Virus record (IMG/VR): IMGVR_UViG_2974557979_000001
Source: a virus
Lineage: Duplodnaviria > Heunggongvirae > Uroviricota > Caudoviricetes > Straboviridae
DNA: 64,000 nucleotides
Direction: 5' to 3' (one strand)
In this document: positions 1 through 64,000 of the stretch, piece by piece
Numbering within the stretch: position 1 is the stretch's first letter
How the letters are laid out: each line of letters begins with the position of its first letter
Made by a program: the position numbers and the translations under genes
The notes under the pieces: model-generated
What the model was told of the DNA's origin: nothing
Seen by the model: the letters and a program-made list of their open reading frames with translations, nothing else
Databases searched by the model: none

Positions 1-2
1 AG

Positions 3-224
3 GTGAATCCGGTGAATGTGAAATGGAAAGTGGTTGCAGAAGTCCGAGAGATTGACGGTAAAAAATACCTTGTAATGCCCTATGACGGAAATCCTTATGT
101 TGCATTATCATATCCAGATTCATTGATTTTTCGTAGCTGGATGAATGACGTTAAAAGACAAAAGGATCAAACCGATAATGTTCTGTGTACGTTGGGATAC
201 CCTGAGAAATGCAAATCAAAATAA
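3..224 (+). CDS. hypothetical protein (possibly 5' partial at window edge)
   Basis: ORF reaches the window edge; no motif recognised; sits upstream of pseT as pseT.x genes do in T4. Confidence 0.4.
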   Translation: MNPVNVKWKVVAEVREIDGKKYLVMPYDGNPYVALSYPDSLIFRSWMNDVKRQKDQTDNVLCTLGYPEKCKSK

Positions 225-382
225 CCAAAACATTTTTTCGTGACATAACAGAAGGAAAAGTTTATACTGCGAAAAAGGATAAAGAAGGTCTATGGATAGA
301 AAACGATTGGAATCGTGATATATGGCTCAATCTGACGAATGAGTATAACAAAGAACTAATTGAATATGAGATAGTGAAATGA
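209..382 (+). CDS. small hypothetical protein (57 aa)
   Basis: ATG at 209; its stop overlaps the pseT start as ATGA; not in the ORF track because it is under 60 aa. Confidence 0.25.
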   Translation: MQIKITKTFFRDITEGKVYTAKKDKEGLWIENDWNRDIWLNLTNEYNKELIEYEIVK

Positions 383-1263
383 ATCTGTTTATGACTATTG
401 GCGTTCCGGGTAGTGGAAAAACTACCTGGGCGCATGAGAAAGCCCGTGAATTGGGTAATACTGTTACGATATCTCGCGATGATCTGCGTAGCTCTTTGTA
501 TAATGCTGGTAAGGGTGCTGGCGGATACAAATACACCAAAGCTAAAGAAGAAATGATTGCGGAAATGCAGGATCACGTTGTTATCTCCACTCTGAAAGAT
601 GGTAAAAACGTGATCATACACAACACGCATCTGAAAGAAAGTGATAAAAATCACTGGCGTGAAATTGCGTTGGAACACAAAGCTGATTTTCATATTGAAT
701 ATTTTGATGTGTCTATTGTTGAACTGCTTCGCCGTAACCACAAACGCGGTCGTGATGCATTACCCGTTTCGCGTCTTTGGGAAATGTTTAACCAGTATCG
801 TAAGATCCGTGGGTTCGTACCAGCAATGGAAATTGTTAATCCCCACAATCAGAAGTGTGTGATCTTTGATGTCGATGGTACTCTAACCAAAGTGGGACAA
901 CGTAGCCCGTATGACTTTACCAAAGTGATCAATGATCCGCCAAATATCCCGATCCAGCAACTGTTTCACCTGTACAAAAATGCAGGGTATAAGTGTGTTG
1001 TTGTGTCTGGGCGTGAAGGTAATCCGCAATGCGCACATGATACATGGGTTAGCCTGTTGAGTTATGGCGTTGAACCGGATGAAATTTTTATGCGTCAAGA
1101 AGGTGATACCAGGACAGATTTTGAAGTAAAAGAAGAAATTTTGTTTGACAAGATTTTAGATAAGTATTATCCTGTTATTGCAGTGGACGATAGAGACACT
1201 CCGGTCGGAATGTGGCGAGCAAACGGGATTCCGTGCTTACAAGTCGATTATGGTGATTTCTGA
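379..1263 (+). CDS. pseT: polynucleotide 5'-kinase/3'-phosphatase (PseT/Pnk)
   Basis: N-terminal P-loop GVPGSGKTT; C-terminal HAD phosphatase motif DVDGTL...VVSGRE...DDR; collinear with T4 Pnk as I recall it. Confidence 0.92.
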   Translation: MNLFMTIGVPGSGKTTWAHEKARELGNTVTISRDDLRSSLYNAGKGAGGYKYTKAKEEMIAEMQDHVVISTLKDGKNVIIHNTHLKESDKNHWREIALEHKADFHIEYFDVSIVELLRRNHKRGRDALPVSRLWEMFNQYRKIRGFVPAMEIVNPHNQKCVIFDVDGTLTKVGQRSPYDFTKVINDPPNIPIQQLFHLYKNAGYKCVVVSGREGNPQCAHDTWVSLLSYGVEPDEIFMRQEGDTRTDFEVKEEILFDKILDKYYPVIAVDDRDTPVGMWRANGIPCLQVDYGDF

Positions 1264-1315
1264 TTGACATATAATGTGGGTATGTTAAAGTACCCACACA
1301 AAAGAGGATTATATT

Positions 1316-1603
1316 ATGAACGTTATTCGTGAAGATAAACACATCATGGTTGAACTTGGCGATCGCATTCGCGTAGAAAATCTGGGCGATTTTAACCAAA
1401 AAGTTCGTTTGTTGTGCCAAAAAATTGCTAACAAAATTCAGGAACAGGGTAAAGCTCCGGGCGGGTTTGAAGTTAGCGCCACTCCGGTTTCTCAGTACTC
1501 CTATATTGTGTATATTCATGACGTGGATACTAACAGCACCCAATCTTTCGGGCTGGTGTTAAATCCTATTACTGGCTACGTTACATGGGCGGCTGTATTA
1601 TGA
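1316..1603 (+). CDS. hypothetical protein
   Basis: ORF with RBS (AGAGGA) after a TTGACA/TATAAT-like promoter. Confidence 0.5.
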   Translation: MNVIREDKHIMVELGDRIRVENLGDFNQKVRLLCQKIANKIQEQGKAPGGFEVSATPVSQYSYIVYIHDVDTNSTQSFGLVLNPITGYVTWAAVL

Positions 1604-1851
1604 ACGTAAAAATTATTGATAGAGCGGTAATTACGGACGAATCTGTATACCCGGATCCTCGTTATTATGGCGGTGTTTTCGGATACATCAAAGGAACTGA
1701 TATTGATGTAGTAACAAGTCCGATTGCAGAATATGATATCAACAAAAATCAGACAGAAGTTCGCGTTACTACAATCAACGGTTCAGAATATATCGTTGAA
1801 GCGACTCCTGATTTTATCAAACAGCTACTAAAGGTGATGAAAGATGCTTGA
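1585..1851 (+). CDS. hypothetical protein
   Basis: ORF overlapping the stop of the upstream gene. Confidence 0.45.
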   Translation: MGGCIMNVKIIDRAVITDESVYPDPRYYGGVFGYIKGTDIDVVTSPIAEYDINKNQTEVRVTTINGSEYIVEATPDFIKQLLKVMKDA

Positions 1852-2128
1852 TCATCCTGGCTCTATGAGTATGGTGCTCCTGGAAGCATTAAAAGCATAT
1901 GATATCCCTTGTCATTTCGGTGAAGTAACTGTTAATACTATCATTGACGAAATCGACAACCCAAATACTTTCATTGCTTGTCTTGTTCGAAAATTTACAA
2001 GTTGTTTTCGACCGAGTCCAGAAAAAGTAGTAATCAGTTCTGTTTCTGCTCATCATCGAGTGTTAGATGATGGAAAGATTCAACTTTACTGGAAAGTTCT
2101 TTATCACGTGGTGTATCATGAAGATTGA
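1844..2128 (+). CDS. hypothetical protein
   Basis: ORF; overlaps the cd start. Confidence 0.45.
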   Translation: MLDHPGSMSMVLLEALKAYDIPCHFGEVTVNTIIDEIDNPNTFIACLVRKFTSCFRPSPEKVVISSVSAHHRVLDDGKIQLYWKVLYHVVYHED

Positions 2129-2624
2129 TGATATTATGTTTATGCTTAGAGCAATAAGCGCTTCTAAGTTCTCTCAATGTGTCTCTGTTAATGTCGGTGC
2201 TGCATTGAGAAATGGTAACGGGCGTGTGTTTGTAGGCGCAAATAATACGGTTGATCCTAGTCATCGTTGTACAGATCAGTGCAATCACTTATTAGATGAT
2301 AACGGGAAACTGAGTGAAGAAAAGCGCCCTGAACATTCACAATGGTCAGATCGCAACGAAGTACACGCAGAAATGCGCGTTATTATGCTGGCGGCGTCTC
2401 ATGAACAAATCAAAGACGCAACTTTGTATACAACTCATTCCCCTTGCTCACAATGTGCGAAAAATATCGAATTTTGTGTTGCAACAGGTATGATTAAGCG
2501 TGTAGTATATCTACATAAATACGATCGTGGTGGCATCGAGTGGATATGGCGTCTACAGCAATACGGTGCCGAAGTAGTACAACTTGACCCAGAAGAAATG
2601 AATAAACATTTCCGGATCAAATAA
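2118..2624 (+). CDS. cd: dCMP deaminase
   Basis: Zinc-binding motifs HAEMRVI and SPCSQCAK of the cytidine/dCMP deaminase family; start moved to the internal Met (MKIDDIM) by comparison with T4 Cd. Confidence 0.88.
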   Translation: MKIDDIMFMLRAISASKFSQCVSVNVGAALRNGNGRVFVGANNTVDPSHRCTDQCNHLLDDNGKLSEEKRPEHSQWSDRNEVHAEMRVIMLAASHEQIKDATLYTTHSPCSQCAKNIEFCVATGMIKRVVYLHKYDRGGIEWIWRLQQYGAEVVQLDPEEMNKHFRIK

Positions 2625-2627
2625 CAA

Positions 2628-2981
2628 ATGAGTAAATGTATGTCTGAACTGAGTGTAAAAGCATCCTTTGAATATGTTTTGATTGAAACCAACGCTAAAG
2701 CGGCTGGAACTGAAATTGTATCACCTTCTGGTATTGTGACTGGTGTTCGTCAACACGGCGAGGAACCGATCTACGGCACAGTGTTATCATGTGGGCCGGA
2801 TGTACCGGAAGAATATAAAACCCTGCTTATGGGTAAGCGCGTACCGCTTCCTCATGCACAAATGGCAAACGTGCCGGATCCTGAACTGATTGCAGGAAAG
2901 GCAACAAAAGAAGAAGCTCGCAAGTATCCGGTTAAATATGTAACCGCACACTATAAAGCGATTCAAGCAATTTACGAATAA
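2628..2981 (+). CDS. 31: GroES-like co-chaperonin gp31
   Basis: C-terminus KYVTAHYKAIQAIYE resembles T4 gp31 (KFVTCHYKAIPCLYK); about 115 aa with a mobile-loop region. Confidence 0.78.
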   Translation: MSKCMSELSVKASFEYVLIETNAKAAGTEIVSPSGIVTGVRQHGEEPIYGTVLSCGPDVPEEYKTLLMGKRVPLPHAQMANVPDPELIAGKATKEEARKYPVKYVTAHYKAIQAIYE

Positions 2982-2991
2982 GAGATCCAAC

Positions 2992-3243
2992 ATGGCTAAA
3001 CAAATTCAAGCAATCATCGCCGATACCGTCGCAAAATCTAAAAAACTTTTCGACAAAGGCGACATCCTCGAAGCACCGACCCGCATCGATGTAATGACTT
3101 CAATGATCATTGATGCTCACCAGGGAAAACTAAATTCCCGTGCTTCGGAAGTAATGGAATACATCGTACAGTTCGAGGATGTATGCAAATACGCCAAAGC
3201 TGTTGATCCGGCTGTTCGCGAAATCTACCGCAAACAGTTCTAA
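2992..3243 (+). CDS. hypothetical protein (in the rIII position next to gene 31)
   Basis: 83 aa ORF with RBS; in T4 the 82 aa rIII sits here; sequence identity not verifiable. Confidence 0.45.
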   Translation: MAKQIQAIIADTVAKSKKLFDKGDILEAPTRIDVMTSMIIDAHQGKLNSRASEVMEYIVQFEDVCKYAKAVDPAVREIYRKQF

Positions 3244-3250
3244 AAATATC

Positions 3251-3327
3251 GGCCCCTTAGCTCAATAGGTAGAGCTAATCACTCATAATGGTTAGGTTCC
3301 CGGTTCAAGTCACGGGAGGGGCCACCA
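3251..3327 (+). tRNA. tRNA with anticodon CAU (Met or lysidine-Ile)
   Basis: Cloverleaf: acceptor GGCCCCT/AGGGGCC, D arm GCTC/GAGC, anticodon stem AATCA/TGGTT, loop CTCATAA, T loop TTCAAGT, ends CCA; the T stem needs one bulged A. Confidence 0.7.
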
Positions 3328-3332
3328 AACAA

Positions 3333-3409
3333 GGCAAGGCACTTAGAGAAGCGGGAGGAACAGAATCTGATTCTGTTGGTTGTAGGTGCAAATCCTACCC
3401 TTGCCACCA
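3333..3409 (+). tRNA. tRNA-Gln-like (anticodon CUG)
   Basis: Acceptor GGCAAGG/CCTTGCC, anticodon stem ACAGA/TCTGT, loop ATCTGAT, T arm GTAGG-TGCAAAT-CCTAC, ends CCA; the D stem is weak (3 bp). Confidence 0.6.
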
Positions 3410-3558
3410 AATTAGGGTGCGTAGCGCAATGCCGTTAAATGGTTCGGAATATGCAACCTTTCTCACGGAGAAGGCTCTGTTGGTATCCGGTAATAGGTTC
3501 CCCGGAATGCGGGGTGAAGTAAAGAAACTCCCAGCCCACTAATTTTAATGAGGTTTAT

Positions 3559-3840
3559 ATGAAATTTCGTGAAACTGTGAAATACCATAACGCGGTCGAA
3601 TATACACAGATTTTTGTTGATATGTCTCCCGCAAAATTCAAAGAACGTTATGGCATGACATTTAATGAATGGAAAGATGGATTGCCCGATGGGGACTACC
3701 GAAAAAACTTCAAATTCAATGAATGTTATGTGGATGATGATCCTTACGATCTGGATATTTTTGGTAAAACAACGCCTCTCATTGAGAATTCGCCAGAACA
3801 GCTTTACGAATCTTGTATTGACTCTGCATACGAAATTTAA
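3559..3840 (+). CDS. hypothetical protein
   Basis: ORF with RBS GAGG. Confidence 0.5.
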   Translation: MKFRETVKYHNAVEYTQIFVDMSPAKFKERYGMTFNEWKDGLPDGDYRKNFKFNECYVDDDPYDLDIFGKTTPLIENSPEQLYESCIDSAYEI

Positions 3841-3849
3841 AGAGATAAC

Positions 3850-4272
3850 ATGAAAAATTTACAAAAACTGTTTGAAATGTCTCCGGCAATTAGAAAAATC
3901 ATCGGAGAAAATAGCAATCCAACGAATCGCAATAAAAAATTGATGGAACTTTTTGTAAAAGAGTTCGATGATTTTGATTCTGAACTTCATAAAGCGCTTG
4001 AGGCATATTCTAAACAAGGGTTCTTTGCATCGCCGCAAGTAAATAGCAAGAAAGAGTATAGCGAACGATTCTTTGATTGGGAGATTGTCAATCTCGTTCG
4101 TAGAACAAATATATCTCCTAGCAATCACCAATTGATTTCTCTTGATACTTCGGTATTCTTTATCCAGTATCTTATCAGCGGTGGTTTCAAAAATCCTGAA
4201 ATTCCGTTTACAAATGAAGCGGTTAGCAGTGAATTTGATGAATCATTTGTATACATCAACACAAACAAATAA
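3850..4272 (+). CDS. hypothetical protein
   Basis: ORF; followed by the terminator hairpin GGCTATCTTCGGATAGCC. Confidence 0.5.
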   Translation: MKNLQKLFEMSPAIRKIIGENSNPTNRNKKLMELFVKEFDDFDSELHKALEAYSKQGFFASPQVNSKKEYSERFFDWEIVNLVRRTNISPSNHQLISLDTSVFFIQYLISGGFKNPEIPFTNEAVSSEFDESFVYINTNK

Positions 4273-4307
4273 TCAAATGGCTATCTTCGGATAGCCTTAT
4301 TTTTGGG

Positions 4308-4880
4308 GTGTCTATGCGCTTTTTAAAGTATGCAAGTTGGATCGTACTCGTCCCTCTTGACATTATTACTGGAGTATTAGCAATTCTGTTTGCCCCGTTT
4401 GTTGTACCGTTCTACAACGAGAAAACAGGGCATCTTCCTAAAGGCTTCCGGTGGATGGAAACCTTCGATAACCCTATTGATGGTGATGGTGGACATATCC
4501 GCCGTTGGGCGTCTATACGCTATCATCTGGGGGGTTTTGGGGTATACATGCAGCGTGTTGGCTGGTTGTGGAGAAACAAGGCTTATAACTTCGCATATCA
4601 CGTTTTAGGACGTGAAGCGACAAGCAAATTCAACTGGAAAGGCAACCCAAAAACAGAAGGTGGGCCAAACCCCGTAAATCATGGATATCTGCTCATGTGG
4701 AATGAATCAGCATGGGGGTTGTATGTCTATAAACCGTGGCTACGGATCCACAAGGTGCAATTCTGTTTGCGCGTTTATGCTGGATGGAAGCTGAAACAAG
4801 AAGTTAGCGACCCTGTTAACCTGGATCGCGCAATGCTGGCGTTTCATTTCAATCCATTCAGGTATTATGTAATCAAGTAA
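4308..4880 (+). CDS. hypothetical membrane protein
   Basis: N-terminal hydrophobic segment [25 protein letters not shown]. Confidence 0.5.
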
Positions 4881-4890
4881 AGGTAATACA

Positions 4891-5253
4891 ATGAAAGCAT
4901 TTCAAATTTTAGAAGGTTTGCATACGGGTACAATCTATCTGGAAGAAGGTAACGACGTTCGGATCGTAGTATCAAAAACATTAACTATGGATTCTGTGAT
5001 CGGTAAAGCTCGCGTTACTCCGTTTGCAAAGCGAGAGATCGAGATCGAATATCAGCCAACTGTTAAAGTGGAAGGTGGACAACATCTAAACGTTAACGTG
5101 TTGCGCCGCGAAACTCTCCTGGATGCTGTTGAACATCCTGAAAAATATCCGCAGTTAACGATCCGTGTTTCTGGTTATGCAGTGCGTTTTAACTCACTGA
5201 CCCCTGAACAGCAACGCGACGTTATCGCCCGAACCTTTACAGAGAGTCTATAA
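4891..5253 (+). CDS. grcA: autonomous glycyl radical cofactor (GrcA/YfiD-like)
   Basis: C-terminus [61 protein letters not shown] matches the E. coli GrcA glycine-radical domain almost exactly; T4 is known to carry a YfiD homolog. Confidence 0.85.
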
Positions 5254-5522
5254 TGGCAATTGATGATATCAAGGGTTATAAACCCCATACTGATAAAAAA
5301 GTAGAAACGGTAAACCGTATCAAAGATGCTGAAAATGCATTAGGTGCAATCCTGGAAGATATCGAACAGCGACTATCAAATTCAGATATTGATTCACTGA
5401 TAGAGGAAGAATTAGATGAGGTGCTTGAACGTATCCATCAAATTCAACTAGCGAAAGACCGACTGAAAGAAGCCTCTATGTGGGCGTGTCGTGCGGTGTT
5501 TCAGCCTGACGAAAAGTATTAA
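5253..5522 (+). CDS. hypothetical protein
   Basis: ORF overlapping the upstream stop (ATGA). Confidence 0.45.
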   Translation: MAIDDIKGYKPHTDKKVETVNRIKDAENALGAILEDIEQRLSNSDIDSLIEEELDEVLERIHQIQLAKDRLKEASMWACRAVFQPDEKY

Positions 5523-5527
5523 AAATC

Positions 5528-5556
5528 AAGCCGTTGCCGAAAGGTAGCGGCTTTTT
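5528..5556 (+). terminator. rho-independent terminator
   Basis: AAGCCG...CGGCTT stem followed by a T-run. Confidence 0.6.
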
Positions 5557-5577
5557 TCGTTTTTACATAAAAAGTTG

Positions 5578-5606
5578 TTGACTCCCTTCGCACATTCCCT
5601 TATAGT
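5578..5606 (+). promoter_or_regulatory. sigma70-type early promoter
   Basis: TTGACT, 17 bp spacer, TATAGT. Confidence 0.6.
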
Positions 5607-5647
5607 TAATCCCGTAGACAAGAAAACACTTTTATGAGGATGACATT

Positions 5648-5941
5648 ATGAAACGCTCTTACAACATGAATGAACTGGTTTTCTTCAAAACTCGTCGTGA
5701 AGCACGTGCTTACGTTCTGGCGGCTGGTAAAAATACTTCTGCTGCTATCGATATGGGTACTGATAAAGCTGTTGGTGCTCGTTGGGCCGCTGTTATCGTT
5801 ATCGCTGCTCCGGTTACTCCGGTTAAAACTCTGGTACTTGGTGCGCGTCACGCCGAAACTCTTAACACCGCTGCAAGCGGTAGGGGCCACGAAGTTAAAG
5901 TGTTCAAGAAGCGTTCTTATCTTTCATGTGCAAGGGGTTAA
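5648..5941 (+). CDS. hypothetical small basic Ala-rich protein, probably highly expressed
   Basis: RBS GAGGA; codon usage dominated by GCT/GGT/CGT/ACT/CTG/GTT, as in highly expressed enterobacterial genes; a strong promoter lies immediately upstream. Confidence 0.55.
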   Translation: MKRSYNMNELVFFKTRREARAYVLAAGKNTSAAIDMGTDKAVGARWAAVIVIAAPVTPVKTLVLGARHAETLNTAASGRGHEVKVFKKRSYLSCARG

Positions 5942-6183
5942 CTATGGCACGATTCATATATAAAGTGGAATACGAAAATACTGAGTTATCTGATACCTTT
6001 TTGAAGATGATTCGTGATCACGGGCAACGTCTGGAAAGAGTAACGATTGATACTGCTTTTGATTGTCCTGTTGGGTTGGTTCTGACATTATCTTGCAGCC
6101 CCGCAAAAGAATCAGCCCGTGTAGAAATGTTACATAAACTAAATGCATTTTATGAAGGTGGTAGTGTATGGCGAGTATTGTAA
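5926..6183 (+). CDS. hypothetical protein
   Basis: ORF overlapping the upstream stop. Confidence 0.4.
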   Translation: MCKGLTMARFIYKVEYENTELSDTFLKMIRDHGQRLERVTIDTAFDCPVGLVLTLSCSPAKESARVEMLHKLNAFYEGGSVWRVL

Positions 6184-6405
6184 AATTTTTCACCGACTCA
6201 GTGAAAGAAATTAAAAGCGCTCTGGAACAATGGAACACTCGCTGTGATGTATCCATTAAATCAGAGTACGAAACAACTTATGATCGTTATGATCCGGCCC
6301 GTGGTTTGCACAATAACCCCCATGAGGTGGAAGTGTGATTGATATCGAAACAAATAACGTGATTCTTGTCATAGTATCTTTTATGTTGGGATACTGGGCC
6401 GCATC

Positions 6406-6558
6406 ATGAAATACTACGGATTCAAAACGAGTCATTTTGGTAAAGCGTATCGCACAGAAAACATCGATCGCAAACGTCCGTACTATGATTCGTTAGTACG
6501 AGCGGGACGTAAACGCGCTCGCCAGGAAGGGAAGAAAGAGGGTGAAGATCGTGGATAA
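6406..6558 (+). CDS. small basic hypothetical protein (50 aa)
   Basis: ATG ORF under the track cutoff; Arg/Lys-rich. Confidence 0.3.
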   Translation: MKYYGFKTSHFGKAYRTENIDRKRPYYDSLVRAGRKRARQEGKKEGEDRG

Positions 6559-6641
6559 CTGGAAAACATGGATATCAATTATCGTTGGTGTTATCATCGG
6601 ACGCGGTTTGTATGATTTAATCTTTTCAATAGGGGTTAACT

Positions 6642-7082
6642 ATGGACATTGGTTCGGGTAGTCAGTACCCATCATGCGCGTTAAGCAACTTCGCTCCGCA
6701 TCCGTTTACGTTTGACGGGGTAGAATGTGCATCAATGGAGGGCTTTTTGCAAAGCCTGAAATTTAGCAACCCAGATATGCAAGCCCATGTATGTACTCTG
6801 GTAGGCAAGGCCGCAAAGTTCAAAGGCAAAAAGAAAAAATGGTGGACTAACCAGACCTTATACTGGAAAGGTATCCCTATTCATCGTTCCTCTGAGGCGT
6901 ATCAAATCCTGATTGAAAACGCATATAATGCGTTATTCCTTAATGAAGGGTTTCGCCGTGCGCTGGCAGCAACCGGAAAAAGTACCTTGACACATTCAAT
7001 GGGAAAGAATAAAATAAATGAAACTGTACTGACTGAAAGAGAGTTTGTACGCAACTTAACCCGATTGAGAGATCTGTTATGA
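6642..7082 (+). CDS. NADAR (YbiA-like) domain protein, candidate ADP-ribose N-glycosidase
   Basis: LSNFAPHPFTFDGVECASMEGFLQSLKF matches the NADAR/DUF1768 N-terminal signature (SNF...F..DG....ScEhYFQAQKF). Confidence 0.72.
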   Translation: MDIGSGSQYPSCALSNFAPHPFTFDGVECASMEGFLQSLKFSNPDMQAHVCTLVGKAAKFKGKKKKWWTNQTLYWKGIPIHRSSEAYQILIENAYNALFLNEGFRRALAATGKSTLTHSMGKNKINETVLTEREFVRNLTRLRDLL

Positions 7083-7342
7083 GTGAAAAAGAAAGAGTAG
7101 AATGCGTGTTTCTGTTCAAAGGCGCGATTAATCCATTAGCGTTACTGTATGCGCAACATGCATTACGTTCAACGTTGATTCAGAGTGTTATCTATAAAGC
7201 AGGTGTGTATTATGTTACCATCGGCGCAAATAACATGGTTGTTATTGAATCCTACGTTAAGGAATGTGCATTAAACGGCGTTGTCTTTGATAAAGTCGAT
7301 TTTGATGCTGGGGTAGATGCTGTTTATATGTATAAGGGTTGA
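7079..7342 (+). CDS. hypothetical protein
   Basis: ORF overlapping the upstream stop. Confidence 0.4.
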   Translation: MSEKERVECVFLFKGAINPLALLYAQHALRSTLIQSVIYKAGVYYVTIGANNMVVIESYVKECALNGVVFDKVDFDAGVDAVYMYKG

Positions 7343-7343
7343 T

Positions 7344-7565
7344 ATGAGTTACGTAGTTTATTTTGATTGTTCGGATCTCGATCCGTTCGTTCTTCAACAG
7401 GCAAAGAAATATCATCAGGATGTCGTTGGCATTGGTGTAACAAATGATGATATGTTGTGCATCGAATTTGAATATTATCGGACATTTGAGCGTGATTATT
7501 TCCTGGGTGAATTGAACGCATTCAAAAGTACCCTTTTCTTTGATCGTTATGAGGTTATATCTTGA
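7344..7565 (+). CDS. hypothetical protein
   Basis: Internal Met chosen (MSYVVYFD). Confidence 0.4.
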   Translation: MSYVVYFDCSDLDPFVLQQAKKYHQDVVGIGVTNDDMLCIEFEYYRTFERDYFLGELNAFKSTLFFDRYEVIS

Positions 7566-8176
7566 AACCTGTTATTCTTACCGATATTGACGGGATCGCC
7601 GTAAAATGGCAAAGCGGCCTCCCGTTCTTTTTGTCTAAGCACAACATGCCTACTGATATTGCATTAGAAATGGTTACAGATGAAAAATTTCGTGATATGA
7701 CCGAAATCTTCGGATGTGATCAGCAGTTGGCTAAAATCCTTATGGAAGAATACAATAACAGTTCTTTCATTCGTTATCTGAATGCGTATGATGATGCATT
7801 GATTGTGATCAACCGTCTGAAAACGCAGTATGATTTCGTTGCCGTTACCGCTCTGGGAACAACACCAACGGCAAGCCTTAACCGAATTGCTAACCTGAAT
7901 ACTCTTTTCCCGTCTGCGTTTAAAGAGGTGATGGTCGTGGGCCACGGTGAAACAAAAACTCATCGTTACCTGGAAGCAAAAGCAAAGTATGGTAATCGTC
8001 TGGTTTGCTTTGTTGATGATCTCGCGATAAACTTAAACGAATGTCATAACGTCATTAGTCAATTGCCGTTATTCCATATGTTACGTGGTGAACGTGAAGA
8101 AACAAATGCACCTCACCAGTTAGTAAAATCGTGGTTTGAAATTGAAGAGAAACTAAATGATCTTGTCAATCCTTAA
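7562..8176 (+). CDS. HAD-like hydrolase (putative)
   Basis: N-terminal ILTDIDGIAV resembles HAD motif I (DxDx[TV]); TTG start overlapping the upstream stop. Confidence 0.45.
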   Translation: MKPVILTDIDGIAVKWQSGLPFFLSKHNMPTDIALEMVTDEKFRDMTEIFGCDQQLAKILMEEYNNSSFIRYLNAYDDALIVINRLKTQYDFVAVTALGTTPTASLNRIANLNTLFPSAFKEVMVVGHGETKTHRYLEAKAKYGNRLVCFVDDLAINLNECHNVISQLPLFHMLRGEREETNAPHQLVKSWFEIEEKLNDLVNP

Positions 8177-9686
8177 TGAACTTGCGTCTACTCTGAAAAC
8201 CAAAGAGAAAGAAGCAATTTTAAAACGTAATGCCGATAATGAATTATTGAAAGAAGTTTTCCGCATTACGTATACAAAACAGATTATGTTTTATGTGCGT
8301 CAATTTCCTCTGGTAGAAGGGAAACCAGGCACAACACCGCTTTCCGATGCAATCAAAGCATTACTGGAAGATTTAGCAAGCCGGAAATATACAGGCAATG
8401 CAGCGCGTGATCGTTTACTGGATATTGTATCATCAGTGAACATTAACGATCGTGAAGTGCTACGCCGTATCATTAACCGCGATCTGGAATGTGGTGCTGG
8501 CACAACCTTACCAAACAGGGTATGGAAGAAACTCATTCCTGAACAGCCTCAATGCCTCGCTACGCCGTTTAGTGAAAAGGCTTTACGTCGCATCATTTTC
8601 CCTGCTTACTCGCAGCTTAAAGCCGATGGTGCGCGTTGCATGGCTGATTTGCTGGAAGCATTAAACCGTAAGGTATCGAGAGCGGGTAACGAGTACGAAG
8701 GGTTAACTCAGCTTGATATCGATCTGAAAAAGATTCGCGATTATCTGGGATATGATGTAGTTCTGGATGGAGAATTGATTTATGTTCCTTCCGGAACCGT
8801 ACCAACATTACCTGAACCTGAAACAGACATGCCTTTTTCTTTATCTGCTTTCATGGACGATGATGATAACGACATTGCGTTATTTGCGGAAGAAGTTCGC
8901 AAAGTATCGACCCCAGAAGAAGAACAGGCCGAAGCAAAACGCGAAGAAGGGAACGGGATCGTAAACAAATCTCTGAAAGGGACGATCACCGAAGAAGAAC
9001 AGCGAAACATTGTTTATGTTGTTTGGGATATTATTCCATATGAGGTGTATTACGGCGAAGCTGAAAGTGTTCAGACTTATGATGAGCGGTTTAGCCTGTT
9101 GCGTGATATCCTCCTGGATCTTTCTCTGCCTTCTGTTCGTTTGATTCAGTCTAAGCTGGTTAATAACATTGCAGAAGCGAAGCAGGACTATAACAATTAC
9201 CGCAATGACGGTAAAGAAGGTTCTATTCTCAAAAACAGAAACTTCAAATGGAAAGATTCGCGAGTAGCCGATCAGGTTAAGCTGAAAAACAAAACCCCGA
9301 TTGAACTACGGATCATTGATATCTACGCGCACACTAAAGAAGACCATAAGGTCGGCGGGTTTGTGGTGGAAGATTTATCCGGAATGGCTCGAACGAATAC
9401 CGGATCTGGGTTAACTGATACCGATTATCGTTACGATGATGATGGTATTACCCGTGTATACATTCCATTAGATGAACGTGGTGAACTGGATCGCGAATAC
9501 ATCATGGCGCATAAAGATGAATACATTGGGGCCATTGTAGAAATGGAAGTTGACGGCCTCCAGAAGTCGAAAACGCGTAAGAAAGGGGAACCGGAATACA
9601 GTTTCTTCCTTCCTATTATCAAGAAGATAAGACGCGATAAGACCGAACCCGACGATATTCATATTGTCTTTGCAGATCTATTTTAA
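8157..9686 (+). CDS. 30: ATP-dependent DNA ligase gp30
   Basis: Collinear with T4 DNA ligase as I recall it: MILSILNEL..., KADGARC adenylation motif, NGIVNKSLKG, LDGELIY. Confidence 0.93.
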   Translation: MILSILNELASTLKTKEKEAILKRNADNELLKEVFRITYTKQIMFYVRQFPLVEGKPGTTPLSDAIKALLEDLASRKYTGNAARDRLLDIVSSVNINDREVLRRIINRDLECGAGTTLPNRVWKKLIPEQPQCLATPFSEKALRRIIFPAYSQLKADGARCMADLLEALNRKVSRAGNEYEGLTQLDIDLKKIRDYLGYDVVLDGELIYVPSGTVPTLPEPETDMPFSLSAFMDDDDNDIALFAEEVRKVSTPEEEQAEAKREEGNGIVNKSLKGTITEEEQRNIVYVVWDIIPYEVYYGEAESVQTYDERFSLLRDILLDLSLPSVRLIQSKLVNNIAEAKQDYNNYRNDGKEGSILKNRNFKWKDSRVADQVKLKNKTPIELRIIDIYAHTKEDHKVGGFVVEDLSGMARTNTGSGLTDTDYRYDDDGITRVYIPLDERGELDREYIMAHKDEYIGAIVEMEVDGLQKSKTRKKGEPEYSFFLPIIKKIRRDKTEPDDIHIVFADLF

Positions 9687-9687
9687 T

Positions 9688-9759
9688 AAAAAGCCCTTGA
9701 CTCCGGTCGGGGCTTTGTTATATTGCATATCGAAACGTAAATCACTAAGAGAATATATT
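9688..9759 (+). promoter_or_regulatory. terminator-hairpin/early-promoter/leader cassette (PeSL-like)
   Basis: Hairpin AAAGCCC-TTGACTCCGGTC-GGGGCTTT with TTGACT inside, 17 bp spacer, TATATT, then leader gcATATCGAAACg. Confidence 0.55.
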
Positions 9760-10329
9760 ATGACTAGTAGTTATCAGAAACACAAAACCCTTATGGCAAA
9801 CCTGTCCGGTAAACATATCGACGAAGTAAAATCTCTGCTGACAGTGACCGAAGGTTCCCGATTCGAAACAAATCACATTATCAAACCTTCTGTGAAGAAA
9901 GTACTGAAAGTGATTTACCGACATCCGGTGTATCAGTGCGTTCATATCATGAACAGCAACGCATTTATTTTCGTATATAACGAATCCGATGATAAGTGTG
10001 TTGGTATTTTCCGAAAACCTAACTTTGAATGCATGAGCGAAGCGGCTGTTGCAACCCCGATCGTTGAAGAATATCCGGATTATGTTCAACGCAACATGCG
10101 TTATGTGCAATCCCGACTTGATTATGCATACGATTTCAATTCTGACGCGGTAGAAGCGCTGGCGGATATCCTTTGCAAAAACCAGAAAGATCGTCAAATG
10201 ACAAAATATCTGACTGATCCAACACCGCCAACAATTCGAATTTCTGTTGAAGTTCCGTTTGAAAATCATTTCATGGCAGTTGAAGCGCTTGCTAAACTTG
10301 GTTTAGAAGTGAAAACAGAAGCCGTTTAA
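9760..10329 (+). CDS. hypothetical protein
   Basis: Start set to MTSSYQ downstream of the cassette. Confidence 0.5.
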   Translation: MTSSYQKHKTLMANLSGKHIDEVKSLLTVTEGSRFETNHIIKPSVKKVLKVIYRHPVYQCVHIMNSNAFIFVYNESDDKCVGIFRKPNFECMSEAAVATPIVEEYPDYVQRNMRYVQSRLDYAYDFNSDAVEALADILCKNQKDRQMTKYLTDPTPPTIRISVEVPFENHFMAVEALAKLGLEVKTEAV

Positions 10330-10344
10330 TAGCACTTTTTGTTA

Positions 10345-10417
10345 AAGAAGCCTCTTGCAATGCAGGGGGCTTTTTTGTATAGTGTGTTCATTGAAACGAA
10401 ACACGGAGATAAACAAA
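10345..10417 (+). promoter_or_regulatory. PeSL-like cassette
   Basis: Hairpin plus T-run, TTGCAA-17-TATAGT with extended TG, leader GTGTTCATTGAAACGAAACA. Confidence 0.55.
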
Positions 10418-10621
10418 ATGGCTCACATGATGAAGAAAGCAGAATTCCTTAACCTGGTTAAAGATTGCGGATTCGCTCACTTGAAAACTTTTCGTGGTAG
10501 TGTTTACCTCTATGACCGCGAAATCCAGGTTGCCGAAGTCTATTGCGCTTCTAACATGCAAGAATCTGGCATTATCTCTGCAATGAACCAATCAATCAAA
10601 TACCGTAAATGGATGGGCTGA
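10418..10621 (+). CDS. hypothetical protein
   Basis: Start MAHMMKK after RBS GGAG. Confidence 0.5.
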   Translation: MAHMMKKAEFLNLVKDCGFAHLKTFRGSVYLYDREIQVAEVYCASNMQESGIISAMNQSIKYRKWMG

Positions 10622-10800
10622 TTATGAAAGTTAACGTTTCTTATGAATCTCGCGTTAATGGCGCACAGTGGCGGAAGCTGGATAACGGACAAGTGGAAAG
10701 GCGCTTACCTGGTTCCGATGAGTGGACACTTGCGGCAGTGTTGGAAACCGAAATCGATCTGGCAACAAAAGACGGTATTTTGTTTGAGGTGAAGAAATGA
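10609..10800 (+). CDS. hypothetical protein
   Basis: ORF overlapping the upstream stop. Confidence 0.4.
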   Translation: MDGLIMKVNVSYESRVNGAQWRKLDNGQVERRLPGSDEWTLAAVLETEIDLATKDGILFEVKK

Positions 10801-10961
10801 TCACACTCAGTGATTATCTTCTGTTTACTGCTCTTTGGGCGGCTTCGATATTCATAACTGCTTTGATTTACAATAAACGTGATGATTTTGGGTTGTGGGT
10901 ATTCATTCACGGGTTTCCTCTTTCTATGTGGATCGTGATGACTGCTGAAATTCTCCATTAA
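10797..10961 (+). CDS. small membrane protein (54 aa)
   Basis: ATGA overlap with the upstream gene; one hydrophobic helix LLFTALWAASIFITALIY. Confidence 0.35.
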   Translation: MITLSDYLLFTALWAASIFITALIYNKRDDFGLWVFIHGFPLSMWIVMTAEILH

Positions 10962-11041
10962 TAGCACTTTTTGCTAAAACTATCTTGTTCTTGTTTGGTA
11001 TAGTGTGTTCATCGAAACGAAACAGACAAAAGGAACATCAC
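10962..11041 (+). promoter_or_regulatory. PeSL-like promoter/leader cassette
   Basis: TAATAGCACTTTTTGCTAAA repeated from 10328; TGgTATAGT extended -10; leader GTGTTCATCGAAACGAAACAGAC. Confidence 0.5.
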
Positions 11042-11332
11042 ATGAACTTCATCGATATCAACAAAGATTTGGAAGGTAAAAACATCAAACTCGTTAACCG
11101 TGAAATGTTAGAGAGTCTTGGTAACGGTGGCGAAAAATTCAGTGAAGAATTCTATAACAATTTATCGTTGATGACGGTCAAGCGCGTTGATGTTCAGGGT
11201 GGTTCTGGTTGGGTTTCTGCAATTCCGGTTTCCCTTGTAGATCAAGCAACATATGACCCAGTTGCTGATTCATGGGATCTGGAAATGCCGTTGGTATTCG
11301 AAGAAGTCATGAAGTGTTACGAAATCGCATAA
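11042..11332 (+). CDS. hypothetical protein
   Basis: Start MNFIDINKD. Confidence 0.5.
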   Translation: MNFIDINKDLEGKNIKLVNREMLESLGNGGEKFSEEFYNNLSLMTVKRVDVQGGSGWVSAIPVSLVDQATYDPVADSWDLEMPLVFEEVMKCYEIA

Positions 11333-11342
11333 GGGTATTATT

Positions 11343-11654
11343 ATGAATAGCGGAAAATTACAAATGGAAGTTAGCGAAGAAGAAGTTAAAGAGCGGTTAT
11401 CGGTAGCAAGAAGATTCCTTGAATCTATCGACCCTGATAAACTTGGAAAATGCCCTGATACGATTTGCCTTAATTGTGGGCGTTCTGTTCTTGTTGGTAA
11501 ATGCTGCGATAATCCAAATATAGTTGTGATGGAAAAGGAACAAGTATCCCCCGAAACATGGGATCAGATCCAGGAAATCATTAAAAACCCTCCAGCGCCA
11601 ACTAAGAAATTACGTGAATTGATGACAAGGAAAATGAAATATGAGCAAATTTAA
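11343..11654 (+). CDS. hypothetical Cys-rich protein
   Basis: CPDTICLNCG...KCCDNP cysteine cluster. Confidence 0.45.
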   Translation: MNSGKLQMEVSEEEVKERLSVARRFLESIDPDKLGKCPDTICLNCGRSVLVGKCCDNPNIVVMEKEQVSPETWDQIQEIIKNPPAPTKKLRELMTRKMKYEQI

Positions 11655-12018
11655 ATTGAGTGCAACCGTTCGCCTTATTCGTTGGAATGGTGAAGAGATC
11701 CGTTATGATGACCCTGAATTCGCCCATGAAATTCTTTCGCATCGTTTGGGATTGAAAAACGCGTCATTGGTTCAAACTGTTAAAACATCAGCAGAGCCGG
11801 AAATTTGGCGTTGTGTTATTCTGGATCTCGATAACAACATTGATTATGATGATCCTAAGAACTATCCGCTTCTGGAAGCACAAGTTGAGAATGCTCCAGA
11901 AGACAGACAGTGTTTTTTGGTTGAGTTGCCACGCGAACATTACGAAAACATCATAAAGGCCCGTAAAAAGGTCAATAACAATGTTTTCGATCTCCACCTC
12001 GGATTGTTTGAGGATTAA
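11641..12018 (+). CDS. hypothetical protein
   Basis: ORF overlapping the upstream stop. Confidence 0.45.
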   Translation: MSKFKLSATVRLIRWNGEEIRYDDPEFAHEILSHRLGLKNASLVQTVKTSAEPEIWRCVILDLDNNIDYDDPKNYPLLEAQVENAPEDRQCFLVELPREHYENIIKARKKVNNNVFDLHLGLFED

Positions 12019-13124
12019 GTACTGCTAGTTGTGTTCGTAGTAGCGGCGCTGGTAGGTTCCCCCACCTGTATACATTCAAGTGTTTGCAGGTGGAAATCTT
12101 TTGATACGTCTCGAACACATTCAACGATCAGATATTTTCCTGCATACTCTTCCCCAAATACCTCAATGATTGCCCCTACCTTAACATCTAAACGACCCTG
12201 CTTTATATCGAATCGGATCCGGCGTTCATAGCTGGATAACAATTGCATTTTAGACGCCTGGAAAGGTTTACCTTCTGAATCTGGGTTCTGAAAGTTGGTA
12301 TCATAGATTGCATTACGGTTTGTGAAGATCCATGTATTCTCTGTGTCTGTATCAGCCAGTATATCACCGTACATCTTTTTATCAGTCAATGACAAACTAA
12401 AGAAACTGGCGTCTTTAAACAGCGTTGTGTTATCCTTATGGGTAATGTACTGGGCTTCTGTGAATATGACAGTATCGCCAACAAACACGTTATCAACGTT
12501 AAATTTGTATGCTGGGATCGGTGTCTGGGCCAGAATGTCAGTTGAACTTTTAAGGAAAATACCGGAACCATCTTCCCACAGATAACAGAAATCAGAAGAA
12601 ACTACACTTTGCCCGTTGTCCCTGATATAATCGAATATATCCTGATATGTACCATTTAGACATCCAGGAGGGATACGTATGTTACCGCCGTCAACTTCGG
12701 GGGTAAGTAGTTTCATTTTGCTATACAGTGCCGTCATACACTCTGTAATCGTCTGTACGGCGTTGTTACTAAATGAACGGGCAAACTTACGTCTGAACGT
12801 TTTATGCAGCGGAGAGAGGTTCATACGCAGCACAGAGCGGTTTTTATCGTCAGTATCTACGTTAGAGTAAAGCAATCCGTAATAATGTTGTTCCTGTGTA
12901 CCGTTATACTGGAAAGATACCTGTATGATCGGCTGGATAAGTTGCTGATAGATTAACTGTGCGTCGTATATCTGCATCAGCGTTTCCGATGAGCCGTTAA
13001 TCATCGTCTTTTCACTAAACGAGACAAGAGCGGGTAGCAATTCAGTATATGCGTTATCAATATATTTTTCGTATGATGTATATAATTTAATCGATGTTAT
13101 TCGATTGACGATTTTTTCAGCCAT
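12015..13124 (-). CDS. 27: baseplate hub protein gp27-like
   Basis: N-terminus SIKLYTSYEKYIDNAYTEL resembles T4 gp27 (SVKLFDSYDAWSNNRFVEL); Ser/Thr-rich C-tail; transcribed divergently from gp28. Confidence 0.55.
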   Translation of the reverse strand: MAEKIVNRITSIKLYTSYEKYIDNAYTELLPALVSFSEKTMINGSSETLMQIYDAQLIYQQLIQPIIQVSFQYNGTQEQHYYGLLYSNVDTDDKNRSVLRMNLSPLHKTFRRKFARSFSNNAVQTITECMTALYSKMKLLTPEVDGGNIRIPPGCLNGTYQDIFDYIRDNGQSVVSSDFCYLWEDGSGIFLKSSTDILAQTPIPAYKFNVDNVFVGDTVIFTEAQYITHKDNTTLFKDASFFSLSLTDKKMYGDILADTDTENTWIFTNRNAIYDTNFQNPDSEGKPFQASKMQLLSSYERRIRFDIKQGRLDVKVGAIIEVFGEEYAGKYLIVECVRDVSKDFHLQTLECIQVGEPTSAATTNTTSST

Positions 13125-13144
13125 AAAAATCCCTCCTAATATAT

Positions 13145-13166
13145 CCTATTTACTAAATAGTAAATA
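13145..13166. promoter_or_regulatory. bidirectional late-promoter-like element
   Basis: Palindromic CTATTTACTAAATAGTAAATA between divergent genes 27 and 28; the CTAAATAG core recurs upstream of the late genes 3, 53 and 6. Confidence 0.35.
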
Positions 13167-13193
13167 ATGACCCAGGTTCAATTTGAGGCAATA

Positions 13194-13769
13194 ATGAAAA
13201 ATAAAACTCTTGATAAATTTATGACTACACGGCTTGAAATCAAGAAGACTAACGTTAAAACCGTTCATCTTCCGGATGGAACAGCCATTGAGATCCCTAA
13301 GATGTCGTATCGTCATTTTGTAAAGATTAAGACTCTGAAAGATGACCCAGTTGCGATCATGCGATTCATCATTGATGACATCAAACCGCGTGAACTAACA
13401 GCAGCGGAAATTGAATTTGTGTTGATCCATATGTATGCACACAATAACGCTGATTATGCCAATACGCTTAAAGAAATTGGGCTAAATCTTGATGACCTCA
13501 AAATCTCCGAACCTTGCTATGATTTTACGTTTGACAATGTGCGGTTAGTCTTTGACAAACCCAGCCTGTTAAATGCTCACCTTCCGTTCCTCATCAAAGA
13601 GGCATATGTTGACGGTAAGCCAGTAGAATTAACTGAGGATAAACGAGACGAATTAATTAATTGCCTGTACCGATTCGAATATGATCAGGTATCGCGTGGT
13701 GTCCTCCAGGAAGTATACATTATTCATGAGGGGAAAACCATCAAAGGGCTTAACATCATTGGTGAATGA
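13194..13769 (+). CDS. 28: baseplate hub distal subunit gp28-like
   Basis: Positional (immediately upstream of gp29 with ATGA overlap) and size-based; start set at the Met with RBS GAGG. Confidence 0.45.
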   Translation: MKNKTLDKFMTTRLEIKKTNVKTVHLPDGTAIEIPKMSYRHFVKIKTLKDDPVAIMRFIIDDIKPRELTAAEIEFVLIHMYAHNNADYANTLKEIGLNLDDLKISEPCYDFTFDNVRLVFDKPSLLNAHLPFLIKEAYVDGKPVELTEDKRDELINCLYRFEYDQVSRGVLQEVYIIHEGKTIKGLNIIGE

Positions 13770-15547
13770 TAATGGCTAACTCTTATTTCAACGAAGAACA
13801 AAAGAAAAAGTTTCTGAACAGAAACAACAACAAACAACCAGCGGTCACCAAAGTAACAGCCTCCCTTGATGCTGAAAGCGCCCGTGACCTAAAGGAAATC
13901 AACGATAACACCCTTGAAAGTGCAATCAATACTCTTGATATCAAAGAAGGGTTGAAATCGTTCGAAGAAAAATTCCGTGACAAATTCGCGGGGTTCAAAG
14001 AACAATACGAAGAGGATAAAAAGGAATCATTAGCCGAACAACTACCTGATTTCGTCGGCCCGATCCGTCCTATATCCTTAACCGATGATAACTCAAAAAC
14101 TGTTGACAATACAGTAAACGTTAACCAAAATGGTCAGTTCGGTAAGCTGGAAGAAAACACCGAATCTATTTTTCATGCTATTAACAAACTTGTTGATTTA
14201 TATGAAAATACTGATAAGCATAAGCCGCTTCCTGAACCAGTGGAAGAACCCGATCCGTATGTAGACACTAAGAAAAAACGCATCAATGATGATGATGACA
14301 AAAGAAGCAAAACTCTGGATCGTATTGCTAAAAGTCTGGTATCTATTAAAGGCTTTACATCGCAGATCCTTAGCCGTTTCATTGGTTACTCTCTGGAAGC
14401 AATGGCAAAGTTTGCTAAATGGACGCTCCTTATTGGTTCGTTAATCTTTACATTCGATGTGTTGCGCGTCACAATACGCAAATGGTTCGAAGATATCCTG
14501 AAAGAAGGGGAATCCTCAAAAAAACTATTTGGTACATATCTGGGTAACGTAAAGGCTATCGTAACAAAGATCGAAGAAGGTTTGAACAACTTTAATATGA
14601 ACAACTTAGGCGAATCACTTCGTGACTTGTTCGTTGAGCCTATGAAGTTATTGGGGCAAACTGTACAAACGGCAATCACTGAGGGTATCGGTCGTCTTAT
14701 TCAATCATTGGGTGAATCAACTGGTATAGACAGCATTACCAATGCCGGACGCGGAATGCAGATCACCGCTTTACGTGATAAACAGAAATTTGGTCTTGAA
14801 TTGACTAAAGAAGATATTCTTATGATCAAGAAACAGGAACTAGAAGACCAAAAAGCGGCATTAGAAAAAGAAGATAAAGCTATTGCAGCACGTCATGCAT
14901 TAACAATAACTCCTTCTCAAATTCCTAATGGTTCTATCTATAAAGTTGCTCCTACTGATTATCAAGAAAGAAATCAGAAAACCGTAGATGCTGATAAAGA
15001 ACGGCTTGATAATATGAAGAAAGCAACGGAAGAAATGCAGAAACAATACGATTTAGCTAAAAGCAGCGAAGAGGAAGCACAAAAATTAGCCGATGAGGAA
15101 AACAAACGCAACCGCGCACGTATAGAAGAAGCAAAAAGGTTAGAACAAGCGAGGAAGGAAGGAAAACAGCCGCCAGAAGGTGAAGAGAAAAAGGGTGATG
15201 ATCTGTTGGGTAAAGCAACCAACTATGCTAACTCTGAAAATCTGGATGCAGCCGATATCAAATACATTAACGATGAACTGTTGGATCAGCTTGAAAAACG
15301 TCGTAATGAAGGTAATCTGGACGATGTACAGAAGGATAGAATCTCTGACCTTATCGAGCAATTGCAAAACAAGATTGCAGCCCGTACAGAATCCAGCACC
15401 CCGATCGACGCACAGCCACCGTTAGCAGCAAATAAACCGGATGCTGATAAAGCAAGCAACATTCAGGTTAACAACAAAACTGTTAACAACAACGTAACTC
15501 ATTCAGTACAACGCACAGAGCATAAACCGCTCGTAGCGCTGGCATAA
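13766..15547 (+). CDS. 29: baseplate hub/tail-length determinator gp29-like
   Basis: 593 aa (T4 gp29 is about 590), long coiled-coil Lys/Glu-rich regions, position between gp28 and gp48. Confidence 0.55.
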   Translation: MIMANSYFNEEQKKKFLNRNNNKQPAVTKVTASLDAESARDLKEINDNTLESAINTLDIKEGLKSFEEKFRDKFAGFKEQYEEDKKESLAEQLPDFVGPIRPISLTDDNSKTVDNTVNVNQNGQFGKLEENTESIFHAINKLVDLYENTDKHKPLPEPVEEPDPYVDTKKKRINDDDDKRSKTLDRIAKSLVSIKGFTSQILSRFIGYSLEAMAKFAKWTLLIGSLIFTFDVLRVTIRKWFEDILKEGESSKKLFGTYLGNVKAIVTKIEEGLNNFNMNNLGESLRDLFVEPMKLLGQTVQTAITEGIGRLIQSLGESTGIDSITNAGRGMQITALRDKQKFGLELTKEDILMIKKQELEDQKAALEKEDKAIAARHALTITPSQIPNGSIYKVAPTDYQERNQKTVDADKERLDNMKKATEEMQKQYDLAKSSEEEAQKLADEENKRNRARIEEAKRLEQARKEGKQPPEGEEKKGDDLLGKATNYANSENLDAADIKYINDELLDQLEKRRNEGNLDDVQKDRISDLIEQLQNKIAARTESSTPIDAQPPLAANKPDADKASNIQVNNKTVNNNVTHSVQRTEHKPLVALA

Positions 15548-15557
15548 GGAACATATA

Positions 15558-16631
15558 ATGAAGTTTTCTATTATTGATGACAGTATAAACACTCTCAAAA
15601 ATATTAAAAATCGCGGTATCCCCTCTGGGGGTGCCGCAATCACAGAATCAGTATTAAAGCAAACTATCGTTACCGCCGAATTTCCGGCCCAACGTGCAGC
15701 AGGTATCGATAACGCTTATAATGCTTCGAGTCTGTATAATAACGGCCTTCTGTTCACTGCATATGATTTTAATGGTGTTGGTAGTAAAGACAACTATCGT
15801 TCATTACGTCAGGCAGCACAGAACCCAAAACAAATACTATCATCTGCGACGGGTAATGTTAAGTACAAACAAGTGTTGAATAGTTCTATTGGTACTATGG
15901 AACCTGTTTGCCAGATCCTGCTACCGCGAAGCCTGAACGATAACGAAGTAAACAGCCACCGCTATCAAGATGCAAACGATAGTTTCTTAACCAAAGGGTT
16001 GAGCCGTGTTGTTTCAAACATGGTATGGGGCGCTGTAGAATCCGTTTCAGGCGGTATTATGGCAGACCGAAGAGAAGCCCTTGATGTTGGTACTAAAGCC
16101 GCTTTCCAGGGTTCTGACAAGCGAACAAAGATGTATTACAATACATTCGTGATTGAAAGCCGTAATGATTTGCTGGAACTGATTAAAATCTACTATCTGT
16201 TTACTGTTCTGGGATATGGCACAACTTCTGGCGGTACTGCTAAAGAGGTTGCTGCATTGGTTAAACAGTATTACGGTGTTCTGGGTGCTAAAACCGCTAA
16301 CGCAATTAGCCCTTCCAGTAACCCAGTAACAGCGTCAGATTTTGATAATAGTCTGGGTAATGACGTGGTTGATTTCATTTCAAACGTAGAGGTTATTAAA
16401 TCGCCTCCTGTCTGGTTTATTCGTGATTTCCAGTCTGGGGATTCCTTGCGTTTACCTCATTCAACCTTTGGGCCAGCAGGTATTACCAGTGTTCGCTTTG
16501 GTCGTTCTATTGATAATATTGTAAATACATTAAGAGAATCACCAAATACCCCGATCTCACTTGAGGTCGAAATTCAATTTATGGAACTGATCGATATGCG
16601 TCAGGATTCTATTTTTGATACAAATTACTAA
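15558..16631 (+). CDS. 48: baseplate tail tube cap gp48-like
   Basis: 357 aa immediately upstream of gp54; positional and size match to T4 gp48 (about 364 aa). Confidence 0.55.
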   Translation: MKFSIIDDSINTLKNIKNRGIPSGGAAITESVLKQTIVTAEFPAQRAAGIDNAYNASSLYNNGLLFTAYDFNGVGSKDNYRSLRQAAQNPKQILSSATGNVKYKQVLNSSIGTMEPVCQILLPRSLNDNEVNSHRYQDANDSFLTKGLSRVVSNMVWGAVESVSGGIMADRREALDVGTKAAFQGSDKRTKMYYNTFVIESRNDLLELIKIYYLFTVLGYGTTSGGTAKEVAALVKQYYGVLGAKTANAISPSSNPVTASDFDNSLGNDVVDFISNVEVIKSPPVWFIRDFQSGDSLRLPHSTFGPAGITSVRFGRSIDNIVNTLRESPNTPISLEVEIQFMELIDMRQDSIFDTNY

Positions 16632-16637
16632 GGAGAT

Positions 16638-17504
16638 ATGATGTTTTACAACGTAGATGAATTTTTATCAGGTATGGCTAATCGCGATTTTCAGCGTAGC
16701 AACCTGTTTAGCGTTGTATTTGCAACCAGCCCTGCATCACGTATCCTTGACAACACGATCGGTAGTATTCGAGATACTTTGATTGATGGATCTATTAGTT
16801 CTATCAACGCAAACAACCCGAACGAATTCATTAATGCTATCACTGGCGGTGTGAGTAAATTGTTTAGTTACACCGTCGATAAGGCGATTATGTCGCTGAA
16901 CAAAACAGGATTTAGCAAAATCATCGGGGCAATTAGCCCCCGTTTGATTACTTCCCTGTTTGGTGATAGCATGTATGGACAACTGCTATCTGAATTCCGT
17001 GATGAAATGATGTATAATATGGGTTTAAGCATTATGGGAGTTAACCTCCCTGGTAAATCCATTGGGTACGAATACGTTTATAATGGTGGCGTACCTCAAA
17101 TCAGATTCACTCGCCCTGAGAATGGGGAATTGTCATTGACGTTCCGCACCGATTCAGAAGCCCGTAACCTGAAAATCTTTAACGAATGGATTTCCGCTAT
17201 TCGCGATGATGTAACAGGACAATACGCCTTCATTGATGAAGTGACAAGTACTATTCAGGTTAACTTACACGATCGTGATGGTTCACCGCATACAACATAC
17301 GTATTTCAGAAGTGCTTGCCCGTCAAAATCAGTAACAGTGAATTGAGCTATGAGAACAACAACGAAATCTGGACATTTACTGTTGATTTTGCCTATAAAA
17401 CATCATGGGTTGTTGAGGCTGATAAAGAAGGCTGGGAAGGGTTCAAACAATCTGTAGAGGAAGGTTTAGCCATTGCAGCACGTACCGCAATTACAGGACA
17501 ATAA
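16638..17504 (+). CDS. 54: baseplate tail tube initiator gp54
   Basis: NRDFQRSNLFSVVFATSPAS matches T4 gp54 NADFQRNNMFSCVFATTPS; also MYNMGLSIMGV, PHTTYVFQKCLP. Confidence 0.85.
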   Translation: MMFYNVDEFLSGMANRDFQRSNLFSVVFATSPASRILDNTIGSIRDTLIDGSISSINANNPNEFINAITGGVSKLFSYTVDKAIMSLNKTGFSKIIGAISPRLITSLFGDSMYGQLLSEFRDEMMYNMGLSIMGVNLPGKSIGYEYVYNGGVPQIRFTRPENGELSLTFRTDSEARNLKIFNEWISAIRDDVTGQYAFIDEVTSTIQVNLHDRDGSPHTTYVFQKCLPVKISNSELSYENNNEIWTFTVDFAYKTSWVVEADKEGWEGFKQSVEEGLAIAARTAITGQ

Positions 17505-17525
17505 AGGGGCCACGGCCCCTTTTGA
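17505..17525 (+). terminator. hairpin (attenuator/terminator)
   Basis: AAAGGGGCCACGGCCCCTTTT. Confidence 0.4.
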
Positions 17526-17532
17526 GGATCTT

Positions 17533-18276
17533 ATGTTTGATATTATTCGAGTAACATTACCATCAGGGATCAAACGATTCCCTATGTTTACAGTTAAAGA
17601 CCAGTTTAAACTAATGCTGACCCGTATTGATATGGAAGGTCGGCCCCTTAAAGAGCAACAGGAAATACTGGATGAAGTGTTGGATCTGCTTTACCCTGGG
17701 TATTCCAAAACAGAACAGGAATATATTTTCAGCCGGGTGTATTGTGGTTCGTTCGGTAAAAACGTTATCAAGGTTGTGATAGGCGGTAAAGGCGGGGGCC
17801 ACTCCGAAGCCTTCATGGTGATTAATGATATTCAACTGGAAAACGAATACAAGCTGAATGATGAAATCACATTAGGGTTTAACTTCCCCCGTACACGCAA
17901 TACAAGCGAAGAGTTGTTTCTTGAATGTATCAGTTATGTAATATACAACGAACAGCGCTATGAATGGACATCACTAACCGAAGAAACGAAAGAGAATATT
18001 CTTGATATAGTCGAACTTGATGATGTCGAAAAAATAGTTACTATGCTAACGAAATCGGTTGATGTGTCTATGCGCGGTAAATCATTTAGTGGTATGTTAA
18101 CCCTGTTCAAGATCCTTTTTAGTCGTGGGGATCTGGATGAATTTGTGAAAACCAACTATCTGCTAAATAAAAACGGCCTGAACCTGGAACCTATCATGAA
18201 TAGTAGCCCAATGGAAAGGCAAATTTATACTGCATTGCTTGCAGAAGACTTGAAAAAACAAGGTGCTGTTAAATGA
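17533..18276 (+). CDS. 51: baseplate hub assembly protein gp51-like
   Basis: 247 aa, positioned before gp26-gp25 as in T4 51-26-25; start set at the Met after RBS GAGGA. Confidence 0.4.
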   Translation: MFDIIRVTLPSGIKRFPMFTVKDQFKLMLTRIDMEGRPLKEQQEILDEVLDLLYPGYSKTEQEYIFSRVYCGSFGKNVIKVVIGGKGGGHSEAFMVINDIQLENEYKLNDEITLGFNFPRTRNTSEELFLECISYVIYNEQRYEWTSLTEETKENILDIVELDDVEKIVTMLTKSVDVSMRGKSFSGMLTLFKILFSRGDLDEFVKTNYLLNKNGLNLEPIMNSSPMERQIYTALLAEDLKKQGAVK

Positions 18277-18827
18277 GAAAGCATGAATATAAACACGTTG
18301 AGAAATATAATGTTGATTATCGTCCTCTGACACATACAGAGTTTACCCCCAATGCAGATTTTATCAAAGGGGATGTTTACCTGTATCAAAGAGAATATCT
18401 TTTCATTCTGGCACTTCTGGAAAGTAAAAATATCGATACCCGTCAACTGTTCATCAACTGTGAAGAATGTCAGGAAAGAATAGAATTCCAGCTTAAACGC
18501 AATCAAATCATGGTTGAAGATTTCGACGATAAGCTATACGGCAATGACGGGATCGCGCTATCTGTTCACCCTCGTAAGACTGGTGATGAAGAGATCCCCG
18601 ATCTTATCGATTACGTAATGATAGACGGCGAACAGATCATGTGGAGTGATTGTAGCGACAAAGATAAAGAAATGGTGTTGGATGCAATCGACTATGCAAC
18701 CTATAAATCGATTTCTACCGCCCTGGATAAGCCAGCAGTGGTCGCAAACATTCCGGTAAGGTGTTCGTGTGGACATAGCCATATCGTCTCTCTGAGAGGC
18801 TTACAGCAATTTTTAAAGGTGGTCTAA
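18273..18827 (+). CDS. 26: baseplate hub subunit gp26-like
   Basis: Positional (directly upstream of gp25, overlapping starts). Confidence 0.4.
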   Translation: MRKHEYKHVEKYNVDYRPLTHTEFTPNADFIKGDVYLYQREYLFILALLESKNIDTRQLFINCEECQERIEFQLKRNQIMVEDFDDKLYGNDGIALSVHPRKTGDEEIPDLIDYVMIDGEQIMWSDCSDKDKEMVLDAIDYATYKSISTALDKPAVVANIPVRCSCGHSHIVSLRGLQQFLKVV

Positions 18828-19220
18828 ATGGGTGTAAATCTGAGGTTGCTATATAGCGATATAGAACCTAACATGCAACGAGATTGGAATAATGACGTAG
18901 CGGCTTCAAAAGGGGCCGCAGCAGTAAGAAATAGTTTGATTGGTATCGTAACCACGATCAAGGGTACACGTCCATTTGATAGTAACTTTGGTTGTGCTAT
19001 TAGTGATATGCTGTTTGAGAACATGAACCCTCTGACAGCGGAATCAATTAGAACTTCTATCGTATCTGCGATCCGGACATATGAGCCTAGAGTATATAAT
19101 CTTTCTGTTGAAGTTATTCCACAGTATGATGATAACTCAGTAACAGTAACCATCTATTACAGCATCATTGATGACCCGGATGACGTAGAGCAAATCAAAC
19201 TACAGCTTTCCGCATCATAA
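18828..19220 (+). CDS. 25: baseplate wedge protein gp25 (GPW/lysozyme-like fold)
   Basis: LYSDIEPNMQRDWNNDVA...GTRPFDSNFGC...LFENMNPLTAE...RTYEPRV...DDPDDVEQIKLQLSAS is collinear with T4 gp25. Confidence 0.9.
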   Translation: MGVNLRLLYSDIEPNMQRDWNNDVAASKGAAAVRNSLIGIVTTIKGTRPFDSNFGCAISDMLFENMNPLTAESIRTSIVSAIRTYEPRVYNLSVEVIPQYDDNSVTVTIYYSIIDDPDDVEQIKLQLSAS

Positions 19221-19225
19221 CAAAA

Positions 19226-19250
19226 AGCCCCTTCCTTTCGGTTGGGGCTT
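19226..19250 (+). terminator. rho-independent terminator
   Basis: GCCCCTTCCTTTCGGTTGGGGC plus T-run; the same hairpin occurs again at 57899. Confidence 0.6.
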
Positions 19251-19254
19251 TCTC

Positions 19255-19710
19255 TTAGAATTCAATGAATCCCATTAGTGTTTGATATCGCAATTCAAAC
19301 GGGGAGATATAACTTTGCATCTGGTTTTGATCGGATACGATGTAATAATACACCTCATCATTATCATCGTATAGTGCTTCTTTGATGATGCAATATCGAT
19401 CGGTTTCCACGTTCACATAAAGAGTATCCATGTACTTTGTAACTTTGGAACCCTGTGAACTGATCTCGTGAATAGCGTTATCTATGAACAGTGACAATGC
19501 TTGCATGAAGTTATCAAACTCACCATATTCACAGCCCATAATAGAAATTGCAGTGTATTGGTGCCAGCCTTTGATTGTATCTCCACGGCGGATCCATCCG
19601 ATTTGTCTACCCCCGATAGATACACACCACACTTTACCAATAGGGCTATAGAACCGCACAACTTCTTTTAATAACAGGGACATGACCCCGCATTTTGTAT
19701 AAGGATTCAT
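19255..19710 (-). CDS. hypothetical protein
   Basis: ORF. Confidence 0.45.
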   Translation of the reverse strand: MNPYTKCGVMSLLLKEVVRFYSPIGKVWCVSIGGRQIGWIRRGDTIKGWHQYTAISIMGCEYGEFDNFMQALSLFIDNAIHEISSQGSKVTKYMDTLYVNVETDRYCIIKEALYDDNDEVYYYIVSDQNQMQSYISPFELRYQTLMGFIEF

Positions 19711-19717
19711 TTCAACC

Positions 19718-19969
19718 TCATTTCATATCAAGTAGCCAGGAAGGGCTAGTTTCAAGCGAAATCGCAGTATATTCGTATTTTACAGTATAACCTTTGAAAC
19801 CGAAAGGAATGACTGCATTTTCATTGAGATATTTTACTTTATGCTTTGCTTCTTCTTCATTCAGAGCAGCACAGACTGTTGTTTGTTCAACGTTACCAGC
19901 AGGAGAAGTAAATTTTTCAATGATAATGTATACGCAGTTCATCCTATTGCCCTCTTTCCATTTTTTCAA
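19718..19969 (-). CDS. hypothetical protein
   Basis: ORF. Confidence 0.4.
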   Translation of the reverse strand: MKKWKEGNRMNCVYIIIEKFTSPAGNVEQTTVCAALNEEEAKHKVKYLNENAVIPFGFKGYTVKYEYTAISLETSPSWLLDMK

Positions 19970-20228
19970 GTTTCAGTGTATCCACTTGTAGTTGAAGTTT
20001 AAGAATACAACCTTTCGATATGTTATACAAGTAGTCACTAACGATTTTTGACTTTACCTGATCGTAATCAGAAGATAACGTAATCCAATCATACATAGTT
20101 TGGTATGATGGAAGATACGTACATTGTTCTTCTTTTGATAACGCTTTAAATGATTGGTAATCGGTTGGAGGTTCCGAAGCAATTGCGGTTGTGGTCATAA
20201 GACTAAGTGCAAGTAGTAGATATTTCAT
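19944..20228 (-). CDS. secreted/periplasmic small protein
   Basis: Start set to MKYLLLALSLMTTTAIA (signal peptide) with RBS GAGGAA; the longer track ORF includes translated leader. Confidence 0.5.
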   Translation of the reverse strand: MKYLLLALSLMTTTAIASEPPTDYQSFKALSKEEQCTYLPSYQTMYDWITLSSDYDQVKSKIVSDYLYNISKGCILKLQLQVDTLKLEKMERGQ

Positions 20229-20299
20229 AATGTATTCCTCATTGTTTTCGATAGAACCAATATAGCAAAAAGCCCCGACCGAAGTCAAGGGCTTTTTCA
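20229..20299 (-). promoter_or_regulatory. PeSL-like cassette (minus strand)
   Basis: Minus strand reads AAAAAGCCCTTGACTTCGGTCGGGGCTTTTTGCTATATTGGTTCTATCGAAAACAATGAGG; the same hairpin recurs at 37270. Confidence 0.5.
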
Positions 20300-20584
20300 T
20301 CAATGCAAGAAAGATTTCACGTACTGTTCGATCTTTTCACGACATGTATCAACTGAGGTACTTTCCGCAATTACGGCATGACATAACGCCTCGCCGCCGA
20401 CCCAGAAACTCATCATGTACTGAATATCACGACCTTCCATTTCTTTTTGATGCGCTTTGATTCGATCGAAAGCGTTTTCGATTGTTTCAGTAGCAGTAAG
20501 CATTTCGGATTCCCCGTCAACCTCCGCCAGTTCCCCATCGATCATTTCGCTTTCGACTTCTTCCCAGTATACTATCGTTATCAT
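20300..20584 (-). CDS. hypothetical acidic protein
   Basis: ORF. Confidence 0.45.
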   Translation of the reverse strand: MITIVYWEEVESEMIDGELAEVDGESEMLTATETIENAFDRIKAHQKEMEGRDIQYMMSFWVGGEALCHAVIAESTSVDTCREKIEQYVKSFLH

Positions 20585-20599
20585 GCATTACCCCAGTGG

Positions 20600-21070
20600 T
20601 TAACCGTCGTAATCCCCGCCACAATTCACATCACCTTCAATGAACAGTTCGCGGTTATCACGTAATAAATTATACTTTCTTTCGAGTTCAGGCCCGAACG
20701 CGTCGGCGTCTTCATACCAGCTATAATTGTATCTTCCGCATTCATCATCATATTCTGGTTCATCGCCGCGTTCATTGAAGTGAACAATTTTGATATCGTC
20801 CATCCCCAGTTCTTTCAACTTATCCCAGATATACGAAATCTCAACGCTATGGGAACCGAACGCTTCCAGTGAGATCGTACCGTTGCTATCGACTTGAGGA
20901 ATACCCCACTTCGAACGAGTATCATCGGTGATCATATCTATTAATGACTCGATATTATTCTCACCGTAGATATCAGCAACTTCCTTTTCTTTACCAGGAC
21001 GAACAAGCCCGATCCCGATAATAAAGCTACTGCTTGAGCTATTGCTCACAAACCCAGAACGAATTTTCAT
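20600..21070 (-). CDS. hypothetical protein sharing the N-terminal leader MKIRSGFVSNSSSSSFI (paralog A)
   Basis: The first 17 aa are identical to the ORF at 24455..24970 and the rest is unrelated; acidic C-terminus. Confidence 0.55.
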   Translation of the reverse strand: MKIRSGFVSNSSSSSFIIGIGLVRPGKEKEVADIYGENNIESLIDMITDDTRSKWGIPQVDSNGTISLEAFGSHSVEISYIWDKLKELGMDDIKIVHFNERGDEPEYDDECGRYNYSWYEDADAFGPELERKYNLLRDNRELFIEGDVNCGGDYDG

Positions 21071-21221
21071 CGCATCACCATATTACCAATCATGAATAGA
21101 GGGATTAGCGCAAAGACGATACCCCATAGAATGACCTTATCTTCACGACGGTCACACCCATGATAGATAACACCTCCAGCGAAAATCAATACAACAACTG
21201 AAACGAACGCGAATAAAGAAA

Positions 21222-21872
21222 TCATTTGCGGGTATCCATTCTCATAGAAACTTCTTTCAGGATCTTATTCAGATCGTGAAGCGCATCTTTTACGTTACCT
21301 TCGTTATAGGTAAGCATATCCTGGTACAGCCCTTTCAAACAACGATTGATAACATATGCTTTTTCAGAAGGTAACATTGTTCCAGAACGATTATAATCTC
21401 TGAAAATGTCCATCATCGTGCCGTTGTTGCCAGGTAATGACGGGTTGAAGTTAACCATACCAGACATCAAACTATCAACATACACAACGGTTGTGTTATC
21501 AGAACGATACGCGCCACCAACTTTAAACCAGTTGCTGAACACATACGGAGATTCCCGCACTTCGCTCAAATCGGTTCCGATTTCATCGATGTTTACACGA
21601 ATGTTGTTAAAATACACCGATTCATCAATAGAACCAGGACGCCATAAGATAGCACCGTTGTTATTTTTGAATCCGACTACATCAACCTGCCAGCCGTTAT
21701 CTGTTAACCGGACATCATCAACGACGATGAAATCAGGTAGCTGTGAATGAAAGCCGATGTTTTCAGGACGGGAATTACGAAACCCATCACGATTGGAGAA
21801 ATAAAGGATGTCGCCTTGATTCAGTTTGCATATATTCATAAGATTTTTAAAGTCCAATTCAAGTAATTCCAC
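21222..21872 (-). CDS. hypothetical protein (216 aa)
   Basis: ORF immediately downstream of the vWA gene on the same strand. Confidence 0.5.
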   Translation of the reverse strand: MELLELDFKNLMNICKLNQGDILYFSNRDGFRNSRPENIGFHSQLPDFIVVDDVRLTDNGWQVDVVGFKNNNGAILWRPGSIDESVYFNNIRVNIDEIGTDLSEVRESPYVFSNWFKVGGAYRSDNTTVVYVDSLMSGMVNFNPSLPGNNGTMMDIFRDYNRSGTMLPSEKAYVINRCLKGLYQDMLTYNEGNVKDALHDLNKILKEVSMRMDTRK

Positions 21873-21910
21873 AAGTCACCTCAAAGCCCCCTTTCGGGGG
21901 CGAGATCTCA

Positions 21911-24127
21911 TTAGAGTTTAACTTCTTTTTCTTCCAGAACGATTGTGCAATCAAATTTCACATCTTTCCAGAATTCCGCTGCAACGATATCTGTTGCGGT
22001 AACGCTTACGCTGGTTTCTTCAAAATCCAGATCCGCAAACCATGCGTGTCCGACGACAATACCGTACATTACACGACTCAGGCGATTATTAAGGGCGCGA
22101 ACCTCTTTAATAGTTTCCTTTGTCTGCTTATCAAGATACTCGATCAGGTCATTCTTGTCAAGCGCTTCGATCTCTTTAGATACAGTATCATAAGCCCACA
22201 GAATGATCAGGTCGCCATTGTTGAGTTTCTTCTTACCTTCGGCGCGTTTTGCAACGGTAGCAGCAACAGCCGGAAGTGATGAAACGCCTTTGATTTTCAC
22301 GTTCAGTTCTTTCGACATGTAAACATCAGTCGATTCTGTGCGCTCAACCTTCGGAGAAAAGCCGTAATCACGGATCCCTTGCTCAGACAACCATTCACCA
22401 GCCGCCTCACCAAAGCGCTGTTTAAGCCCTTCTGCGTTGCGTAAACCAATCGCGTTATCACGGAAGAACTTCATTACCTTCTGACGGCCTTTCAGGATTT
22501 CCAGACGGACGTTATCAGCAACAAATTCCTTACCAGAAATACCGCGAGTCATCGAACGGTTAACCAGAGGCAGAGAGGTAAAGTCAACCAGTACAGACAT
22601 ACGGTCTTCACCAATTTTAGCCAGCGGTTTGATAGTCAGACCAGAAGCACGTAAGTTTTTCAGAGTCGGGATATCGGTTTCCAGCGGAAGTACCTTAACG
22701 TTAACGATACCATCTTTAACAATGGTAAAGTTACGCACTTGTTTGGTTTCTACTTTTTCCGGCAATCCAAACTCTTTTTGTTTGCTTTCCGGAATGGTTA
22801 CGTAACCTTGTAGATCCGTATTGATAGAAATGTTCGGACGGGAACTGTTACCCACCAGGTGTTTCACTGCAACTTTCGTCGTGGTTTGGGTAAATTCCGG
22901 TTTCCATACTTCATGCGCTACCAGTTGCGCCGCCAGTGCTTTACGTTCTTCCGGAGTAGAAGCGTTTGCAATCTGTTCTGACAGTTTATCCAGTGTATCA
23001 TCATCTTTCTGGACAGTCTGACGGCCTGTACGATTGTACGCCCAGTGTTCAGAAGACAGGTCGATCACTGTGTCGGTTTCTGCCAGCAGTTCGAGAGCAT
23101 CAACCAGAGTAAACGCGTTTTCATCAGGAACCATGTTGTAATCAACACCATCCATCAGACGTTTAGCCGGATCAACAACCGCTTCGGAGATCATATCTTT
23201 AGCGTTGGAATAATCCTGTTTGGTAAAGCAGTTATCGTATGCTTTAATCAGACGCACATCACCCAGCTTTTTCAGAACTTTCCATGCCAGATCTGGATTC
23301 ATGGTATGAAGCGCATGATACAGAACCACATACAGAACCTGTTCACCTTCTGCTGTTGCCGGATCGAAGCCGTCAACGTCATTGATCGCGTTTTCACCCA
23401 GCGCCCAAATGTTTTTGATATGTTCCGGAACCAGAACAACACCATTTGCAGCATTCAGGACATACACACGGCCTTCATCCAGGTAGATCGCATGAGTTGC
23501 ATCGCCAACTTTGACTTCAACACGTGCGGAGGTTTGCGCGGTAATGATTTCATCAAATGCAGGTACATACGCATCAAACCCTTCAACGAATTTGTGTAAT
23601 GCGTTGGTTGCTTCCGCCATTTTTTCCAGCAGAGGACGGTTTACATAATAACCATATTCCAGGAAAGCAATGTTGTTAAACGTCAACGGCAGAGTAGAAC
23701 ACGCTTTCAGGATGTCATCAGTACGCCAGCAGTTATCATAACCATCAGTCAGGAAGATCAGACTGTTCAGATTGCCATTATCCGCTTGCAGATCGGTAGC
23801 GACTTCAACCGCCAGTTGCAGAGGTTCAACGAAGCCAGTACATCCGGTCGGACGCAGATAACGATCGATAGCATCATTGATTTTGCTCAGGTCGGATACA
23901 GAGCTAACCTTTTCGCCCACGAATACAGAACCGAACTGACCACGGCTGGAGAAATACAGAATAGATACGGTATCATCCTGCTTAACCAGCGTTGCCAGGT
24001 TGTTTTTCAGGTGCTGACGAATGCGCGGGAGTTCGTTATACATCGATCCGGATACGTCACAAACAAAAACGTGGTTAGTCGGGGTTGGTTTGGCTACGGC
24101 GTTTTTGAATTCAATGTTAGTGATCAT
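21911..24127 (-). CDS. von Willebrand factor A (vWA) domain protein, 738 aa
   Basis: N-terminal MIDAS-like DVSGSM ... FLTDGYDN pattern typical of vWA domains; long C-terminal region with no recognisable motifs. Confidence 0.65.
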   Translation of the reverse strand: MITNIEFKNAVAKPTPTNHVFVCDVSGSMYNELPRIRQHLKNNLATLVKQDDTVSILYFSSRGQFGSVFVGEKVSSVSDLSKINDAIDRYLRPTGCTGFVEPLQLAVEVATDLQADNGNLNSLIFLTDGYDNCWRTDDILKACSTLPLTFNNIAFLEYGYYVNRPLLEKMAEATNALHKFVEGFDAYVPAFDEIITAQTSARVEVKVGDATHAIYLDEGRVYVLNAANGVVLVPEHIKNIWALGENAINDVDGFDPATAEGEQVLYVVLYHALHTMNPDLAWKVLKKLGDVRLIKAYDNCFTKQDYSNAKDMISEAVVDPAKRLMDGVDYNMVPDENAFTLVDALELLAETDTVIDLSSEHWAYNRTGRQTVQKDDDTLDKLSEQIANASTPEERKALAAQLVAHEVWKPEFTQTTTKVAVKHLVGNSSRPNISINTDLQGYVTIPESKQKEFGLPEKVETKQVRNFTIVKDGIVNVKVLPLETDIPTLKNLRASGLTIKPLAKIGEDRMSVLVDFTSLPLVNRSMTRGISGKEFVADNVRLEILKGRQKVMKFFRDNAIGLRNAEGLKQRFGEAAGEWLSEQGIRDYGFSPKVERTESTDVYMSKELNVKIKGVSSLPAVAATVAKRAEGKKKLNNGDLIILWAYDTVSKEIEALDKNDLIEYLDKQTKETIKEVRALNNRLSRVMYGIVVGHAWFADLDFEETSVSVTATDIVAAEFWKDVKFDCTIVLEEKEVKL

Positions 24128-24134
24128 AATTTTC

Positions 24135-24455
24135 TCATTTATAGGTAAATTTTATTAAAATTTCGTTTACTTTTTTGCTAATAGTATCTAATGCATCATC
24201 GCATCCAAACTTACTACTCAACAATGAAACAAAATCATCCATCGTTGTTGTTTGAGACTCGCCAACGTCAAAAGACAGAGCGTAGGCAACAGGATTTTTA
24301 ATCCTTACGATTTGAATAGTATACTCATTCAGATCGAACCGTTCAAGATATTTTCGCAAAGAAAATAAATCAATCGGTACTGGTAGAGTTTGACTAAACG
24401 TTATTTCTTCCCCCAGTTGATAGGGGGGCATTTTTACACAGATTTCGTATTCCAT
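24135..24455 (-). CDS. hypothetical protein
   Basis: ORF. Confidence 0.45.
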   Translation of the reverse strand: MEYEICVKMPPYQLGEEITFSQTLPVPIDLFSLRKYLERFDLNEYTIQIVRIKNPVAYALSFDVGESQTTTMDDFVSLLSSKFGCDDALDTISKKVNEILIKFTYK

Positions 24456-24970
24456 CAGTGATGACTCTTCATAGTGTGTTCCAGATTACGGAAAATTTGC
24501 CCGTGTTCAAGCTGTGATTGGAATTCTCCGCATTCATCAGAGTAAGTAAATTCATAAATGAATACACCGTTCTGATTGCCAAATTTAGCGTTGTACTCTT
24601 CATACAACCACATCTTGATCAGAGCGTCTTTCTCTTCTGTTTCCAGATCATACCAGTCACGCCCATCATAAGCAAGCGCAATTTGAGGATTAGACCGATA
24701 TCGAGTTTCTGCGCTATCTTCGGTTTCCCATTCATAACGCTTATCATCATAGTATGATTCGAAACCATCACCCATATGACCACCCAGGTCGCGGTGTACT
24801 TGCTGTACAACTTCTTCCGCTGTCGGGCAAGTCATCCAGCTATAACCACAGTTAGGAACACAATCACCCATCATTTCGCGGAGATTGTTGATATCAGTCG
24901 GATCCTTCGGGAACCGTACAATAAAGCTACTTGATGAACTATTGCTCACAAAACCAGAACGGATTTTCAT
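24455..24970 (-). CDS. hypothetical protein sharing the N-terminal leader MKIRSGFVSNSSSSSFI (paralog B)
   Basis: N-terminal 17 aa identical to 20600..21070; about 50 nt conserved at DNA level with synonymous differences. Confidence 0.55.
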   Translation of the reverse strand: MKIRSGFVSNSSSSSFIVRFPKDPTDINNLREMMGDCVPNCGYSWMTCPTAEEVVQQVHRDLGGHMGDGFESYYDDKRYEWETEDSAETRYRSNPQIALAYDGRDWYDLETEEKDALIKMWLYEEYNAKFGNQNGVFIYEFTYSDECGEFQSQLEHGQIFRNLEHTMKSHH

Positions 24971-25209
24971 TTGATTTCCTCAAATTCAAAAGCGGTGAAA
25001 TGTTTTCTTTCGTCATACCCAACAGTACAACGATGCGTTTGCTTTCCGGTAAACCCGTCAAACACAGTTACACAATAGTAATGCAACGACGGAAGCGGTG
25101 TATGTTTAATGTATTTGATCGCGACGTTCAGGTCAACAGTAGAACATACACAATCAGACGTTTGCTCAAAACGGTCATCAAAAATCAACTCAATGCTATA
25201 GATGTTCAT
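24967..25209 (-). CDS. hypothetical protein
   Basis: ORF. Confidence 0.4.
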   Translation of the reverse strand: MNIYSIELIFDDRFEQTSDCVCSTVDLNVAIKYIKHTPLPSLHYYCVTVFDGFTGKQTHRCTVGYDERKHFTAFEFEEIK

Positions 25210-25489
25210 CTTTCACTTCCTTCATGTTTTTCATAACCTCTTCAAAAGTTACGGGGATTTCGTTGTACTGTAGTGATTCATCATCCCATACATCGCGATG
25301 CCCGAATGTTGAACTTTTTGCAATAATTTTTTCATTTTCCCATACATCAATAGTAACATGATCACCAAGATAAGGGAAATTAGGAACTTTGTTCAGCGCA
25401 TCAACGCAGTTTTGCAATGATTCAGAAACATGGGCAATTTCAGTGAATTCATAATCAGCACTATAAGAAGCTACGTAAATCATCACCAC
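25196..25489 (-). CDS. hypothetical protein
   Basis: ORF. Confidence 0.4.
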   Translation of the reverse strand: MVMIYVASYSADYEFTEIAHVSESLQNCVDALNKVPNFPYLGDHVTIDVWENEKIIAKSSTFGHRDVWDDESLQYNEIPVTFEEVMKNMKEVKDEHL

Positions 25490-25689
25490 CCCCTAACGAT
25501 GCTAACCAGCAGTAAACCCAGGATCCAGAACACAGCAACCGCACAAATACGGGCCATTACTACATTTCCGCGACTAGTCCACTCCGCACTAAGGAACAAG
25601 AGAACAAACGTTAACGCGTATAAAACCATTTCAATAACTTCGGTAATCATATAAACCTCACGAAAAAGCCCCTTTCGGGGCTTTATTAA

Positions 25690-25968
25690 TCAATGTCCGA
25701 ACACACCACGAATAGACTCTGCGAATGCATACAGTTCAGGGTTTTTAGCTTTCACTGTTTCGATTTGCTCCAGAATATAATCTGGTTTATATTTCGCACC
25801 GAACCAGCAGTAAGAGAAAGAACGATCCCACATGAACACGTTATAGTATTCACCGTTGCGAACTTCAACCATCACATAACCAGGATTAGAACCCAGCGGA
25901 TAATCTTTCAGAAGATTGAATTTCGCGCCAGCACCAGTACATCCGTTAAACAGGTCATTAAAAGTCAT
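25690..25968 (-). CDS. hypothetical protein
   Basis: ORF; terminator hairpin AAAAAGCCCCTTTCGGGGCTTT downstream at about 25661. Confidence 0.45.
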   Translation of the reverse strand: MTFNDLFNGCTGAGAKFNLLKDYPLGSNPGYVMVEVRNGEYYNVFMWDRSFSYCWFGAKYKPDYILEQIETVKAKNPELYAFAESIRGVFGH

Positions 25969-26014
25969 GGTATGTTCCTTTTGTCAGTTTCGTTTCAACA
26001 AGGACACTATACTA

Positions 26015-26938
26015 TTATTCTTTAGCCTGTGCAAGCGCTTTTTTGATTTGTTTTGCGATTGCTTCGATCACCGGAACAGATACAGAGTTACCCGCTTGTT
26101 TGTACGCCTGTGTTTTGCTCTTATGCATCTTGAATGAATCCGGAAATCCTTGCAACCGGAAACACTCGCGAGGTGATAACATTCGAGGGTTCTTACCTTC
26201 CTGTAATACCAGACATTGAACACCATCCTTATAGTATTGGGCTGTTATCGTCCCAGTACACACAGAATCAACTGTAACGGCCTGATAGCCAAACCCCTTG
26301 CCGTTTGCCTTGTTTCGCTCTTTACGCTCTCTAAAGCCCTTCCAGGCACGATCTGATATGGTGTATTGATCATTATCCGGTTCGAGAATGTCACCTACCC
26401 TTGTTGGGGTACGTGGAGGAACAGGAAAACTAAAGAATACCGGATCGCGAAAGCAGACAATAAACACACGCTCTCTTCGTTGAGGCAATCCAAAATCTTT
26501 TGTATTCATTACCTGATAATGGATATCGTACCCTTCGTCCTGTAACAGCCTGTAGATGGTTTTAAACGTGTTTCCCTTGTCATGTGTTAATAGCTGGGGA
26601 ACATTCTCAAAGAACAGCACAGAGGGCTTTTTAGCCCGTATAATGCGGAGTATTTCAAAGATGATAGTACCGCGAGGATCTAACATGCCCTGTTTTAACC
26701 CTGCTTTACTGAACGCCTGACAAGGAAACCCCGCCAACAGGATATCGTGATCAGGTACGTCGTTTTCATCAATGGCGAATATATCACCCTGAATATTTTC
26801 ATCACCCCAGTTATCAGCATATGTTTGTTGTGCATGTTTATCGATTTCAGACGTTAAAAGGCATTCGACCCCGCCGAATGCCTTATCGAAACCGAGCCTC
26901 ACGCCACCAACACCAGCGCAAAGGTCAATTATTTTCAT
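26015..26938 (-). CDS. DNA (cytosine-5)-methyltransferase
   Basis: C5-MTase motifs I DLCAGVGG, IV FPCQAFS, VI ENV, VIII QRRERVF, X AGNSVSVPV. Confidence 0.9.
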   Translation of the reverse strand: MKIIDLCAGVGGVRLGFDKAFGGVECLLTSEIDKHAQQTYADNWGDENIQGDIFAIDENDVPDHDILLAGFPCQAFSKAGLKQGMLDPRGTIIFEILRIIRAKKPSVLFFENVPQLLTHDKGNTFKTIYRLLQDEGYDIHYQVMNTKDFGLPQRRERVFIVCFRDPVFFSFPVPPRTPTRVGDILEPDNDQYTISDRAWKGFRERKERNKANGKGFGYQAVTVDSVCTGTITAQYYKDGVQCLVLQEGKNPRMLSPRECFRLQGFPDSFKMHKSKTQAYKQAGNSVSVPVIEAIAKQIKKALAQAKE

Positions 26939-27201
26939 ACGTCGAAATCAACCTCATCGATTTTGTATGATTCTTCGCCAATATCAGCCCATAGCTGAAT
27001 ATTCACACTTTTTGCATCACGATAAAGAGATTGACCACAAAGCCCACCTGTATAACAAGTTTCTGTAATCTCGTTAACTTCCAGGCGGAGGCTATTGCGC
27101 ATAATTTTAACAACAGCCTTTTCCATTGCAGAATCCAGGGTTTTAGTATCACCCAATACTACATCTTTAACGTTCAAAATAACATCGCTCATTATCGCCA
27201 C
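26935..27201 (-). CDS. hypothetical protein
   Basis: ORF overlapping the MTase start. Confidence 0.45.
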   Translation of the reverse strand: MAIMSDVILNVKDVVLGDTKTLDSAMEKAVVKIMRNSLRLEVNEITETCYTGGLCGQSLYRDAKSVNIQLWADIGEESYKIDEVDFDV

Positions 27202-27437
27202 TCCGTTTCAATTCCGTGTTTGTATGCGTCAACGCCCAGAGGGGTGATCACTAAACACATATCAGTATTTTTCGTTGGTGAACTAAACGCCATAGATGCG
27301 TAGCCTTTTTGAATCAGGGCATCACGCCCTGATTTACTGGGTACATCGTTGAAATCTAAATCCAACATTTTCGACGAGTATCCGTAAAGTTTACACAGAA
27401 CATCAATTTCAGCGCCGGACAATTTCGGATATGTCAT
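27192..27437 (-). CDS. hypothetical protein
   Basis: ORF. Confidence 0.45.
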   Translation of the reverse strand: MTYPKLSGAEIDVLCKLYGYSSKMLDLDFNDVPSKSGRDALIQKGYASMAFSSPTKNTDMCLVITPLGVDAYKHGIETEWR

Positions 27438-28441
27438 TTGTAGTACCTCACAACATGTTCAGAATACACACGTTCAATGAAATCATTCCAGAAATCGCGA
27501 TCAACTTCTTTCGGATAACCAGATACAGCCGCCAGCTTTTCAACTTCACACATCGTTGATTCTAGCGCCTCTTGTACGGTTGCGAAAGGAACACCGCCAG
27601 CTTTAACCATTTTCAAAAATGCACTATCCGGAAGAGGATATACAATATCACCTTCTTTGAAAATCTGGATCAATTGCATACCACCGCGCAACGCATGAGA
27701 AAGAGCTTTCCAGTCGATCCCGTTGTTGGCTTCTGCTTGCCGTGCTCGTTCCCCGTATTCATCCCAGAGTTTATACACGGATTTTTTCATTTCCGCTACG
27801 GTGATCGTAGACTGGAATTTACGCCCCAGAACTTCATAAAATTCCTGACAACCTGATTTCAGTGTTTTGTCTGTAACGAATCGACAAAACTCGTTGGTCG
27901 GGAATCGGTTAGAAACCTCACCAACTTTGATGCGCTTGCCGTAGTTAGATTCATCTACGTTACCCAGCAATGATGTACCATACCAGTAATCGGGAATCAT
28001 TTGTAACACATCAACAACTTCACGCAGTGCCGCCAGGCGAGAACCTTTAACGCCATACTTCGCCGCTTGCTTACGAACATAACCAAACAGGCCAGTTAGT
28101 TCCGTAGTGTAGAAGCGTGAACGGTTAGCGCGGAGATATTGCCAGATATCAGAGTTAGCGATCAGTTTGCTATCATCTGCATGAAGCATATCAATCGCCA
28201 CGGTGTCACCATCACATGCGAGGCTAATAAACTTTTGCAGACTGTAAATCTGACGATCTACGTCATTAACACCGTTCTTTGAGTTTTTATCGCCAGTTGA
28301 TGTATCAATAGACTTCTTCGCAGTACCTAACAGGATTTCGCGAGGATGAGGGAGATAGATCCCTTTGTAGTCTTTATCGCTTGTTGGTGTTTCCAGTCCG
28401 TACAGGTGAGAACCAAATACGGTTTCCATAATCATTTTCAT
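27434..28441 (-). CDS. Pol-beta superfamily nucleotidyltransferase (unknown specificity)
   Basis: N-terminal FGSHLYGLETPTSDKDYKGIY = GS-x9-DxD NTase signature; later VAIDMLH provides a third acidic residue; C-terminal helical domain. Confidence 0.6.
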   Translation of the reverse strand: MKMIMETVFGSHLYGLETPTSDKDYKGIYLPHPREILLGTAKKSIDTSTGDKNSKNGVNDVDRQIYSLQKFISLACDGDTVAIDMLHADDSKLIANSDIWQYLRANRSRFYTTELTGLFGYVRKQAAKYGVKGSRLAALREVVDVLQMIPDYWYGTSLLGNVDESNYGKRIKVGEVSNRFPTNEFCRFVTDKTLKSGCQEFYEVLGRKFQSTITVAEMKKSVYKLWDEYGERARQAEANNGIDWKALSHALRGGMQLIQIFKEGDIVYPLPDSAFLKMVKAGGVPFATVQEALESTMCEVEKLAAVSGYPKEVDRDFWNDFIERVYSEHVVRYYK

Positions 28442-28818
28442 CAGAATTCAACCTTTAATGTTTTTGCAATCCCGCGCAATTCAGCGGTAGTAATATCAGG
28501 GATGTTTGTTCCGTAGCTGTTCCCAAATACCTTTTTAATCTTATCACACAAATCGCGGCGGTACACCATTTCTTTATATTCTTCTTCGCTGCGATATAGT
28601 TGATAACCCATCCAACCATCAGCCCACCCGTTATTGCGCTTGATTTTAATATTGGAACAGCAATCAGGCCCATCTTCCGGTCGAAAAGATGCATACAGGT
28701 ACTGACGCGCAACTTTTTGTACGTAAAGGGTTTTGGGGTTGCGATTTTGTCGCTGGTCACTACGGATCCCAGCATCATACAACGTATCACCAACTTTCAC
28801 ATCACTTAAATCAATCAT
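28441..28818 (-). CDS. hypothetical protein with VKVGD motif
   Basis: VKVGDTLYDAG at the N-terminus; the motif repeats twice in the gene at 29039..29650. Confidence 0.45.
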   Translation of the reverse strand: MIDLSDVKVGDTLYDAGIRSDQRQNRNPKTLYVQKVARQYLYASFRPEDGPDCCSNIKIKRNNGWADGWMGYQLYRSEEEYKEMVYRRDLCDKIKKVFGNSYGTNIPDITTAELRGIAKTLKVEF

Positions 28819-29042
28819 TTACGTCTCCAGCAATTAGTTTTTTCACAGTAATGAACGGGAACAGGCACACCCAACGTTTCTTTACTGCTTCTGTTGTATG
28901 TTATCACAACGAATCGGTTTTCGCCACCCCTAACACACTCCAGATCCAAAATCTCGCGGGTTCCCTTCGTGTTAATGTCTGCAACATAATATTCTTCGTT
29001 GTTGACAATCACTATATCCGACATAATCAAGCGAGGTTTCAT
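28815..29042 (-). CDS. hypothetical protein
   Basis: ORF. Confidence 0.35.
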   Translation of the reverse strand: MKPRLIMSDIVIVNNEEYYVADINTKGTREILDLECVRGGENRFVVITYNRSSKETLGVPVPVHYCEKTNCWRRK

Positions 29043-29650
29043 GCAGCGTATACCTCTGATTCATCGATCCATTCCAGATCCTGATTGAGTGATTCAATCA
29101 GCTTTTTATCGCGTCGGGAAATTACAACGGTAGAACCTTTGTCAGCTTTCACGATGATGTCACCAGAAGAGGTGATGTATTCAACCACATAATCACGGCG
29201 AGGGCTTCCGAGTCTATCACCAACTTTAACAGCACGTCTAACCGATTCATGAGATTTTTCGGTGAACACTAATACATCACCTACGTGGGTAACAATACCA
29301 TCAACAGCAGAACGAGAATTAACATAAATTTTGCTAATCTCCGCCATGAAAACACTATCTCTCAGATATCGAGCAGCCACTTTATCTAAACACTGAGAAG
29401 ATACTTTATCTCCGCCAGGATATACTGAGATAATCATTACATGACCCTGAACACGGGCGGTTCCTACTTTATGCAGAATGTAAACCATTGAACCATCAGA
29501 ATCTTTAGATACAAGGATCACGCTGAAAGATTCTTTGTGTTGCTTCTGAGTTTCTCCACAGGTAAAACTCACGTCCAGAAAATCACCAACTTTAACAGCA
29601 CGGGGTTTTGCTACTTGTTCACGAACACTAATAACAGGGATCATAATCAT
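29039..29650 (-). CDS. hypothetical protein with two VKVGD repeats
   Basis: AVKVGDFLDVSF and AVKVGDRLGSP internal repeats suggest a tandem small beta-domain. Confidence 0.5.
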   Translation of the reverse strand: MIMIPVISVREQVAKPRAVKVGDFLDVSFTCGETQKQHKESFSVILVSKDSDGSMVYILHKVGTARVQGHVMIISVYPGGDKVSSQCLDKVAARYLRDSVFMAEISKIYVNSRSAVDGIVTHVGDVLVFTEKSHESVRRAVKVGDRLGSPRRDYVVEYITSSGDIIVKADKGSTVVISRRDKKLIESLNQDLEWIDESEVYAA

Positions 29651-29919
29651 TTCCTCACAGTTTCAAATTCTTCATCAGATTTCCAGTACACGTTAAAATT
29701 ACGACAATCATGATCGGATGTCAACGTGTATTTTTCATTTGTTTTCTCATCGGTGATAACCATAGTTTCATTATCGATTGAGTTAACACCATAAACGAAA
29801 ACATTCTCACCGCGTTTGTTTAAAAACGCATCACCCTTTTCAATCAACTGCCAACAGGTAACAGGCAAACCACCCGGACTAACCGGGCGGGTAACAAGAC
29901 AATAGGGATGTTTAATCAT
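29647..29919 (-). CDS. hypothetical protein
   Basis: ORF. Confidence 0.4.
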   Translation of the reverse strand: MIKHPYCLVTRPVSPGGLPVTCWQLIEKGDAFLNKRGENVFVYGVNSIDNETMVITDEKTNEKYTLTSDHDCRNFNVYWKSDEEFETVRK

Positions 29920-30176
29920 TTAAATTCTTCCATTGCATAGGAAGTAAGATCTTTGAAATACCTTGCGGTGTTGCCTTCTGGGTTGTTTGTAATCTCCATC
30001 AGGATAACAGCACTATCAACTCCTGCTTTCTTAGCCATGAATGAAAGGGCTTCGGTAGCAATAATCGTTGCTTTCATAACATCAGCTTTAGAAACGTTGA
30101 TTGTATTCATTTTTTCTTCCTTTTCATTAATCACTTGGTATGTGTGTATAATACAAAAGCCCTCACGAGAACGCAA
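29916..30176 (-). CDS. hypothetical protein
   Basis: ORF. Confidence 0.4.
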   Translation of the reverse strand: MRSREGFCIIHTYQVINEKEEKMNTINVSKADVMKATIIATEALSFMAKKAGVDSAVILMEITNNPEGNTARYFKDLTSYAMEEFK

Positions 30177-30284
30177 GGGCTTTTTATTAAATTTCGTATA
30201 AATCTGGATTCACAATAACCGCACATAAAAGATCATCTATATGTGCGGCTTCTTGTTCTAAGGTTTGCTTAGATGAATGTGCTT

Positions 30285-31358
30285 TCAAGCAACCCCCGTA
30301 AAGGCGTTTACTATCTGGAAATGATCATCAAAGAATTCCCCTTGTCGTTGCACGACCTCATGCATAGGTAGCCAGAACGCGTCTGCTGCATCATCAGCAC
30401 CGCCCATGATACGAGGCAATGAACCATCGTTATTAGGTTCGAGCTTGATATATTGTGCTACAGTCGGTTTTGAGAAGTACACCGAACGTTTCGGATGATC
30501 GAACAGCATCGAATTACGGATAGAACCACGAATAACCTTTTCTGGTACTTTAATTCGTACTTCTTCCAGCAATTCACGGATCGCACAATCAAGGAACGTT
30601 TCGTTACCGTTTTTGTGTCCACCCGGAAGCGCTAACGCATCTTTACCAGGCGCAAACTTACGACGGATTACTAACACGTGGTTATTACATACGACCACTG
30701 AGTCAGCCGTGCAACAGTTCAGAGAATCCGGATACGGATATTTTTTGAACTTGTCAATCTCTCGTTGCCAGTGTGCATCTTCATGGGACAAACGCTGGAA
30801 TTCTTTTGTTTGTGTCCATTCATCGATAAAGGAAACCGTAGTGCTAGGCGCATATTTTAACAAATCTTCGTCCCAGCCTTCATGATGTTCCCAGATAATT
30901 TTGCGTAAATTGGTCGAGGACAGATCCTGATCTCCAACCTTCACAGGTTCAACCGGAATATGATTCCATCCGAATGCTTTAAGCCAGTAAGAATCTTTGT
31001 CTTTTTCATACCCGACGATCGCAATTCGATCATTTCGAGTTTCATCGATTGCCATACGAACACGGGATTTCCATTTTTCCTCGTTATAGAGGTAATCCGG
31101 AATGTACGCGAATTTGATTCTGGCTGCATCTTCAACATCAAGTTTGCAGATAGACCAGCGAGTGATCATTGCTTGACGCTGTTTAGCGGTCAATGGGTTT
31201 AATGTGTTCGGATATGCATAAGCAGAACCGATCAGAATGTAAACCGTATTAGCAACAGCAAGGGCTTCCCTTACCATTTTCTCATGACCATAGTGAAAAG
31301 GTTGAAAACGTCCAATTACTACAGCTTTATCATATTTGTGTTTCATAACGTGCTCCAC
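30285..31358 (-). CDS. natV: bifunctional NMN adenylyltransferase / Nudix ADP-ribose pyrophosphatase (NatV/NadM-Nudix-like)
   Basis: N-terminal GRFQPFHYGH (NadM-type NMNAT motif); C-terminal Nudix box GGHKNGNETFLDCAIRELLEEV. Confidence 0.85.
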   Translation of the reverse strand: MEHVMKHKYDKAVVIGRFQPFHYGHEKMVREALAVANTVYILIGSAYAYPNTLNPLTAKQRQAMITRWSICKLDVEDAARIKFAYIPDYLYNEEKWKSRVRMAIDETRNDRIAIVGYEKDKDSYWLKAFGWNHIPVEPVKVGDQDLSSTNLRKIIWEHHEGWDEDLLKYAPSTTVSFIDEWTQTKEFQRLSHEDAHWQREIDKFKKYPYPDSLNCCTADSVVVCNNHVLVIRRKFAPGKDALALPGGHKNGNETFLDCAIRELLEEVRIKVPEKVIRGSIRNSMLFDHPKRSVYFSKPTVAQYIKLEPNNDGSLPRIMGGADDAADAFWLPMHEVVQRQGEFFDDHFQIVNAFTGVA

Positions 31359-31522
31359 GTTTAAAGGTTAATCATAAAACAGACGCAATTATCAACACAC
31401 CAAACAATCCACCAATGAAACCAAAGAATAGTGAAATGAGTATAGTCAGTACGATCTGTTTTATGTTCATTATAGTATTCTCGTTTTAGATGTCAAGCCC
31501 CCAAAGAGGGGGCTTTAAAACA

Positions 31523-32449
31523 TTATTTACGAGAATCGAAAATCACTTTACCAGCATAATCCGAACCTATTACAGTTTGAGGTACGCCACCTTTATAGCG
31601 GGTAGAGTAGTTCATCTGTACATCCAGTTCTTTCCAGCGGATCATTTCCGGTGTAATGGTGCGTTGCAGGGCGGCGTTGGCTTCTGCTTCTTTCTTCGCT
31701 GCATACAGACGGGCATCAGCATCACGTTCGTTAGCGATTGCAGCGTTTTCACGCGCCTGACGGTCGGCTTCCGCTTGTTTTACTGCTTGTAATGAAGTCT
31801 GTTCTACTTTTTGCAGTTCAGCTTTAGCAGCGTTAACCTGTTCTTCGCGGATCTTCGTGTTAGTTACCTGTTCCATGATAACTTCCGGCAGGGTGATATC
31901 CTGCAAGAATACCTGTTTCACAGTGTAACCGTAAGGCCGTGCATAATCTTCTACTTCCTGCTGAATTGCAATTTGCAGTTGGTTTTGGATCTTCGCATCA
32001 AACAGGTCTTGCGCTTTCGGTACGGATTTACCAAATTCGCGAACAGTGGAAAGCAGTTTTTCAGTTACATACTTATCCAGTGCCTGATCCTGATTACCCG
32101 CGTTGATACGGTTGATCGGTGCTTTGCTACCGTCGAATTGCAGCATTACGGTCATATCCACAGTGGATTTAAATTTATCCTGGGACGGAACCTGTAATTT
32201 GTCGAACTTCATCGCGATGTCTTTGGTACTGAACGTATCAAACGTTGCCAGCGGGTTTACAATGTGGAAACCGGGCAGTACGGGTTTCGGTGATACTTTA
32301 CCCATGAAGGTTTCAGTTTTAACCGTACCGTCTTGCACAATGGTATACATGTTAGGCACTAACCACAGTGCTGCGACTACGCCCAGAGCGATCAGAGAGG
32401 TTTTCTTCGGGTTGTTCACGATAGTGTTTAAGTTCATCATAATTTCCAT
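31523..32449 (-). CDS. SPFH/band-7 (HflC/stomatin/prohibitin-like) membrane protein
   Basis: N-terminal TM helix LIALGVVAALWLV, an SPFH-like core, and a long Ala/Glu-rich coiled coil (EQVNAAKAELQKVEQTSLQAVKQAEADRQARENAAIANERDADARLYAAKKEAEANAAL) typical of HflK/C. Confidence 0.7.
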   Translation of the reverse strand: MEIMMNLNTIVNNPKKTSLIALGVVAALWLVPNMYTIVQDGTVKTETFMGKVSPKPVLPGFHIVNPLATFDTFSTKDIAMKFDKLQVPSQDKFKSTVDMTVMLQFDGSKAPINRINAGNQDQALDKYVTEKLLSTVREFGKSVPKAQDLFDAKIQNQLQIAIQQEVEDYARPYGYTVKQVFLQDITLPEVIMEQVTNTKIREEQVNAAKAELQKVEQTSLQAVKQAEADRQARENAAIANERDADARLYAAKKEAEANAALQRTITPEMIRWKELDVQMNYSTRYKGGVPQTVIGSDYAGKVIFDSRK

Positions 32450-32508
32450 AAGTTGTTGTTCAATTCGATAGTTATTCTATCATCACATTTCACGCTGTCA
32501 AACTATTT

Positions 32509-32931
32509 TTAAGAAAGTTTTGTCAGCTTGTAGATTGTTTGATAGCACAAGCCCTTAATCTCGTCCAGGATGTTCTTCAAAGAACTATCTACTGATTCGT
32601 AGATCTCGTTTGCTTCGTTGGCTATTTTACGGAGATACGCCACCGTGTCAAGCACATTTTCGGTTTTTAGCACAGGTTTGTATCTTCCCGTGATTCCTAT
32701 GTGGATTTCGGTGAATTTATCAACCAAATCCTGCATATCTTCGTAAAAACCCTCATATGCTTTATGTTGTGAGTATGAACCTGTTGCAAAATGTGCGCTA
32801 TGCATATAGGTAACGGACATAAGGCACATGCCAATAAAGGCATCTATCTTGCTTGAGTTCTCAGATTCTGTAATTTGTTTAAATGATTGCATGATGATCC
32901 CTTTATGAACGATGGATACTTGCAAACTCAT
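32509..32931 (-). CDS. hypothetical protein
   Basis: ORF. Confidence 0.4.
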   Translation of the reverse strand: MSLQVSIVHKGIIMQSFKQITESENSSKIDAFIGMCLMSVTYMHSAHFATGSYSQHKAYEGFYEDMQDLVDKFTEIHIGITGRYKPVLKTENVLDTVAYLRKIANEANEIYESVDSSLKNILDEIKGLCYQTIYKLTKLS

Positions 32932-33184
32932 ACGCGACCCTAATCCCTAGCTTTGCGCATTCGGATTCAGATCGGCATTGTTTTTGGTGCCATTTTCGTT
33001 CCATGTAGTTGTAGAATAGTTCGCTTGTATTTACGCTGGGAGGGATCGTTGTGATGTATACTTGAAGGGCCGCATTGATATAATCGTCAAATTCTTTCTG
33101 AACCGGACGGTCGGCGGCGTGTGTTGTGGGTGTCATCATCAACAATCCGAACAGCACAGCCATTGATATGCGTTTAATGTTCAT
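32903..33184 (-). CDS. rI: rI-like lysis-inhibition antiholin (periplasmic)
   Basis: Signal peptide MNIKRISMAVLFGLLMMTPTTHA; FYNYMERKWHQKQCRSESECAKLG resembles T4 RI FYSFMRTTYKNDPCSSDFECIERG; the tk neighbourhood matches T4. Confidence 0.55.
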   Translation of the reverse strand: MNIKRISMAVLFGLLMMTPTTHAADRPVQKEFDDYINAALQVYITTIPPSVNTSELFYNYMERKWHQKQCRSESECAKLGIRVAYEFASIHRS

Positions 33185-33290
33185 AACAATTACTCTTTTA
33201 CTCATAGACCCACTATAGGTCTACTCCTGTATATATTTATAGCAAAAACGAGGCCGAAGCCTCGTTATAATATTTTTGCTGTAAAGTCAA

Positions 33291-33683
33291 TCAAGTAATG
33301 TCATACCAACACAAACTTCTTTCGAAAGCGCGTATTTTGTTCACGTTTTCTACGTTTTCGTCCCAACCAATCACCCCAGCTTTCATACGTTTCAGTTCCT
33401 GACGTAAACGGGTACGTACTTTTGAATCAATTTTCTTTACTGCAATAGAAAGCATTGCATTCAGATCGCCATGAGCTTTGTTACCGTCGCGACACAGATT
33501 ATTATCAAATCGAATGTATGCACATCCTGATTTGTGTTTCCAGTTGGTTGAGTACCAACGCAACCCATCCGGATCAATGCCATGTTGAGCATAATAACGA
33601 GAATACTCTTTTACTTCTTCGATCTTTTCGTTAGATGAACGGTCACGAAGAGGATTGTATTTCTTACGGTAAGTGCGACTCAT
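33291..33683 (-). CDS. hypothetical protein
   Basis: ORF. Confidence 0.45.
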   Translation of the reverse strand: MSRTYRKKYNPLRDRSSNEKIEEVKEYSRYYAQHGIDPDGLRWYSTNWKHKSGCAYIRFDNNLCRDGNKAHGDLNAMLSIAVKKIDSKVRTRLRQELKRMKAGVIGWDENVENVNKIRAFERSLCWYDIT

Positions 33684-33700
33684 AATGATCTCCTTTTGTT

Positions 33701-34309
33701 TTATGCTTCCACTGTATCAGGGTTGTTCTTTAGTTGCAAGTAATGTTTTCGACAAAGTGAAACATATTTGTCTTCGGCCCCGATCTCAATCTGGTCGCCG
33801 TTAGCAACAAATTTGCCATTTGCATCAATACGGGCAACGGTAGTTGCTTTCTTTCCACAATGACAAACCCCTCGCAACTCCCTGATCTCATCAGCCAGCG
33901 CCAGCAACATATAAGAACCTTCGAACAAGTTCAACTGAAAATCGGTTCTTAGTCCATAAGTCATTACGGGTATATCTAATTCGTCAACAACCCGACACAG
34001 ATCCATGACATTTTTCCTGGAAAGGAATTGCGCTTCATCCACAAACACGCAAGAAACCAGATTCGGGCTGTCTCTATAAAAATGATTGTTGTGAACATCA
34101 TAATACAAGTCCATATCAGGCGTGATCATAGTGCATGTTGCTTCCAACCCAATGCGCGAAGAGATACTCTGTTTACCTTCTCGCGTATCAATTGCTGGTT
34201 TGTACATCAGGATCCGCATACCGCGTTCCTGGTAGTTGTATGCATCAGTGAGTAAACGAGCACTCTTGCCAGCATTCATTGATGCATAATGAAAATACAG
34301 TTTAGCCAT
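33701..34309 (-). CDS. tk: thymidine kinase
   Basis: YASMNAGKSARLL P-loop, VFVDEAQFL, YGLRTDF, CHCGKKAT zinc motif; collinear with T4 Tk. Confidence 0.92.
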   Translation of the reverse strand: MAKLYFHYASMNAGKSARLLTDAYNYQERGMRILMYKPAIDTREGKQSISSRIGLEATCTMITPDMDLYYDVHNNHFYRDSPNLVSCVFVDEAQFLSRKNVMDLCRVVDELDIPVMTYGLRTDFQLNLFEGSYMLLALADEIRELRGVCHCGKKATTVARIDANGKFVANGDQIEIGAEDKYVSLCRKHYLQLKNNPDTVEA

Positions 34310-34583
34310 TTATCCTCTCAACAAAATCTGGGGTATTCTGGAATTTTCCTTCCCCTTCATGGTTTTTGCATGTTTTGTTTGAACAGTAGATCCACCAATC
34401 CCACTCATCATAAGGGGGTTTGGTAATGTTCATTACGCAAATTAAAGGGAAATGACAATCCCGACAACGAACTTTTTCTATAATGTGTGCGTTAGCCAAT
34501 TGAAAACCATCCTTTACCCATGAGTTTTTCATTATGTCGCGCAAGATACTCTTTGATTTCTGGCATCCGGATCGCAGTGTCAT
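34302..34583 (-). CDS. hypothetical Cys-rich protein
   Basis: ORF; overlaps 34492..34719 in another frame, so one of the two may be spurious. Confidence 0.3.
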   Translation of the reverse strand: MTLRSGCQKSKSILRDIMKNSWVKDGFQLANAHIIEKVRCRDCHFPLICVMNITKPPYDEWDWWIYCSNKTCKNHEGEGKFQNTPDFVERING

Positions 34584-34719
34584 ATTCTTCTTTCGTCATG
34601 GTATGATTTGCGCAACCCATACACCCGCACACCTGCGCGTTACACCAACGGAGTGTTCCATATGTCGCAATCACCTTCATTGCTTTAGCTTTGATTTTGT
34701 CAGTCATGATTATAACCAC
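34492..34719 (-). CDS. hypothetical Cys-rich protein
   Basis: CNAQVCGCMGCANH cluster. Confidence 0.4.
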   Translation of the reverse strand: MVIIMTDKIKAKAMKVIATYGTLRWCNAQVCGCMGCANHTMTKEEYDTAIRMPEIKEYLARHNEKLMGKGWFSIG

Positions 34720-34987
34720 TCATTTCGTTATCTTGTGCTTGATGTATATCAAGATACCACATATTGATTTTACTTTTCAGTTCGTCCATTTCCTTACTCA
34801 GACAATTGTCAACGATACATAGAACATTAACAGTTTCTTTACGCTGCATAATGTTGATGTTATTCGCTTTCATCGCTTGCGCCAATGCATTACAGGTTTT
34901 AACCAGTGCGGCGCGTTGTCCTTTGATTACGGCGATCCGCTTGTTTGCTTTCTTAATCTCCCGACCTGCTTTGATAGGATCCATCAT
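34700..34987 (-). CDS. hypothetical protein
   Basis: ORF. Confidence 0.4.
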   Translation of the reverse strand: MMDPIKAGREIKKANKRIAVIKGQRAALVKTCNALAQAMKANNINIMQRKETVNVLCIVDNCLSKEMDELKSKINMWYLDIHQAQDNEMSGYNHD

Positions 34988-34989
34988 GA

Positions 34990-35463
34990 TTAATTCGCCT
35001 TACGAGGATCGAAATGAACGACAATGATCGGGTAATCACCAGTCACCTCATTAATAATGCGCTTAATGAGTTCCCAGTCGCCCCCAGCGAGGCCAGCACC
35101 GATTAAAGGTGTGATGATAGGCTTTCCAGTCTTAACGGCGTCAGCAAGCCCTACAGCCTGTTTAAAAGCATTGCCGATTGCGTCATAATCGACACGCGGC
35201 CCAGGTGTCCAGAAATCATATTGAGTATATGCATTGAAAACAATGTTGCCTTTTTCGCCAATGTAAACAGAACAAGTTCCGAGCTTATCACGGGAACCTT
35301 TTAACGTATTGGCATCAACTTGAAATGCACCAGGAATACGATCGCGGATTTCGCGAGCAATACCAGCGCCCATATTGCAATAGCAGTTGCATCCGTGGAT
35401 CAAATGGCCTTCACCGTTCAGATACATATTGACAGCATTACCTTTCACTTCTTTAATGATCAT
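34990..35463 (-). CDS. TARG1/DarG-like macrodomain protein (ADP-ribose hydrolase candidate)
   Basis: HGCNCYCNMGAGIA and PLIGAGLAGGDWELIKRIINEV match human TARG1 (HCISEDCRMGAGIA ... [22 protein letters not shown]); start set at MIIKEV. Confidence 0.72.
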   Translation of the reverse strand: MIIKEVKGNAVNMYLNGEGHLIHGCNCYCNMGAGIAREIRDRIPGAFQVDANTLKGSRDKLGTCSVYIGEKGNIVFNAYTQYDFWTPGPRVDYDAIGNAFKQAVGLADAVKTGKPIITPLIGAGLAGGDWELIKRIINEVTGDYPIIVVHFDPRKAN

Positions 35464-35547
35464 TTTTATTTTTCCGATATAGTAGGGCCACAACAAGGCC
35501 CATCAAAATCACAAGGATCCACAATACAGTGAATTGAACCCCTACGC

Positions 35548-35736
35548 TCATTTTCTCGCTTTCCGTTCACGGCGGCGATCTTCTTGATGACACATATATA
35601 AAACACCACCAAAAATTATAAAACCGATAACAACGCCTATAAAGTATCCAGCACTAAACATAGTCATCATCCCCGCAATAGTAACAAGGCCCAGTGCTCT
35701 CATGCTTACCAGCATTGTACGCCAAGAACACCACAA
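35548..35736 (-). CDS. small membrane protein
   Basis: Two hydrophobic segments and a basic C-terminus. Confidence 0.35.
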   Translation of the reverse strand: MWCSWRTMLVSMRALGLVTIAGMMTMFSAGYFIGVVIGFIIFGGVLYMCHQEDRRRERKARK

Positions 35737-35769
35737 CCGCCGCCATAATAATAAAAATCCAGATAGCCA

Positions 35770-36093
35770 TTAGTAAAGTCCTATGCCAGCATTGAATTCG
35801 TCAACCAAATAAGTACGGAACTTTTCGCACCGTTCCTTATTTGGCGCTTGTTTGCATAGATTCATCATTGGTTCAGACTGCAAAAACTCTTTTTGTTTCA
35901 GCAACTTACCGCGTTTATACAGGTGAGCATTTTCCTCTCCCCACATATAAGCAACATCTAACTGTTCTGCGATCACTTGCTTACATACTGCGACATCTTT
36001 GATATCACGATTGTTGCATAACTCATCCAGGCGAGCATCACCCGCGTGAGCAAATCCAGCAACCAGAGTTAAAAGCAGTGCTAACTTTTTCAT
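35770..36093 (-). CDS. secreted small protein
   Basis: Signal peptide MKKLALLLTLVAGFAHA. Confidence 0.45.
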   Translation of the reverse strand: MKKLALLLTLVAGFAHAGDARLDELCNNRDIKDVAVCKQVIAEQLDVAYMWGEENAHLYKRGKLLKQKEFLQSEPMMNLCKQAPNKERCEKFRTYLVDEFNAGIGLY

Positions 36094-36102
36094 GATGATT
36101 CC

Positions 36103-36702
36103 TTATTCATCCTCTTCGATAGGGGTATAATAATGCGCATTGCAGATATACGCAAGAACTTTTTTCAGAGACATATCCGAGAACGTCGGATCCTGATTTA
36201 GTCTCATCCCACTACCAGTTTCAACAGCCCAACGTTTGTTAGCTGGATTGTATGTCAGCCAGTAACAATCCCATTCAGACAGAGTATGTTCGAACAGATC
36301 GAAACGCTTACGCCCGTTTGCTTGCGGCCTGACAAAAGGTTCAACCATTTCTAAAGCGGTTAAAACTCGATTGATGTTTGAACCGTCTTCATCCATCGCG
36401 ATCCGCAAACAGTATTGGTTAATGTCCGGATCCATACCATCGATACCCAGACCGATAGATTCGAAAAATTTTGTTGCCGCGTGATAAGACACACTGGAAG
36501 AACGATATTCCAACATCACGGGGATCTTTTCCCCGTCCTTGACGTTGTTAATGATATCCTGATCGATGAGTTCAATCAGGTCTCTTTTCTCTTTAATCAA
36601 CGTGGAAATTTCTTCTTGCAGTGGGGCTATCTGTGCATGAAGTTCTTTTATCCGTTGATCAATTACGGTCACTTCGAACGCTAAGTTTCTCATTGTACCC
36701 AT
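36103..36702 (-). CDS. hypothetical protein
   Basis: ORF with an N-terminal coiled coil. Confidence 0.5.
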   Translation of the reverse strand: MGTMRNLAFEVTVIDQRIKELHAQIAPLQEEISTLIKEKRDLIELIDQDIINNVKDGEKIPVMLEYRSSSVSYHAATKFFESIGLGIDGMDPDINQYCLRIAMDEDGSNINRVLTALEMVEPFVRPQANGRKRFDLFEHTLSEWDCYWLTYNPANKRWAVETGSGMRLNQDPTFSDMSLKKVLAYICNAHYYTPIEEDE

Positions 36703-36896
36703 TCCCCGTTTTTGTCAATGTACATGATCCAATCAGCAACCGCCCAATGGGAAGTATTGCCTTTCGGAGTCGCCACGATGTAGGAACCAGCTTTAAACAG
36801 TACGCGTTTAGTTTCGTTCAGGATCAGGTCGCTCATAATGTATTCCTCATTTAACCAAAGTGAATCGTGATTCATAAGCATCGTTCGGGCGCTCAT
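36690..36896 (-). CDS. hypothetical protein
   Basis: ORF. Confidence 0.35.
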   Translation of the reverse strand: MSARTMLMNHDSLWLNEEYIMSDLILNETKRVLFKAGSYIVATPKGNTSHWAVADWIMYIDKNGEWVQ

Positions 36897-37242
36897 ACAC
36901 AGTATCCGAACTTGTAATGACAGTGTACACGGTTTCTTTCACAAGATCCATGATTTTCTGTGATTCTCCCCAGACATTGATACTAAAATAAATCCCATTT
37001 TTAGGAATAGGATTGTATTCCATATCATAATACATATCCATGAGTTCACAAATGAACAGGCGGCGCTGTTCGTTATCATATGTGAAATAAATGTTAAAAC
37101 AATCGAGAGATTTACTCAAAGTAATCTCTTTGATAACGATGTTGTCTTGTTTGCTAAAATGATCGCGGATTGCTTGCACACAACGCAACAGGTTAGGGTA
37201 ATCATATTTTTGTGAAACAATGACTTGATGTGAAACGCTCAT
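36847..37242 (-). CDS. hypothetical protein
   Basis: ORF downstream of a PeSL-like cassette. Confidence 0.45.
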   Translation of the reverse strand: MSVSHQVIVSQKYDYPNLLRCVQAIRDHFSKQDNIVIKEITLSKSLDCFNIYFTYDNEQRRLFICELMDMYYDMEYNPIPKNGIYFSINVWGESQKIMDLVKETVYTVITSSDTVYERPNDAYESRFTLVK

Positions 37243-37310
37243 AATGTATTCCTCTCAATTAGATGCACTCATAATAAAAAAGCCCCCGACCGAAGTCAAG
37301 GGCTTTTTGT
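37243..37310 (-). promoter_or_regulatory. PeSL-like cassette (minus strand)
   Basis: Minus strand AAAAAGCCCTTGACTTCGGTCGGGGGCTTTTTT...GAGAGGAATACATTATG; hairpin identical to the one at 20262. Confidence 0.45.
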
Positions 37311-37951
37311 CAAATGATTTGTTTTTCTTCTAACAGCTTCGCGGTTGTATTAACCATACGAGCATAATCACGGGCTTCTTTCTTTGTATACTTGAAACCA
37401 GCGTTATAGCTCGCAAGCGCCTTTTTCAAGTCGCCTTTGTGGTAATCAAGCCAGTACTCCAGTTCATAGATCGCATACTTCGATCCACCTTGAAGAGTTT
37501 CGAGCTTTTTGATTACTACGCGTTTAGGATATGACTTATCCATTCGTGCGCTGGCGCTCCTTGCGGTAACTTGCCAGCATCCATAAGCGTGATGGCCTTT
37601 TTTACCTTTACCGACATTCTCACATGCGCGAGACTCGATCCAGACAATAGCCGCTAAATGATAGCCTAAACGTTTAGCCTTATCTTTTTCTACAGGTTTT
37701 GCAGTCTTCAAATCATAGTTGTGTCCAACTCGATAAGCATACTCCAAAACCTCTTTCTGCTTCGGTGTGATATTATCCAAATCCTTGATGTAGGATGGAG
37801 AATTTTTGTTTGCCGGAGGCTTCACAGTAGCCTTTTGTAAAGGCAATTGATGAGTAGGCAAATCCGCAATGAAATCCCCTAGCGGATCCGTCGCAGCGTT
37901 GCCAGAAAAAGAGCACAAGAAAATGCTGGCAGCAATAATAATTTTCTTCAT
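37310..37951 (-). CDS. secreted lytic transglycosylase (SLT domain)
   Basis: Signal peptide MKKIIIAASIFLCSFSGNA; SLT motifs IVWIESRA (catalytic ES), AYGCWQV, YNAG. Confidence 0.65.
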   Translation of the reverse strand: MKKIIIAASIFLCSFSGNAATDPLGDFIADLPTHQLPLQKATVKPPANKNSPSYIKDLDNITPKQKEVLEYAYRVGHNYDLKTAKPVEKDKAKRLGYHLAAIVWIESRACENVGKGKKGHHAYGCWQVTARSASARMDKSYPKRVVIKKLETLQGGSKYAIYELEYWLDYHKGDLKKALASYNAGFKYTKKEARDYARMVNTTAKLLEEKQII

Positions 37952-38015
37952 TTTAATACCTATGTTGCAAAAAGAGTGGCAATAATACACCCCACTTTAT
38001 ATTTATGCAACTATT

Positions 38016-38570
38016 TTAGATAGTTTTCGCGTCACGTAGTTTATCGTTGATAAACTCAGCAATGTTATAATTTGAAATAGCCTCGTTAGGATCGTATAGT
38101 GCAATGATTTCATCTAACGATACCATAACGGCATGTTTAAAGTAGACGCTCCAGCTAGTAGTAAGGATCTCACTTTTGTCAAATCCACAATCAGGGCTGA
38201 ACAATGCGCGGTATTTGTACCCACTGTATTTCGTCAGACGATTTGTGCTGTGCGCATCACTGGTGATCAGAAAAGTCCCCTGGTGAGTTTCCACGACGAA
38301 AAAGTATCCGAGGCGTTCTTTGTTGTCCAGCATCTTTTCAAACTTGCGATCGGTTTCTTCGCGAACAATACGAGAAGTCAGCATTTCCAACACTTTATCG
38401 TATTCGGGCCAATCATTCTCGATCACGATCGCATCAAATGGTTTCTTACCATTGATCCCGCGCCCGATTTCGATTTTCGTGCAAATTTCGTTGAACGTTT
38501 TCAAATCTTCTGGCGTCAGTTCTTTAAGATCGCTCAATTTTGCTACATAATAACGTTTTTCTAGTTTCAT
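38016..38570 (-). CDS. hypothetical protein
   Basis: ORF. Confidence 0.45.
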   Translation of the reverse strand: MKLEKRYYVAKLSDLKELTPEDLKTFNEICTKIEIGRGINGKKPFDAIVIENDWPEYDKVLEMLTSRIVREETDRKFEKMLDNKERLGYFFVVETHQGTFLITSDAHSTNRLTKYSGYKYRALFSPDCGFDKSEILTTSWSVYFKHAVMVSLDEIIALYDPNEAISNYNIAEFINDKLRDAKTI

Positions 38571-38581
38571 TTATGGAAACC

Positions 38582-38785
38582 TCAATTCAAAAATAATTTC
38601 ACAGAGTTACCACATTTGGGACATGTGATAAATTTTTTCACGACATAATCAGCAGCAGAGAAAAATCCATTGTAAATCGATTCTCTCTTTTGCTGTATAT
38701 CAGATAGTTCATATTCTAACCCACTTTTACAGCAACTGCAAACAGTAATCAGTTTTGGGCTATGGATAACAGTAATCATATACAC
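38582..38785 (-). CDS. zinc-ribbon protein
   Basis: CSCC...CPKC. Confidence 0.4.
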   Translation of the reverse strand: MYMITVIHSPKLITVCSCCKSGLEYELSDIQQKRESIYNGFFSAADYVVKKFITCPKCGNSVKLFLN

Positions 38786-38815
38786 CTCACAAAAAGGGGG
38801 CTTTCGCCCCCATCA

Positions 38816-40162
38816 TTAGAAATTGTCTTCGACAAACGCCGCGAGACGGGAACGATACACTGTATCAAGAATGATATGGCTTGAGTGTTCGTATTCTTTC
38901 AGCTTTTCAACAGCCCATACAAACCCGTTGTTAACGGCAGTGTTTCGAGGGTTGTCGATCTGCTTAATGTTCCCGCATAGTATCAGAAGTGTGTTCTCTC
39001 CGCAACGAGAAATGATAGATTTAATTTCGTGGTTGCTAAGGTTTTGACATTCATCAACAATCAGCACAGAACCTTTGCCCGGATCCGGATGTCCGATACT
39101 GCGACCACGGAAGTAATACAGGCTAGGGAATTGCACCACCCCTTTTTCAATCAAACCTTCAATGTATTTTTCAGATTCCGGATTATCCTTAAACAGAATG
39201 TTCAGGCTAGTAATACAAGGTTCGATAGAAGGCCGGAGTTTTTCGCCCAATGTACCAGGAAGGAAGCCGATTTCACTTGATAACGGGCTATCTGACTTCA
39301 CATACATCAAGTTAGCGTAATGTCCACTATTAACCAGGTGCATAGCACCGGAAACAGCAAGCATTGTTTTACCAGAACCAGCGCCGCCCATAATGGTAGC
39401 AACATCGATTTCATTGCTCATAATGGATTCAACGAAAGCCGCTTGCAGAGAATCACGGGGCTGGATAGCTTTCATGAGTTTGCGTTTCATAGCCTGTTCG
39501 TGCTTAACAGGTAAGACATTCAAGCAAATCTCATCAGCAGTCACCACACGCCCGACTAACTCACCATTTGAGGTAATGTACTGGTTAGGATAAAAATCTT
39601 CGTCAGGAAGCGAACTGTAAGTGATTTGGGCTACATTATCTGTATATCCCAACACTTCCACAGTATCCCAGAAATCAGGGATCTCTACATAACCGGAATA
39701 CAATACATCGCTATCTTTTAACGTATCGTCGCCAGTATACTGTTCTACCTTACACCCACGGGACATTGCGATCAGCAACATCATAATATCGCGAGTAACT
39801 AAGGTTGCATCCTGTTGCATACAAGTTTCAATGATTCGTTCGTCTTGCTTGTCAAGAGCAAACGTTTTGTTTCCGACATAATCAACCACTTTAAGGGTGA
39901 TAGTGTCAGACAGTGCTGGGTTTGTCAGGTTTAAAGGAATACCTGATTTCGTAATCGCATCATATGACTGACCGAAAATAACTTTTGACAGAAGCCGGAT
40001 CGCCAATCGTGCTTCGTGCGCTGTTCGTTCTTTCGTTTTCAGGTGATCTAATTCACCCATAGTAGCAGAGGTAATAATGATTTCTGTACCAGGTTGAGTG
40101 AATGAATAGATTGAATAGGGGTTACTAATCAAAACATTGGTGTCTAATACGTATTTTGACAT
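38816..40162 (-). CDS. phoH: PIN-domain PhoH-like ATPase (PhoH2/YlaK family)
   Basis: N-terminal PIN YVLDTNVLI; Walker A GGAGSGKT; VLIVDECQN. Confidence 0.85.
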   Translation of the reverse strand: MSKYVLDTNVLISNPYSIYSFTQPGTEIIITSATMGELDHLKTKERTAHEARLAIRLLSKVIFGQSYDAITKSGIPLNLTNPALSDTITLKVVDYVGNKTFALDKQDERIIETCMQQDATLVTRDIMMLLIAMSRGCKVEQYTGDDTLKDSDVLYSGYVEIPDFWDTVEVLGYTDNVAQITYSSLPDEDFYPNQYITSNGELVGRVVTADEICLNVLPVKHEQAMKRKLMKAIQPRDSLQAAFVESIMSNEIDVATIMGGAGSGKTMLAVSGAMHLVNSGHYANLMYVKSDSPLSSEIGFLPGTLGEKLRPSIEPCITSLNILFKDNPESEKYIEGLIEKGVVQFPSLYYFRGRSIGHPDPGKGSVLIVDECQNLSNHEIKSIISRCGENTLLILCGNIKQIDNPRNTAVNNGFVWAVEKLKEYEHSSHIILDTVYRSRLAAFVEDNF

Positions 40163-40171
40163 ACATTAACC

Positions 40172-40696
40172 TTATGTGGTTTCGTTAAAAAATGCACCGA
40201 AAACCTCTTTTGCTTTCCGGTTATAAACGGATTTTGCTTCTTCTGGAGTGTTATAGTACCCCAAAAATTTTCTTTTTTCATCTATGTTTATCTGCGCTTT
40301 GTACTTCCCATTGGCTTTATGATAAGAAACACCTTTCAACCCTGTACTACTGTTTGAGTTACATTTCTTTTTCATCGCATTTTGCTGGTTCGTCGCTTTC
40401 TGTAAATTTCTTGCTGTATCTCCATTCTCAACACCATATACATGATCTACGATAGGAGGAAGATAACCATTCTCAACGTAAAACACTATTCGATGTCGCA
40501 AATACATAGAACCTTTAAAATGAATTTGGGAATACTCGTTTTTGCTTCCGGCTTCACTTCCAGGAGACATAGGGCCGCGCTGAACTTTCCAATACACTTT
40601 ACCTGTAGATGTATCAACATCTACAAAATTCAGAAGAGATTCGATCCCTTGAATCTCTTCATGTATGGTTCTTGATGAATAGCCATGACTTTTCAT
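40172..40696 (-). CDS. HNH-AP2 homing endonuclease
   Basis: HNH_3-like IVDHVYGVENGDTARNL plus AP2 DNA-binding domain GVSYHKANGKYKAQI...LGYYNTPEEAKSVYNRKAKEVFG; inserted between phoH and an upstream ORF. Confidence 0.75.
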   Translation of the reverse strand: MKSHGYSSRTIHEEIQGIESLLNFVDVDTSTGKVYWKVQRGPMSPGSEAGSKNEYSQIHFKGSMYLRHRIVFYVENGYLPPIVDHVYGVENGDTARNLQKATNQQNAMKKKCNSNSSTGLKGVSYHKANGKYKAQINIDEKRKFLGYYNTPEEAKSVYNRKAKEVFGAFFNETT

Positions 40697-41154
40697 TACA
40701 TACCCAGCGAAATTACGTGAATATATGCTAATGGATGTTTCTTTTGTACACAATGCATGAGTGTATTATACACAATGTCCATGCGTTCATTGCGCGTAAG
40801 ATCACACTCATCAAAAATAAGGTTTATTGCCTGGTGCTCTATTCGACGTCCACGGAAATGATTAAGAATTGCCCCTTTACTGGTCAATACATCACATCCG
40901 GTAGCACCATTTAGCTGTTTGGCGTCTTGTGCTGCATTTAACGTATGCGCTACGTAAATGTTAAGGGAACTATGGGAACGTTTCATAAAATCAAACGCGC
41001 CTTTAGTCTTTTGCGTTTCTCTGCCCAGATCCAGCCTGGTTTCGAATACCATAAAATCGTTAGGGCCGTAATTATGCGTTGGTTCTTCCAACTCTCGCAT
41101 AAGATGCATCTTACGACATTCTTCAATTGTCTTTACATAAAATTCACTATTCAT
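40696..41154 (-). CDS. hypothetical protein
   Basis: ORF. Confidence 0.45.
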   Translation of the reverse strand: MNSEFYVKTIEECRKMHLMRELEEPTHNYGPNDFMVFETRLDLGRETQKTKGAFDFMKRSHSSLNIYVAHTLNAAQDAKQLNGATGCDVLTSKGAILNHFRGRRIEHQAINLIFDECDLTRNERMDIVYNTLMHCVQKKHPLAYIHVISLGM

Positions 41155-41185
41155 GTTTTACCTTTAAGGGGCCAAAGCCCCTTTG

Positions 41186-41581
41186 TTACGCTAATTCCAC
41201 ATGCGGGGCATCAATGAATTTTGTTTCGATCGGAAGGTTCGGATCATTTTTCCAGTTGATACCAAAACGCAGTTTAACACCCAGTTCATCACCTGCTTGT
41301 TTAACAGCATTCAGGACAGGCAACCACACTTTAGGGTTTGTTTGCCAGCCTTGAGGCAACACGCTAGGATACAGATCCACAGCATCACCCGTGATGTGTT
41401 TTGAGTTCATTGTTTGAGATACACCCTTACGGACGTTCTCGCGCTGTTGTTCTACAGTACGCAGACCTTCACGTACACCAAAATCAACAGGAGACAGTTG
41501 CAGAGCGCGTTCTACAACTTTCACCAGTTGAGGTTTAACACCTTTAAGGTTGTTAAGGCTTTTTTGACTGAATTTAAACAT
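41186..41581 (-). CDS. peptidase M15 family (L-alanyl-D-glutamate peptidase-like), candidate endolysin
   Basis: Zn-ligand pattern SQT...SKHITGDAVDL...DAPHVEL typical of M15/VanY-like phage endolysins. Confidence 0.7.
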   Translation of the reverse strand: MFKFSQKSLNNLKGVKPQLVKVVERALQLSPVDFGVREGLRTVEQQRENVRKGVSQTMNSKHITGDAVDLYPSVLPQGWQTNPKVWLPVLNAVKQAGDELGVKLRFGINWKNDPNLPIETKFIDAPHVELA

Positions 41582-41648
41582 AAATCACCTCTTGTAAAAA
41601 TACCCTGTTTGGGTACACAGGGTATTTATGGTTTAAGAGGTTCGATAA

Positions 41649-42050
41649 TTAATAATCGTAAAGATCACCGAAGCATTCTTCAAATTCACGTTTACGTTTC
41701 ATCTGTTCTTCTTTTCGCTCTTTCATATCAGGAGGAAGACGGTCTTCATTGACTTCATCAATGTAAGCCTGTGCATCCTCTTTGGTCAGGAAGAAAGCAT
41801 GGAAGTTATATCCGTTGCGCCCATTCATACTACGGTCTTCAAGAGAGAACTCTGTGTGACAGTCCCAGTCTTTGTACATGGTGATGCATTTAGCAAACAG
41901 CCCGATACCGCGATGCATATACGGGAATCCAGTAACAATCATCTTGCTACCCATTTCAGCCTTTTCGCCATTCACACAAAATACTTCATACATGATCGCG
42001 CCTGGTTTAACATCTTTCTTAACAGCACGTTTTTCAAAAGCACTTTTCAT
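41649..42050 (-). CDS. hypothetical protein
   Basis: ORF. Confidence 0.45.
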   Translation of the reverse strand: MKSAFEKRAVKKDVKPGAIMYEVFCVNGEKAEMGSKMIVTGFPYMHRGIGLFAKCITMYKDWDCHTEFSLEDRSMNGRNGYNFHAFFLTKEDAQAYIDEVNEDRLPPDMKERKEEQMKRKREFEECFGDLYDY

Positions 42051-42104
42051 AATATATTCCTCTCAATTGGTGTAACTACAGACTACTGGTTTATTTTCTG
42101 GATG

Positions 42105-42428
42105 TCAACAAGGTTTATCGTTTTTTGACGGAAAAGTTAGAGTGAACAAACGATCGTGAAGGTTGTCTATCCGTTCACAAGCCTGTTTCAGTATGGTTTT
42201 ATCACCATCATTTGTTGTTTCAATGCATCCAAGTTCATCGGCGTCAATGTTCACTACATCGCTCATCAATGAAGCAAACACGTTAGCATCAGGATGTAAC
42301 AGTTCTTCTATTTCGGCCTTCATGCCGTCGTGTTCAGAAAGGATATCAATAATATCGCGGGTTAAATCTCCCTGGTACGGGAACCCTGTTTCTAAATGAT
42401 TAATGATCCTTTGTGCTTTCGTAATCAT
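42105..42428 (-). CDS. hypothetical protein
   Basis: ORF. Confidence 0.4.
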   Translation of the reverse strand: MITKAQRIINHLETGFPYQGDLTRDIIDILSEHDGMKAEIEELLHPDANVFASLMSDVVNIDADELGCIETTNDGDKTILKQACERIDNLHDRLFTLTFPSKNDKPC

Positions 42429-42467
42429 AATTTTACCTACAAAAAAGCCCCTTTCGGGGCTAGTTAA

Positions 42468-42731
42468 TTAAAGTTCACAGCAACGGCACACACCGTATTT
42501 TGTAAATGGAGCATCACCGCTAACGTAGGCCCAGAAATCACATGCTTCTTCGGCAGTATCGAAGATTGCAGCATCATAGAACCCGTGGGCTTCGTTACCG
42601 TTCTCATCGATGAAAACCGGAGTCCAGATATTAGGATTGAAGCAATCGTCAACAACAACCCAACCTTCTTTAGCTTTCATTGCTTCTTTGTTGGCTTCGA
42701 TGTGAGCTAAGATTTCGTTCATGATGTCCAT
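42468..42731 (-). CDS. hypothetical protein
   Basis: ORF. Confidence 0.4.
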   Translation of the reverse strand: MDIMNEILAHIEANKEAMKAKEGWVVVDDCFNPNIWTPVFIDENGNEAHGFYDAAIFDTAEEACDFWAYVSGDAPFTKYGVCRCCEL

Positions 42732-42800
42732 TTTTCTCTCCTAAAGTGCGTTTCGTTTCTACAGGGCTATAGTCTCATAACCCCGTATCTACGTCAACAC

Positions 42801-43061
42801 TTATTTGAAGCGAATTGTGCTATTTTTGAAAAATAGTCCAGAGCACACAGCACCTTCAATTTTCACCCCTGTAGGGCTTTTAGCAACGAACCCTGTTGCG
42901 TAGGTGTCTTTCTCATCACATGCGAACCAGGCGTGGCCTGTGTACGTGATATCGCTAAACCCGTTAGCAGTCAGAATACGTTCGGCTTCTTTCTCATCGG
43001 TGCATCCGGATTGTGCTAAAACGACAATAACGACTAACACCAAAGCAATAATATATTTCAT
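42801..43061 (-). CDS. lipoprotein
   Basis: Signal peptide with lipobox LAQSGC. Confidence 0.5.
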   Translation of the reverse strand: MKYIIALVLVVIVVLAQSGCTDEKEAERILTANGFSDITYTGHAWFACDEKDTYATGFVAKSPTGVKIEGAVCSGLFFKNSTIRFK

Positions 43062-43062
43062 G

Positions 43063-43494
43063 TTAAACTCTTTTTAAGTTGGTTTTACTGGCTTCAATCC
43101 AGTACACGGGATCAGAATAGTTACCGCACATACCCAGTAACACAGTTGTACATCCTAAATGATCGGAAGGTCTCAATCCATCAGGATGAAAAGGCAATTC
43201 GTTAACACCAATACTGGTAGCAAAAAGAGCACCTCCAGTACTGTAAAATGTTTTGATATGATCGTATGCATCATCAGGCCACTGAAAACGATAAGTTTTA
43301 TTGTCAATGGTTACTGTATACATATCATATTCCGTAAACAACGGATCTTTTCCTTGTGTTGCCCCATACAGAGCGCCGCGCCATTCAACCAGATTTGCTT
43401 CAATGTCGCTTACACAAATTTCGTTACCCATACGCAAATCATGAAGGATCCCTTCAATGGTACGAATAGCCCCACTAAGTTCATTAGTTAACAT
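43063..43494 (-). CDS. hypothetical protein
   Basis: ORF. Confidence 0.45.
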   Translation of the reverse strand: MLTNELSGAIRTIEGILHDLRMGNEICVSDIEANLVEWRGALYGATQGKDPLFTEYDMYTVTIDNKTYRFQWPDDAYDHIKTFYSTGGALFATSIGVNELPFHPDGLRPSDHLGCTTVLLGMCGNYSDPVYWIEASKTNLKRV

Positions 43495-43674
43495 AGAGTT
43501 TCCTTTAAATCGGTTTAATGGTTTTCAGGTGTAGTTTAGCATAAAAAGAACCAAATGAGTTACCATTATGATCAAATTTATAGTTTTCACTCTTCCAGTA
43601 TTTCCCCGATTTCATCAGGGGAACACGCTTCTTACCTGCTGTTATCGTTTCAACCATTCCGGTATGAGTAAATG

Positions 43675-44022
43675 TCATGATATACCCTCTTCTTTCAGCA
43701 CTTCCCAGATCAGTTTATCAAGGTGCATCAGGTTCCACATAACCGAATCATAAGAACCCAGTGAGCGGGAGTAAATCACTCCCCATGAACGATAACTTTT
43801 CTGGAATGCTTCTGCACTATCTACATCATACGGCATATCATCACCGGATGCAATCAAAAGTTTAAGGATCATCAGACTGTTCAGAAGTTTTGAACTAGCG
43901 TCTTGTGCTTGTACTTTTGCACAATAATTTTCAATAATCGCTTTTGCCTTTGGTTCGGTGATGCGTCCATTTTTGCATCGCTCTTTGTACACATACATAA
44001 GTTCATCGATTATTTCTTGCAT
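43675..44022 (-). CDS. hypothetical protein
   Basis: ORF. Confidence 0.4.
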   Translation of the reverse strand: MQEIIDELMYVYKERCKNGRITEPKAKAIIENYCAKVQAQDASSKLLNSLMILKLLIASGDDMPYDVDSAEAFQKSYRSWGVIYSRSLGSYDSVMWNLMHLDKLIWEVLKEEGIS

Positions 44023-44386
44023 ATAACGCCTCCCGTTCTACTGCTGATAACCCGCGAATGTAGTTCTGTGATTCTCTATGCGCATCTGCTACAGCGCGTC
44101 CTGCTCGTTCCGACGCCAGTATATAAGTAACAACTTCATTACGAATGTGCCATAGGTAATCCATCATTACAAGATCTTCTTCTGTATGAAAACCTTTAAT
44201 GTCACACTCGCAGCAAATAGCGTCTCTTTCCGATAGTGCCAGTTGCGCGGATTGCGCGTTGATTGGCATCATACTGTACTTGTCGATCAAACTATCCAAC
44301 GTTCGCGGTTTCACAATACCAACTGTTACAGGAACAGGACGAAGAGTAGGTTTATCCGAATAAATCATAGTATTCCTCTTCATCAA
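44003..44386 (-). CDS. hypothetical protein
   Basis: ORF. Confidence 0.4.
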   Translation of the reverse strand: MMKRNTMIYSDKPTLRPVPVTVGIVKPRTLDSLIDKYSMMPINAQSAQLALSERDAICCECDIKGFHTEEDLVMMDYLWHIRNEVVTYILASERAGRAVADAHRESQNYIRGLSAVEREALYARNNR

Positions 44387-44654
44387 GTCTAGATGTCAGT
44401 TTAGCGATAAAGTCGAAAATGTGTTGTGAACCATCTTCAACATAATGACGGTATGCAAGCAAAGTTGATACGTGACACATATCGACCGATTCAACTTTGA
44501 TGCTTGATGCGATCATTGTATCATCATTTCCATATCCGTCAATATCACGGAGTACCATTTCTTCAGTCGGGAAACGCTGAAGGAGTGACGCTTCCCGATC
44601 TGATACCAGAGCAACTAAGCGATTATGTCGCGTGTTGTACGATAATATTTTCAT
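44352..44654 (-). CDS. hypothetical protein
   Basis: ORF. Confidence 0.4.
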   Translation of the reverse strand: MKILSYNTRHNRLVALVSDREASLLQRFPTEEMVLRDIDGYGNDDTMIASSIKVESVDMCHVSTLLAYRHYVEDGSQHIFDFIAKLTSRLDEEEYYDLFG

Positions 44655-45913
44655 TTCAATTCCACCGCGTAAACATCAGGTTCAGGGGCTTTGTGTACGC
44701 GCATATCTTTACCGCATACCGCATAAGCCGGACAGTTACGACAACCGTTATGATCCTTATTACCGATCAGTTCATTACGGAACTGTTTGGTTTTCGGATG
44801 TTCCCAGATATCTTTGATAAAGTCGCTGGCTTCCAGGACGTTAAGCCCTTCTGACCATCCACCCTCGACCCAACGTTCGGTAAAGGAACAGGGGAAGAAT
44901 TCACCCTTTTCATTGATGTACGAACTAAACATAGTAGCTTCGCAATCTTCCGCATACTGTTTGTACTGTTCAAAATTTTCATGTCCTTCCATAGCCTCTA
45001 CAAAGGCCGGAGCGGAACAGGAATCAAAACCGAACCCTACACCAGATTCAAGGCAATACTCTACCAGAGCTTTATACTGCTCGCGTGTAACGGTATCCCA
45101 GTTCTTCCCACGACCTTTTTGTTTCAGACCCAGGAATACGATCGCGTTAACTTGTTTCAAGCGCGGATCATTCTTTACAGCATCAACCACGTTAAACGCG
45201 TCATCATAGGTTTTAGAGCTAACCATGAAATGAAGGTTGATTTGCTGTTGTCCGGCTTCTGCAAGATTAGCCACTGAATTAAACGCTACATCGAATCCAG
45301 CATGTTTGTATACTGATACCGCAACAGCCCCAGCAACAGCCGCTAAACGCGCTGCAACGTCTTTTGATACATCAGCAATGGTAAGGTTTGGTACAATGCC
45401 TTTAGAACGCGCATAGGCCATCATATCAAACATATCAGGGTTTGTTTGTCCCTGTGCATCAGCACCGAGGGCGCATTGTGTTAACCAGGGCATTTTATCA
45501 ATGATAGATTTGAATGTATCAAGATCCATATTGAAGCCGTTAGGGTTATTAGACTTGTAGCAGAAACCGCAAAGTTTACCAGCAGGGCCATTGCATTTAG
45601 TTGTGATCTCGATATCGAGAATTTCGGGGAATGGGGCATAGGTAGGATCAGTTTCGAACGATATTCCCCAGCGAGCAAACTCACCAGTTTTAACGTTGAA
45701 ATTGTAGTTATACCACTTAGAGCGAGCGTAACGGATATCACCATCTTGATATATGAACAGGGTAGGAGCTTTCAGAACAGTTTGTGCGTTATTCATAATA
45801 TAATTCTCAAAATCTAACATGGGATTGGAAGACAGCGCGAGCGAGACTTTCATTATCAAACGGTATTGATTGGTGTTGTCCTTTGCTATCAATGTTAACG
45901 CGCCAAAATTCAC
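44651..45913 (-). CDS. putative radical-SAM-like Fe-S enzyme (atypical cysteine spacing) with Cys-rich C-terminal domain
   Basis: ILDIEITTKCNGPAGKLCGFCY resembles the radical SAM strand-loop motif but with CX8CX2C spacing; C-terminal DSCSAP...PCSF...NGCRNCPAYAVCG is SPASM/twitch-like; start uncertain. Confidence 0.45.
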   Translation of the reverse strand: MNFGALTLIAKDNTNQYRLIMKVSLALSSNPMLDFENYIMNNAQTVLKAPTLFIYQDGDIRYARSKWYNYNFNVKTGEFARWGISFETDPTYAPFPEILDIEITTKCNGPAGKLCGFCYKSNNPNGFNMDLDTFKSIIDKMPWLTQCALGADAQGQTNPDMFDMMAYARSKGIVPNLTIADVSKDVAARLAAVAGAVAVSVYKHAGFDVAFNSVANLAEAGQQQINLHFMVSSKTYDDAFNVVDAVKNDPRLKQVNAIVFLGLKQKGRGKNWDTVTREQYKALVEYCLESGVGFGFDSCSAPAFVEAMEGHENFEQYKQYAEDCEATMFSSYINEKGEFFPCSFTERWVEGGWSEGLNVLEASDFIKDIWEHPKTKQFRNELIGNKDHNGCRNCPAYAVCGKDMRVHKAPEPDVYAVELK

Positions 45914-46009
45914 TAGAACAATTTTCAGTGGAGTAGTTCAACAGCGTTACCGTTTTATTCTTTTCCAAAAATACGCGTTTGTCAATCTCTGTTTTGATTA
46001 CGTGTTCCA

Positions 46010-46267
46010 TCATTTTACCCACCGTTGTTTGCGTTCGTCAGCCAGTTCTTTTTTGTACACCTTGATGTATTCGCCGTTCAAGGCACGGAGATTTGAAAAT
46101 ACACGATTGAAAAGATTTTTCTTTTCTTTGTATGCCGGAGACATACGGATCGATTCAATAGTCATACCCATTTCATTTTTAGGATACGCTCGTAACTCTG
46201 CGCCGATCTCATCAATCCATTTTTGGTACAAATCACGCTTTTCTTTGTACTGCTCAAAAGTCAACAT
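46010..46267 (-). CDS. hypothetical protein
   Basis: ORF. Confidence 0.4.
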   Translation of the reverse strand: MLTFEQYKEKRDLYQKWIDEIGAELRAYPKNEMGMTIESIRMSPAYKEKKNLFNRVFSNLRALNGEYIKVYKKELADERKQRWVK

Positions 46268-46493
46268 ATAATTTCCTCACATTTCGTTGGGTTCAATATA
46301 ACCCTATAAAGAACCAAACGCAAGAGTTATTTGTACTTCATAAAGAATTTAACTGCTTCTTCCGGTGTCATATCGTCAGAGAACAACCCGAAGAAAGTAC
46401 GATGATGATCTTTGTACGAAATGTTAAGTGGGTTCAATAAACATCTAACCTCTTCAACCCATTGATAGTATTTTTTGCTGAATGGTTGATCTC

Positions 46494-46691
46494 TCATTCT
46501 TCGTCCCCTTGCGCGTAGTATTCACACACTGCATCTTCTGGGGTGCAACCGTCCGAGTAAAGAGCATACATCAGATCTTCGTCATAATCAGAGGAACCTA
46601 GCATATGTTGAACAGAGCGTTTCCATTTGTTGTAATCTTTTTCGCTCTGGGTTTCGCTGTTTTCTGATTTAAGCATTTCGTACATGTTCAT
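46494..46691 (-). CDS. hypothetical acidic protein
   Basis: ORF. Confidence 0.35.
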   Translation of the reverse strand: MNMYEMLKSENSETQSEKDYNKWKRSVQHMLGSSDYDEDLMYALYSDGCTPEDAVCEYYAQGDEE

Positions 46692-46833
46692 AGGAATCTC
46701 CCGTAGTCGGTTGCAACATCTTCCGGATCCGCATCAAGTTCGTACAGTTCGCGAGCTAGTGCGCTGGGTTTAATATCGCGCCCTAAGTGGGCGCTAACAT
46801 TACGTAGCCATTTCATATAGGGTTCGAATTTGT

Positions 46834-47084
46834 TCATTTTATACGTACCGCGTTAAAAGCCTGGTTCCGGAGATCATACGCTTTTTCAAGCTGTTCTGTA
46901 GTGAACAGAGGACTATCAGAGTTTACTGTGAAACTGCAAATGGTTTTGTTGTCGGCGTTTACTTCTTCAACAACGATTTCATAACCCCAGATCCCGCTGT
47001 ACTCACATTTCACGTTCCGGTACTTGATGTAAACTGCTACAACATCTTCTTTTTTGTAGTTCCGGCTTTTGTAGATAATTTCCA
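46834..47084 (-). CDS. hypothetical protein
   Basis: Start set to MEIIYK after RBS GGAGGA; the track ORF extends into translated leader. Confidence 0.45.
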
Positions 47085-47135
47085 TGATATCCTCCTTCGT
47101 TTCGATGTGTGTATAATAACAGATCGGGGTTATCG
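47085..47135 (-). promoter_or_regulatory. PeSL-like promoter/leader (minus strand)
   Basis: Minus strand TATTATACACACATCGAAACGAAGGAGG. Confidence 0.4.
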
Positions 47136-47155
47136 ATTTTAGCAATTCGTGCTAA

Positions 47156-47434
47156 TTATGCCATTTTCTTAGCGATTTTCCAGGCGGCTTTGAATGCCGG
47201 AACATCTTCAATATCAACCCAGAAACCAGCACCAAAACCATCATCGTAGCAAGGGCAACCGTCGCAGTAATTTTCCCAGGTCATCACTTCACCACCAACA
47301 GAAGCACCAGTTTCCATAGCGCGTAACGCATCTTCAACTTTTTCCAGTTTTTCTGCGTTGTTGTCATAAATGATGAAGTACCATTTTCCGTTGTATTCGT
47401 TACCCAGTTTGATTGCTTCGCGAACAAGTTTCAT
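47156..47434 (-). CDS. hypothetical protein
   Basis: Start set to MKLVREAIKL. Confidence 0.45.
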   Translation of the reverse strand: MKLVREAIKLGNEYNGKWYFIIYDNNAEKLEKVEDALRAMETGASVGGEVMTWENYCDGCPCYDDGFGAGFWVDIEDVPAFKAAWKIAKKMA

Positions 47435-47503
47435 GATGATTTCCTTTTTGTCTGTTTCGTTTCGATGTATGTAAGATACCACAACCAGATTTTAATGCAA
47501 CAT
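47435..47503 (-). promoter_or_regulatory. PeSL-like promoter/leader (minus strand)
   Basis: Minus strand TTGCAT-16-TATCTT then ACATACATCGAAACGAAACAGAC. Confidence 0.45.
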
Positions 47504-47836
47504 TTATTTTGCTTCGAGTTCGATATTTTTCCATGTTTTCATCGGAACCCCTATCGCATCCCAAAACTTAACATCTTCTGCTGCAATCAGAGTAAAGAAG
47601 ACTCCAGTTTTCCAGTATTTCCCGTTTCTGATTTCGTTTGCGATCTCGTTCAACTGGTCGCAAAAATGTTCAGTCCAACTAACATCACCATCCCAGCGAG
47701 AACGTGGATTGTATAGAGAAAATATGAAACTATCAATATAAGAAGATTTTCCGGTAGAGACTCCCATCAAAACAGCCAGGATTGTGCGAACTGCATATAA
47801 ATTCTGAACCTCAACACTTCTCGTTTTAATAGTCAT
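47504..47836 (-). CDS. hypothetical protein
   Basis: Start set to MTIKTRSV after RBS GAGGAA. Confidence 0.45.
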   Translation of the reverse strand: MTIKTRSVEVQNLYAVRTILAVLMGVSTGKSSYIDSFIFSLYNPRSRWDGDVSWTEHFCDQLNEIANEIRNGKYWKTGVFFTLIAAEDVKFWDAIGVPMKTWKNIELEAK

Positions 47837-47914
47837 TTCATGATTCCTCTGTTTTGTTTCGATGAATGCAATATAACAAAACCCCTCACCATTGGCAAGG
47901 GGTTTTTGCAAAAA
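47837..47914 (-). promoter_or_regulatory. PeSL cassette (minus strand)
   Basis: Minus strand GCAAAAACCCCTTGCCAATGGTGAGGGGTTTTGTTATATTGCATTCATCGAAACAAAACAGAGG: hairpin with TTGCCA-17-TATATT. Confidence 0.55.
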
Positions 47915-48172
47915 TTATCGTTTGATTGGGGTATTATCTATAACCCGTTGAATTTCCGAACGCATCGTAGAATACTGGCACAATTCAGTAAGCGCCCGAT
48001 CCAGGTGCATCATAGCGTAAGAAAACTCTTTTCCGCATTTGTCGCATCTAGCGTATAAATGTAAATGAATTCGCCCGATCCCATCTACCTGACTATATTT
48101 CTGGAATATGTAAGGATCTGCACCTCGATAGCCAGTAGCTTCGTGCTTACACTCTCGTTTGAACCATGACAT
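47915..48172 (-). CDS. hypothetical Cys-containing protein
   Basis: CKHE...CDKCGKEF. Confidence 0.4.
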   Translation of the reverse strand: MSWFKRECKHEATGYRGADPYIFQKYSQVDGIGRIHLHLYARCDKCGKEFSYAMMHLDRALTELCQYSTMRSEIQRVIDNTPIKR

Positions 48173-48746
48173 TAATAATATCCTTGTACGTTGAATCGGT
48201 CACACAACAATTTTTTGTTTGGTTAGTATCGTTTTGGATAGAATGCAACATAGCGGTAATCATGTTTAGGTTATTTTGCATCATTTCCGCGCTCATGAGA
48301 ACTTCCATACGCGCACGTAAGCGTTTATTTTCTTCTTCCAACTCAACCATACGGTCATATGCTTTGATGCGCTCTAAGGGCATATCAGGACGCTCTTTGA
48401 GTACGCGAGCACGTTCAACCTCACAAGCATGATTTGCTTTCCAGTGGTTCGATTCCGCTTCAAATTTATTAAGACGGCGGATCTCTTCAACCAGCTTTTT
48501 GATCATGTGTGGATCCATCATGTCGATGAATTTCATCAAACAATTGGATTTTGTTTTGTTGTCAGCACCAGACCAAGACGAATTATACGTAACTGTAAAC
48601 GCGCGGCCCATTTCATCAACAACCCCGATCTTGTTATCATCGGTGATTGTAGCCGCCCATTTCTCCCGCATGGCTGTACAGGTTCCGCTGGCGACATTAT
48701 GCAACTTGTTTAATGTCGCATCATCAAATACAATTTCATCACTCAT
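48147..48746 (-). CDS. hypothetical protein
   Basis: ORF. Confidence 0.45.
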   Translation of the reverse strand: MSDEIVFDDATLNKLHNVASGTCTAMREKWAATITDDNKIGVVDEMGRAFTVTYNSSWSGADNKTKSNCLMKFIDMMDPHMIKKLVEEIRRLNKFEAESNHWKANHACEVERARVLKERPDMPLERIKAYDRMVELEEENKRLRARMEVLMSAEMMQNNLNMITAMLHSIQNDTNQTKNCCVTDSTYKDIINVMVQTRV

Positions 48747-48753
48747 ATATGCC

Positions 48754-49149
48754 TCACATAGATTTCAAAATACGCAGCAGCGCGTTAGTAAAGATATCAG
48801 GAACACAACAACCAAACAACTTATGATTCATCAGCGCTAATTTCATGCTGTGATTTTCGGTATATCGCCCGTTCTGGATCCCCCAGGCAACTACATGACC
48901 AGGTTCATGAATAACTAAGTTAGTGAGAGTAACGGTCATGCGCTCTTTATCATTGATCATGAATGAATAGCAGTAACCGGATCCAATATCGCCGTAAAGG
49001 TTAAGGTCTTTCAATTTCCCTTGCTCATGCAAGCGTTTCATATGAACTGCACATGCATGATTAATAGTCATTTCGTCATCCCTAGCCCAGTCATCAATAC
49101 CAGAGGTATAACGAATATTGAAATAGTTAGTCAGTTCATTTGATACGCT
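48754..49149 (-). CDS. putative zinc metallopeptidase-like protein (HExxH)
   Basis: VIHEPGHVVAW HExxH motif; start set to the internal Met MSVSNEL, which largely removes the overlap with the upstream zinc-finger gene. Confidence 0.45.
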   Translation of the reverse strand, partial: SVSNELTNYFNIRYTSGIDDWARDDEMTINHACAVHMKRLHEQGKLKDLNLYGDIGSGYCYSFMINDKERMTVTLTNLVIHEPGHVVAWGIQNGRYTENHSMKLALMNHKLFGCCVPDIFTNALLRILKSM

Positions 49150-49330
49150 CATTAGAAACCTCACTTTTATAAAATTCTTTACCAGACCCATTACAGCTAC
49201 TGCATTTGGGGGAACGGTTGTTATCATACCGCCCCGAACCGTTACATGCAACACATTTCCGTAATTTCCAGCCATACACGAACCTCATGTAATAATCGGT
49301 TCGTGCGGCCTTGCGTTCATGGAAATTCAT
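49136..49330 (-). CDS. DnaJ-type zinc-finger protein (CxxCxGxG x2)
   Basis: CVACNGSG ... CSSCNGSG; a second protein of this type is at 53231..53566. Confidence 0.4.
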   Translation of the reverse strand: MNFHERKAARTDYYMRFVYGWKLRKCVACNGSGRYDNNRSPKCSSCNGSGKEFYKSEVSNERIK

Positions 49331-49527
49331 GCTTTGTAAACCTGAACCAACCACATTTCGATGTTAGGCGCGTAAGTAACGTTTACCTTATGCATAGTGC
49401 GGTATTTGTAAGCGGCTTTGTACGCATCGAGTTCAGTCGGAACACAGAAAGAAAAACCGTTATCATAGCGTTCTGCGTTAGAAACTTCACAACCAACTAC
49501 AGCGGCAATGTTTTTATTCATGTTCAT
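49327..49527 (-). CDS. hypothetical protein
   Basis: Start set to MNMNKN after the leader. Confidence 0.4.
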   Translation of the reverse strand: MNMNKNIAAVVGCEVSNAERYDNGFSFCVPTELDAYKAAYKYRTMHKVNVTYAPNIEMWLVQVYKA

Positions 49528-49603
49528 GATATTTTCCTTTCTCTGTTTCGTTTCGATGTGTGTAATATAACAAAGCCCCTGCACTAATGCAAGGGCTTTT
49601 TGA
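49528..49603 (-). promoter_or_regulatory. PeSL cassette (minus strand)
   Basis: Minus strand CAAAAAGCCCTTGCATTAGTGCAGGGGCTTTGTTATATTACACACATCGAAACGAAACAGAGAAAGG: hairpin with TTGCAT-17-TATATT. Confidence 0.6.
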
Positions 49604-50518
49604 TTATTTTGGTAATTTTTCGATGGTTGCTTTCAACTCATTGATTTTATTAAAGAGTTCATCGCTATATTTCATCAACTCACTACGGCGTTTTTCGGCC
49701 CACTTGATCAGGAATTCATGAGAATCTACACCATACGTGTAACCTTCTGCACTCAGTTGAATACGAGCACGGGAACCATAATCAACAGAACTTTGTTCAA
49801 TGAGAAACTTAACCGCATCAAGCAGGGCTAAATCTTCATGACTTACCAATATTCCTTCTGCCTTTGGAAGATCCACAACTTCATCCTGGATGAGTTCACG
49901 GCGGGTTGTTTCTTCCAGTGTTTCATGATTCTGGATCATCGTTTCGACCGGATCCTTTGCCACGACTGGTTTATTTTCACCTACTTCTTCCAAAAACATC
50001 AACATCCATCCAGGAATTTTAGTCCGGAAAGAACTTTGTACTTCACTGGTGCATGAATTTCCCAGAATGTGGATCGCGTTACCATGCATATCAACTTTAT
50101 TGATATAGATAACGTTCTGCTGTTCCTGTCGGTTGCTACCATAAGAAAGGAAGCGGCGTAACGATGTGTTATGACCATACTTCCCTAAATCGATTTCAGC
50201 CAGGCAATCAATGATCCCACGGTTAGAAACCTTGTAACGCTTACCCTGTTTGAAAAATAACGATTCTTCCAGGTGAGTAGGGGTAAACTCTTCATAAAGA
50301 ACATAGAATTCTTTAGGAATTTTGCGCTGAACCAGACTCAGTTTACAATTATTAGAAGGAACAATAACAGCGTGAATGTTTCCTTCTGCGTCACACATAG
50401 CTTGCATTACTTGCGGATAGTAAAGATGGTCTTTCTTGCAAGTATAGCTATGGATACGACTCTGCCGTTTTTTGAAGTACCATTTACCAGTTTCAAAAGG
50501 CGCTGTTGTAAAATTCAT
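49604..50518 (-). CDS. hypothetical protein (304 aa)
   Basis: ORF. Confidence 0.5.
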   Translation of the reverse strand: MNFTTAPFETGKWYFKKRQSRIHSYTCKKDHLYYPQVMQAMCDAEGNIHAVIVPSNNCKLSLVQRKIPKEFYVLYEEFTPTHLEESLFFKQGKRYKVSNRGIIDCLAEIDLGKYGHNTSLRRFLSYGSNRQEQQNVIYINKVDMHGNAIHILGNSCTSEVQSSFRTKIPGWMLMFLEEVGENKPVVAKDPVETMIQNHETLEETTRRELIQDEVVDLPKAEGILVSHEDLALLDAVKFLIEQSSVDYGSRARIQLSAEGYTYGVDSHEFLIKWAEKRRSELMKYSDELFNKINELKATIEKLPK

Positions 50519-51042
50519 TTTGCATTCTCATACATAGTTAAAATTGCTTGCATATGTTCCGGTGATTGTGGAACCCCTGCAAAGTTCACTTTCAAAAAGA
50601 AATTCAACCGATCTTTTATGTTGCACTCATCGAGTCCAAGCGCTGGTAATGAAATGTTTTCAAAAGCACGTTGTTCATGTCTTTCCATTTCACCCCAAAA
50701 CAAACGGGAACCGTTAGGCATCGGTATTCCAATTTCATTGTTCCAGAATTTCATGATAGTTGTCAAGCGTTGTTTTCCGTCGATGACTTCTACCCATCGA
50801 GATTCGTTGAATTCACTATCAACCGCGATCGCAATGATACCACAAGGAAACCCAGTAATCAAAGTTTTCATGAAAGCATCTTGCTCTTTCTGCTTCCACA
50901 CGTAGGGCCGCTGATAGGACGGATTCAGATCCAGATCGTTGTTCTTGAACCAGTGAATGTAACTACCAACCATGATCGCATGATCGCGACTTTGGAAAGT
51001 TTTTAACTCACGAATACGGTTTCTTACAATTTCGTCTGTCAT
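50515..51042 (-). CDS. DUF262 / ParB-like nuclease-NTPase domain protein (standalone)
   Basis: SYQRPYVWKQKEQDAFMKTL...GFPCG...VIDGKQRLTTI carries the DGQQR-type signature of DUF262 (GmrSD N-domain family); no HNH/DUF1524 partner domain. Confidence 0.62.
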   Translation of the reverse strand: MTDEIVRNRIRELKTFQSRDHAIMVGSYIHWFKNNDLDLNPSYQRPYVWKQKEQDAFMKTLITGFPCGIIAIAVDSEFNESRWVEVIDGKQRLTTIMKFWNNEIGIPMPNGSRLFWGEMERHEQRAFENISLPALGLDECNIKDRLNFFLKVNFAGVPQSPEHMQAILTMYENAK

Positions 51043-51365
51043 TATAAAATCACCATCCAGTATATAATCGTAATCATAACCGCTACAGTGAAACATATTG
51101 CAGCGTACACCCGCGCATTATGAACCTGTGTTTTCAATTCTGCGATCTCTTGATCCTTTTCGCTTTCAAACTCTTCGCGAGTACCATAATACCCAGGATC
51201 GTTAGCAGTTGCCAATCTAACCGCATCTTTTTCAACCAGCGTTGCATAACCGCTTTTTATTTGTGTCGCCCCGTACCATCCACCCCGATCGTTGTTAATG
51301 ATCAGGTGATCGCCTTTTTCGTTATGTTTTGACTCACCAATTACAATAACCCGTTTACCATTCAT
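51042..51365 (-). CDS. hypothetical C-tail-anchored membrane protein
   Basis: C-terminal TM helix VYAAICFTVAVMITIIYWMVIL; ATGA overlap with the DUF262 gene. Confidence 0.45.
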   Translation of the reverse strand: MNGKRVIVIGESKHNEKGDHLIINNDRGGWYGATQIKSGYATLVEKDAVRLATANDPGYYGTREEFESEKDQEIAELKTQVHNARVYAAICFTVAVMITIIYWMVIL

Positions 51366-51393
51366 AATATGATCCTAAAAGGGGCCGAAGCCC

Positions 51394-51651
51394 CTATTTT
51401 GCGTTCTTCTGTAGATAATCTAACAGATTTCCGCTTTGGTGTAAATCTAAAACTTTAGAAAACTTCTCTGCGTTTCTTTCGTTTGTGAGTTCGTCGAAAT
51501 GCCATACACCATCATCAGCTATTAACGCGCCAGGTGATGAACCTGTTTCTACATCACGGGAAAGCGCAAGCCCCAGAGGGTGTAAGATTTCGCGGTTAAT
51601 GCGCCAAACAAGGCCCATTTCAGATAGAGTATTAAAATCGACGTATTTCAT
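51394..51651 (-). CDS. hypothetical protein
   Basis: ORF. Confidence 0.4.
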   Translation of the reverse strand: MKYVDFNTLSEMGLVWRINREILHPLGLALSRDVETGSSPGALIADDGVWHFDELTNERNAEKFSKVLDLHQSGNLLDYLQKNAK

Positions 51652-51652
51652 A

Positions 51653-52036
51653 TTATGCCTTTGGTTTCACACCGTAGGCCAACATACCGAAACGGTGATC
51701 GTTGTCTGCATCTTTAAACAGAACTTCGTTACCATCAATGCAGATAACCTTTGCTTCCGGATCGATGTATGGAAGCAACCACAAAGGGATCAGGCGTAGG
51801 CCGCTATGTTCATCCCAGCGACTGAAATTAAGTTCTTCCAGTTCATCAAGGGAAAGCTCATTAGGATCGATATAACGGAACCATTTGGTATTTTTGAGGC
51901 GTTCGGGGAATGTTACGATTTCTTCATAGCCGAATTCAGCACTCCATGAAGAGTAAACAGTGACTTCGGATGCTTTGGTTAAAACAGCATCGCGAATTGA
52001 TTTGCAGATATCGATTAAATTCAGTTGATTTTCCAT
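51653..52036 (-). CDS. hypothetical protein
   Basis: ORF. Confidence 0.45.
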   Translation of the reverse strand: MENQLNLIDICKSIRDAVLTKASEVTVYSSWSAEFGYEEIVTFPERLKNTKWFRYIDPNELSLDELEELNFSRWDEHSGLRLIPLWLLPYIDPEAKVICIDGNEVLFKDADNDHRFGMLAYGVKPKA

Positions 52037-52046
52037 GATATATTTC

Positions 52047-52454
52047 TCATCTTGCTAAAATTTTAGGCAACAGTTGCCCCATTGTTTTACGTGCATGTGA
52101 CGGAATCTGTGAGATCGGGACATATTTAAAATCATCCATTTCACGTATAGTCCGTCCGTTCTTAACGAAAGTTGATGCACAATAGCATTCTTCCGCTACT
52201 GGGTAATCTTGCCCTACATAGAGGAATAAAGCAAGGTTTTTTGTTTTCGTGTAATCGAGAACACCCAGACTAACCAATTCCTCCGCGAACACTTCAAATC
52301 CTGTTTCTTCGAAGCATTCGCGGATCGCCGCGTCAATATGAGTTTCGCCCTTTTCAACATGCCCCTTCGGAATATCCCAATGGGGCGTTTCAGTGGCATG
52401 GCCCATCAACACGGCACCATCTTTAACAAAGATAATACCCGCTGATAGTTCCAT
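52047..52454 (-). CDS. Nudix hydrolase
   Basis: Nudix box GHVEKGETHIDAAIRECFEETG. Confidence 0.8.
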   Translation of the reverse strand: MELSAGIIFVKDGAVLMGHATETPHWDIPKGHVEKGETHIDAAIRECFEETGFEVFAEELVSLGVLDYTKTKNLALFLYVGQDYPVAEECYCASTFVKNGRTIREMDDFKYVPISQIPSHARKTMGQLLPKILAR

Positions 52455-52700
52455 TTATTCACCTGCAAAAGCGTTATCAAATGCTTTAAGTGCGTTGTTA
52501 GCGCGAGCACTGGCTTTTGTCTCACCAGCATGAATGTTTTCGAAGAAAGTACGTTTCCACACTTCGCGGCGAATAGATTCATGTTCCAGACTGTTTTTGT
52601 GATCACTGCGAATCTGTTCTTCCATGTTGTAGCGGTACAGATCGAGTTCTGCGTTTAATTTCTGTTCTAATGCCTGTGCAAATACATGTTCAATATTCAT
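52455..52700 (-). CDS. hypothetical protein
   Basis: ORF. Confidence 0.4.
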   Translation of the reverse strand: MNIEHVFAQALEQKLNAELDLYRYNMEEQIRSDHKNSLEHESIRREVWKRTFFENIHAGETKASARANNALKAFDNAFAGE

Positions 52701-52948
52701 TTTGTATAGCCTATTTCAGATTTAAGGTTTTCGAGGGTGGAGTGATAAACAACACTCCCTTCGTGTCGAGTATACCATACTTTTCCGTTCTGGTTACACT
52801 CATTCATTACATTTTCATCTAAACCAGGGATCGGCTTCATGCTGGGAGAAAACGCGATAGACATCATTTGTTCTGCGCTATCAGCAAACCCACAAGGGAA
52901 AACAGATCCAGTTGGTTTATCAAGATACATCAACTCTACTTTAGCCAT
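52697..52948 (-). CDS. hypothetical protein
   Basis: Start set to MAKVELMYL. Confidence 0.4.
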   Translation of the reverse strand: MAKVELMYLDKPTGSVFPCGFADSAEQMMSIAFSPSMKPIPGLDENVMNECNQNGKVWYTRHEGSVVYHSTLENLKSEIGYTK

Positions 52949-53234
52949 AGATTTCTTCGAAATCCTCACAATCAGGCAAATACGTTTCACAGAAGGTGCA
53001 AAGCGTAAAGAATGCAGGTTGACGAATACCAGGATTATCCGGTAGATACATCCAGAAGGTGTTAGCAAACACGATGAATGTTTTCAGGTTTTCGGTGGTA
53101 ATTTCGCTAACACCATCATACCCGGATTGATTGATCGCGCGTTGCAGTGGCACCTCGTACTGTTCGCAATAGTCGGCATAATGATCGCTTGTTACAAGGC
53201 CATTAGCCATTTTAATCAAATCGACGATTTTCAT
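52941..53234 (-). CDS. hypothetical protein
   Basis: ORF. Confidence 0.45.
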   Translation of the reverse strand: MKIVDLIKMANGLVTSDHYADYCEQYEVPLQRAINQSGYDGVSEITTENLKTFIVFANTFWMYLPDNPGIRQPAFFTLCTFCETYLPDCEDFEEIYG

Positions 53235-53566
53235 GATTTTACATATTCCACTTTAACAGGTTTTGCAACAAATTTATCTTTGGTGCGCCCATGACCATTA
53301 CACAGGTCACATTCTTTGTTGAAATCTTTCATATCTTCGACCCATCCAGAATCTGGCAACCCAGACGGATATGCGTTATAACGAATGGTTTCATAACCTT
53401 TTCCGTTGCATTTCGGGCAAACATGAGGACGTTCTTTTTTAGCAGACTCTGCCAGTTCGCGAAGGGTGGTAGAACTACCATAAGCCCGACACATGTTTTC
53501 AAAGTCTTTTAAAGTCATTCTATAAACATCAATGACGTTATATTTTTTGCCGGATGGTTTAGCCAT
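53231..53566 (-). CDS. DnaJ-type zinc-finger protein (CxxCxGxG x2)
   Basis: CPKCNGKG ... CDLCNGHG; start set to MAKPSGKK. Confidence 0.45.
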   Translation of the reverse strand: MAKPSGKKYNVIDVYRMTLKDFENMCRAYGSSTTLRELAESAKKERPHVCPKCNGKGYETIRYNAYPSGLPDSGWVEDMKDFNKECDLCNGHGRTKDKFVAKPVKVEYVKS

Positions 53567-53806
53567 AATATATTTCTCACTTAAAGAATTTTTTGATGAA
53601 AGAGATAGCAAGGCCGATACCAAAGAAAATTAAGTAACCTTTTCCGTCACCGTGCGCCAAAACATAGAGTGAGCTGCCGTATGCGATGAGTTCTGCGATG
53701 TTCATTAAGTTTCTCATGATATCCTCCTTTTTCTATATTAAGTATCTTACCATAATATAAACCAAAGTCAACAACAAAGTTTTATCAACCCACTTATCAC
53801 CAGTCA

Positions 53807-53947
53807 TTAGTAATCCCCTACAGGTTGAGACGCCGCAACACTCAGGATCTTGAAAGTGCAATTGTTCCATTCACAATAAGTTTTTGCGCAATGAACACTT
53901 CCTTTCATAACAAACCCGTTTGAGAAAATTAACCAGTAAAGTTTCAT
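53807..53947 (-). CDS. small hydrophobic protein (46 aa)
   Basis: Start MKLYWLIF after RBS GGAGG; the track ORF includes translated leader. Confidence 0.3.
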   Translation of the reverse strand: MKLYWLIFSNGFVMKGSVHCAKTYCEWNNCTFKILSVAASQPVGDY

Positions 53948-54012
53948 GATAGCCTCCTTTGTTTCGACAAGGCCAATATAACAAAGCCCCTGCACGAATG
54001 CAAGGGCTTTTT
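53948..54012 (-). promoter_or_regulatory. PeSL cassette (minus strand)
   Basis: Minus strand GAAAAAAGCCCTTGCATTCGTGCAGGGGCTTTGTTATATTGGCCTTGTCGAAACAAAGGAGG. Confidence 0.55.
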
Positions 54013-54552
54013 TCAGTTTTTCAACATCCAAAGTTGCGGAGGACAATCTTTAGAAGCGATTAGACGATCCAGGCGGGACATAACCCGACGATAACCGTCG
54101 TATTCAAAATTAATTTTTGGTGGAACGTAGTTGACCTGGATTGTTTTTCTGTTAGCTAAAGAAACATACTCAGGGATCACCGTTCGTAACCGTATAGCGA
54201 TCACTGGCTTCTCTTCGCCTTCGTTAAAGAACATTTGAACAGTTATAGGACAAGCAAAGATTTTACCATTTACCCGACGATAAACAATAACTTCCTGTGT
54301 CCCTTCTGTTTTGGCCTTCACAGCGTAGGTTAGAACATAACACGAATAATGATTTGCTAGACTCATCATGATATCGCGATAAGTTTCAATATCTTTTTTA
54401 ATCGATACTGAACGGTCTTTAAAGCGATCTGAAATGTGGTCAGCAGTAGCCGCTACCTTGATTGTATACCAGTCACCTAACGCGCTAGTAAACGCCTCGC
54501 TAACTTCTTTTCGTACACTGTTAACAAGATACATTAAACGTGTTCTGTTCAT
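54013..54552 (-). CDS. hypothetical protein
   Basis: Start set to MNRTRLMYLV. Confidence 0.45.
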   Translation of the reverse strand: MNRTRLMYLVNSVRKEVSEAFTSALGDWYTIKVAATADHISDRFKDRSVSIKKDIETYRDIMMSLANHYSCYVLTYAVKAKTEGTQEVIVYRRVNGKIFACPITVQMFFNEGEEKPVIAIRLRTVIPEYVSLANRKTIQVNYVPPKINFEYDGYRRVMSRLDRLIASKDCPPQLWMLKN

Positions 54553-54559
54553 ATAATCC

Positions 54560-55183
54560 TCACTGATTTTTGAAGTATTCGATCTGACGCAAACGCTTTT
54601 CAGCGGCGGCTTTCGAATCGTATTCACCAAGTTCTTTTGTGCGATCGTGATTCAAAACAACCCACTTATCGCCACGCTGTTCAATGTGTTCTGTAATATC
54701 TTTTAACGACTTATCCAGATCCAGTGATTCAGCCTCTTCACAGATAATAGTCAAATCCACGGGCAGTGTCAACAACCTTTTCACTCCGCTGATATCATCA
54801 AGCATCGAATCGTATGCAAGGGTTACGTGCGGCTTGTAATCCGGATAATCGTATGTTGCGCCAGCATCAATAGAATCTTTGAAACGGCTATGCAGGTATT
54901 CAGATTCCAGGATCCCTACAATAGTGCTACCGTATTTTGTGTCCCACTTTTCAACATCAACCAGTTTAGCAGGTTCTGTGATGTCCTGTTGCGGGAACAA
55001 ATCAACCGTTTTCCGGCTGTATACGATCGTTGTATGCATCTTTTCGGCTGAAACAGCATTCTTTGTGATACCTAATGTCTTTTGAACATTTTTCAAAGCC
55101 TCACATGAAGCCTGATCGAATTTAGCACACATGTAGATACCAGGATCTACAACAGGTTTTGTGATTTCAAGAAATGATTTCAT
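54560..55183 (-). CDS. 57B: 2H phosphoesterase (Acb1/57B-like; LigT superfamily)
   Basis: Two H-x-T-x motifs (HTTIVYS and HVTLAYD) about 70 aa apart; gene sits next to 57A and gene 1 exactly as T4 57B/acb1 does. Confidence 0.6.
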   Translation of the reverse strand: MKSFLEITKPVVDPGIYMCAKFDQASCEALKNVQKTLGITKNAVSAEKMHTTIVYSRKTVDLFPQQDITEPAKLVDVEKWDTKYGSTIVGILESEYLHSRFKDSIDAGATYDYPDYKPHVTLAYDSMLDDISGVKRLLTLPVDLTIICEEAESLDLDKSLKDITEHIEQRGDKWVVLNHDRTKELGEYDSKAAAEKRLRQIEYFKNQ

Positions 55184-55234
55184 AAAACACCCCAATAAAA
55201 AAGGGGCCGTAGCCCCTTTGTAATAAATTTGTTT

Positions 55235-55507
55235 TTACGCTTCTTCGCCAAAGGCGGCTTCATCTTCCGCGACTTTTTCGACTTCAACGGAAGGGATCAG
55301 AGCGGATACCGCGCCAATTACCGCTTCTGGGGTTACTGGCTGGCTTGCGTCAATACCCAGTACCGAACACAGGTCGGACAGAAGTTGACGATGAACAGAG
55401 AGTTCACTTTCTTTTTGCGCGATAACTTCGTTCAGATCGAATGCGCGGCCTTTCAGTACCAGTACTTCATTTTGCAGTTTTTGAATATCAGACATTTTAT
55501 TACCCAT
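55235..55507 (-). CDS. 57A: gp57A-like chaperone (coiled coil)
   Basis: Small acidic coiled-coil protein in the 57A position between 57B and gene 1; the start could be 55507 or 55495. Confidence 0.5.
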   Translation of the reverse strand: MGNKMSDIQKLQNEVLVLKGRAFDLNEVIAQKESELSVHRQLLSDLCSVLGIDASQPVTPEAVIGAVSALIPSVEVEKVAEDEAAFGEEA

Positions 55508-55509
55508 TG

Positions 55510-56205
55510 TTAAAATTTAAAAGTATCGAGCACTTTGCTCTTTAGTTGTTTCAAAGTACCTTCGTTAGTGATGATACTATCTCCAGGTTGAGGTGTCAAA
55601 CCTTTTTCCGTGGAATGTTCATCAACAATTCCGGTATCCTTTACAATAAACACAAACTTAGCACCTAAGCGTTTTAGGTATTTGTATTCGTGTTCTTGAC
55701 GACAGTCAGTGACCAGAAGATGGTTGTATTCGTCACCAGTATATTTATTGACGAATCTTTCCAGTGTGTAACGAACCCAAACCGTGTTATCATACTTGCA
55801 TACGATATCAGTTCCAAACACTTGCATCAAGCGTCTGATACTCCAGGGAGTATCGTTACTCATAATCAGGTTATCAATATCATCAGGACTATAGACAATA
55901 TTGTATCCACGTTCTTTGAGGATTTCAAGCCCGATTTTGAAAATATTTAGAACATCTTCATTAGACATCACAAGAGGTTTCTCTCGATCGCCTTTGTAAA
56001 AAATAGCATCCGGATCAGAATATTGTCCTTCAATCATATTGCGAATGTATGGTTTATCGTAACCATATCGCTGCATTGCTATTCTTAGCGTTCTTTTGAT
56101 ACCAAATGCCAGTGCTTCACACTGAACATCATTGTACGCCTCTTGAATAAATTTAGCAACCGTATCTTTACCAGTTCGCTTTTTTCCACTAATCACATAA
56201 ATCAT
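55510..56205 (-). CDS. 1: deoxynucleoside monophosphate kinase gp1
   Basis: P-loop ISGKKRTGKDT, SIRRLMQVFGTDI, VTDCRQEHE, ITNEGTL are collinear with T4 gp1. Confidence 0.9.
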   Translation of the reverse strand: MIYVISGKKRTGKDTVAKFIQEAYNDVQCEALAFGIKRTLRIAMQRYGYDKPYIRNMIEGQYSDPDAIFYKGDREKPLVMSNEDVLNIFKIGLEILKERGYNIVYSPDDIDNLIMSNDTPWSIRRLMQVFGTDIVCKYDNTVWVRYTLERFVNKYTGDEYNHLLVTDCRQEHEYKYLKRLGAKFVFIVKDTGIVDEHSTEKGLTPQPGDSIITNEGTLKQLKSKVLDTFKF

Positions 56206-56735
56206 TAGCTCATTCTCTTTTGAGAAGTGACTACTTTTCCGTCAATTTCAACTTCCATATGAAGGAAGCCAAAAGTTGCCATACACGTAACCGCTTCATC
56301 ACTATCGTTAGTATAACCCAATTCAACCTCACCCAAGTTTGTTGGGAAGGCACCATAAAATCTAAATGTGGCGATCGTTTTCATCTGGGAGTTATCCAGG
56401 ATATGCACAGCGAATGATTGCTTAGGATCATCCCACGCAACAGAGTTAAACTCATTGTAATCGTTTGTGCTCAACATCCATATGTAAATCCCAAGATACG
56501 ATCTCATTTCCTCATCGACTACAAAGCGGATCATCAAAGGATCAAACTCAAAAGCCGAACCAGGTACTTTACCTCGAACCATCATATTTGCAGGAATATC
56601 AACTGCTGGGAGGTTCATTGATGGTAGTGTAACCCCTTGAACTTGTAAAGTCAAACCTTTCATGTAACTGTTATCAGGAATATCAACCCGAAAGTTTGTA
56701 GGTGAGATTTGGTTTAAAATCATTTCTGTAGACAT
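56205..56735 (-). CDS. 3: tail completion/sheath stabiliser gp3-like
   Basis: 176 aa (same length as T4 gp3), located after gene 1 as in T4; CTAAATAG late-promoter-like motif upstream. Confidence 0.55.
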   Translation of the reverse strand: MSTEMILNQISPTNFRVDIPDNSYMKGLTLQVQGVTLPSMNLPAVDIPANMMVRGKVPGSAFEFDPLMIRFVVDEEMRSYLGIYIWMLSTNDYNEFNSVAWDDPKQSFAVHILDNSQMKTIATFRFYGAFPTNLGEVELGYTNDSDEAVTCMATFGFLHMEVEIDGKVVTSQKRMS

Positions 56736-56760
56736 AGGATCTCCTTTCCTCTATTTAGCG

Positions 56761-57080
56761 GGGAACGGGATCAAAGCGGCCTGACGGGGTAATATAAAAA
56801 TTTGAAGAAAATGCTTGACCTTTTAAAATCTTTGATCTATAATAATTATTAATTAAAATTTTATCAAAAAGATCTAACAAGATCAAGTAAAATTTAATAA
56901 ATAATTTATCAAAAAATTTTAGATCTGATCTTGAATTCATAAATTTTATGATCTATAATATATTAATATTTTATTTTATCATAAATTTTTATGAAGATCA
57001 ATACTTAGATCTAATAAATTTTATGCTTTTTCTGAAAACTTTTCCTTTACCCCGTCACTAAATACTGGTACTATGTTCCC
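56761..57080 (+). promoter_or_regulatory. AT-rich GATC-dense region with tandem consensus sigma70 promoters, flanked by inverted repeats
   Basis: IR GGGAAC...GACGGGGTAA (56761-56792) against TTACCCCGTC...GTTCCC (57047-57080); TTGACC-17-TATAAT at 56815-56843 and TTGAAT-17-TATAAT at 56931-56959; eight GATC in about 230 bp; repeated AAATTTTA and GATCTATAATA words. Confidence 0.55.
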
Positions 57081-57104
57081 ATATTGGAAATCAGGAAAAA
57101 CAAA

Positions 57105-57893
57105 ATGACTCACTTGAAAAAATTCAAAGAATTTCTGACCGAAGGTAAAACCCTCGCTCGTACCGTAGCACGTGGTCAACGCGCTAAAACTTCCGATAAA
57201 CATTCAATCGGTTTTCTTCACTTCAAACATGGTTCTGATTTCGAAGTTTTAGCACCGGATTCTCACGATCTGGCATACTTCGGTAAAAACATTGTACGTT
57301 TGAAAGGTATGACTACTGGTAAAGTTCAAGCGGCTTATGTCGATTGGGCTAAAGGTACTGTTTCTTTCTACAGTGGCAATCCGGATGATGATCTGGATTT
57401 CGACAAACCAGAAAAATTCAAAGCTGCTACTCTGTATGAAGAGGCGGAAGAAAATCTGGATCTGTATAACCAGTTAGCAGAAGATTTCGAAATCGAGATC
57501 CCTATGGATGAAGCTCTGGTGAAAGGTAAAGTTTACAAACTCCCAAGCAACGATATGCGTCTTCTGTACACTGGGCGTTCTAAAACTAAAGCAAGCGGTG
57601 AATATGCAGTGTTTACCGTAGTCGATGCTTCCGGCAAACCTCGCCTGGTATCTGGTAAAAAATTCACCCAGGAATATAAAGGCGATATGGTTTCTAAACT
57701 AGTTCTGGTTGAATCCGAAGATCTGAATGAAGCGGCTAAAGGCATTCGCGAAAAAGTTATTGCTGTGATGGTGAAACGCGGGTTTAACGAAAAAGATGCA
57801 GAAAAGATGGTTGACAAAAACCTGAAAGATGCTATGAAAGTTAGACCTGGTGCGACCCCTGGCAAACTTGCAGAAATAGTTAGCATCCTGTAA
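57105..57893 (+). CDS. hypothetical Lys/Asp/Glu-rich protein (262 aa), probably highly expressed
   Basis: Codon usage strongly biased to CGT/GGT/CTG/ACT/GCT/TTC/AAC; two consensus promoters plus a late-type CTAAATAC motif upstream; strong terminator downstream; inserted between gene 3 and gene 2, which are adjacent in T4. Confidence 0.6.
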   Translation: MTHLKKFKEFLTEGKTLARTVARGQRAKTSDKHSIGFLHFKHGSDFEVLAPDSHDLAYFGKNIVRLKGMTTGKVQAAYVDWAKGTVSFYSGNPDDDLDFDKPEKFKAATLYEEAEENLDLYNQLAEDFEIEIPMDEALVKGKVYKLPSNDMRLLYTGRSKTKASGEYAVFTVVDASGKPRLVSGKKFTQEYKGDMVSKLVLVESEDLNEAAKGIREKVIAVMVKRGFNEKDAEKMVDKNLKDAMKVRPGATPGKLAEIVSIL

Positions 57894-57898
57894 AAATA

Positions 57899-57926
57899 AA
57901 GCCCCTTCCTTTCGGTTGGGGCTTTT
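57899..57926 (+). terminator. rho-independent terminator
   Basis: GCCCCTTCCTTTCGGTTGGGGC plus TTTTT (same as 19226). Confidence 0.65.
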
Positions 57927-57929
57927 TGA

Positions 57930-58784
57930 TTAGTATTTGCTCCAGACTTTTTTCGCGCCGTAAGGTTTCCCTTTGGACATAAATTGCTGAGTCGGTAGCC
58001 AAACAGCTTTCGCCCAATCTTTAGGGGCAATCTCTGCTAATGGTGATTTGAGGTGTGATGGTAGATATGCTTTGATCATTTCTGTTGCGCCTCGCATACC
58101 TTTCACGTTACCCCAGTTAATTTTGAGTACAGTCTTGTTAGAGAGGCGTTTAGTGGATCCGTACCCTCGCTTCAATAACTCTTCTAAAAACTCCTGTCGT
58201 GCTCTGGGTGGCGCATAGTGCAAGTTCAAACCATAGAACACTAAGTTACCCGCTTTCGATCTTCCGGATCCTAAGAAAATGATCAGTGGAAATCTATCCC
58301 AATACGGCAGGGTGTCTTTATATTTTGCATCATATGCAAACGTGTACAGGCGACCCGTTGCTGGTTTTGCCACACGGTGTGTTTTGATACTGGTTTTGAT
58401 GAAATTACCAAACCATTCTGTTGAATCTTTCTGTCGCTTTGCCGCTGATACACCAACAGTGATCTTTTTCAGACTATTACGGAAATCGTTGATGATCTCG
58501 ATCCCGTGTTTTTTACGGTAGTCATTACGTTTTTTACGGGCTTCTGTCTCTGCGGAACGTCGTTCAATCTCATCATCAATCTGTTTTTTGTAACGATGCA
58601 TTGACTTTGTGAACGTTGCGTAGTTTAATCCCTCAGAATCGGCAAAACGTTTAGCAGAAACACCTTTCGTTCTTGCCTTACGGAATTTGATCCCCAGTTC
58701 AACCCAATCACTCAATTTGCGTTTGGGTGGTGCTTTGGGTTTATCCTCTTCCGCGATGATCTCAAACTCAAAAATAAAACTCAT
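57930..58784 (-). CDS. 2: DNA end-protector protein gp2
   Basis: MSFIFEFEIIAEEDK, WFGNFIKTS, GRLYTFAY, LPYWDRFPLI, FYGLNLHYAPP are collinear with T4 gp2. Confidence 0.82.
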   Translation of the reverse strand: MSFIFEFEIIAEEDKPKAPPKRKLSDWVELGIKFRKARTKGVSAKRFADSEGLNYATFTKSMHRYKKQIDDEIERRSAETEARKKRNDYRKKHGIEIINDFRNSLKKITVGVSAAKRQKDSTEWFGNFIKTSIKTHRVAKPATGRLYTFAYDAKYKDTLPYWDRFPLIIFLGSGRSKAGNLVFYGLNLHYAPPRARQEFLEELLKRGYGSTKRLSNKTVLKINWGNVKGMRGATEMIKAYLPSHLKSPLAEIAPKDWAKAVWLPTQQFMSKGKPYGAKKVWSKY

Positions 58785-58799
58785 GTTTCCCTCCAGGGA

Positions 58800-59267
58800 T
58801 TACTGACCTCGCCACCCAAAAACTTTTTTGAGTGATTCTTCTGTTACGATTTTGAACTGCCAGCCTTTTTGACGGCATAGCTCATTTGCGGCTTTCCACT
58901 TATCAATATTAACTGTATAGGTGTAAAGAGCATCAATAAATTTCTTTTTATTGTGTACGTTGTTGTTTACTGGCTTCGGTGGAGGCATGGTTTCTTTAAG
59001 GGGCTTAACCTCCCAAAGATATGTAGTACCATTTTCCATTTCCACATAGAAATCCATGTAATAGCGTCTTCTCTTACCGTCTGCATTGCAGAAATACGGG
59101 ATCACTATACATTCAGAATTCCAACGTTTTACGTGTGGGTTTTTATCCAGCCACTTCATAACGTAGCGCTCCCACGATGACCTATACGTAATCTTTCGCG
59201 GATCGCCTTTATACTTCTGTATGTTTTCGGGTACAAACGACCCTTTATACGTCTGTCTTCCAGCCAT
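58800..59267 (-). CDS. 4: head completion protein gp4-like
   Basis: 155 aa between gene 2 and gene 53 on the opposite strand to 53, as in T4. Confidence 0.55.
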   Translation of the reverse strand: MAGRQTYKGSFVPENIQKYKGDPRKITYRSSWERYVMKWLDKNPHVKRWNSECIVIPYFCNADGKRRRYYMDFYVEMENGTTYLWEVKPLKETMPPPKPVNNNVHNKKKFIDALYTYTVNIDKWKAANELCRQKGWQFKIVTEESLKKVFGWRGQ

Positions 59268-59317
59268 TGCGTAAATCCTAAATAGAATAATATAACGTTT
59301 AGATAGGGGAACTTATC

Positions 59318-59872
59318 GTGCTATTTTCATACTTCCCGCCTGTTGATTACAAAGGCACCCAGACAACTGATATTTTCCGAGACTATCGATTTTATTTTAA
59401 TCGTGTGATTGGAAAATATAAAACCCGTAGTTACCAGATAACAGGCACACTACGACCTGAACAACTTGCAGAATCATTATATGGAAACCAGCAATACTAC
59501 TGGATCCTGTTGATGCTTAACTCTGTTTATGACCCTTTCTATGGTTGGATCTCCGATCAGGAAGCCGCGTATCAGTGCGCTATACAGCGTTATTCTGAGG
59601 TTGGCGGTGAACAGGTTCTGTATCACGTAGATGAAAACAACAACAAGTATTATAACCTTGTCGAAGACCCCAATAACCCTGGTCATTGGTATGACAAAGG
59701 TGACAAACCAATGCTGTATTTACAGTATCAAGGTGTATTAGCTCCTGTAGATATTTATGAAGATGCAGTGTTGCAAAATGAAGCAAAACGAACAATAAAA
59801 ATCATTAGTCCGTCTGACATCCAGGCGTTTCTGAATGATTTTATTAAAGAAATGGAAAAGGCTAACTCATGA
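59318..59872 (+). CDS. 53: baseplate wedge protein gp53
   Basis: GTG start after GGGGA; TDIFRDYRFYF, LAESLYGNQQYYWILLMLNSVYDPFYGWISDQEAAYQ, VLYHVDENNNKYYNL match T4 gp53. Confidence 0.9.
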   Translation: MLFSYFPPVDYKGTQTTDIFRDYRFYFNRVIGKYKTRSYQITGTLRPEQLAESLYGNQQYYWILLMLNSVYDPFYGWISDQEAAYQCAIQRYSEVGGEQVLYHVDENNNKYYNLVEDPNNPGHWYDKGDKPMLYLQYQGVLAPVDIYEDAVLQNEAKRTIKIISPSDIQAFLNDFIKEMEKANS

Positions 59873-61638
59873 AATTAGGCGGAAATTTACACTCACCTTT
59901 CTTTGACGGGGTGGTTGAAAACGTTGATGATCCGCGCGGGTTGGGCCGTGTTCAAGTCCGTGTATTTGGACAACACCCAGCCCAAAAACAAAAATCCGAT
60001 GCAATCGGTGTTCCTGTTGAAGATTTACCCTGGATGATGCCTATTCAGGATATTAGAAGCGCTGCGATCTCTGGTGTGGGCTTCTCTCCAACTGGTATCA
60101 CTCGCGGATCCTTTGTTGTTGGTTATTGGCGTGACAAATGGCACCAAGATGGTATGATAATCGGTACTGTCGCTGGTGAATATGTCGAACAACCAGACAC
60201 ACAGAAAGGTTTTTGCGATCCTATGGGTGAATACCCTCGCTATGTTGGTAACGATGTTAACTCCCTTGCATTAGGTGGTTTGAAAGGCAAAGGATCATCA
60301 AGTGTCATCATTCGTGATTCAAACACAAGCATAGCAGTAAACCCAGACGATCGCCCACTGGATGAGATACCAGAAGATAACCGCCCTGATACGGGTGGAT
60401 TTACGATCGAAAAGATGCTCAAGCAGGATGAGGGGATCCGTACACGCTGGTATACAGACAGTGAAGGATATCCGACAATCGGGATCGGGCATTTGCTTAT
60501 CCGCGAAAAGACTCGCGACACTGCAAAAATTAACGCTGCGATCAGTAAAGCGGTAGGTCGAGAAGTAACAAACGGGACAATCACGGCAGAAGAGGTATCA
60601 ACCTTATTTGCTCAAGATTTAGCCAAAGTAAGATCTGATATTCAGAGAACCGCTAACGTCCGTGAAGTGTATGTGAACCTAAACCGTCCTCGTCAAATGG
60701 CGATCGAAAACATGTCGTTTCAAATGGGCGTCGGTGGTGTTGCTAAATTCACCAATACCCTAAAAGCGATGAAAAATGAAGATTGGCAAGCGGCTTATAA
60801 TGGTCTTCGAAATTCACTGTGGGCTAGTCAAACTCCAGGCCGTTCTTCTCGCGTGTCTAAAATCGTCCTCACGGGCAACCTTGAATCATATGGGGTGCAA
60901 GTACCAGATCCGGAAGGGCGCTCTCTGAGTGCTGCTTACGCTGCGTATAACGGTGCTACATTGTCGGCTACTAGTCCGGAAGATCCGTTTACTCCTGGTG
61001 ATACCCGTGTGATGTTTGAAGAACCAGCATCATCTTATAATGCGGAATATCCGTATAACATGGTGTTTGAATCGAGATCCGGACACATTCAGGAATTCGA
61101 TGATACCCCAGGATACGAACGATATAACCGTGTTCACCCAGCAGGGAGTTACGAAGAAATTCGCCCGGATGGAACCCGCGTTGTTAAAATCGTAGGGGAT
61201 GATTATCAGATCGTGATGCAGGGCCGGAAACTCAACGTTAAAGGCAACTTACAGGTAGTTATTGAAGGCGATGCGTTCATTTACAACATGGGTAACGTTC
61301 AACAAACGGTTGATGGTAACGTAACTGAATTTGTTCGTGGAAACGTTCAACAAACGGTTGAAGGTGAGTACGTTGGCCTGATTAAAGGCAATGCTGAACT
61401 AACTGTAAACAAAGATGCAACAGTTAACGTTGATCAGAATCTTACCGCAAATGTGAAACAGAATGCAACCGTTGCTGTAACAGAAGACGCAACGGTCACT
61501 GCAAAAAATGCGAAAATTGAGATTGAAGAAACGATGGATATCGGTGCTAAAGATATCAATATCAAAGCAACGAATAACACGTTTATTGATTCTGGCGCAT
61601 TAACAAAAATCACTGGCGGCACAGTACAGGTAGGCTAA
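59869..61638 (+). CDS. 5: baseplate hub / tail lysozyme gp5
   Basis: N-terminal OB domain, T4-lysozyme-like domain (GIRTRWYTDSEGYPTIGIGHLL), C-terminal beta-helix repeats (VxGNxxxTV); ATGA overlap with gp53. Confidence 0.92.
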   Translation: MKLGGNLHSPFFDGVVENVDDPRGLGRVQVRVFGQHPAQKQKSDAIGVPVEDLPWMMPIQDIRSAAISGVGFSPTGITRGSFVVGYWRDKWHQDGMIIGTVAGEYVEQPDTQKGFCDPMGEYPRYVGNDVNSLALGGLKGKGSSSVIIRDSNTSIAVNPDDRPLDEIPEDNRPDTGGFTIEKMLKQDEGIRTRWYTDSEGYPTIGIGHLLIREKTRDTAKINAAISKAVGREVTNGTITAEEVSTLFAQDLAKVRSDIQRTANVREVYVNLNRPRQMAIENMSFQMGVGGVAKFTNTLKAMKNEDWQAAYNGLRNSLWASQTPGRSSRVSKIVLTGNLESYGVQVPDPEGRSLSAAYAAYNGATLSATSPEDPFTPGDTRVMFEEPASSYNAEYPYNMVFESRSGHIQEFDDTPGYERYNRVHPAGSYEEIRPDGTRVVKIVGDDYQIVMQGRKLNVKGNLQVVIEGDAFIYNMGNVQQTVDGNVTEFVRGNVQQTVEGEYVGLIKGNAELTVNKDATVNVDQNLTANVKQNATVAVTEDATVTAKNAKIEIEETMDIGAKDINIKATNNTFIDSGALTKITGGTVQVG

Positions 61639-61639
61639 C

Positions 61640-63706
61640 ATGATTATGGATTATGAATCAATAATTGATGGAATTATGCAAAATTATCAGCATCCTTGTG
61701 ATGCTGAGATCCCCGCTGGCTATTATCGGCGGGTTATCTGGCAAGGGCATACAGAAAATTATCCGGCTGTTGGGGTTGAGTGGGATACCGAGATAATCAA
61801 AATCGGTACTCATCTTTATACTCAAGAACCATTCGGACATAGAAGCACGGATCTACCTGTTGTCAATTCACCAGGAACAGATCCAAATACCGGACAATCA
61901 ACAGGGATCCTTGTTCCGAAGATTGGCTATTATTTCAACACTCAAGCAGAAATTGATGCTTACATTACATCTATTGGTGCAACTAAAATCAATGGTGGTA
62001 ATGATTGGTATGGCGCGGATCTGTCAAAATCAAACCTATACAAAAACCCTGGCGAACTGGCTATGTATAAGGTCGAAAACAGTGGTGGGTATCTTTCCGG
62101 AACAAACCCTGTATGTGATGCTCGCATACGTCAGACGTATAATCAGGACACTGGCGCATTCACCAATATTGATTATTATTGGAATGGTAATCGTATAGCC
62201 TATATGAAGCATGATGAAACAGGGGCGCATCAATGCAAATATACGGGTATGCAGGTTAACACCAACGCAGATACAAGCATTCCTCCTGTTCCTCCTGCAA
62301 TGCCTTCCACTTATGGGGCATTACCGAGTGAATTAAGCCGTGCTGATATTTCGTGCATTCCGGCAACTGTTGGTTTCGCATATACAAATATCAGTGATGC
62401 TATGTTACAGGCATGGAACGAAACCCGTAATACGTTCAAGCTACAGTTTAACATGTTAACGGGTGCTGTACAGAATGGATTCGGGATCGCGACAATGTTT
62501 GATGGTTTATCCGTATCGATGGAAGAAGTAATGGCGGGGGCGCTCGCATTGTCACAGCAAGCATGGCAAACTGCTATGAAAGTTTTCAGACAAGTGATTA
62601 GCGCTGCATTTAACATTATCGGTGGTGCATGGGGATTGATTAATCAGTTCTTGCCTCAAGTAACCATCTTAGGTGTTGCGATCAACATTTACGATCTGGT
62701 GTTTGGTGATAATTCTGTTCAGACTTTGAAAGATGCGTTTAATGCAATCATCAAATCCGGACAACAAACATATGAAACCGTCATAAACGCAATATACGGG
62801 GCCATAGGAAGCGCATACAATTACTCTGTGGAATATGTCAAAGCTGGCGCTCGCGACCTTGTGGATGCTTGTAGCGCGTTATTTGATTGGTGTTTAACGA
62901 TGTTCCAAAACGGTTGCGTTGCATTAATCGACTTATACGGTCGGATCATGCAAACATGGGCTATCCCTCCGGAAGTCCCAAACCCGTTATGGTCTGCGGT
63001 GCTGGCTATCCGTAACATCATGATGCAAATCAAACCACTTGATATAATTCTGGGCGGTAACTTCCCTGGATTCACTGCAATGGATTTGTATCAACAAGCA
63101 CAGGAAAAAGTCAAGGCTTTTGTTGATGAGTCATACGAACAGATCCGAGGGCTTTATGAACAGGGGCAGGAACTTTACAAAACGTTAAAAAATCAGATTT
63201 TCGAACGTGATACAATTCAGAGAAAATTCAACCAGTACTTAAACTGGATGTGGGGCGCTGTAACAGACGAAGCAACAGCGGCTTATCAATCTGCATTGGA
63301 TACTGCAAACGCTGCTGTAGCTGCAACACAGGCCGCGTATGACTCTATACAGGAACAGATTGGATCTCTACAAGATGCAATGAAAGATACATACAGCATG
63401 GCGATGGAAGAATTAAAGAAATTGCCTTTGATGAGTACAATAAACGAGTTTTTAGGCTTCTGTGGTGTCGCATTTGACGATCTTCTCAAGTCATATGAAA
63501 ATGCGATTACTGGTGCTCAGTCTCTGTACAAAAATTTCATTGATAGTTCGCGCTCTTTTAAAGATCACTGCAAAGTAATCTATAACCAAATTTGTACGTT
63601 GGCGTTGAGTAAAGTCACACAATATGTGAATAAATTGCTGTCTCTCATAGGATTAGCAATCAACTTTGGTTCTATTAGTGTATGTGTTCCAGTACTGAAA
63701 TACTAA
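61640..63706 (+). CDS. large hypothetical protein (688 aa) in the gp5.1-5.4 slot
   Basis: Starts 1 nt after the gp5 stop and ends at the gp6 late-promoter motif; hydrophobic central segments (GAWGLINQFLPQVTILGVAINIYDLVF) and a helical Ala/Gln-rich C-terminal half; no PAAR motif. Confidence 0.6.
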   Translation: MIMDYESIIDGIMQNYQHPCDAEIPAGYYRRVIWQGHTENYPAVGVEWDTEIIKIGTHLYTQEPFGHRSTDLPVVNSPGTDPNTGQSTGILVPKIGYYFNTQAEIDAYITSIGATKINGGNDWYGADLSKSNLYKNPGELAMYKVENSGGYLSGTNPVCDARIRQTYNQDTGAFTNIDYYWNGNRIAYMKHDETGAHQCKYTGMQVNTNADTSIPPVPPAMPSTYGALPSELSRADISCIPATVGFAYTNISDAMLQAWNETRNTFKLQFNMLTGAVQNGFGIATMFDGLSVSMEEVMAGALALSQQAWQTAMKVFRQVISAAFNIIGGAWGLINQFLPQVTILGVAINIYDLVFGDNSVQTLKDAFNAIIKSGQQTYETVINAIYGAIGSAYNYSVEYVKAGARDLVDACSALFDWCLTMFQNGCVALIDLYGRIMQTWAIPPEVPNPLWSAVLAIRNIMMQIKPLDIILGGNFPGFTAMDLYQQAQEKVKAFVDESYEQIRGLYEQGQELYKTLKNQIFERDTIQRKFNQYLNWMWGAVTDEATAAYQSALDTANAAVAATQAAYDSIQEQIGSLQDAMKDTYSMAMEELKKLPLMSTINEFLGFCGVAFDDLLKSYENAITGAQSLYKNFIDSSRSFKDHCKVIYNQICTLALSKVTQYVNKLLSLIGLAINFGSISVCVPVLKY

Positions 63707-63737
63707 ATAGTCGAATGATCAAGAGGAATTTATAATA

Positions 63738-64000
63738 ATGGCTACTGCTAAGACTAAGACTGTCAAAAAACAGATTAACCAAATCCCCGATATCTTTATC
63801 GGGGGTACTTTCGAAGAAATTAAAACAGATCTGATTGATTGGCTGGGTGGACAAGAAGAGTTTAAGGATTACGATTTTTCCGGCTCGCGAATGAACGTAC
63901 TGATCGACCTTCTGTCGTATGCTACTCTTTATATTCAGCAGATGGGTAACACAGCTCTATTTGAATCGTTTATTCGCACGGCTGCATTGCGTAGTTCTGT
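63738..64000 (+). CDS. 6: baseplate wedge protein gp6 (3' partial)
   Basis: IPDIFIGGTFEEIKTDLIDWLGGQEEFKDYDFSGSRMNVL matches T4 gp6 IPEIFVGGTFAEIKQNLIEWLNGQNEFLDYDFEGSRLNVL; runs off the window. Confidence 0.88.
   Translation, partial: MATAKTKTVKKQINQIPDIFIGGTFEEIKTDLIDWLGGQEEFKDYDFSGSRMNVLIDLLSYATLYIQQMGNTALFESFIRTAALRSS

Follow-up and report, generated by a model that had tools for sequence, protein, structure and literature searches.

The locus studied here raises the question of whether a small gene of a Klebsiella bacteriophage, labelled 'hypothetical protein' in its genome record and 'phosphatase' in some relatives, encodes a macrodomain enzyme and, if so, on which ADP-ribose conjugate it would act. 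The window, that is, the whole stretch of 64,000 nucleotides that was analysed, matches Klebsiella phage Matisse (Straboviridae, Slopekvirus) with 100% identity, and its positions are obtained by subtracting 46,702 from those of the Matisse record. The open reading frame singled out by the initial annotation proved to be a real gene. It is ATG-initiated on the minus strand, its coordinates match and both peptides quoted at that time are found in its translation:

34990-35463, minus strand: macrodomain gene CPT_Matisse140, encoding gp140, 157 amino acids plus stop (stop codon at 34990-34992), from the open reading frame list and its translation.

The start was assigned to the ATG at 35463 because the homologues share the MIIKE N-terminus, and an alternative TTG start at 35496 was discarded for the same reason. 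The gp140 protein scored 30.1 bits against the Pfam Macro profile, whose gathering score is 22, and it has the alpha/beta fold of macrodomains, which places it in the Macro superfamily (PF01661). In addition, it matched PHROG 335 with an E value of 7e-57, and its AF2 model had a pLDDT of 94. The family is broad, with 3638 homologous clusters in a large protein collection, and 2935 of 50,697 phage records contain a homologue. Within the Matisse genome, tblastn confirmed gp140 as the sole homologue.

The gp140 protein belongs to the ALC1-like (TARG1/DarG/SCO6735) structural class, and its closest structural and profile relatives (TARG1, DarG, SCO6735/BT1257 and Poa1p) are members of it. These relatives bear out the TARG1/DarG-type class given by the initial annotation. 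The alignment with TARG1 invoked there holds for the class, but the closest relatives with a solved structure are BT1257 and SCO6735, which gave the best PDB sequence and fold matches, and not TARG1. The best PADLOC match was DarG (E 2.5e-7, DarG positions 16-148 of 329), with ThsA as a weak one (0.031), and DarG was also the sole NCBIfam match, at model positions 15-151 of 338 and with 22.8 bits against a cut-off of 250 bits. The DarG2 proteins of Thermus aquaticus and Mycobacterium tuberculosis are 22–24% identical to gp140 and have the catalytic K80 where gp140 has a Gln; they carry a C-terminal DarT-binding domain and are encoded beside DarT, whereas gp140 lacks both. DarG proper was consequently discarded as an identity for this 157-residue protein, because of the missing C-terminal domain, the lack of a DarT neighbour and a score far under the equivalog cut-off. 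Human TARG1/OARD1 is 24% identical to gp140. SCO6735 and BT1257 (27–28%, with 28% for SCO6735) share with it the Gln at the catalytic position, the equivalents of Asn27 and His24 and the GxGLAGG phosphate loop, and are likewise orphan genes with no DarT alongside. In contrast, the family of gp140 has the TARG1-like MGAGIA where SCO6735 and BT1257 have GGWGKGF.

The active site was examined in an alignment of 43 sequences of the family, from which the invariance of the residues was read. The reference sequence of TARG1 was checked against PDB, as were those of the M. tuberculosis and T. aquaticus DarG proteins (against 5m3i and 5m31), and the SCO6735 and BT1257 sequences were taken from HMMER alignments. 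The following segments were located within the gene:

35386-35397, minus strand: codons H23-G24-C25-N26, invariant in the 43-sequence alignment.
35359-35373, minus strand: codons M31-G32-A33-G34-I35, first ADP-ribose-binding loop, TARG1-like MGAGIA, from the alignments.
35278-35316, minus strand: codons D50...T53..G56...K60-L61-G62, family-specific motif, invariant in the family.
35221-35235, minus strand: codons N77-A-Y-T-Q81, with Q81 at 35221-35223, from hhalign, BLASTP and MAFFT.
35074-35109, minus strand: codons P119-LIGAGLAGGD-W130, phosphate-binding loop, from the alignments.

Residue Q81, invariant in the family, occupies the catalytic position of TARG1 Lys84, DarG Lys80 and SCO6735 Gln85, and A126 that of TARG1 Asp125, which resolves the lysyl-ADP-ribose intermediate. 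As both replacements appeared in three independent alignments (hhalign, BLASTP and MAFFT), the covalent lysyl-ADP-ribose mechanism cannot apply, and the lysine mechanism of TARG1 and DarG was rejected for gp140. The initial annotation had held that the loss of the TARG1 Lys and Asp would speak against its proposal. Both are missing, but that expectation is out of date, because SCO6735, without either of them, is the most active thymidine-ADP-ribose hydrolase of the three compared and T4 Tk.4 also has a Gln. In fact, on DarT-modified DNA SCO6735 outpaces both DarG and TARG1 in clearing thymidine-ADP-ribose, has no action on guanosine-ADP-ribose and rescues Escherichia coli from DarT (PMC9411070).

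The whole set of SCO6735-type residues of gp140 (Q81, N26, H23, G122 and G124) is invariant in the family. In the MAFFT alignment N26 shares its column with SCO6735 Asn27 and DarG Asn22, and H23 with SCO6735 His24, while G122 and G124 match SCO6735 G126 and G128. The SCO6735 mutant Q85A is inactive, N27S is nearly so and G128E has a lowered activity (PMC9411070); DarG N22A is strongly impaired, Asn22 helping to position the ADP-ribose and the substrate. On the other hand, the DNA-positioning lysines of SCO6735, K34 and K89, are Ala33 and Trp85 in gp140, which counts against a thymidine-ADP-ribose substrate; K34E nearly abolishes the action of SCO6735 on DNA (PMC9411070), and the residue aligned with A33 in DarG is Lys29. 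The D50/T53/G56/K60 motif is kept without change throughout the family, T4 Tk.4 and the Adpp protein of Vibrio phage Gary among its members, and is missing from SCO6735, BT1257, TARG1 and DarG. This private motif and the low identity to SCO6735 (28%) also weigh against a thymidine-ADP-ribose substrate. The 'mobile loop' of SCO6735 and BT1257 is about five residues longer than that of TARG1 and DarG; gp140 has an intermediate length, with 11 residues between the catalytic-position Gln or Lys and the conserved Tyr, against 13–14 in SCO6735/BT1257 and 8 in TARG1.

Bacterial homologues 45–50% identical to gp140 were also found, and the two loci looked up were both orphan, without DarT. One of them, from Planctomycetes bacterium TBK1r (CP036432.1, 5735053-5745511), holds a 45%-identical homologue near a microbial PARG and two RlaP nucleotidyltransferases, together with an EF-Tu-like GTPase, a HIT-DEAD helicase and an ARPP-1/ARPP-2 protein, and may represent a conflict island concerned with ADP-ribose or with RNA repair. 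The other homologue lies among housekeeping genes, and the bacterial context was set aside as uninformative about function.

The closest experimental lead comes from bacteriophage T4. When T4 was screened by transposon sequencing on a host with DarTG2, tk.4 came out as the single significant hit, a clean T4 Δtk.4 mutant was DarTG2-sensitive, and Tk.4, which is a macrodomain, was named AdfM, for anti-DarT factor Macrodomain; this role rests on the knockout phenotype given in a preprint, for T4 only (bioRxiv 10.1101/2025.11.20.689424). The gp140 protein is homologous to Tk.4 from end to end, with 32% identity over 153 of 157 residues (E 1e-27). Both proteins are of similar length (155 residues in T4 and 157 in Matisse), come from the tk-vs locus and share the Gln at the catalytic position, the Asn, the GxG residues and the family signature. 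They differ in that the family-consensus IGAGLAGGDW of gp140 is IGAGIGKGNW in Tk.4, where the loop following the Gln is also shorter, and gp140 is nearer to the bacterial orphan macrodomains (45–50%) than to Tk.4 (32%).

The genetic context of gp140 is defined by the following elements:

33701-34309, minus strand: thymidine kinase gene tk, downstream synteny anchor, from the open reading frame list and the Matisse annotation.
35770-36093, minus strand: homologue of vs (valyl-tRNA synthetase modifier), upstream synteny anchor, from the Matisse annotation.
35453-35551, minus strand: CPT_Matisse141, small upstream open reading frame whose end overlaps the start of the macrodomain gene by 11 nt, from the Matisse annotation with converted coordinates.
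33247-33266, no strand (bidirectional): hairpin terminator with an 8-bp stem, 5 GC pairs and a T-run after it, annotated in Matisse.

In Matisse the order is vs, three small open reading frames, the macrodomain gene, two or three small open reading frames (the annotations differ) and tk. The T4 order is vs, tk.4, tk.3/2/1 and tk, with tk.4 directly downstream of vs, and the macrodomain gene adjoins vs in many T4-like phages and genera. Taken together, the end-to-end homology, the placement between tk and vs and the common Gln, Asn and GxG residues make gp140 the positional and sequence counterpart of Tk.4/AdfM. The overlap of 11 nt with CPT_Matisse141 suggests co-transcription and possibly coupled translation, and the hairpin at 33247-33266 is likely the end of a minus-strand unit comprising vs, the macrodomain gene and tk. 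No promoter is claimed for this unit, as a scan gave 14 promoter-like matches against 12.2 expected from shuffles, that is, no excess; examples of such chance-level matches on the minus strand are those at 37299-37271 and 35643-35615. The neighbours of gp140 are small phage open reading frames, tk and vs, with no adjacent DarT (DUF4433) toxin gene, and no DarT-annotated gene appeared in the tables of the Matisse record outside 50-77 kb and 87-110 kb of that record. Between vs and the macrodomain gene (35453-35770, minus strand) three very small open reading frames of 32–38 residues are annotated (CPT_Matisse141-143), and a longer frame of 62 residues at 35548-35736 on the same strand would encode a membrane-like, hydrophobic peptide whose tail is basic.

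A protein of 189 residues (P0002), coming from a contig of Slopekvirus size (175,668 bp), is an in-frame fusion of residues 1-126 of the macrodomain, ending in PLIGAGLA, to the C-terminus of thymidine kinase (DEIRELRGVCHCGKK...), and corresponds to about positions 33880-35463 of the window. Read from its sequence, this fusion implies a natural deletion of ~1.2 kb in a close relative, which would have removed the C-terminus of the macrodomain, the small open reading frames between its gene and tk and most of tk. As at least this one contig carries the fusion, the macrodomain gene can be done without in some circumstances, which fits a counter-defence gene that is of use only in certain settings.

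As regards the toxin concerned, the initial annotation had labelled gp140 as anti-DarT1. This should read anti-DarT2, because macrodomains reverse the thymidine modification made by DarT2, whereas the guanosine modification made by DarT1 is the target of NADAR proteins (PMC11825919). An anti-DarT role is the best-supported reading of the gene because gp140 is a syntenic, full-length homologue of the DarTG2-countering Tk.4. Judging from the residues and from the analogy with T4, we consider it rather probable that gp140, the Slopekvirus counterpart of Tk.4/AdfM, is a stand-alone, catalytically competent macrodomain and reverses the thymidine ADP-ribosylation due to DarT2 by a chemistry like that of SCO6735. 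The general function that had been proposed, a DNA ADP-ribose hydrolase acting as a countermeasure to DarTG, is in this way probably right, given the homology and synteny with Tk.4, but the choice of substrate between this and that of Adpp is not settled by sequence.

The gp140 protein would act as follows. Its gene probably belongs to a block, lying between vs and tk, that is expressed early and is not essential. Once DarTG2 is triggered, the host DarT2 would ADP-ribosylate thymidine at N3, via C1'', in single-stranded phage DNA; gp140 would then bind the thymidine-attached ADP-ribose and hydrolyse the bond, giving free ADP-ribose and replicable DNA. It would thus be an orphan antitoxin, acting on the product of DarT2 rather than on the toxin. 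The chemistry would be SCO6735-like and not TARG1-like, with Asn26 holding Gln81 and Gln81 positioning the distal ribose, and cleavage would be carried out by water, without a covalent lysyl-ADP-ribose intermediate. The host species, Klebsiella pneumoniae, is reported to contain an operon of DarT with a macrodomain (PMC5179494).

The invariance of these residues also bears on whether gp140 is an enzyme at all. A non-catalytic protein, binding or blocking DarT2 or sequestering an ADP-ribose ligand, has a precedent in the dead SCO6735 Q85A mutant, which still inhibits DarT in vitro and does so more than DarG or TARG1 mutants (PMC9411070), and other anti-DarT factors, such as AdfB of ICP1, work by binding. 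However, the residues needed for catalysis in the nearest characterised enzyme are all invariant across the family homologues, which argues for selection for enzymatic function, and the 157 residues of gp140 do not include the C-terminal DarT-binding domain of DarG. We therefore regard this mode of action as very improbable. AdfB of ICP1 was rejected as a relative of gp140, as it is a 77-residue mimic of the DarG C-terminus and not a macrodomain.

A second phage macrodomain has also been given the name AdfM. The macrodomain protein gp104 of the chimallivirus PhiKZ resembles DarG2 and uses a catalytic Lys, its relevant residues being N23 and K78 (PMC13309987), and K78 stands where gp140 has its Gln. 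With the T. aquaticus DarG macrodomain as query, tblastn recovered 291 phage records, mostly of jumbo phages, and none of the 25 rows sampled was T4-like. The name AdfM, which was given independently, spans two macrodomain lineages, the Gln-type of T4 Tk.4 and the Lys-type of PhiKZ gp104.

The main difficulty in assigning a substrate to gp140 is that its family includes Adpp, which is absent from the initial annotation, so that an assignment made from sequence is not secure. Adpp (gp137 of Vibrio phage Gary) is the macrodomain of a NARP1 operon and removes the phosphate from the ADPR-1''-phosphate that the aRES defence produces, which lets NARP1 rebuild NAD+ (bioRxiv 10.64898/2026.01.28.702374). 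It is 37% identical to gp140 (E 9e-28) and 35% to T4 Tk.4, with all the conserved residues in common, and, like Tk.4, it is a phage counter-defence macrodomain. One protein family, Tk.4/Adpp, has accordingly two experimentally assigned roles, and sequence cannot tell the two substrates apart because gp140 is equally similar to this proven ADPR-1''-phosphate phosphatase. Under this alternative gp140 would, as its main or as a second activity, be an Adpp-type phosphatase making ADP-ribose from the product of a RES-domain NADase such as aRES, and would help the phage against NAD+ depletion or a toxic metabolite.

Several observations stand against this role in Matisse. The complete Matisse genome was assembled from the record and searched by tblastn, the queries being the Adps and Namat proteins of three phages. 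No Adps was found in its 176 kb with the three Adps queries, the best E value being about 1 over 17 residues. Whereas Adpp lies in an Adps-Adpp-Namat operon in Gary, the gp140 gene adjoins no NAD gene and sits in the tk-vs block as tk.4 does in T4. Some phage homologues are found in or beside operons annotated as 'ribose-phosphate pyrophosphokinase' plus 'nicotinamide phosphoribosyl transferase', which are NARP1 operons. The loci that matter for this comparison are these:

30285-31346, minus strand: gp132, fusion of a cytidylyltransferase-like (NMNAT) domain and a NUDIX domain.
150964-152397 of the Matisse record, outside the window (40965-42398 of retrieved locus L009): gp248, Nampt, sole gene of the NAPRTase family.
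4001-4480 of retrieved locus L004: NARP1-linked homologue of Vibrio phage P018-4.
2998-3474 of retrieved locus L007: NARP1-linked homologue of Vibrio phage Gary.
4001-4474 of retrieved locus L005: NARP1-linked homologue of Acinetobacter phage Aci05.

Pfam identifies gp248 as a Nampt, with an NAMPT_N score of 79 bits where the Gary Namat reaches 21.6, and the gp248 gene lies about 70 kb from that of the macrodomain. Together, gp132 and gp248 look like a NARP2-type pair for NAD+ resynthesis, which needs no ADPR. As the genome has no Adps and its NAD genes are of the NARP2 type, with Nampt as the single NAPRTase-family gene, the NARP1-AP pathway cannot operate in Matisse and this role was rejected for gp140.

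Residue 33 and the phylogeny were compared as well. Adpp of Gary has Gln25, Arg34 and Gly81 where gp140 has Gly24, Ala33 and Thr80. The position-33 column holds Ala in Matisse and in most bacterial copies, Ser in T4 Tk.4 and Arg, Arg and Lys in the three NARP1-linked homologues; this column may mark specificity, as judged from very few sequences. When residues separating Tk.4-like from Adpp-like copies were sought, this suggestive difference was the only one, with too few sequences to rely on. In a neighbour-joining tree built from identity distances, whose support values are rough because they come from 50 bootstraps, the Tk.4/Adpp family formed one clade (94%) apart from SCO6735/BT1257, TARG1 and DarG. 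Within it the Matisse copy clustered with other T4-like phage copies (98%), in a sub-clade containing T4 Tk.4 and leaving Gary Adpp outside (86%), and the Aci05 copy grouped with bacterial sequences (100%) and not with Gary. Since the placement of gp140 is away from Adpp and its genome offers no NARP1 partner, an Adpp-type phosphatase activity seems to us unlikely, whether as the main or as a second function.

The position of the Aci05 copy indicates that the NARP1 linkage arose more than once, and for this reason the whole family may share the phosphatase activity, which gp140 could then have as a second one. It is conceivable, but we hold it tentatively, that the whole Tk.4/Adpp family represents one bifunctional 1''-ADP-ribose hydrolase, which would both strip ADP-ribose from thymidine and dephosphorylate ADPR-1''-phosphate; the D50/T53/G56/K60 motif, absent from SCO6735, could then be what allows such a dual use.

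It was also considered that gp140 might act on another ADP-ribose conjugate or signal, such as ADP-ribosylated RNA (CmdTAC-type), Glu/Asp-ADP-ribosylated protein, O-acyl-ADP-ribose or the 1''-linked cyclic ADPR isomers of Thoeris. The ADP-ribosyltransferases of T4-type phages modify arginine, and macrodomains are not known to reverse arginine ADP-ribosylation, which counts against such a role. The matches to the ThsA macro domain are weak and sub-threshold (Pfam E 8e-4, under the cut-off, and PADLOC E 0.03). The class is promiscuous, SCO6735 and TARG1 also removing Glu/Asp-linked ADP-ribose from proteins (PMC9411070), soluble ADP-ribose derivatives are, as Iyer et al. argue, the main targets of phage Macro domains (PMC9503650), and the planctomycete homologue lies among PARG, RlaP and ARPP genes. 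However, the sole defence-specific phenotype found for the T4 orthologue is that on DarTG2 (bioRxiv 10.1101/2025.11.20.689424), and we consider any of these other substrates improbable as the target of gp140.

The preferred reading, in which gp140 counters DarT2, also concerns a second gene of the window, which the initial annotation had described as a NADAR gene at 6642 forming a two-enzyme pair with the macrodomain:

6642-7082, plus strand: homologue of T4 gp30.3/AdfN (NADAR family), 146 amino acids, identified by Pfam Phage_30_3 (E 1.3e-55).

Its membership of the gp30.3/AdfN family was confirmed by the Pfam match; it has about 40–43% identity to the copies of T4-type phages and is present in 1508 phage records. 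DarT1 modifies guanosine, which NADAR proteins (DarG1 and phage AdfN) reverse, and DarT2 modifies thymidine, which macrodomains reverse (PMC11825919; PMC13309987); in T4, AdfN (gp30.3) counters DarTG1 (PMC11825919). For Matisse, the proposal that each of the two base classes has its own enzyme holds by homology and mirrors the genetics of T4, so gp140 and the AdfN homologue would cover the DarT2 thymidine-type and the DarT1 guanosine-type ADP-ribosylation.

Both the concept of phage macrodomains as anti-DarT2 factors and the orthologue T4 Tk.4/AdfM were already described in 2025-26. What the present analysis gives is a probable counter-defence function for a gene that more than 100 genomes of Klebsiella Slopekvirus phages, and about 2,900 phage records across the whole family, list as 'hypothetical protein' or 'phosphatase', which bears on the choice of therapeutic Klebsiella phages for hosts with DarTG2 or RES-type systems. 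Against DarT2, phages use macrodomains of two lineages. One is the DarG-like AdfM found in jumbo phages, which is of the Lys-type, and the other is the Tk.4 family, of the Gln-type; the latter also includes a proven ADPR-1''-phosphate phosphatase, which leaves either two specificities or one promiscuous enzyme. If the family were indeed bifunctional, AdfM and Adpp, names given independently in 2025-26, would be the same enzyme, and one phage gene would disarm two mechanistically unrelated defences, DarTG2 and RES-type NAD+ depletion.

Follow-up and report, generated by a model that had tools for sequence, protein, structure and literature searches.

The repeated intergenic elements of Klebsiella phage Matisse (Slopekvirus, T4-type), the source of the 64-kb stretch of DNA analysed here (the window), are most probably PeSL-type (promoter-early stem-loop) regulatory cassettes of a T4-type phage that are shuffled by homologous recombination. 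This type of cassette is already described in other T4-type phages and is here found in Matisse, and every PeSL feature that can be looked for in sequence (Arbiol 2010; Comeau 2014) is present in the Matisse copies. Sequence comparison of Matisse with its relatives shows genes gained or lost by recombination inside the cassettes. At this level of evidence their anatomy, copy number and distribution, the leader held in common with RB49 and KVP40, and the indel junctions inside cassette homology can be taken as established.

Architecture and distribution of the cassettes

A full cassette, about 80-90 bp per intergenic unit, consists in order of an A-tract, a GC hairpin of 12-13 bp with the -35 inside it, a T-tract, a -10 that is usually TGn extended, a leader, the SD and the ATG. 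The leader motif (A/G)T(C/T)GAAAC begins exactly 6 nt past the -10, and its distance to the ATG varies from 21 to 32 nt. The window holds the following 13 copies.

53945-54025, minus strand: full cassette upstream of gene 189; SD AGGAGG, ATG 53947-53945; hairpin AAAGCCCTTGCATTCGTGCAGGGGCTTT (53983-54010) enclosing the -35 TTGCAT; TGn and -10 TATATT (53975-53980); predicted +1 G at 53968 (GTCGAAAC)
49525-49614, minus strand: full cassette upstream of gene 177, the best copy (profile E 3e-20); ATG 49527-49525; hairpin 49572-49601; -10 TATATT (49564-49569); predicted +1 A at 49557, leader ATCGAAACGAAACAGAG
47834-47920, minus strand: full cassette upstream of gene 172, left partner in the gene-172 indel; hairpin AAAACCCCTTGCCAATGGTGAGGGGTTTT (47878-47906); -10 at 47870-47875; predicted +1 A at 47863
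47432-47523, minus strand: hairpinless cassette (fold -0.3 kcal/mol) upstream of gene 171 (DUF5417), right partner in the gene-172 indel; -35 TTGCAT, spacer 16 bp, TGG and TATCTT (47473-47478); predicted +1 A at 47466, leader ATCGAAACGAAACAGAC
47083-47163, minus strand: box-type cassette upstream of gene 170, without canonical -35 or GC hairpin; box TTAGCACGAATTGCTAAAA, 21 bp, TGT and TATTAT (47113-47118); predicted +1 A at 47106, leader ATCGAAACGAAGGAGG
46265-46345, minus strand: weak or degenerate cassette upstream of gene 166 (profile E 0.027); TTGCGT, 17 bp, TATATT, AACGAAAT
37240-37321, minus strand: hairpin cassette (-20.2 kcal/mol) without leader core; its SD-ATG box GAGGAATACATTATGAGCG recurs 390 bp downstream
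30108-30198, minus strand: hairpin cassette (-19.4 kcal/mol, z -6.5), ATG at 30108; AAAAAGCCCTTGCGTTCTCGTGAGGGCTTTT, TATTAT; leader diverging past ACACACAT
25966-26056, minus strand: hairpinless cassette, ATG at 25966; TTGCAC, 17 bp, TATAGT, GTTGAAACGAAACTGAC
20226-20309, minus strand: hairpin cassette; TTGACT within the hairpin, TATATT, ATCGAAAAC; SD-ATG box identical to that of the 37240 copy
9674-9762, plus strand: hairpin cassette directly after the DNA ligase gene; spacer 16 bp; leader core beginning 4 nt past the -10, not 6
10333-10420, plus strand: box and hairpin cassette; TAATAGCACTTTTTGTTAAA, then hairpin and -35; 33 bp from box to -10 (TATAGT); leader 10390-10406
10954-11044, plus strand: box-only cassette; TAATAGCACTTTTTGCTAAAAC, 22 bp, TGG and TATAGT, ATCGAAACGAAACAGAC

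The GC hairpin is carried by 8 of these 13 copies and lacking from 5, and a usable -35 is missing from 3. The hairpins fold at about -16 to -20 kcal/mol (z -4.3 to -6.5), the stem is kept in some 25 variants, and covariation is modest but above controls (16 compensatory cells), the observed score being reached in 0 of 500 shuffles and slid controls scoring lower than the real alignment. Three cassettes are the top terminator-like sites within 20 kb; the 53945 copy (-19.3 kcal/mol, z -5.4, covariance model score 61.2 bits) is among the top terminator-like sites, and the 47834 copy (hairpin -18.9 kcal/mol) was found both by the covariance model and by the terminator scan.

All ten sites listed in the initial annotation are real and were correctly placed and oriented; three more window copies (ATG 25966, ATG 30108 and the weak one at 46265) had been missed there. 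The genome-wide motif search that it proposed, made with an nhmmer profile built from the ten sites, gave about 21 copies at E<1e-4 in the whole 176-kb genome, and a covariance model of the hairpin-promoter gave 14, every one on the sense strand. All cassettes are intergenic, in sense orientation relative to the downstream gene, and confined to the early and accessory regions, with zero copies in the late structural block at 103-143 kb when the whole genome was searched. Several cassettes per genome also occur in RB43, RB16, Miller, GAP161 and others; the 49525 cassette has an ortholog kept in RB43 and EkoM5VN, and the box-type 47083 cassette is kept in Miller and EkoM5VN.

The 18-nt leader core gives 5 matches at up to 3 mismatches (0.06 expected), the 30-nt hairpin occurs twice (0 expected), and the pattern of a -10 hexamer, 6 nt and RTYGAAA is matched 10 times against 1.44 expected, a count reached in 0 of 100 shuffles. 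Generic promoter-like sites (57 vs 49) and generic terminator-like sites (23 vs 17) are not above shuffles in the region; it is only the composite cassette that stands out.

Some details of the initial annotation have to be narrowed. A GC hairpin surrounds the -35 at 7 of its ten sites and not at 10962, 47085 and 47435 (-0.3 to -6 kcal/mol vs -16 to -20), the spacer given as 17 bp ranges from 16 to 18 bp, and TATTAT and TATCTT occur as -10 besides the TATATT and TATAGT that it named. The conserved leader is present at the full 18 nt in five of the ten and as a shorter core in fixed register in nine, with none at 37243. The hairpins at 20262 and 37270, taken to be reused verbatim, are identical over their first 25 nt and differ by one G (GGGG vs GGGGG).

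Indel junctions among the relatives

Matisse was compared with 8 close relatives over 51 kb. One locus is a small module lying between two cassettes:

47486-47848, minus strand: gene-172 module, comprising leader, gene 172 (47504-47836, 110 aa) and hairpinless promoter

Present in Matisse, the module is absent from all 6 informative close relatives, and its junction is an overlap of 34-36 bp common to both flanking cassettes. Relatives without gene 172 have one chimeric cassette, in which the left copy contributes the hairpin and the right copy the leader and SD. It was found in 55 of about 181 related phage records, from both genera, and EkoM5VN (Pseudotevenvirus) has the same two-cassette layout. 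A three-gene block (10403-10994), bounded on the left by the leader of the 10333 copy and on the right by the 10954 copy, is missing from phT4A, with an overlap of 31 bp, and from ALF; the crossover points differ between these two phages, which indicates that these were independent events, and in KP15 a replacement begins within the same leader (10390-10406). At 36848-37237 one gene between two SD-ATG boxes is absent in 5 of the 8 relatives, the junction, with an overlap of 17-19 bp, running through the 19-bp SD-ATG box. A replacement of genes 167-169 (46268-46834) has its left breakpoint at the weak 46265 cassette, and in ALF and phT4A a 527-bp HNH gene stands directly 5' of the -35 of the 25966 cassette. 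Pooled over the comparison, 7 of about 43 distinct breakpoints fall within cassette footprints, which cover 2% of the sequence (P = 2e-5). The recombination-mediated shuffling proposed in the initial annotation is supported by these junctions, which lie within cassette homology.

It could be argued that these are ordinary early promoters and terminators, alike through selection to the host consensus, and that recombination between them is incidental and has no shuffling role. The majority of the other indels in the 51 kb are indeed at plain, cassette-free gene boundaries (ATGA overlaps) or within genes; two large natural deletions (KLB1, KMI9) and the 150-bp, 256-bp and homing-endonuclease insertions did not use cassettes; the cassette-bounded gene 171 is kept across two genera; and in the first region breakpoint enrichment is not significant over an 'any gene junction' null (4 of 15 vs 14% expected, P = 0.15). 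The idea that cassettes partition the accessory region and that the genes they bound are the variable ones thus holds for a part of the indels and not for most of them. We nevertheless consider this explanation unlikely, as the copies are identical beyond the consensus elements (discriminator ACACAC, 18-nt leader, SD-ATG boxes, upstream box), junctions fall in this extra homology at three or more loci, one of them with two independent crossover points, and the extra sequence is common to the RB49 PeSLs, whose recombination was shown experimentally.

The conserved leader and the class of the promoter

Being fixed in register to the -10 and variable in its distance to the ATG, the leader is anchored to the start site and not to the SD. 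We read it mainly as a conserved initial transcribed sequence, that is, the presumed 5' end of strong early transcripts, which would secondarily serve also as recombination homology. Between the two genera, conservation of orthologous leaders (82-98%) does not exceed that of the adjoining coding sequence (83-96%), and selection on the leader is for this reason deduced from paralogues and distant phages. RB49 PeSLs have the same leader past the -10 (for example ...ATAATGcacccATACCGAAACGAAAGGAG and ...AGATACtcccATCGAAACGAAACAAAGGAG), as do KVP40 and nt-1-like contigs, one KVP40 copy having a hairpin around the -35. The initial annotation regarded a leader not conserved in relatives as evidence against its own reading; the sequence is found there, and the reading passes this test.

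The same annotation allowed for an RNA-level operator or processing site, and one may think more generally of a leader that acts mainly as a translational repressor operator (RegA), as a RegB-type cleavage context or as a translational enhancer, and not as a promoter-proximal or recombination feature. It is A-rich and predicted to be transcribed, the SD contains GGAG in about half of the copies, and a RegA homologue is encoded by Matisse; the GATACACTTTAAGGAG variants (Matisse 174191, RB49, KVP40) resemble the T7 gene-10 enhancer with its SD. Such a role seems to us quite improbable, given a motif that keeps its place relative to the -10 yet not to the ATG; a search of Rfam matched no family, the leader 8-mer is not enriched away from promoters in the window (22 vs 15), and a scan of two candidate proteins for a RegB domain was negative.

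MotA-type middle promoters are very improbable. The GenBank record of KP15 labels orthologous sites 'putative middle promoter; discovered using MEME', a label for which the KP15 paper offers no experimental basis; a TGn extended -10, as in most copies, would tolerate lost -35 recognition, and TTGCATTA of some copies is one mismatch off TGCTTTA, but others (TTGACTTC, TTGCCAAT) are unlike a Mot box, and the -35 hexamers resemble TTGACA and stand 16-18 bp from the -10, not 11-13 bp as a Mot box would. Both motA and middle promoters are absent from RB43 and RB49 (Nolan 2006), which supports an early and not a middle class, and tblastn with T4 AsiA, a weak test, gave no match in Matisse.

Sites of dedicated site-specific recombination in the manner of integron attC, or mobile repeats of REP/MITE type, are hardly credible in spite of conserved hairpins and an integron-like layout of gene cassette and repeat (an analogy made by Arbiol 2010, PMC2839356), since the crossover points vary (-10/leader, further 5' in the T-tract, or SD-ATG box), as expected of homologous recombination and not of fixed-site cleavage, no integrase is annotated in the Matisse genome, and every copy is function-shaped and co-oriented with the genes.

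Related systems and the proposed role of the cassettes

The PeSL identity, already suggested by the initial annotation, finds support in the composite build, the many copies in early and accessory regions and the leader shared with RB49. In the PeSLs of RB49/phi1 (Krischvirus; Arbiol et al. 2010, PMC2839356) the likeness extends to an intergenic composite of about 100 bp with an AT-rich lead-in containing the upstream stop codon, to the sigma70 -35/-10, GC stem-loop, SD and ATG, to dozens of copies that precede ORFans in hyperplastic regions, to the leader core CAT(A)CCGAAACGA past the -10, and to ORFan indels at which two flanking copies are reduced to a single chimeric one. Crossovers fall in the interval from the -10 to the ATG, the zone to which those of RB49 mini-circles were mapped experimentally (PMC2839356). 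Matisse differs from RB49 in that the -35 lies within the stem-loop, which is flanked by an A-tract and a T-tract like an intrinsic terminator; its -10 is TATATT or TATAGT with TGn, and some of its copies have a further box upstream. RB49 was shown experimentally to have promoter activity, terminator activity and mini-circles, whereas for the Matisse cassettes promoter activity, terminator activity and the start site are predictions.

Among the PeSLs of KVP40/nt-1 and T4/PST (Comeau et al. 2014, PMC4122927), the nt-1 stem-loop consensus A3-4G3-loop-C3T3-4 and -35 consensus TTGYVH fit the Matisse design, and degraded 'half' PeSLs are comparable to the hairpinless Matisse copies. KVP40 copies found here read GGGTTGCttcgGCAACCC-TTTTT-TATTAT-agctaCATCGAAACGAGATAC; KVP40/nt-1 differ in their Vibrio host and distant genus, and that publication does not treat the leader as a conserved element. 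Five Matisse cassettes open with aaATAGCACnnnTTGnTAAAA, a direct repeat of 21 nt described from intergenic sites of T1-like phages (TLS, T1, Rtp; PMC11447400). NBD2, BEK12B and NJS2 share the Matisse arrangement, in which about 22 bp separate the repeat from a TGn extended -10 and CCATCGAAACGAAAC; the repeat has been described only in Drexlerviridae, where no connection was drawn either to T4-type PeSLs or to the -10 and leader that follow it (PMC11447400), and its T1-like copies lack the -35-bearing hairpin.

By analogy, the predicted start site is supported by T7 A1 and A3, strong early promoters of the host RNAP whose annotated starts, 7 nt past the -10 (ATCGAGAGG after cc and ATGAAACGACAG after cac), resemble ATCGAAACGAAACAG; the resemblance is short and may be convergent, and A1 and A3 are single-copy, joined to no terminator hairpin and without part in module shuffling. 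Lambdoid morons are likewise small accessory genes with their own promoter and terminator; conserved repeats do not mark their boundaries, to which no role in the insertion is attributed (PMC2839356).

We propose that each cassette would be a self-contained boundary between early transcription units. The GC hairpin with its A-tract and T-tract flanks would terminate or attenuate transcripts arriving from upstream, and the same DNA would act as a host sigma70 promoter, with the -35 (TTGCAT or TTGACT) inside the stem-loop, the A-tract placed where a proximal UP subsite would sit and the T-tract as spacer. Transcription would start at the purine 7 nt past the -10, so that early mRNAs would begin with 5'-(A/G)U(C/U)GAAAC..., with SD and ATG 21-32 nt further on. 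As near-identical direct repeats of about 30-90 bp before unrelated small genes make crossover between copies possible, phage homologous recombination, within a genome or between co-infecting relatives, may delete, insert or swap whole modules of leader, gene or genes and promoter, and the expression of the neighbouring genes would remain unbroken.

Repeated hairpin-promoter cassettes in Klebsiella phage Matisse

A 7.1-kb region of the window shares 100% identity with Klebsiella phage Matisse (KT001918 / NC_028750; Straboviridae, Slopekvirus), of whose record the window is positions 46703-110702. The region is matched at 95-99% identity by more than 100 sequenced phages and at 80-90% by about 65 further phages of the RB43 group (Pseudotevenvirus). 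For a genome-wide motif search the whole 176-kb Matisse genome was pieced together from fetched parts.

The initial annotation had listed ten intergenic sites with a GC hairpin, a sigma70 promoter and a conserved leader, and all ten are present at its positions, above chance expectation: the leader core gave 5 matches (0.06 expected), the 30-nt hairpin 2 (0 expected) and the pattern "-10 hexamer, 6 nt, RTYGAAA" 10 (1.44 expected; 0 of 100 shuffles reached 10). The search that it proposed over the whole genome and its relatives, run with a profile made from the ten sites (nhmmer), yielded about 21 copies in Matisse; among the relatives RB43, Miller and EkoM5VN have orthologous as well as additional copies. 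A covariance model (CM) found 14 genome copies of the hairpin-promoter. Thirteen cassettes lie in the window, including three beyond the initial list (window positions):

25966 (ATG), unlisted cassette
30108 (ATG), unlisted cassette
46265, unlisted cassette, weak

Every copy is intergenic and oriented toward the downstream gene, and most of these downstream genes have no Pfam family. Cassettes occupy 4-26 kb, 56-101 kb, 157 kb and 174 kb of the record, and the 40-kb late structural block (record 103-143 kb) has none. The composite profile (nhmmer, CM) was the sole informative type of scan: a generic -35/-10 scan of the window was too noisy for use (153 matches), a consensus promoter and terminator scan gave no enrichment over shuffles, and Rfam at gathering score matched no cassette in the whole window, its sole match being one gene:

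3251-3324, plus strand, tRNA gene

The full copy at 49525-49614 opens with an upstream stop codon and an A5 tract, after which comes a stem of 12-13 bp; the -35 (TTGCAT, TTGACT or TTGCCA in different copies) lies in its 5' arm and the loop. After the 3' arm come a T-tract, TGn, the -10 (TATATT, TATAGT or TATTAT), a 6-nt discriminator with a terminal pyrimidine, and then (A/G)T(C/T)GAAAC(G/A)AAAC..., the Shine-Dalgarno sequence (SD) and ATG. At its 5' end the cassette is AT-rich and includes the upstream stop codon, SD and start codon form the 3' end, and the 5' UTR is 21-32 nt long. TTGnnn stands 16-18 bp from TAnnnT in 10 of the 13 window copies, TGn is found in 8 of 13, and the three copies with an upstream box have no -35 at this spacing.

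The details of the initial description needed some correction. Its 17 bp spacer is in fact 16-18 bp, the hairpin is carried by seven of the ten sites and missing from the other three, the site at 37243 is without the leader, and the two hairpins said to be reused verbatim differ by one G. A stable GC stem-loop is present in 8 of the 13 cassettes in the window and in 14 of the roughly 21 in the genome, and the five hairpinless window copies correspond to the published "degraded" class of promoter-early stem-loops (PeSLs).

Folding energies of the hairpins are -16 to -20 kcal/mol (z -4.3 to -6.5), and the stem is retained in about 25 sequence variants from Matisse and ten relatives. Covariation was assessed after CM realignment, the MAFFT alignment being out of register; it is above both controls and modest, and the case for the hairpin is therefore based on folding energies. 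With a 12-13 bp GC stem followed by UUUGUUAUAUU or UUUUUGC, the hairpin is a predicted intrinsic terminator. Three cassette hairpins are the best three terminator-like sites in 20 kb, and the Matisse record already annotates terminators on the hairpins. The predicted starts are as follows (window positions):

53968, 49557, 47863, 47466, 47106, 37264, 30141, 25999, 20252, 11011, 10390: predicted +1 purine, 7 nt after the -10

Other hairpins of the window have a plain GC stem with a T-tract and no -35 inside; the one near 31500 lies directly upstream of a near-perfect TTGACA-N16-TATAAT promoter, and this pair may be a further PeSL subclass.

38796-38811, plain GC hairpin with T-tract
42446-42461, plain GC hairpin with T-tract
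51380-51395, plain GC hairpin with T-tract
55200-55219, plain GC hairpin with T-tract
31500-31520, plain GC hairpin with T-tract

PeSLs were first defined in RB49 and phi1, where they are intergenic repeats some 100 bp long. Each has an AT-rich lead-in, then a sigma70 promoter together with a GC stem-loop, which can overlap the -35 or -10, and finally the SD and ATG. They concentrate in hyperplastic regions before ORFans, and ORFans are lost or gained when two copies recombine (PMC2839356). Later reports added T4/PST and KVP40/nt-1, and the stem consensus of nt-1, A3-4G3-loop-C3T3-4, is exactly the Matisse design (PMC4122927). Our profile matched the RB49 PeSLs with E down to 1e-5, the shared part being the -10-proximal leader; the RB49 hyperplastic region with the type PeSLs (ORFs 185-233) has the same leader directly after the -10, as do copies in KVP40 and nt-1-like contigs. 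The identification as PeSLs, proposed in the initial annotation, held at every point that sequence can address, promoter activity, terminator activity and mini-circles being predictions here. It is thus supported, from sequence, that the cassettes are PeSL-type early promoter-terminator-leader units in a genus where they were not so named before; our literature searches found neither PeSLs in KP15-like phages nor a Slopekvirus transcriptome.

A different label stands in the GenBank record of KP15 (GU295964; database loci L007 and L145), where the orthologous sites are each a "putative middle promoter; discovered using MEME" overlapping a "putative terminator". No experimental basis for it was found in the record or the paper. 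A MotA middle promoter was rejected: the Mot box, (a/t)(a/t)(a/t)TGCTTtA at -30 and 11-13 bp from the -10, is absent, and the hexamers are TTGACA-like at 16-18 bp. MotA and middle promoters were reported absent in RB43 and RB49 (Nolan 2006), and a tblastn search with T4 AsiA gave no match, a weak negative. For a phage group reported to be without MotA the "middle" label appears unfounded and should be corrected in the database.

The leader and the upstream box

A form of the leader in the Matisse cassettes is ATCGAAAC. The leader core starts 6 nt from the -10, a constant spacing that places it at the canonical +1, and 21-32 nt from the ATG, and the leader 8-mer is not enriched anywhere else in the window. 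The fixed register to the -10, the variable distance to the ATG and the lack of enrichment elsewhere tie the motif to initiation or the mRNA 5' end and not to the ribosome-binding site. As the initial annotation expected, the leader is conserved in relatives (RB49, KVP40, RB43, Miller and EkoM5VN carry it). Between Slopekvirus and Pseudotevenvirus the conservation of orthologous leaders does not exceed that of the adjacent coding sequence, so this comparison is uninformative, and the argument for function is based on three other points: the same sequence precedes unrelated genes, it keeps a constant register to the -10, and it occurs in distant RB49 and vibriophage KVP40.

In an IMG/VR scan with a 14-base pattern, mostly single chance matches were returned and only long T4-like, KVP40 and nt-1-like contigs are informative. 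Promoters with CATCGAAACGA(G/A)A downstream were seen in KVP40 (IMGVR_UViG_638277085_000001; L078 at position 2292, L094 at position 13117), in an nt-1-like contig and in other long viral contigs (L032, L047, L079, L068), with a hairpin around the -35 in one KVP40 copy and in L079. By this distribution the leader is much older, or wider in range, than the enterobacterial T4-like phages.

The initial annotation had also suggested an RNA-level operator or processing site. As an RNA operator, cleavage site or enhancer the leader finds no specific support: it has no Rfam match and no 8-mer enrichment, and the two candidate proteins scanned have no RegB domain. Promoters A1 (cc|ATCGAGAGG) and A3 (cac|ATGAAACGACAG) of T7, with annotated starts 7 nt after the -10, read similarly. 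We infer, and prefer, that the leader is an initial transcribed or 5'-end sequence, which would be favoured in strong phage early promoters and may double as a homology patch for module exchange.

Five Matisse cassettes (0.43 expected) open with a box, ATAGCAC-N5-TG(C/T)TAAA, for example ATAGCACTTTTTGTTAAAAC. It is an inverted repeat, TAGCA-N5-TG(C/T)TA, before an extended -10; either C or T stands at the position that varies in the arm, and a G-U pair is still possible on the sense strand. From the TTG(C/T)TA element to the -10 there are 21-22 nt in hairpinless copies and 33 nt in those with a hairpin, spacings which differ by one helical turn.

Box copies (window positions unless stated otherwise)
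10331-10350, plus strand (cassette strand), box
10963-10984, plus strand (cassette strand), box
47135-47153, minus strand, box of the cassette upstream of gene 170
Matisse record 10084, box outside the window
Matisse record 10439, box outside the window
Loci L139-L141 and L143 from the database scans, box and leader in T1-like phages

A 36-nt query of -10 and leader matched 750 phage records, many of them T1-like siphoviruses, in which the box is followed by an extended -10 and the CATCGAAACGAAAC leader, as in Matisse. In BEK12B, NBD2 and NJS2 the order is box, about 22 nt, TGn extended -10 and then CCATCGAAACGAAAC; NBD2 has at least eight units of box and extended -10, five with the CATCGAAACGAA leader and the rest with diverged variants. 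The T1-like phage TLS is known to have a "21-base intergenic repeat", aaATAGCACnnnTTGnTAAAA, whose 18 copies lie about 76 nt before start codons and whose function the TLS authors posed as an open question (PMC11447400). The Matisse box fits this consensus and the description of the repeat as intergenic, along the direction of transcription and about 76 nt before a start codon; a literature search found nothing linking the T1-like repeat to PeSLs. The (A/G)TCGAAACGA form of the -10-proximal leader is present in Krischvirus, Pseudotevenvirus, Slopekvirus, vibriophage KVP40 and Drexlerviridae.

As for known elements, a sigma32-type -10 (CCCCAT), an NAD-capping context and a CRP, Fis, IHF or OxyR site were rejected for the box by inspection. 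The T1-like link may mean that a regulatory cassette spread horizontally, or that both kinds of phage converged on host machinery. A bolder proposal, which we hold to be rather unlikely, is that the cassette is a cross-family module, the box marks a non-canonical promoter class working with a host or phage factor, and the leader is a selected initial-transcribed or 5'-end signal in the early mRNAs of phages.

Recombination at the cassettes

Two parts of the window were compared with other Slopekviruses: 35.5-57.5 kb was aligned to eight of them and 6-36 kb to three. Junctions fell within repeats of the cassette at three loci, with overlaps of 17-36 bp, and a cassette also anchors each of two replacements. 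At the first locus 47486-47848, with gene 172 and one promoter, is missing in all six informative relatives, where the flanking alignments overlap by 34-36 bp and the single remaining cassette is chimeric: its hairpin is that of the left copy in Matisse, and its leader, SD and ATG are those of the right copy. Gene 172 is present in 55 of about 181 related records, from both genera; the two-cassette layout is also found in Pseudotevenvirus EkoM5VN, and the collapsed one in RB43 and Miller. At the second, 10403-10994 (three small genes and one cassette) is missing in phT4A (31-bp overlap) and ALF, and since their crossover points differ the events are independent. A KP15 replacement begins in the leader at the left end of this same segment. 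At the third, 36848-37237 (one gene) is missing in five relatives via a 19-bp SD-ATG box repeat (overlap 17-19 bp). The other replacement affects genes 167-169 and begins at 46268, in the weak cassette. The varying crossover positions fit homologous, not site-specific, recombination.

Pooled over both alignments, 7 of about 43 distinct breakpoints are in cassette footprints, 2% of the sequence in all (P = 2e-5); in the 35.5-57.5 kb comparison, under a null of "any gene junction", the excess at cassettes is not significant (4/15 against 14% expected, P = 0.15). Many changes involve no cassette. Two large natural deletions use none and have intragenic end points, within the radical-SAM gene and within gene 180 or gene 189:

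44877-51231, 6.4-kb deletion in KLB1, 14-bp microhomology
45176-53893, 8.7-kb deletion in KMI9

That of KMI9 takes out essentially the entire region studied here, and as the two remove most or all of it, these phages grow on their isolation host without some 20 genes. A 69-bp intragenic deletion, insertions of 150 bp and 256 bp at ATGA gene overlaps, and homing-endonuclease insertions also involve no cassette. HNH/homing-endonuclease genes were seen in relatives (ALF, phT4A, Kiwi) at these window positions:

26036, insertion exactly 5' of a cassette -35, the inserted ORF ending within the -35
45622-46028
7075
28441-28814

The cassettes account for a minority of the plasticity. The expectation that variable segments would be those bounded by cassettes is borne out at the three loci with in-cassette junctions, and most of the plasticity lies elsewhere.

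Accessory genes and significance

Accessory genes near the cassettes include those of an Acb1 anti-CBASS protein and a GmrSD-like protein; most other genes in or near the region have no Pfam family.

54560-55183, minus strand, Acb1 anti-CBASS protein (E 2e-47)
50515-51042, minus strand, GmrSD_N/DUF262 domain protein
52047-52454, minus strand, NUDIX hydrolase (RppH in some relatives)
47156-47434, minus strand, DUF5417 gene
47504-47836, minus strand, gene 172 (110 aa), "head protein" in RefSeq and several Pharokka-annotated relatives
56780-57060, AT-rich intergenic stretch separating the minus-strand early block from the plus-strand late genes

The "head protein" label looks doubtful for a patchy 110-aa early-region ORF with no Pfam family. 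The region at 56780-57060 has a duplication of about 115 bp, each copy with a near-consensus promoter (CTTGACC/CTTGAAT, N17, TATAAT) and GATC over the -10, many AGATCT/TGATC motifs and flanks of 42-nt inverted repeats, and may be a divergent control region or origin.

We regard three points as moderately new: the leader common to all PeSL lineages with its tie to the start site, the junctions seen directly in Slopekvirus, and the connection with the T1-like repeat. PeSLs are extended to a fourth T4-type genus, and the published lineages have a common leader that was never discussed as such. The leader link makes the function of the T1-like repeat testable as part of a promoter, and the cross-family reading, if true, would answer the question of the TLS authors. 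Many KP15- and RB43-like phages are candidates for Klebsiella therapy. The cassettes provide a map of likely early transcription units for Matisse and about 180 sequenced phages of this kind, and indicate how near-identical phages gain and lose small accessory genes, by recombination within the cassettes.

Follow-up and report, generated by a model that had tools for sequence, protein, structure and literature searches.

A minimal standalone DUF262 protein encoded by Klebsiella phage Matisse retains the nucleotide-binding motifs of immune sensors and may serve in counter-defence

DUF262 is a sensor/NTPase module common to many systems directed against phages, among them GmrSD/BrxU, SspE, DndB/DndI, Menshen, Dazbog, PD-T4-2 and Schlafen fusions. 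NsnA of Menshen, a protein of about 385 aa, carries a ParBDB domain for DNA binding at its C-terminus and cooperates with an ATPase (NsnB) and a nuclease (NsnC), and the type IV enzymes BrxU/GmrSD contain a middle helical domain and a DUF1524/HNH nuclease. In BrxU/GmrSD (7p9k), SspE (6jiv) and DndI (9jfl), an insertion of roughly 100 residues separates motifs II and III. The three motifs are defined as QRxxxW, DGxQR and FxxxN, and DNA binding in SspE, GmrSD, DndB and NsnA is carried by the helical ParBDB domain (PMC12065111). A nuclease-less DUF262 protein, GmrS1 of the E. coli ECOR17 GmrS1/GmrSD2 system, functions through another DUF262 protein (PMC12373910). Short single-domain proteins of the ParB-CTPase fold are common in phages, where each has been proposed to function as an independent unit (PMC12704722), and ParB-like activators of phage thymidine dioxygenases (5mYOX clade E) have no DNA-binding domain and act via their partner enzyme (bioRxiv 10.1101/2025.08.14.668559). 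The ParB/Srx fold also stands alone in sulfiredoxin.

The window (the whole 64-kb stretch of DNA that was analysed) matches Klebsiella phage Matisse (Slopekvirus; KT001918) at 100% identity, window positions being those of the record minus 46702. The string SYQRPYVW...GFPCG...VIDGKQRLTTI lies in a listed open reading frame of 193 aa (50515-51096, minus strand). The true start is the ATG at 51042, which gives a protein of 175 aa (MTDEIV...), CPT_Matisse179; this start was chosen on the basis of the Matisse annotation, an upstream GGTGA Shine-Dalgarno-like sequence and the use of the same start in homologues. The stop codon of the gene overlaps the start of the downstream 304-aa gene as ATGA (50518-50515). 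The stop of the upstream 107-aa gene (51044-51042) and the start of CPT_Matisse179 (51042-51040) share one base as TAATG.

Table 1. Coordinates of the DUF262 gene, its motifs, its neighbours and the flanking elements (positions in the window)
Feature	Position	Strand	Basis or remark
CPT_Matisse179, minimal standalone ParB-DUF262 (GmrSD_N) protein, 175 aa	50515..51042	-	
Motif I, YQRPYVW (QRxxxW), residues 43-49	50896..50916	-	Y43, Q44, R45 and W49 invariant
Motif II, DGKQR (DGxQR), residues 88-92	50767..50781	-	D88, G89, Q91 and R92 invariant
Motif III, FLKVN (FxxxN), residues 149-153	50584..50598	-	N153 invariant; F149 at least 90% conserved
CPT_Matisse180, 107 aa, soluble N-terminal part and predicted C-terminal tail anchor	51042..51365	-	ORF; PHROG 7472 (no assigned function); hydropathy
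Transmembrane segment of the 107-aa protein, residues 86-107	51045..51110	-	Kyte-Doolittle
CPT_Matisse178, 304 aa (p304), no assigned function	49604..50518	-	ORF and ATGA junction
PeSL-like stem-loop with sigma70-like promoter (TTGCAT-N17-TATATT), closes the block	49564..49599	-	
Second PeSL-like copy, 1 mismatch, opens the block	53975..54010	-	
Hairpin GGGGC-UUCG-GCCCC just upstream of the 107-aa gene	51380..51395	-	Terminator in the Matisse annotation

The search against Pfam matched CPT_Matisse179 to GmrSD_N/DUF262 (PF03235) with 69.1 bits (E 7.1e-19), well beyond chance and against a gathering cut-off of 33.2 bits. The alignment spans only positions 4-78 of the 199 of the profile, and no second domain was found in the protein by Pfam. 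When conservation was scored across 30 homologues, down to 25% identity, the motif residues were invariant or nearly so, K90 of motif II being conserved in at least 90% of the alignment. A family-specific GVPQSxEH follows motif III, with G156 invariant and Q159, S160 and H163 conserved in at least 90%. The motif III region aligns to motif III of BrxU, and DGxQR is predicted to be the phosphate-binding centre. The AF2 model (pLDDT 90) has the ParB/Srx fold and matched best to BrxU, SspE and NTP-binding domains of ParB type. Past motif III the model contains one helix only (residues 161-174) and no helical ParBDB domain, and the protein ends about 20 residues beyond this motif. The initial annotation had recognised QRPYVW...GFPCG...IDGKQRLTTI as DUF262 and had described the domain as occurring alone, without DUF1524/HNH. 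Both statements hold, as all three motifs are present and a DUF1524/HNH nuclease is absent by Pfam from CPT_Matisse179 and from both flanking genes. CPT_Matisse179 is a bona fide, complete standalone DUF262 protein that has kept the nucleotide-binding motifs; the conservation of these motifs suggests that it binds an NTP and probably hydrolyses it.

Comparison with the described systems placed the protein closest to ParB-DUF262 immune sensors. The best PADLOC match was NsnA (E 3e-18), with QRxxxW, DGxQR and FxxxN common to both proteins and with a contiguous alignment of residues 17-165 to NsnA profile positions 45-196 of 385. PD-T4-2_A was also matched (1.7e-13), and Dazbog DzbA likewise belongs to the closest ParB-DUF262 systems. 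Unlike NsnA, CPT_Matisse179 lacks the ParBDB domain and the NsnB and NsnC partners, and no operon containing the NsnB ABC ATPase and NsnC, DndCDE or SspABCD was found with it. It likewise lacks the insertion between motifs II and III seen in BrxU/GmrSD, SspE and DndI, as well as the middle helical domain of BrxU/GmrSD, and a DUF1524 His-Me/HNH-type nuclease is neither fused nor adjacent to it. The protein is too short for a canonical ParB (PF02195, HTH and C-terminal dimerisation domain, with parS and ParA), to which the likeness is at the level of the fold; PF02195 or HTH gave no match at E<=1. GmrS1 is similar by description in being a DUF262 protein without a nuclease, but it is host-encoded, adjoins its partner and is needed for defence, whereas CPT_Matisse179 is phage-borne. 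The survey of short phage proteins was based on PF02195 and on proteins of about 100 aa, whereas CPT_Matisse179, of about 175 aa, belongs to the DUF262 branch and has its own motif set. The 5mYOX clade E activators always adjoin 5mYOX and hypermodification genes, none of which was found near CPT_Matisse179.

NCBIfam matched neither the DUF262 gene nor its two neighbours, neither neighbour was matched by PADLOC, the 304-aa protein had no Pfam match, and PDB sequence searches with the 304-aa and 107-aa proteins gave nothing significant. The Kyte-Doolittle value of the 107-aa protein is 2.53 over the last 19 residues (89-107), and the next best elsewhere is 0.24. Since its single hydrophobic segment is the last 19-22 residues and there is no N-terminal signal, the protein is predicted to be tail-anchored, in agreement with the initial annotation; its homologues have 0-3 residues past the segment. 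The annotation had also placed the ATGA overlap between the DUF262 gene and this gene. The actual ATGA partner is the downstream 304-aa gene, and the junction with the 107-aa gene is TAATG. The family of the 107-aa protein comprises 173 records, all in the Slopekvirus/Pseudotevenvirus/Karamvirus group, and the lineage of the 304-aa protein is narrow (119 records, 4 protein clusters); its AF2 model is of low confidence (pLDDT 63), with weak fold matches only.

To find conserved neighbours, the open reading frames of 86 loci were clustered, and Pfam was run on 116 proteins from 23 dereplicated lineages. No recurrent Pfam family was found among these proteins except Ead/Ea22 (2 proteins) and a second DUF262 (2 proteins); there was no recurrent ATPase, and no DUF1524/HNH nuclease apart from unrelated single cases. 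The DUF262 homologues of Krischvirus, P22-like phages, Henunavirus and other phages have unrelated neighbours, and the DUF262 protein was not found to co-occur with the 107-aa membrane protein across independent lineages. Since the 107-aa family is restricted to one group and the neighbours differ elsewhere, the arrangement points to inherited synteny with translational coupling and not to a conserved two-component system. The functional partnership with a membrane protein suggested earlier is thus unsupported; co-translation with the 107-aa and 304-aa genes is confined to this lineage, and neither protein is a required component. The idea of a split gene, in which p304 would supply a C-terminal part lost from the DUF262 protein, was rejected, since hhalign of the p304 family against DUF262 proteins of 412-465 aa from viral contigs gave a probability of 0.3%. 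A Rosetta-stone relation, in which the 107-aa protein would correspond to the N-terminal extension of homologues of 250-290 aa, was rejected as well (hhalign, 0.1%).

Homologues of CPT_Matisse179 were found in 300 phage records, and the compact DUF262 family comprises 409 cluster representatives at E<=1e-30. Its members are either standalone proteins of 165-185 aa or proteins of 250-290 aa with an N-terminal extension, and tandem-duplicated versions of the module exist. The family is carried by unrelated phages, namely non-hmC T4-likes, P22-likes, Henunavirus and jumbo phages. Most Slopekvirus genomes encode the protein with 100% identity, and in a few records an RB43-type allele replaces the Slopekvirus-type gene. 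The initial annotation would have given up its reading if the motif residues had varied in an alignment, or if the gene proved widely conserved with a defined role in DNA metabolism. The motif residues do not vary in this way, and the reading stands on that point. Of the second condition, the first part applies, as the Slopekvirus-type gene occurs in 109 records versus 111 for a core gene; the other part does not, as no such role is known. The gene is under strong purifying selection, with a dN/dS of 0.08-0.11 and a dN of 0.13, values comparable to those of NudE and well below those of the neighbouring genes. The gene is dispensable, since a natural deletion of 6.35 kb (window 44878-51230) removes it from phage KLB1, which is viable. 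When bacterial genomes were scanned, close relatives of full length turned up in four assemblies only, those of Klebsiella grimontii, Serratia silvae and Citrobacter freundii and an apparent phage contig in a Flagellimonas assembly; the three enterobacterial relatives are presumed to be prophages. The best non-prophage bacterial matches had at most about 40% identity over 70-100 residues.

The explanation that we favour, with a rough probability of 0.4, is that this minimal DUF262 module is an autonomous NTP-binding switch or enzyme of the ParB/Srx fold, for which a role in counter-defence is a guess. The protein would be made early in infection, would bind and probably hydrolyse an NTP, and would dimerise upon NTP binding, as ParB-family domains do. 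It would act alone, on a protein or small-molecule target and not on DNA. Being an effector-less copy of the module of GmrSD/BrxU, SspE, NsnA, Dazbog and PD-T4-2, it might interfere with such systems, either by drawing their proteins into dead-end hetero-oligomers or through competition for the nucleotide or ligand, and phages with unmodified or merely methylated DNA would be the beneficiaries. Promoter-like motifs and synteny suggest early expression; in P22-like phages, the DUF262 gene lies in the early-left region, three genes downstream of abc2 (anti-RecBCD) and adjoining ead/Ea22.

The best PADLOC matches, NsnA and PD-T4-2_A, relate the protein to immune sensors, and the pairing of GmrS1 with GmrSD2 (PMC12373910) is a precedent for hetero-pairing of DUF262 proteins. 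Slopekviruses encode Dam and Dcm (PMC5219037), and their DNA is therefore a potential target of type IV restriction. Inhibition of host GmrSD-like enzymes by CPT_Matisse179, one of the activities first proposed for it, is possible. The other, sensing or competing for modified DNA, is disfavoured because the helical ParBDB DNA-binding domain is absent. The slow, enzyme-like evolution and the invariant catalytic-type residues argue somewhat against an inhibitor engaged in an arms race, and specific heterodimerisation with diverse host DUF262 proteins is doubtful, since no host relative is close (at most about 40% identity). A broader proposal, which we consider unlikely, is that unrelated phage families have domesticated an immune DUF262 sensor/NTPase as an early, effector-less, general anti-defence factor that poisons oligomers or competes for nucleotide or ligand in GmrSD/BrxU, Menshen, Dazbog and SspE. 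Our literature searches on DUF262, PF03235, ParB-like proteins, phages and anti-defence turned up no paper in which a standalone DUF262 protein of a phage is characterised or an anti-defence activity of this kind is reported.

The family is a widespread and strongly conserved phage form of DUF262 stripped of DNA-binding and effector parts. If the counter-defence reading is true, it would represent a new class of proteins working by domain mimicry, in which a virus imitates an immune sensor. CPT_Matisse179 could also be the smallest natural DUF262 unit, and a convenient system for the nucleotide chemistry of the domain. Slopekviruses are used as candidates for Klebsiella therapy, which gives accessory genes affecting host range a practical value. 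If the protein is merely a small housekeeping NTPase in infection, the finding is an ordinary one.

It is conceivable, though rather less probable, that CPT_Matisse179 works alone as an enzyme of the ParB/Srx superfamily, comparable to sulfiredoxin or SerK. Such an enzyme would use an NTP to nick DNA, or to modify or hydrolyse a small molecule, a host protein, or a nucleotide pool or signal, and would have no direct link to DUF262 immunity. The invariant motif residues together with the family-specific GVPQSxEH, a dN/dS as low as that of the NudE hydrolase, the lack of a conserved partner and the proposal that short phage ParB-fold proteins are independent units (PMC12704722) are consistent with such an enzyme. 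Nevertheless, nothing points to a substrate, the gene is dispensable in KLB1, and the sequence clearly belongs to the DUF262 and not to the Srx/SerK type, the known DUF262 proteins being NTPase sensors.

It is decidedly unlikely that the protein is the sensor half of a phage exclusion or defence module, a minimal counterpart of Menshen, Dazbog or PD-T4-2 in which DUF262 would sense incoming or competing DNA or a nucleotide signal and activate the 107-aa and/or the 304-aa protein as effector. The PADLOC matches are indeed sensor subunits, one record annotates the gene as 'DefenseFinder protein', and the three genes are translationally coupled (TAATG, ATGA) between the hairpin and the PeSL terminator. 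However, outside the one phage group the DUF262 homologues have no adjoining membrane protein, and the DUF262 gene is intact both in RB43, where p304 is lost except for a 41-aa remnant, and in Prick1_ER44, where p304 is replaced. The hhalign comparisons showed no relation of the membrane protein to the N-terminal extensions or of p304 to the C-terminal regions of long DUF262 proteins, the p304 model is of low confidence, and the sensor would have no ParBDB domain for binding DNA. Defence genes expressed in lysogeny are also not usually located where P22-like phages carry this gene, in the lytic early-left operon.

It is very unlikely that the protein assists or regulates, as a subunit, a DNA-modifying enzyme of the phage such as Dcm or Dam, in analogy to the ParB-like thymidine dioxygenase activators. 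Gene order gives this explanation its basis: in the Krischvirus 'kvi' locus, Dcm, a zinc-ribbon protein and DUF262 follow one another, the stop codon of each gene overlapping or adjoining the next start codon, loci of the Henunavirus type have a DNA methyltransferase a few genes upstream, and Slopekviruses have both Dam and Dcm. ParB-fold activators without a DNA-binding domain are known (bioRxiv 10.1101/2025.08.14.668559), but these precedents are PF02195 and not DUF262 proteins. Homologues of the kvi Dcm and of the Erwinia methyltransferase were found only in the loci of their own lineages, with no relative of either anywhere in the 64-kb window, the vicinity of the DUF262 gene included, and no methyltransferase family was enriched among the neighbours in the 23 lineages. 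Finally, a decaying or truncated remnant of a host-captured GmrSD-type restriction gene, which the partial Pfam alignment might suggest, is effectively refuted by the presence of motif III in a compact architecture common to hundreds of proteins of the same length, by the dN/dS of about 0.1, by the 100% conservation of the protein in most Slopekvirus genomes and by the lack of a closely related host gene.

The earlier description of the region as accessory and PeSL-bounded was confirmed. A 36-nt composite element, AAAGCCCTTGCATT(A/C)GTGCAGGGGCTTTGTTATATT, occurs in two copies (0 expected by chance) that bracket a plastic block of about 13 putatively early genes; the DUF262 gene, which KLB1 lacks, is one of them. 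The element is of the PeSL kind, the promoter-early stem-loop cassette of T4-type phages. It consists of a repeated GC-rich stem-loop and a sigma70-like -35/N17/-10 arrangement around variable modules and is a predicted promoter, with the -35 inside the stem instead of after it. The NudE hydrolase is encoded three genes upstream of the DUF262 gene. The copy at 49564..49599 coincides with a recombination breakpoint in phage Prick1_ER44.

A Pfam search with the 175-aa product of CPT_Matisse179 (gene 179) gave GmrSD_N/DUF262 as the sole match, at 69 bits (cut-off 33). The best PADLOC matches, Menshen NsnA (3e-18) and PD-T4-2_A (1.7e-13), are subunits with a sensor role in defence systems, an NCBIfam search found no match, and the PHROGs family of the protein, phrog_1583, carries no functional label. 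When 30 homologues with identities down to 25% were aligned, Y43, Q44, R45, W49, D88, G89, Q91, R92, T94, T95, N153 and G156 were invariant, and E85, K90, F149, Q159, S160 and H163 were at least 90% conserved. These residues coincide with all three motifs that define DUF262, QRxxxW (I), DGxQR (II) and FxxxN (III) (PMC12065111), and the hallmark motif recognized in the initial annotation is thus upheld. A PDB search with the alignment profile matched BrxU (7p9k, 5e-9), DndI, SspE and related DUF262 proteins over the motif I/II and motif III regions. The fold comparison gave scores of 8.9 for BrxU (136 residues aligned), 8.5 for pNOB8 ParB-N, 7.7 for SspE, 7.0 for PadC, 6.1 for DndI, 6.0 for sulfiredoxin and 5.9 for KorB; further Foldseek matches were ParB and Noc with bound CDP or CTP. 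Every sequence and fold criterion places the protein in the DUF262/GmrSD_N domain family.

The domain stands alone, as had been proposed: no DUF1524/HNH nuclease domain is present, and there is only the one Pfam match. BrxU has a segment of ~100 residues between the motif I/II and motif III regions that is missing in the phage protein. In NsnA, DndB, GmrSD and SspE, DUF262 is followed by a helical DNA-binding domain (ParBDB), whereas the phage protein has no counterpart, only a single helix C-terminal to motif III. With this one helix, no ParBDB and no nuclease, the protein is a ParB-DUF262 module, predicted to bind NTP, that is complete yet minimal and has nothing added to it. Identification as a GmrSD/BrxU enzyme, Menshen NsnA, DndB/SspE or a canonical ParB was rejected, since tests for the additional domains and the operon partners that define these showed them to be absent.

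The 3 kb around the gene are 100% identical to Klebsiella phage Matisse (KT001918; Straboviridae, Slopekvirus) and 98-99% identical to KP15, KP27, Miro and ~100 further Slopekvirus genomes. All genes of the region are encoded on the minus strand. Mechanical ORF calling gives gene 179 a longer frame (193 aa, start at 51096), but the Matisse annotation starts at 51042 (MTDEIVRNRIRE...), with a Shine-Dalgarno-like GGTGA 9 nt upstream, and homologues in RB43, P22-like and Erwinia phages begin at the equivalent residue. This start shares one base with the stop codon of gene 180 (TAATG). The initial annotation placed an ATGA overlap at the 107-aa gene, but it is at the other end, where the gene 179 stop meets the start of CPT_Matisse178 (p304). 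The TAATG and ATGA junctions indicate that genes 180, 179 and 178 form a translationally coupled string.

Features of the locus (window position = Matisse position - 46702)
Feature	Window position	Strand	Remarks
CPT_Matisse180	51042-51365	-	107 aa, annotated
CPT_Matisse179	50515-51042	-	175 aa, annotated
CPT_Matisse178	49604-50518	-	304 aa
GGGGC-UUCG-GCCCC hairpin	51380-51395	-	precedes three-gene string, between genes 181 and 180
Composite stem-loop/promoter element	49564-49599	-	after three-gene string
Composite element, second copy	53975-54010	-	1 mismatch in 36 nt
Prick1_ER44 replaced block	~49601-52945		PP738780 3094-5825

The 175-aa protein was matched by tblastn in 300 of 50,697 phage records, so most phage genomes of the collection lack the gene. 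Identity was mostly 100% in Slopekvirus, ~79% in Pseudotevenvirus and Karamvirus (RB43, Lw1, RB16, GAP161 and others), 73% in Yersinia phage JC221, 46% in P22-like Lederbergvirus prophages and phages, 43% in Erwinia Henunavirus and 35% in Krischvirus (RB49 group); more distant relatives occur in Vibrio, Moraxella, Bacteroides and Caulobacter phages and in jumbo phages. When 1.84 billion cluster representatives were searched with a profile, 409 proteins matched the whole module at E<=1e-30, either standalone (165-185 aa) or with an N-terminal extension of 100-130 residues, for which a Pfam search gave no match. Given these 409 members of compact architecture, the possibility that the 175-aa protein is a fragment was rejected. 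In a few relatives, a single protein contains the module twice in tandem (P0049, 368 aa; P0114, 357 aa), and at one homologue locus (L051, 4001-5094) two paralogous genes lie side by side; such duplicated or paired modules suggest that the functional unit is a dimer.

Among bacterial assemblies, scanned with one genome per species, close full-length relatives were found only in a few enterobacterial assemblies, where they are likely prophages, and on one apparent phage contig. The remaining matches were long DUF262 proteins aligning only over residues ~25-107, and there is thus no sign of recent capture of a host gene. The contig in question (NZ_JBHSCL010000010.1, 178,077 bp), from the assembly of the marine Flavobacterium 'Flagellimonas marina' CGMCC 1.15774, carries a DUF262 gene 78% identical to that of Matisse; in size and content it looks like a complete Karamvirus/Pseudotevenvirus-type enterobacterial phage, and is probably assembly contamination.

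Between Matisse and the RB43/Lw1/CfP1 group, dN/dS of the DUF262 gene was 0.08-0.11 (dN 0.13). Values just as low were obtained for NudE, the Nudix hydrolase encoded three genes upstream; those of the other genes of the block were two to four times higher. Differences within Slopekvirus were three synonymous and no non-synonymous, and the Slopekvirus-type gene occurs in 109 records versus 111 for the core dNMP kinase gene. The gene is not essential, as a natural 6.35-kb deletion (window 44878-51230) in phage vB_KM5a1-KLB1 (PP444686), isolated on Klebsiella sp. M5a1, takes the 3' part of gene 180, the DUF262 gene and p304, onward to a radical-SAM gene; ~17 genes are thus dispensable on this host. 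At the junction, the flanking alignments have ~14 nt in common, and the 107-aa gene is fused, at its codon ~43, with the 3' end of the radical-SAM gene. The latter (CPT_Matisse164; SPASM domain; window 44651-45796, same strand, ~5 kb downstream) is partly lost; unexplained DNA modification or restriction resistance has been reported in its phage group (PMC5219037).

The region was correctly described as bounded by PeSLs, the promoter-early stem-loop cassettes of T4-type phages (PMC2839356, PMC4122927): there are two 36-nt copies, with none expected by chance, each containing TTGCAT-N17-TATATT. In Prick1_ER44, which has a Slopekvirus backbone, the block from nudE through the DUF262 gene is swapped for ~72%-identical RB43/Karamvirus-type alleles, and one breakpoint falls exactly on a PeSL (49564-49601), which fits PeSL-mediated module exchange.

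With modest confidence, we propose that the 175-aa protein serves in counter-defence. Judging from ParB/Srx and DUF262 domains, it would bind an NTP through its DGxQR centre and probably self-associate on binding, a dimer being consistent with the tandem modules of its relatives; lacking a DNA-binding domain, it would act on a protein or small molecule. As an effector-less copy of an immune sensor module, it could interfere with DUF262-based systems. This proposal is favoured by the following: (i) its closest relatives are defence sensors, (ii) DUF262 proteins are known to act in pairs (GmrS1/GmrSD2; PMC12373910), (iii) the gene is patchily distributed over unrelated phages in accessory early regions, and (iv) Slopekvirus DNA is Dam/Dcm-methylated (PMC5219037) and thus a possible target of type IV restriction. 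The accessory block that holds gene 179 is of early type. P22-like phages have the gene in their early-left operon, with abc2 (anti-RecBCD) three genes upstream and ead/Ea22 beside it. Against counter-defence stand the slow, enzyme-like evolution and the lack of a closely similar host protein. The main rival, somewhat less probable, is a self-contained enzymatic function as in sulfiredoxin. Recent work has suggested that short phage proteins with a single ParB-fold domain function as units of their own (PMC12704722).

Some existing records label the gene 'DUF262 domain-containing protein' or 'DefenseFinder protein', and the searchable literature held no paper characterizing a standalone phage DUF262. 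The protein is a minimal, effector-less DUF262 carried by phages, and its sequence offers no mechanistic surprise. For biochemical work on anti-defence or nucleotide switches, it is a promising and inexpensive candidate.

The 107-aa protein is tail-anchored, as predicted: the mean Kyte-Doolittle value is 2.53 over the final 19 residues, the rest is not hydrophobic, and homologues keep this layout. The suggestion that it is the membrane partner of the DUF262 protein was not supported, since its family (phrog_7472; 173 phage records) is confined to the Slopekvirus/Pseudotevenvirus/Karamvirus group and unrelated genes lie upstream elsewhere, encoding a zinc-ribbon protein in Krischvirus kvi (with Dcm before it), a coiled-coil protein in P22-like UPF_BP1 and an acidic 138-aa protein in an Erwinia phage. 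No recurrent neighbour family emerged from clustering the ORFs of 86 loci and Pfam searches of 116 neighbour proteins (23 dereplicated lineages), and the 107-aa protein had no detectable relation to the N-terminal extensions of longer homologues. The distribution of p304 is even narrower (119 records, four protein clusters); only a 41-aa remnant is left in RB43, an unrelated 102-aa gene takes its place in Prick1_ER44, and it is not related to the C-terminal regions of long DUF262 proteins. The DUF262 protein thus works without a dedicated, conserved gene partner, and the 107-aa protein is a lineage-specific co-translated neighbour. That a phage-borne exclusion module has the DUF262 protein as its sensor half and these two neighbours as effectors is less likely than an enzymatic function. 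Also less likely is a role as cofactor of a phage DNA-modifying enzyme, a reading based on the neighbouring Dcm gene in Krischvirus and on the known ParB-like proteins that activate phage 5mYOX dioxygenases (bioRxiv 10.1101/2025.08.14.668559).

In the Krischvirus Escherichia phage kvi (MN850615, 1496-3016), genes for Dcm, a zinc-ribbon protein and the DUF262 homologue form a tight string that closes with the homologue; of the contexts found, this alone points to a possible connection with DNA methylation. In the window, the perfect tetraloop hairpin before the three-gene string is followed by UUUUAGGA and is a terminator in the Matisse annotation. As it lies 9 nt ahead of the Shine-Dalgarno sequence that serves the 107-aa gene, it could also be an mRNA-stabilizing or processing element.
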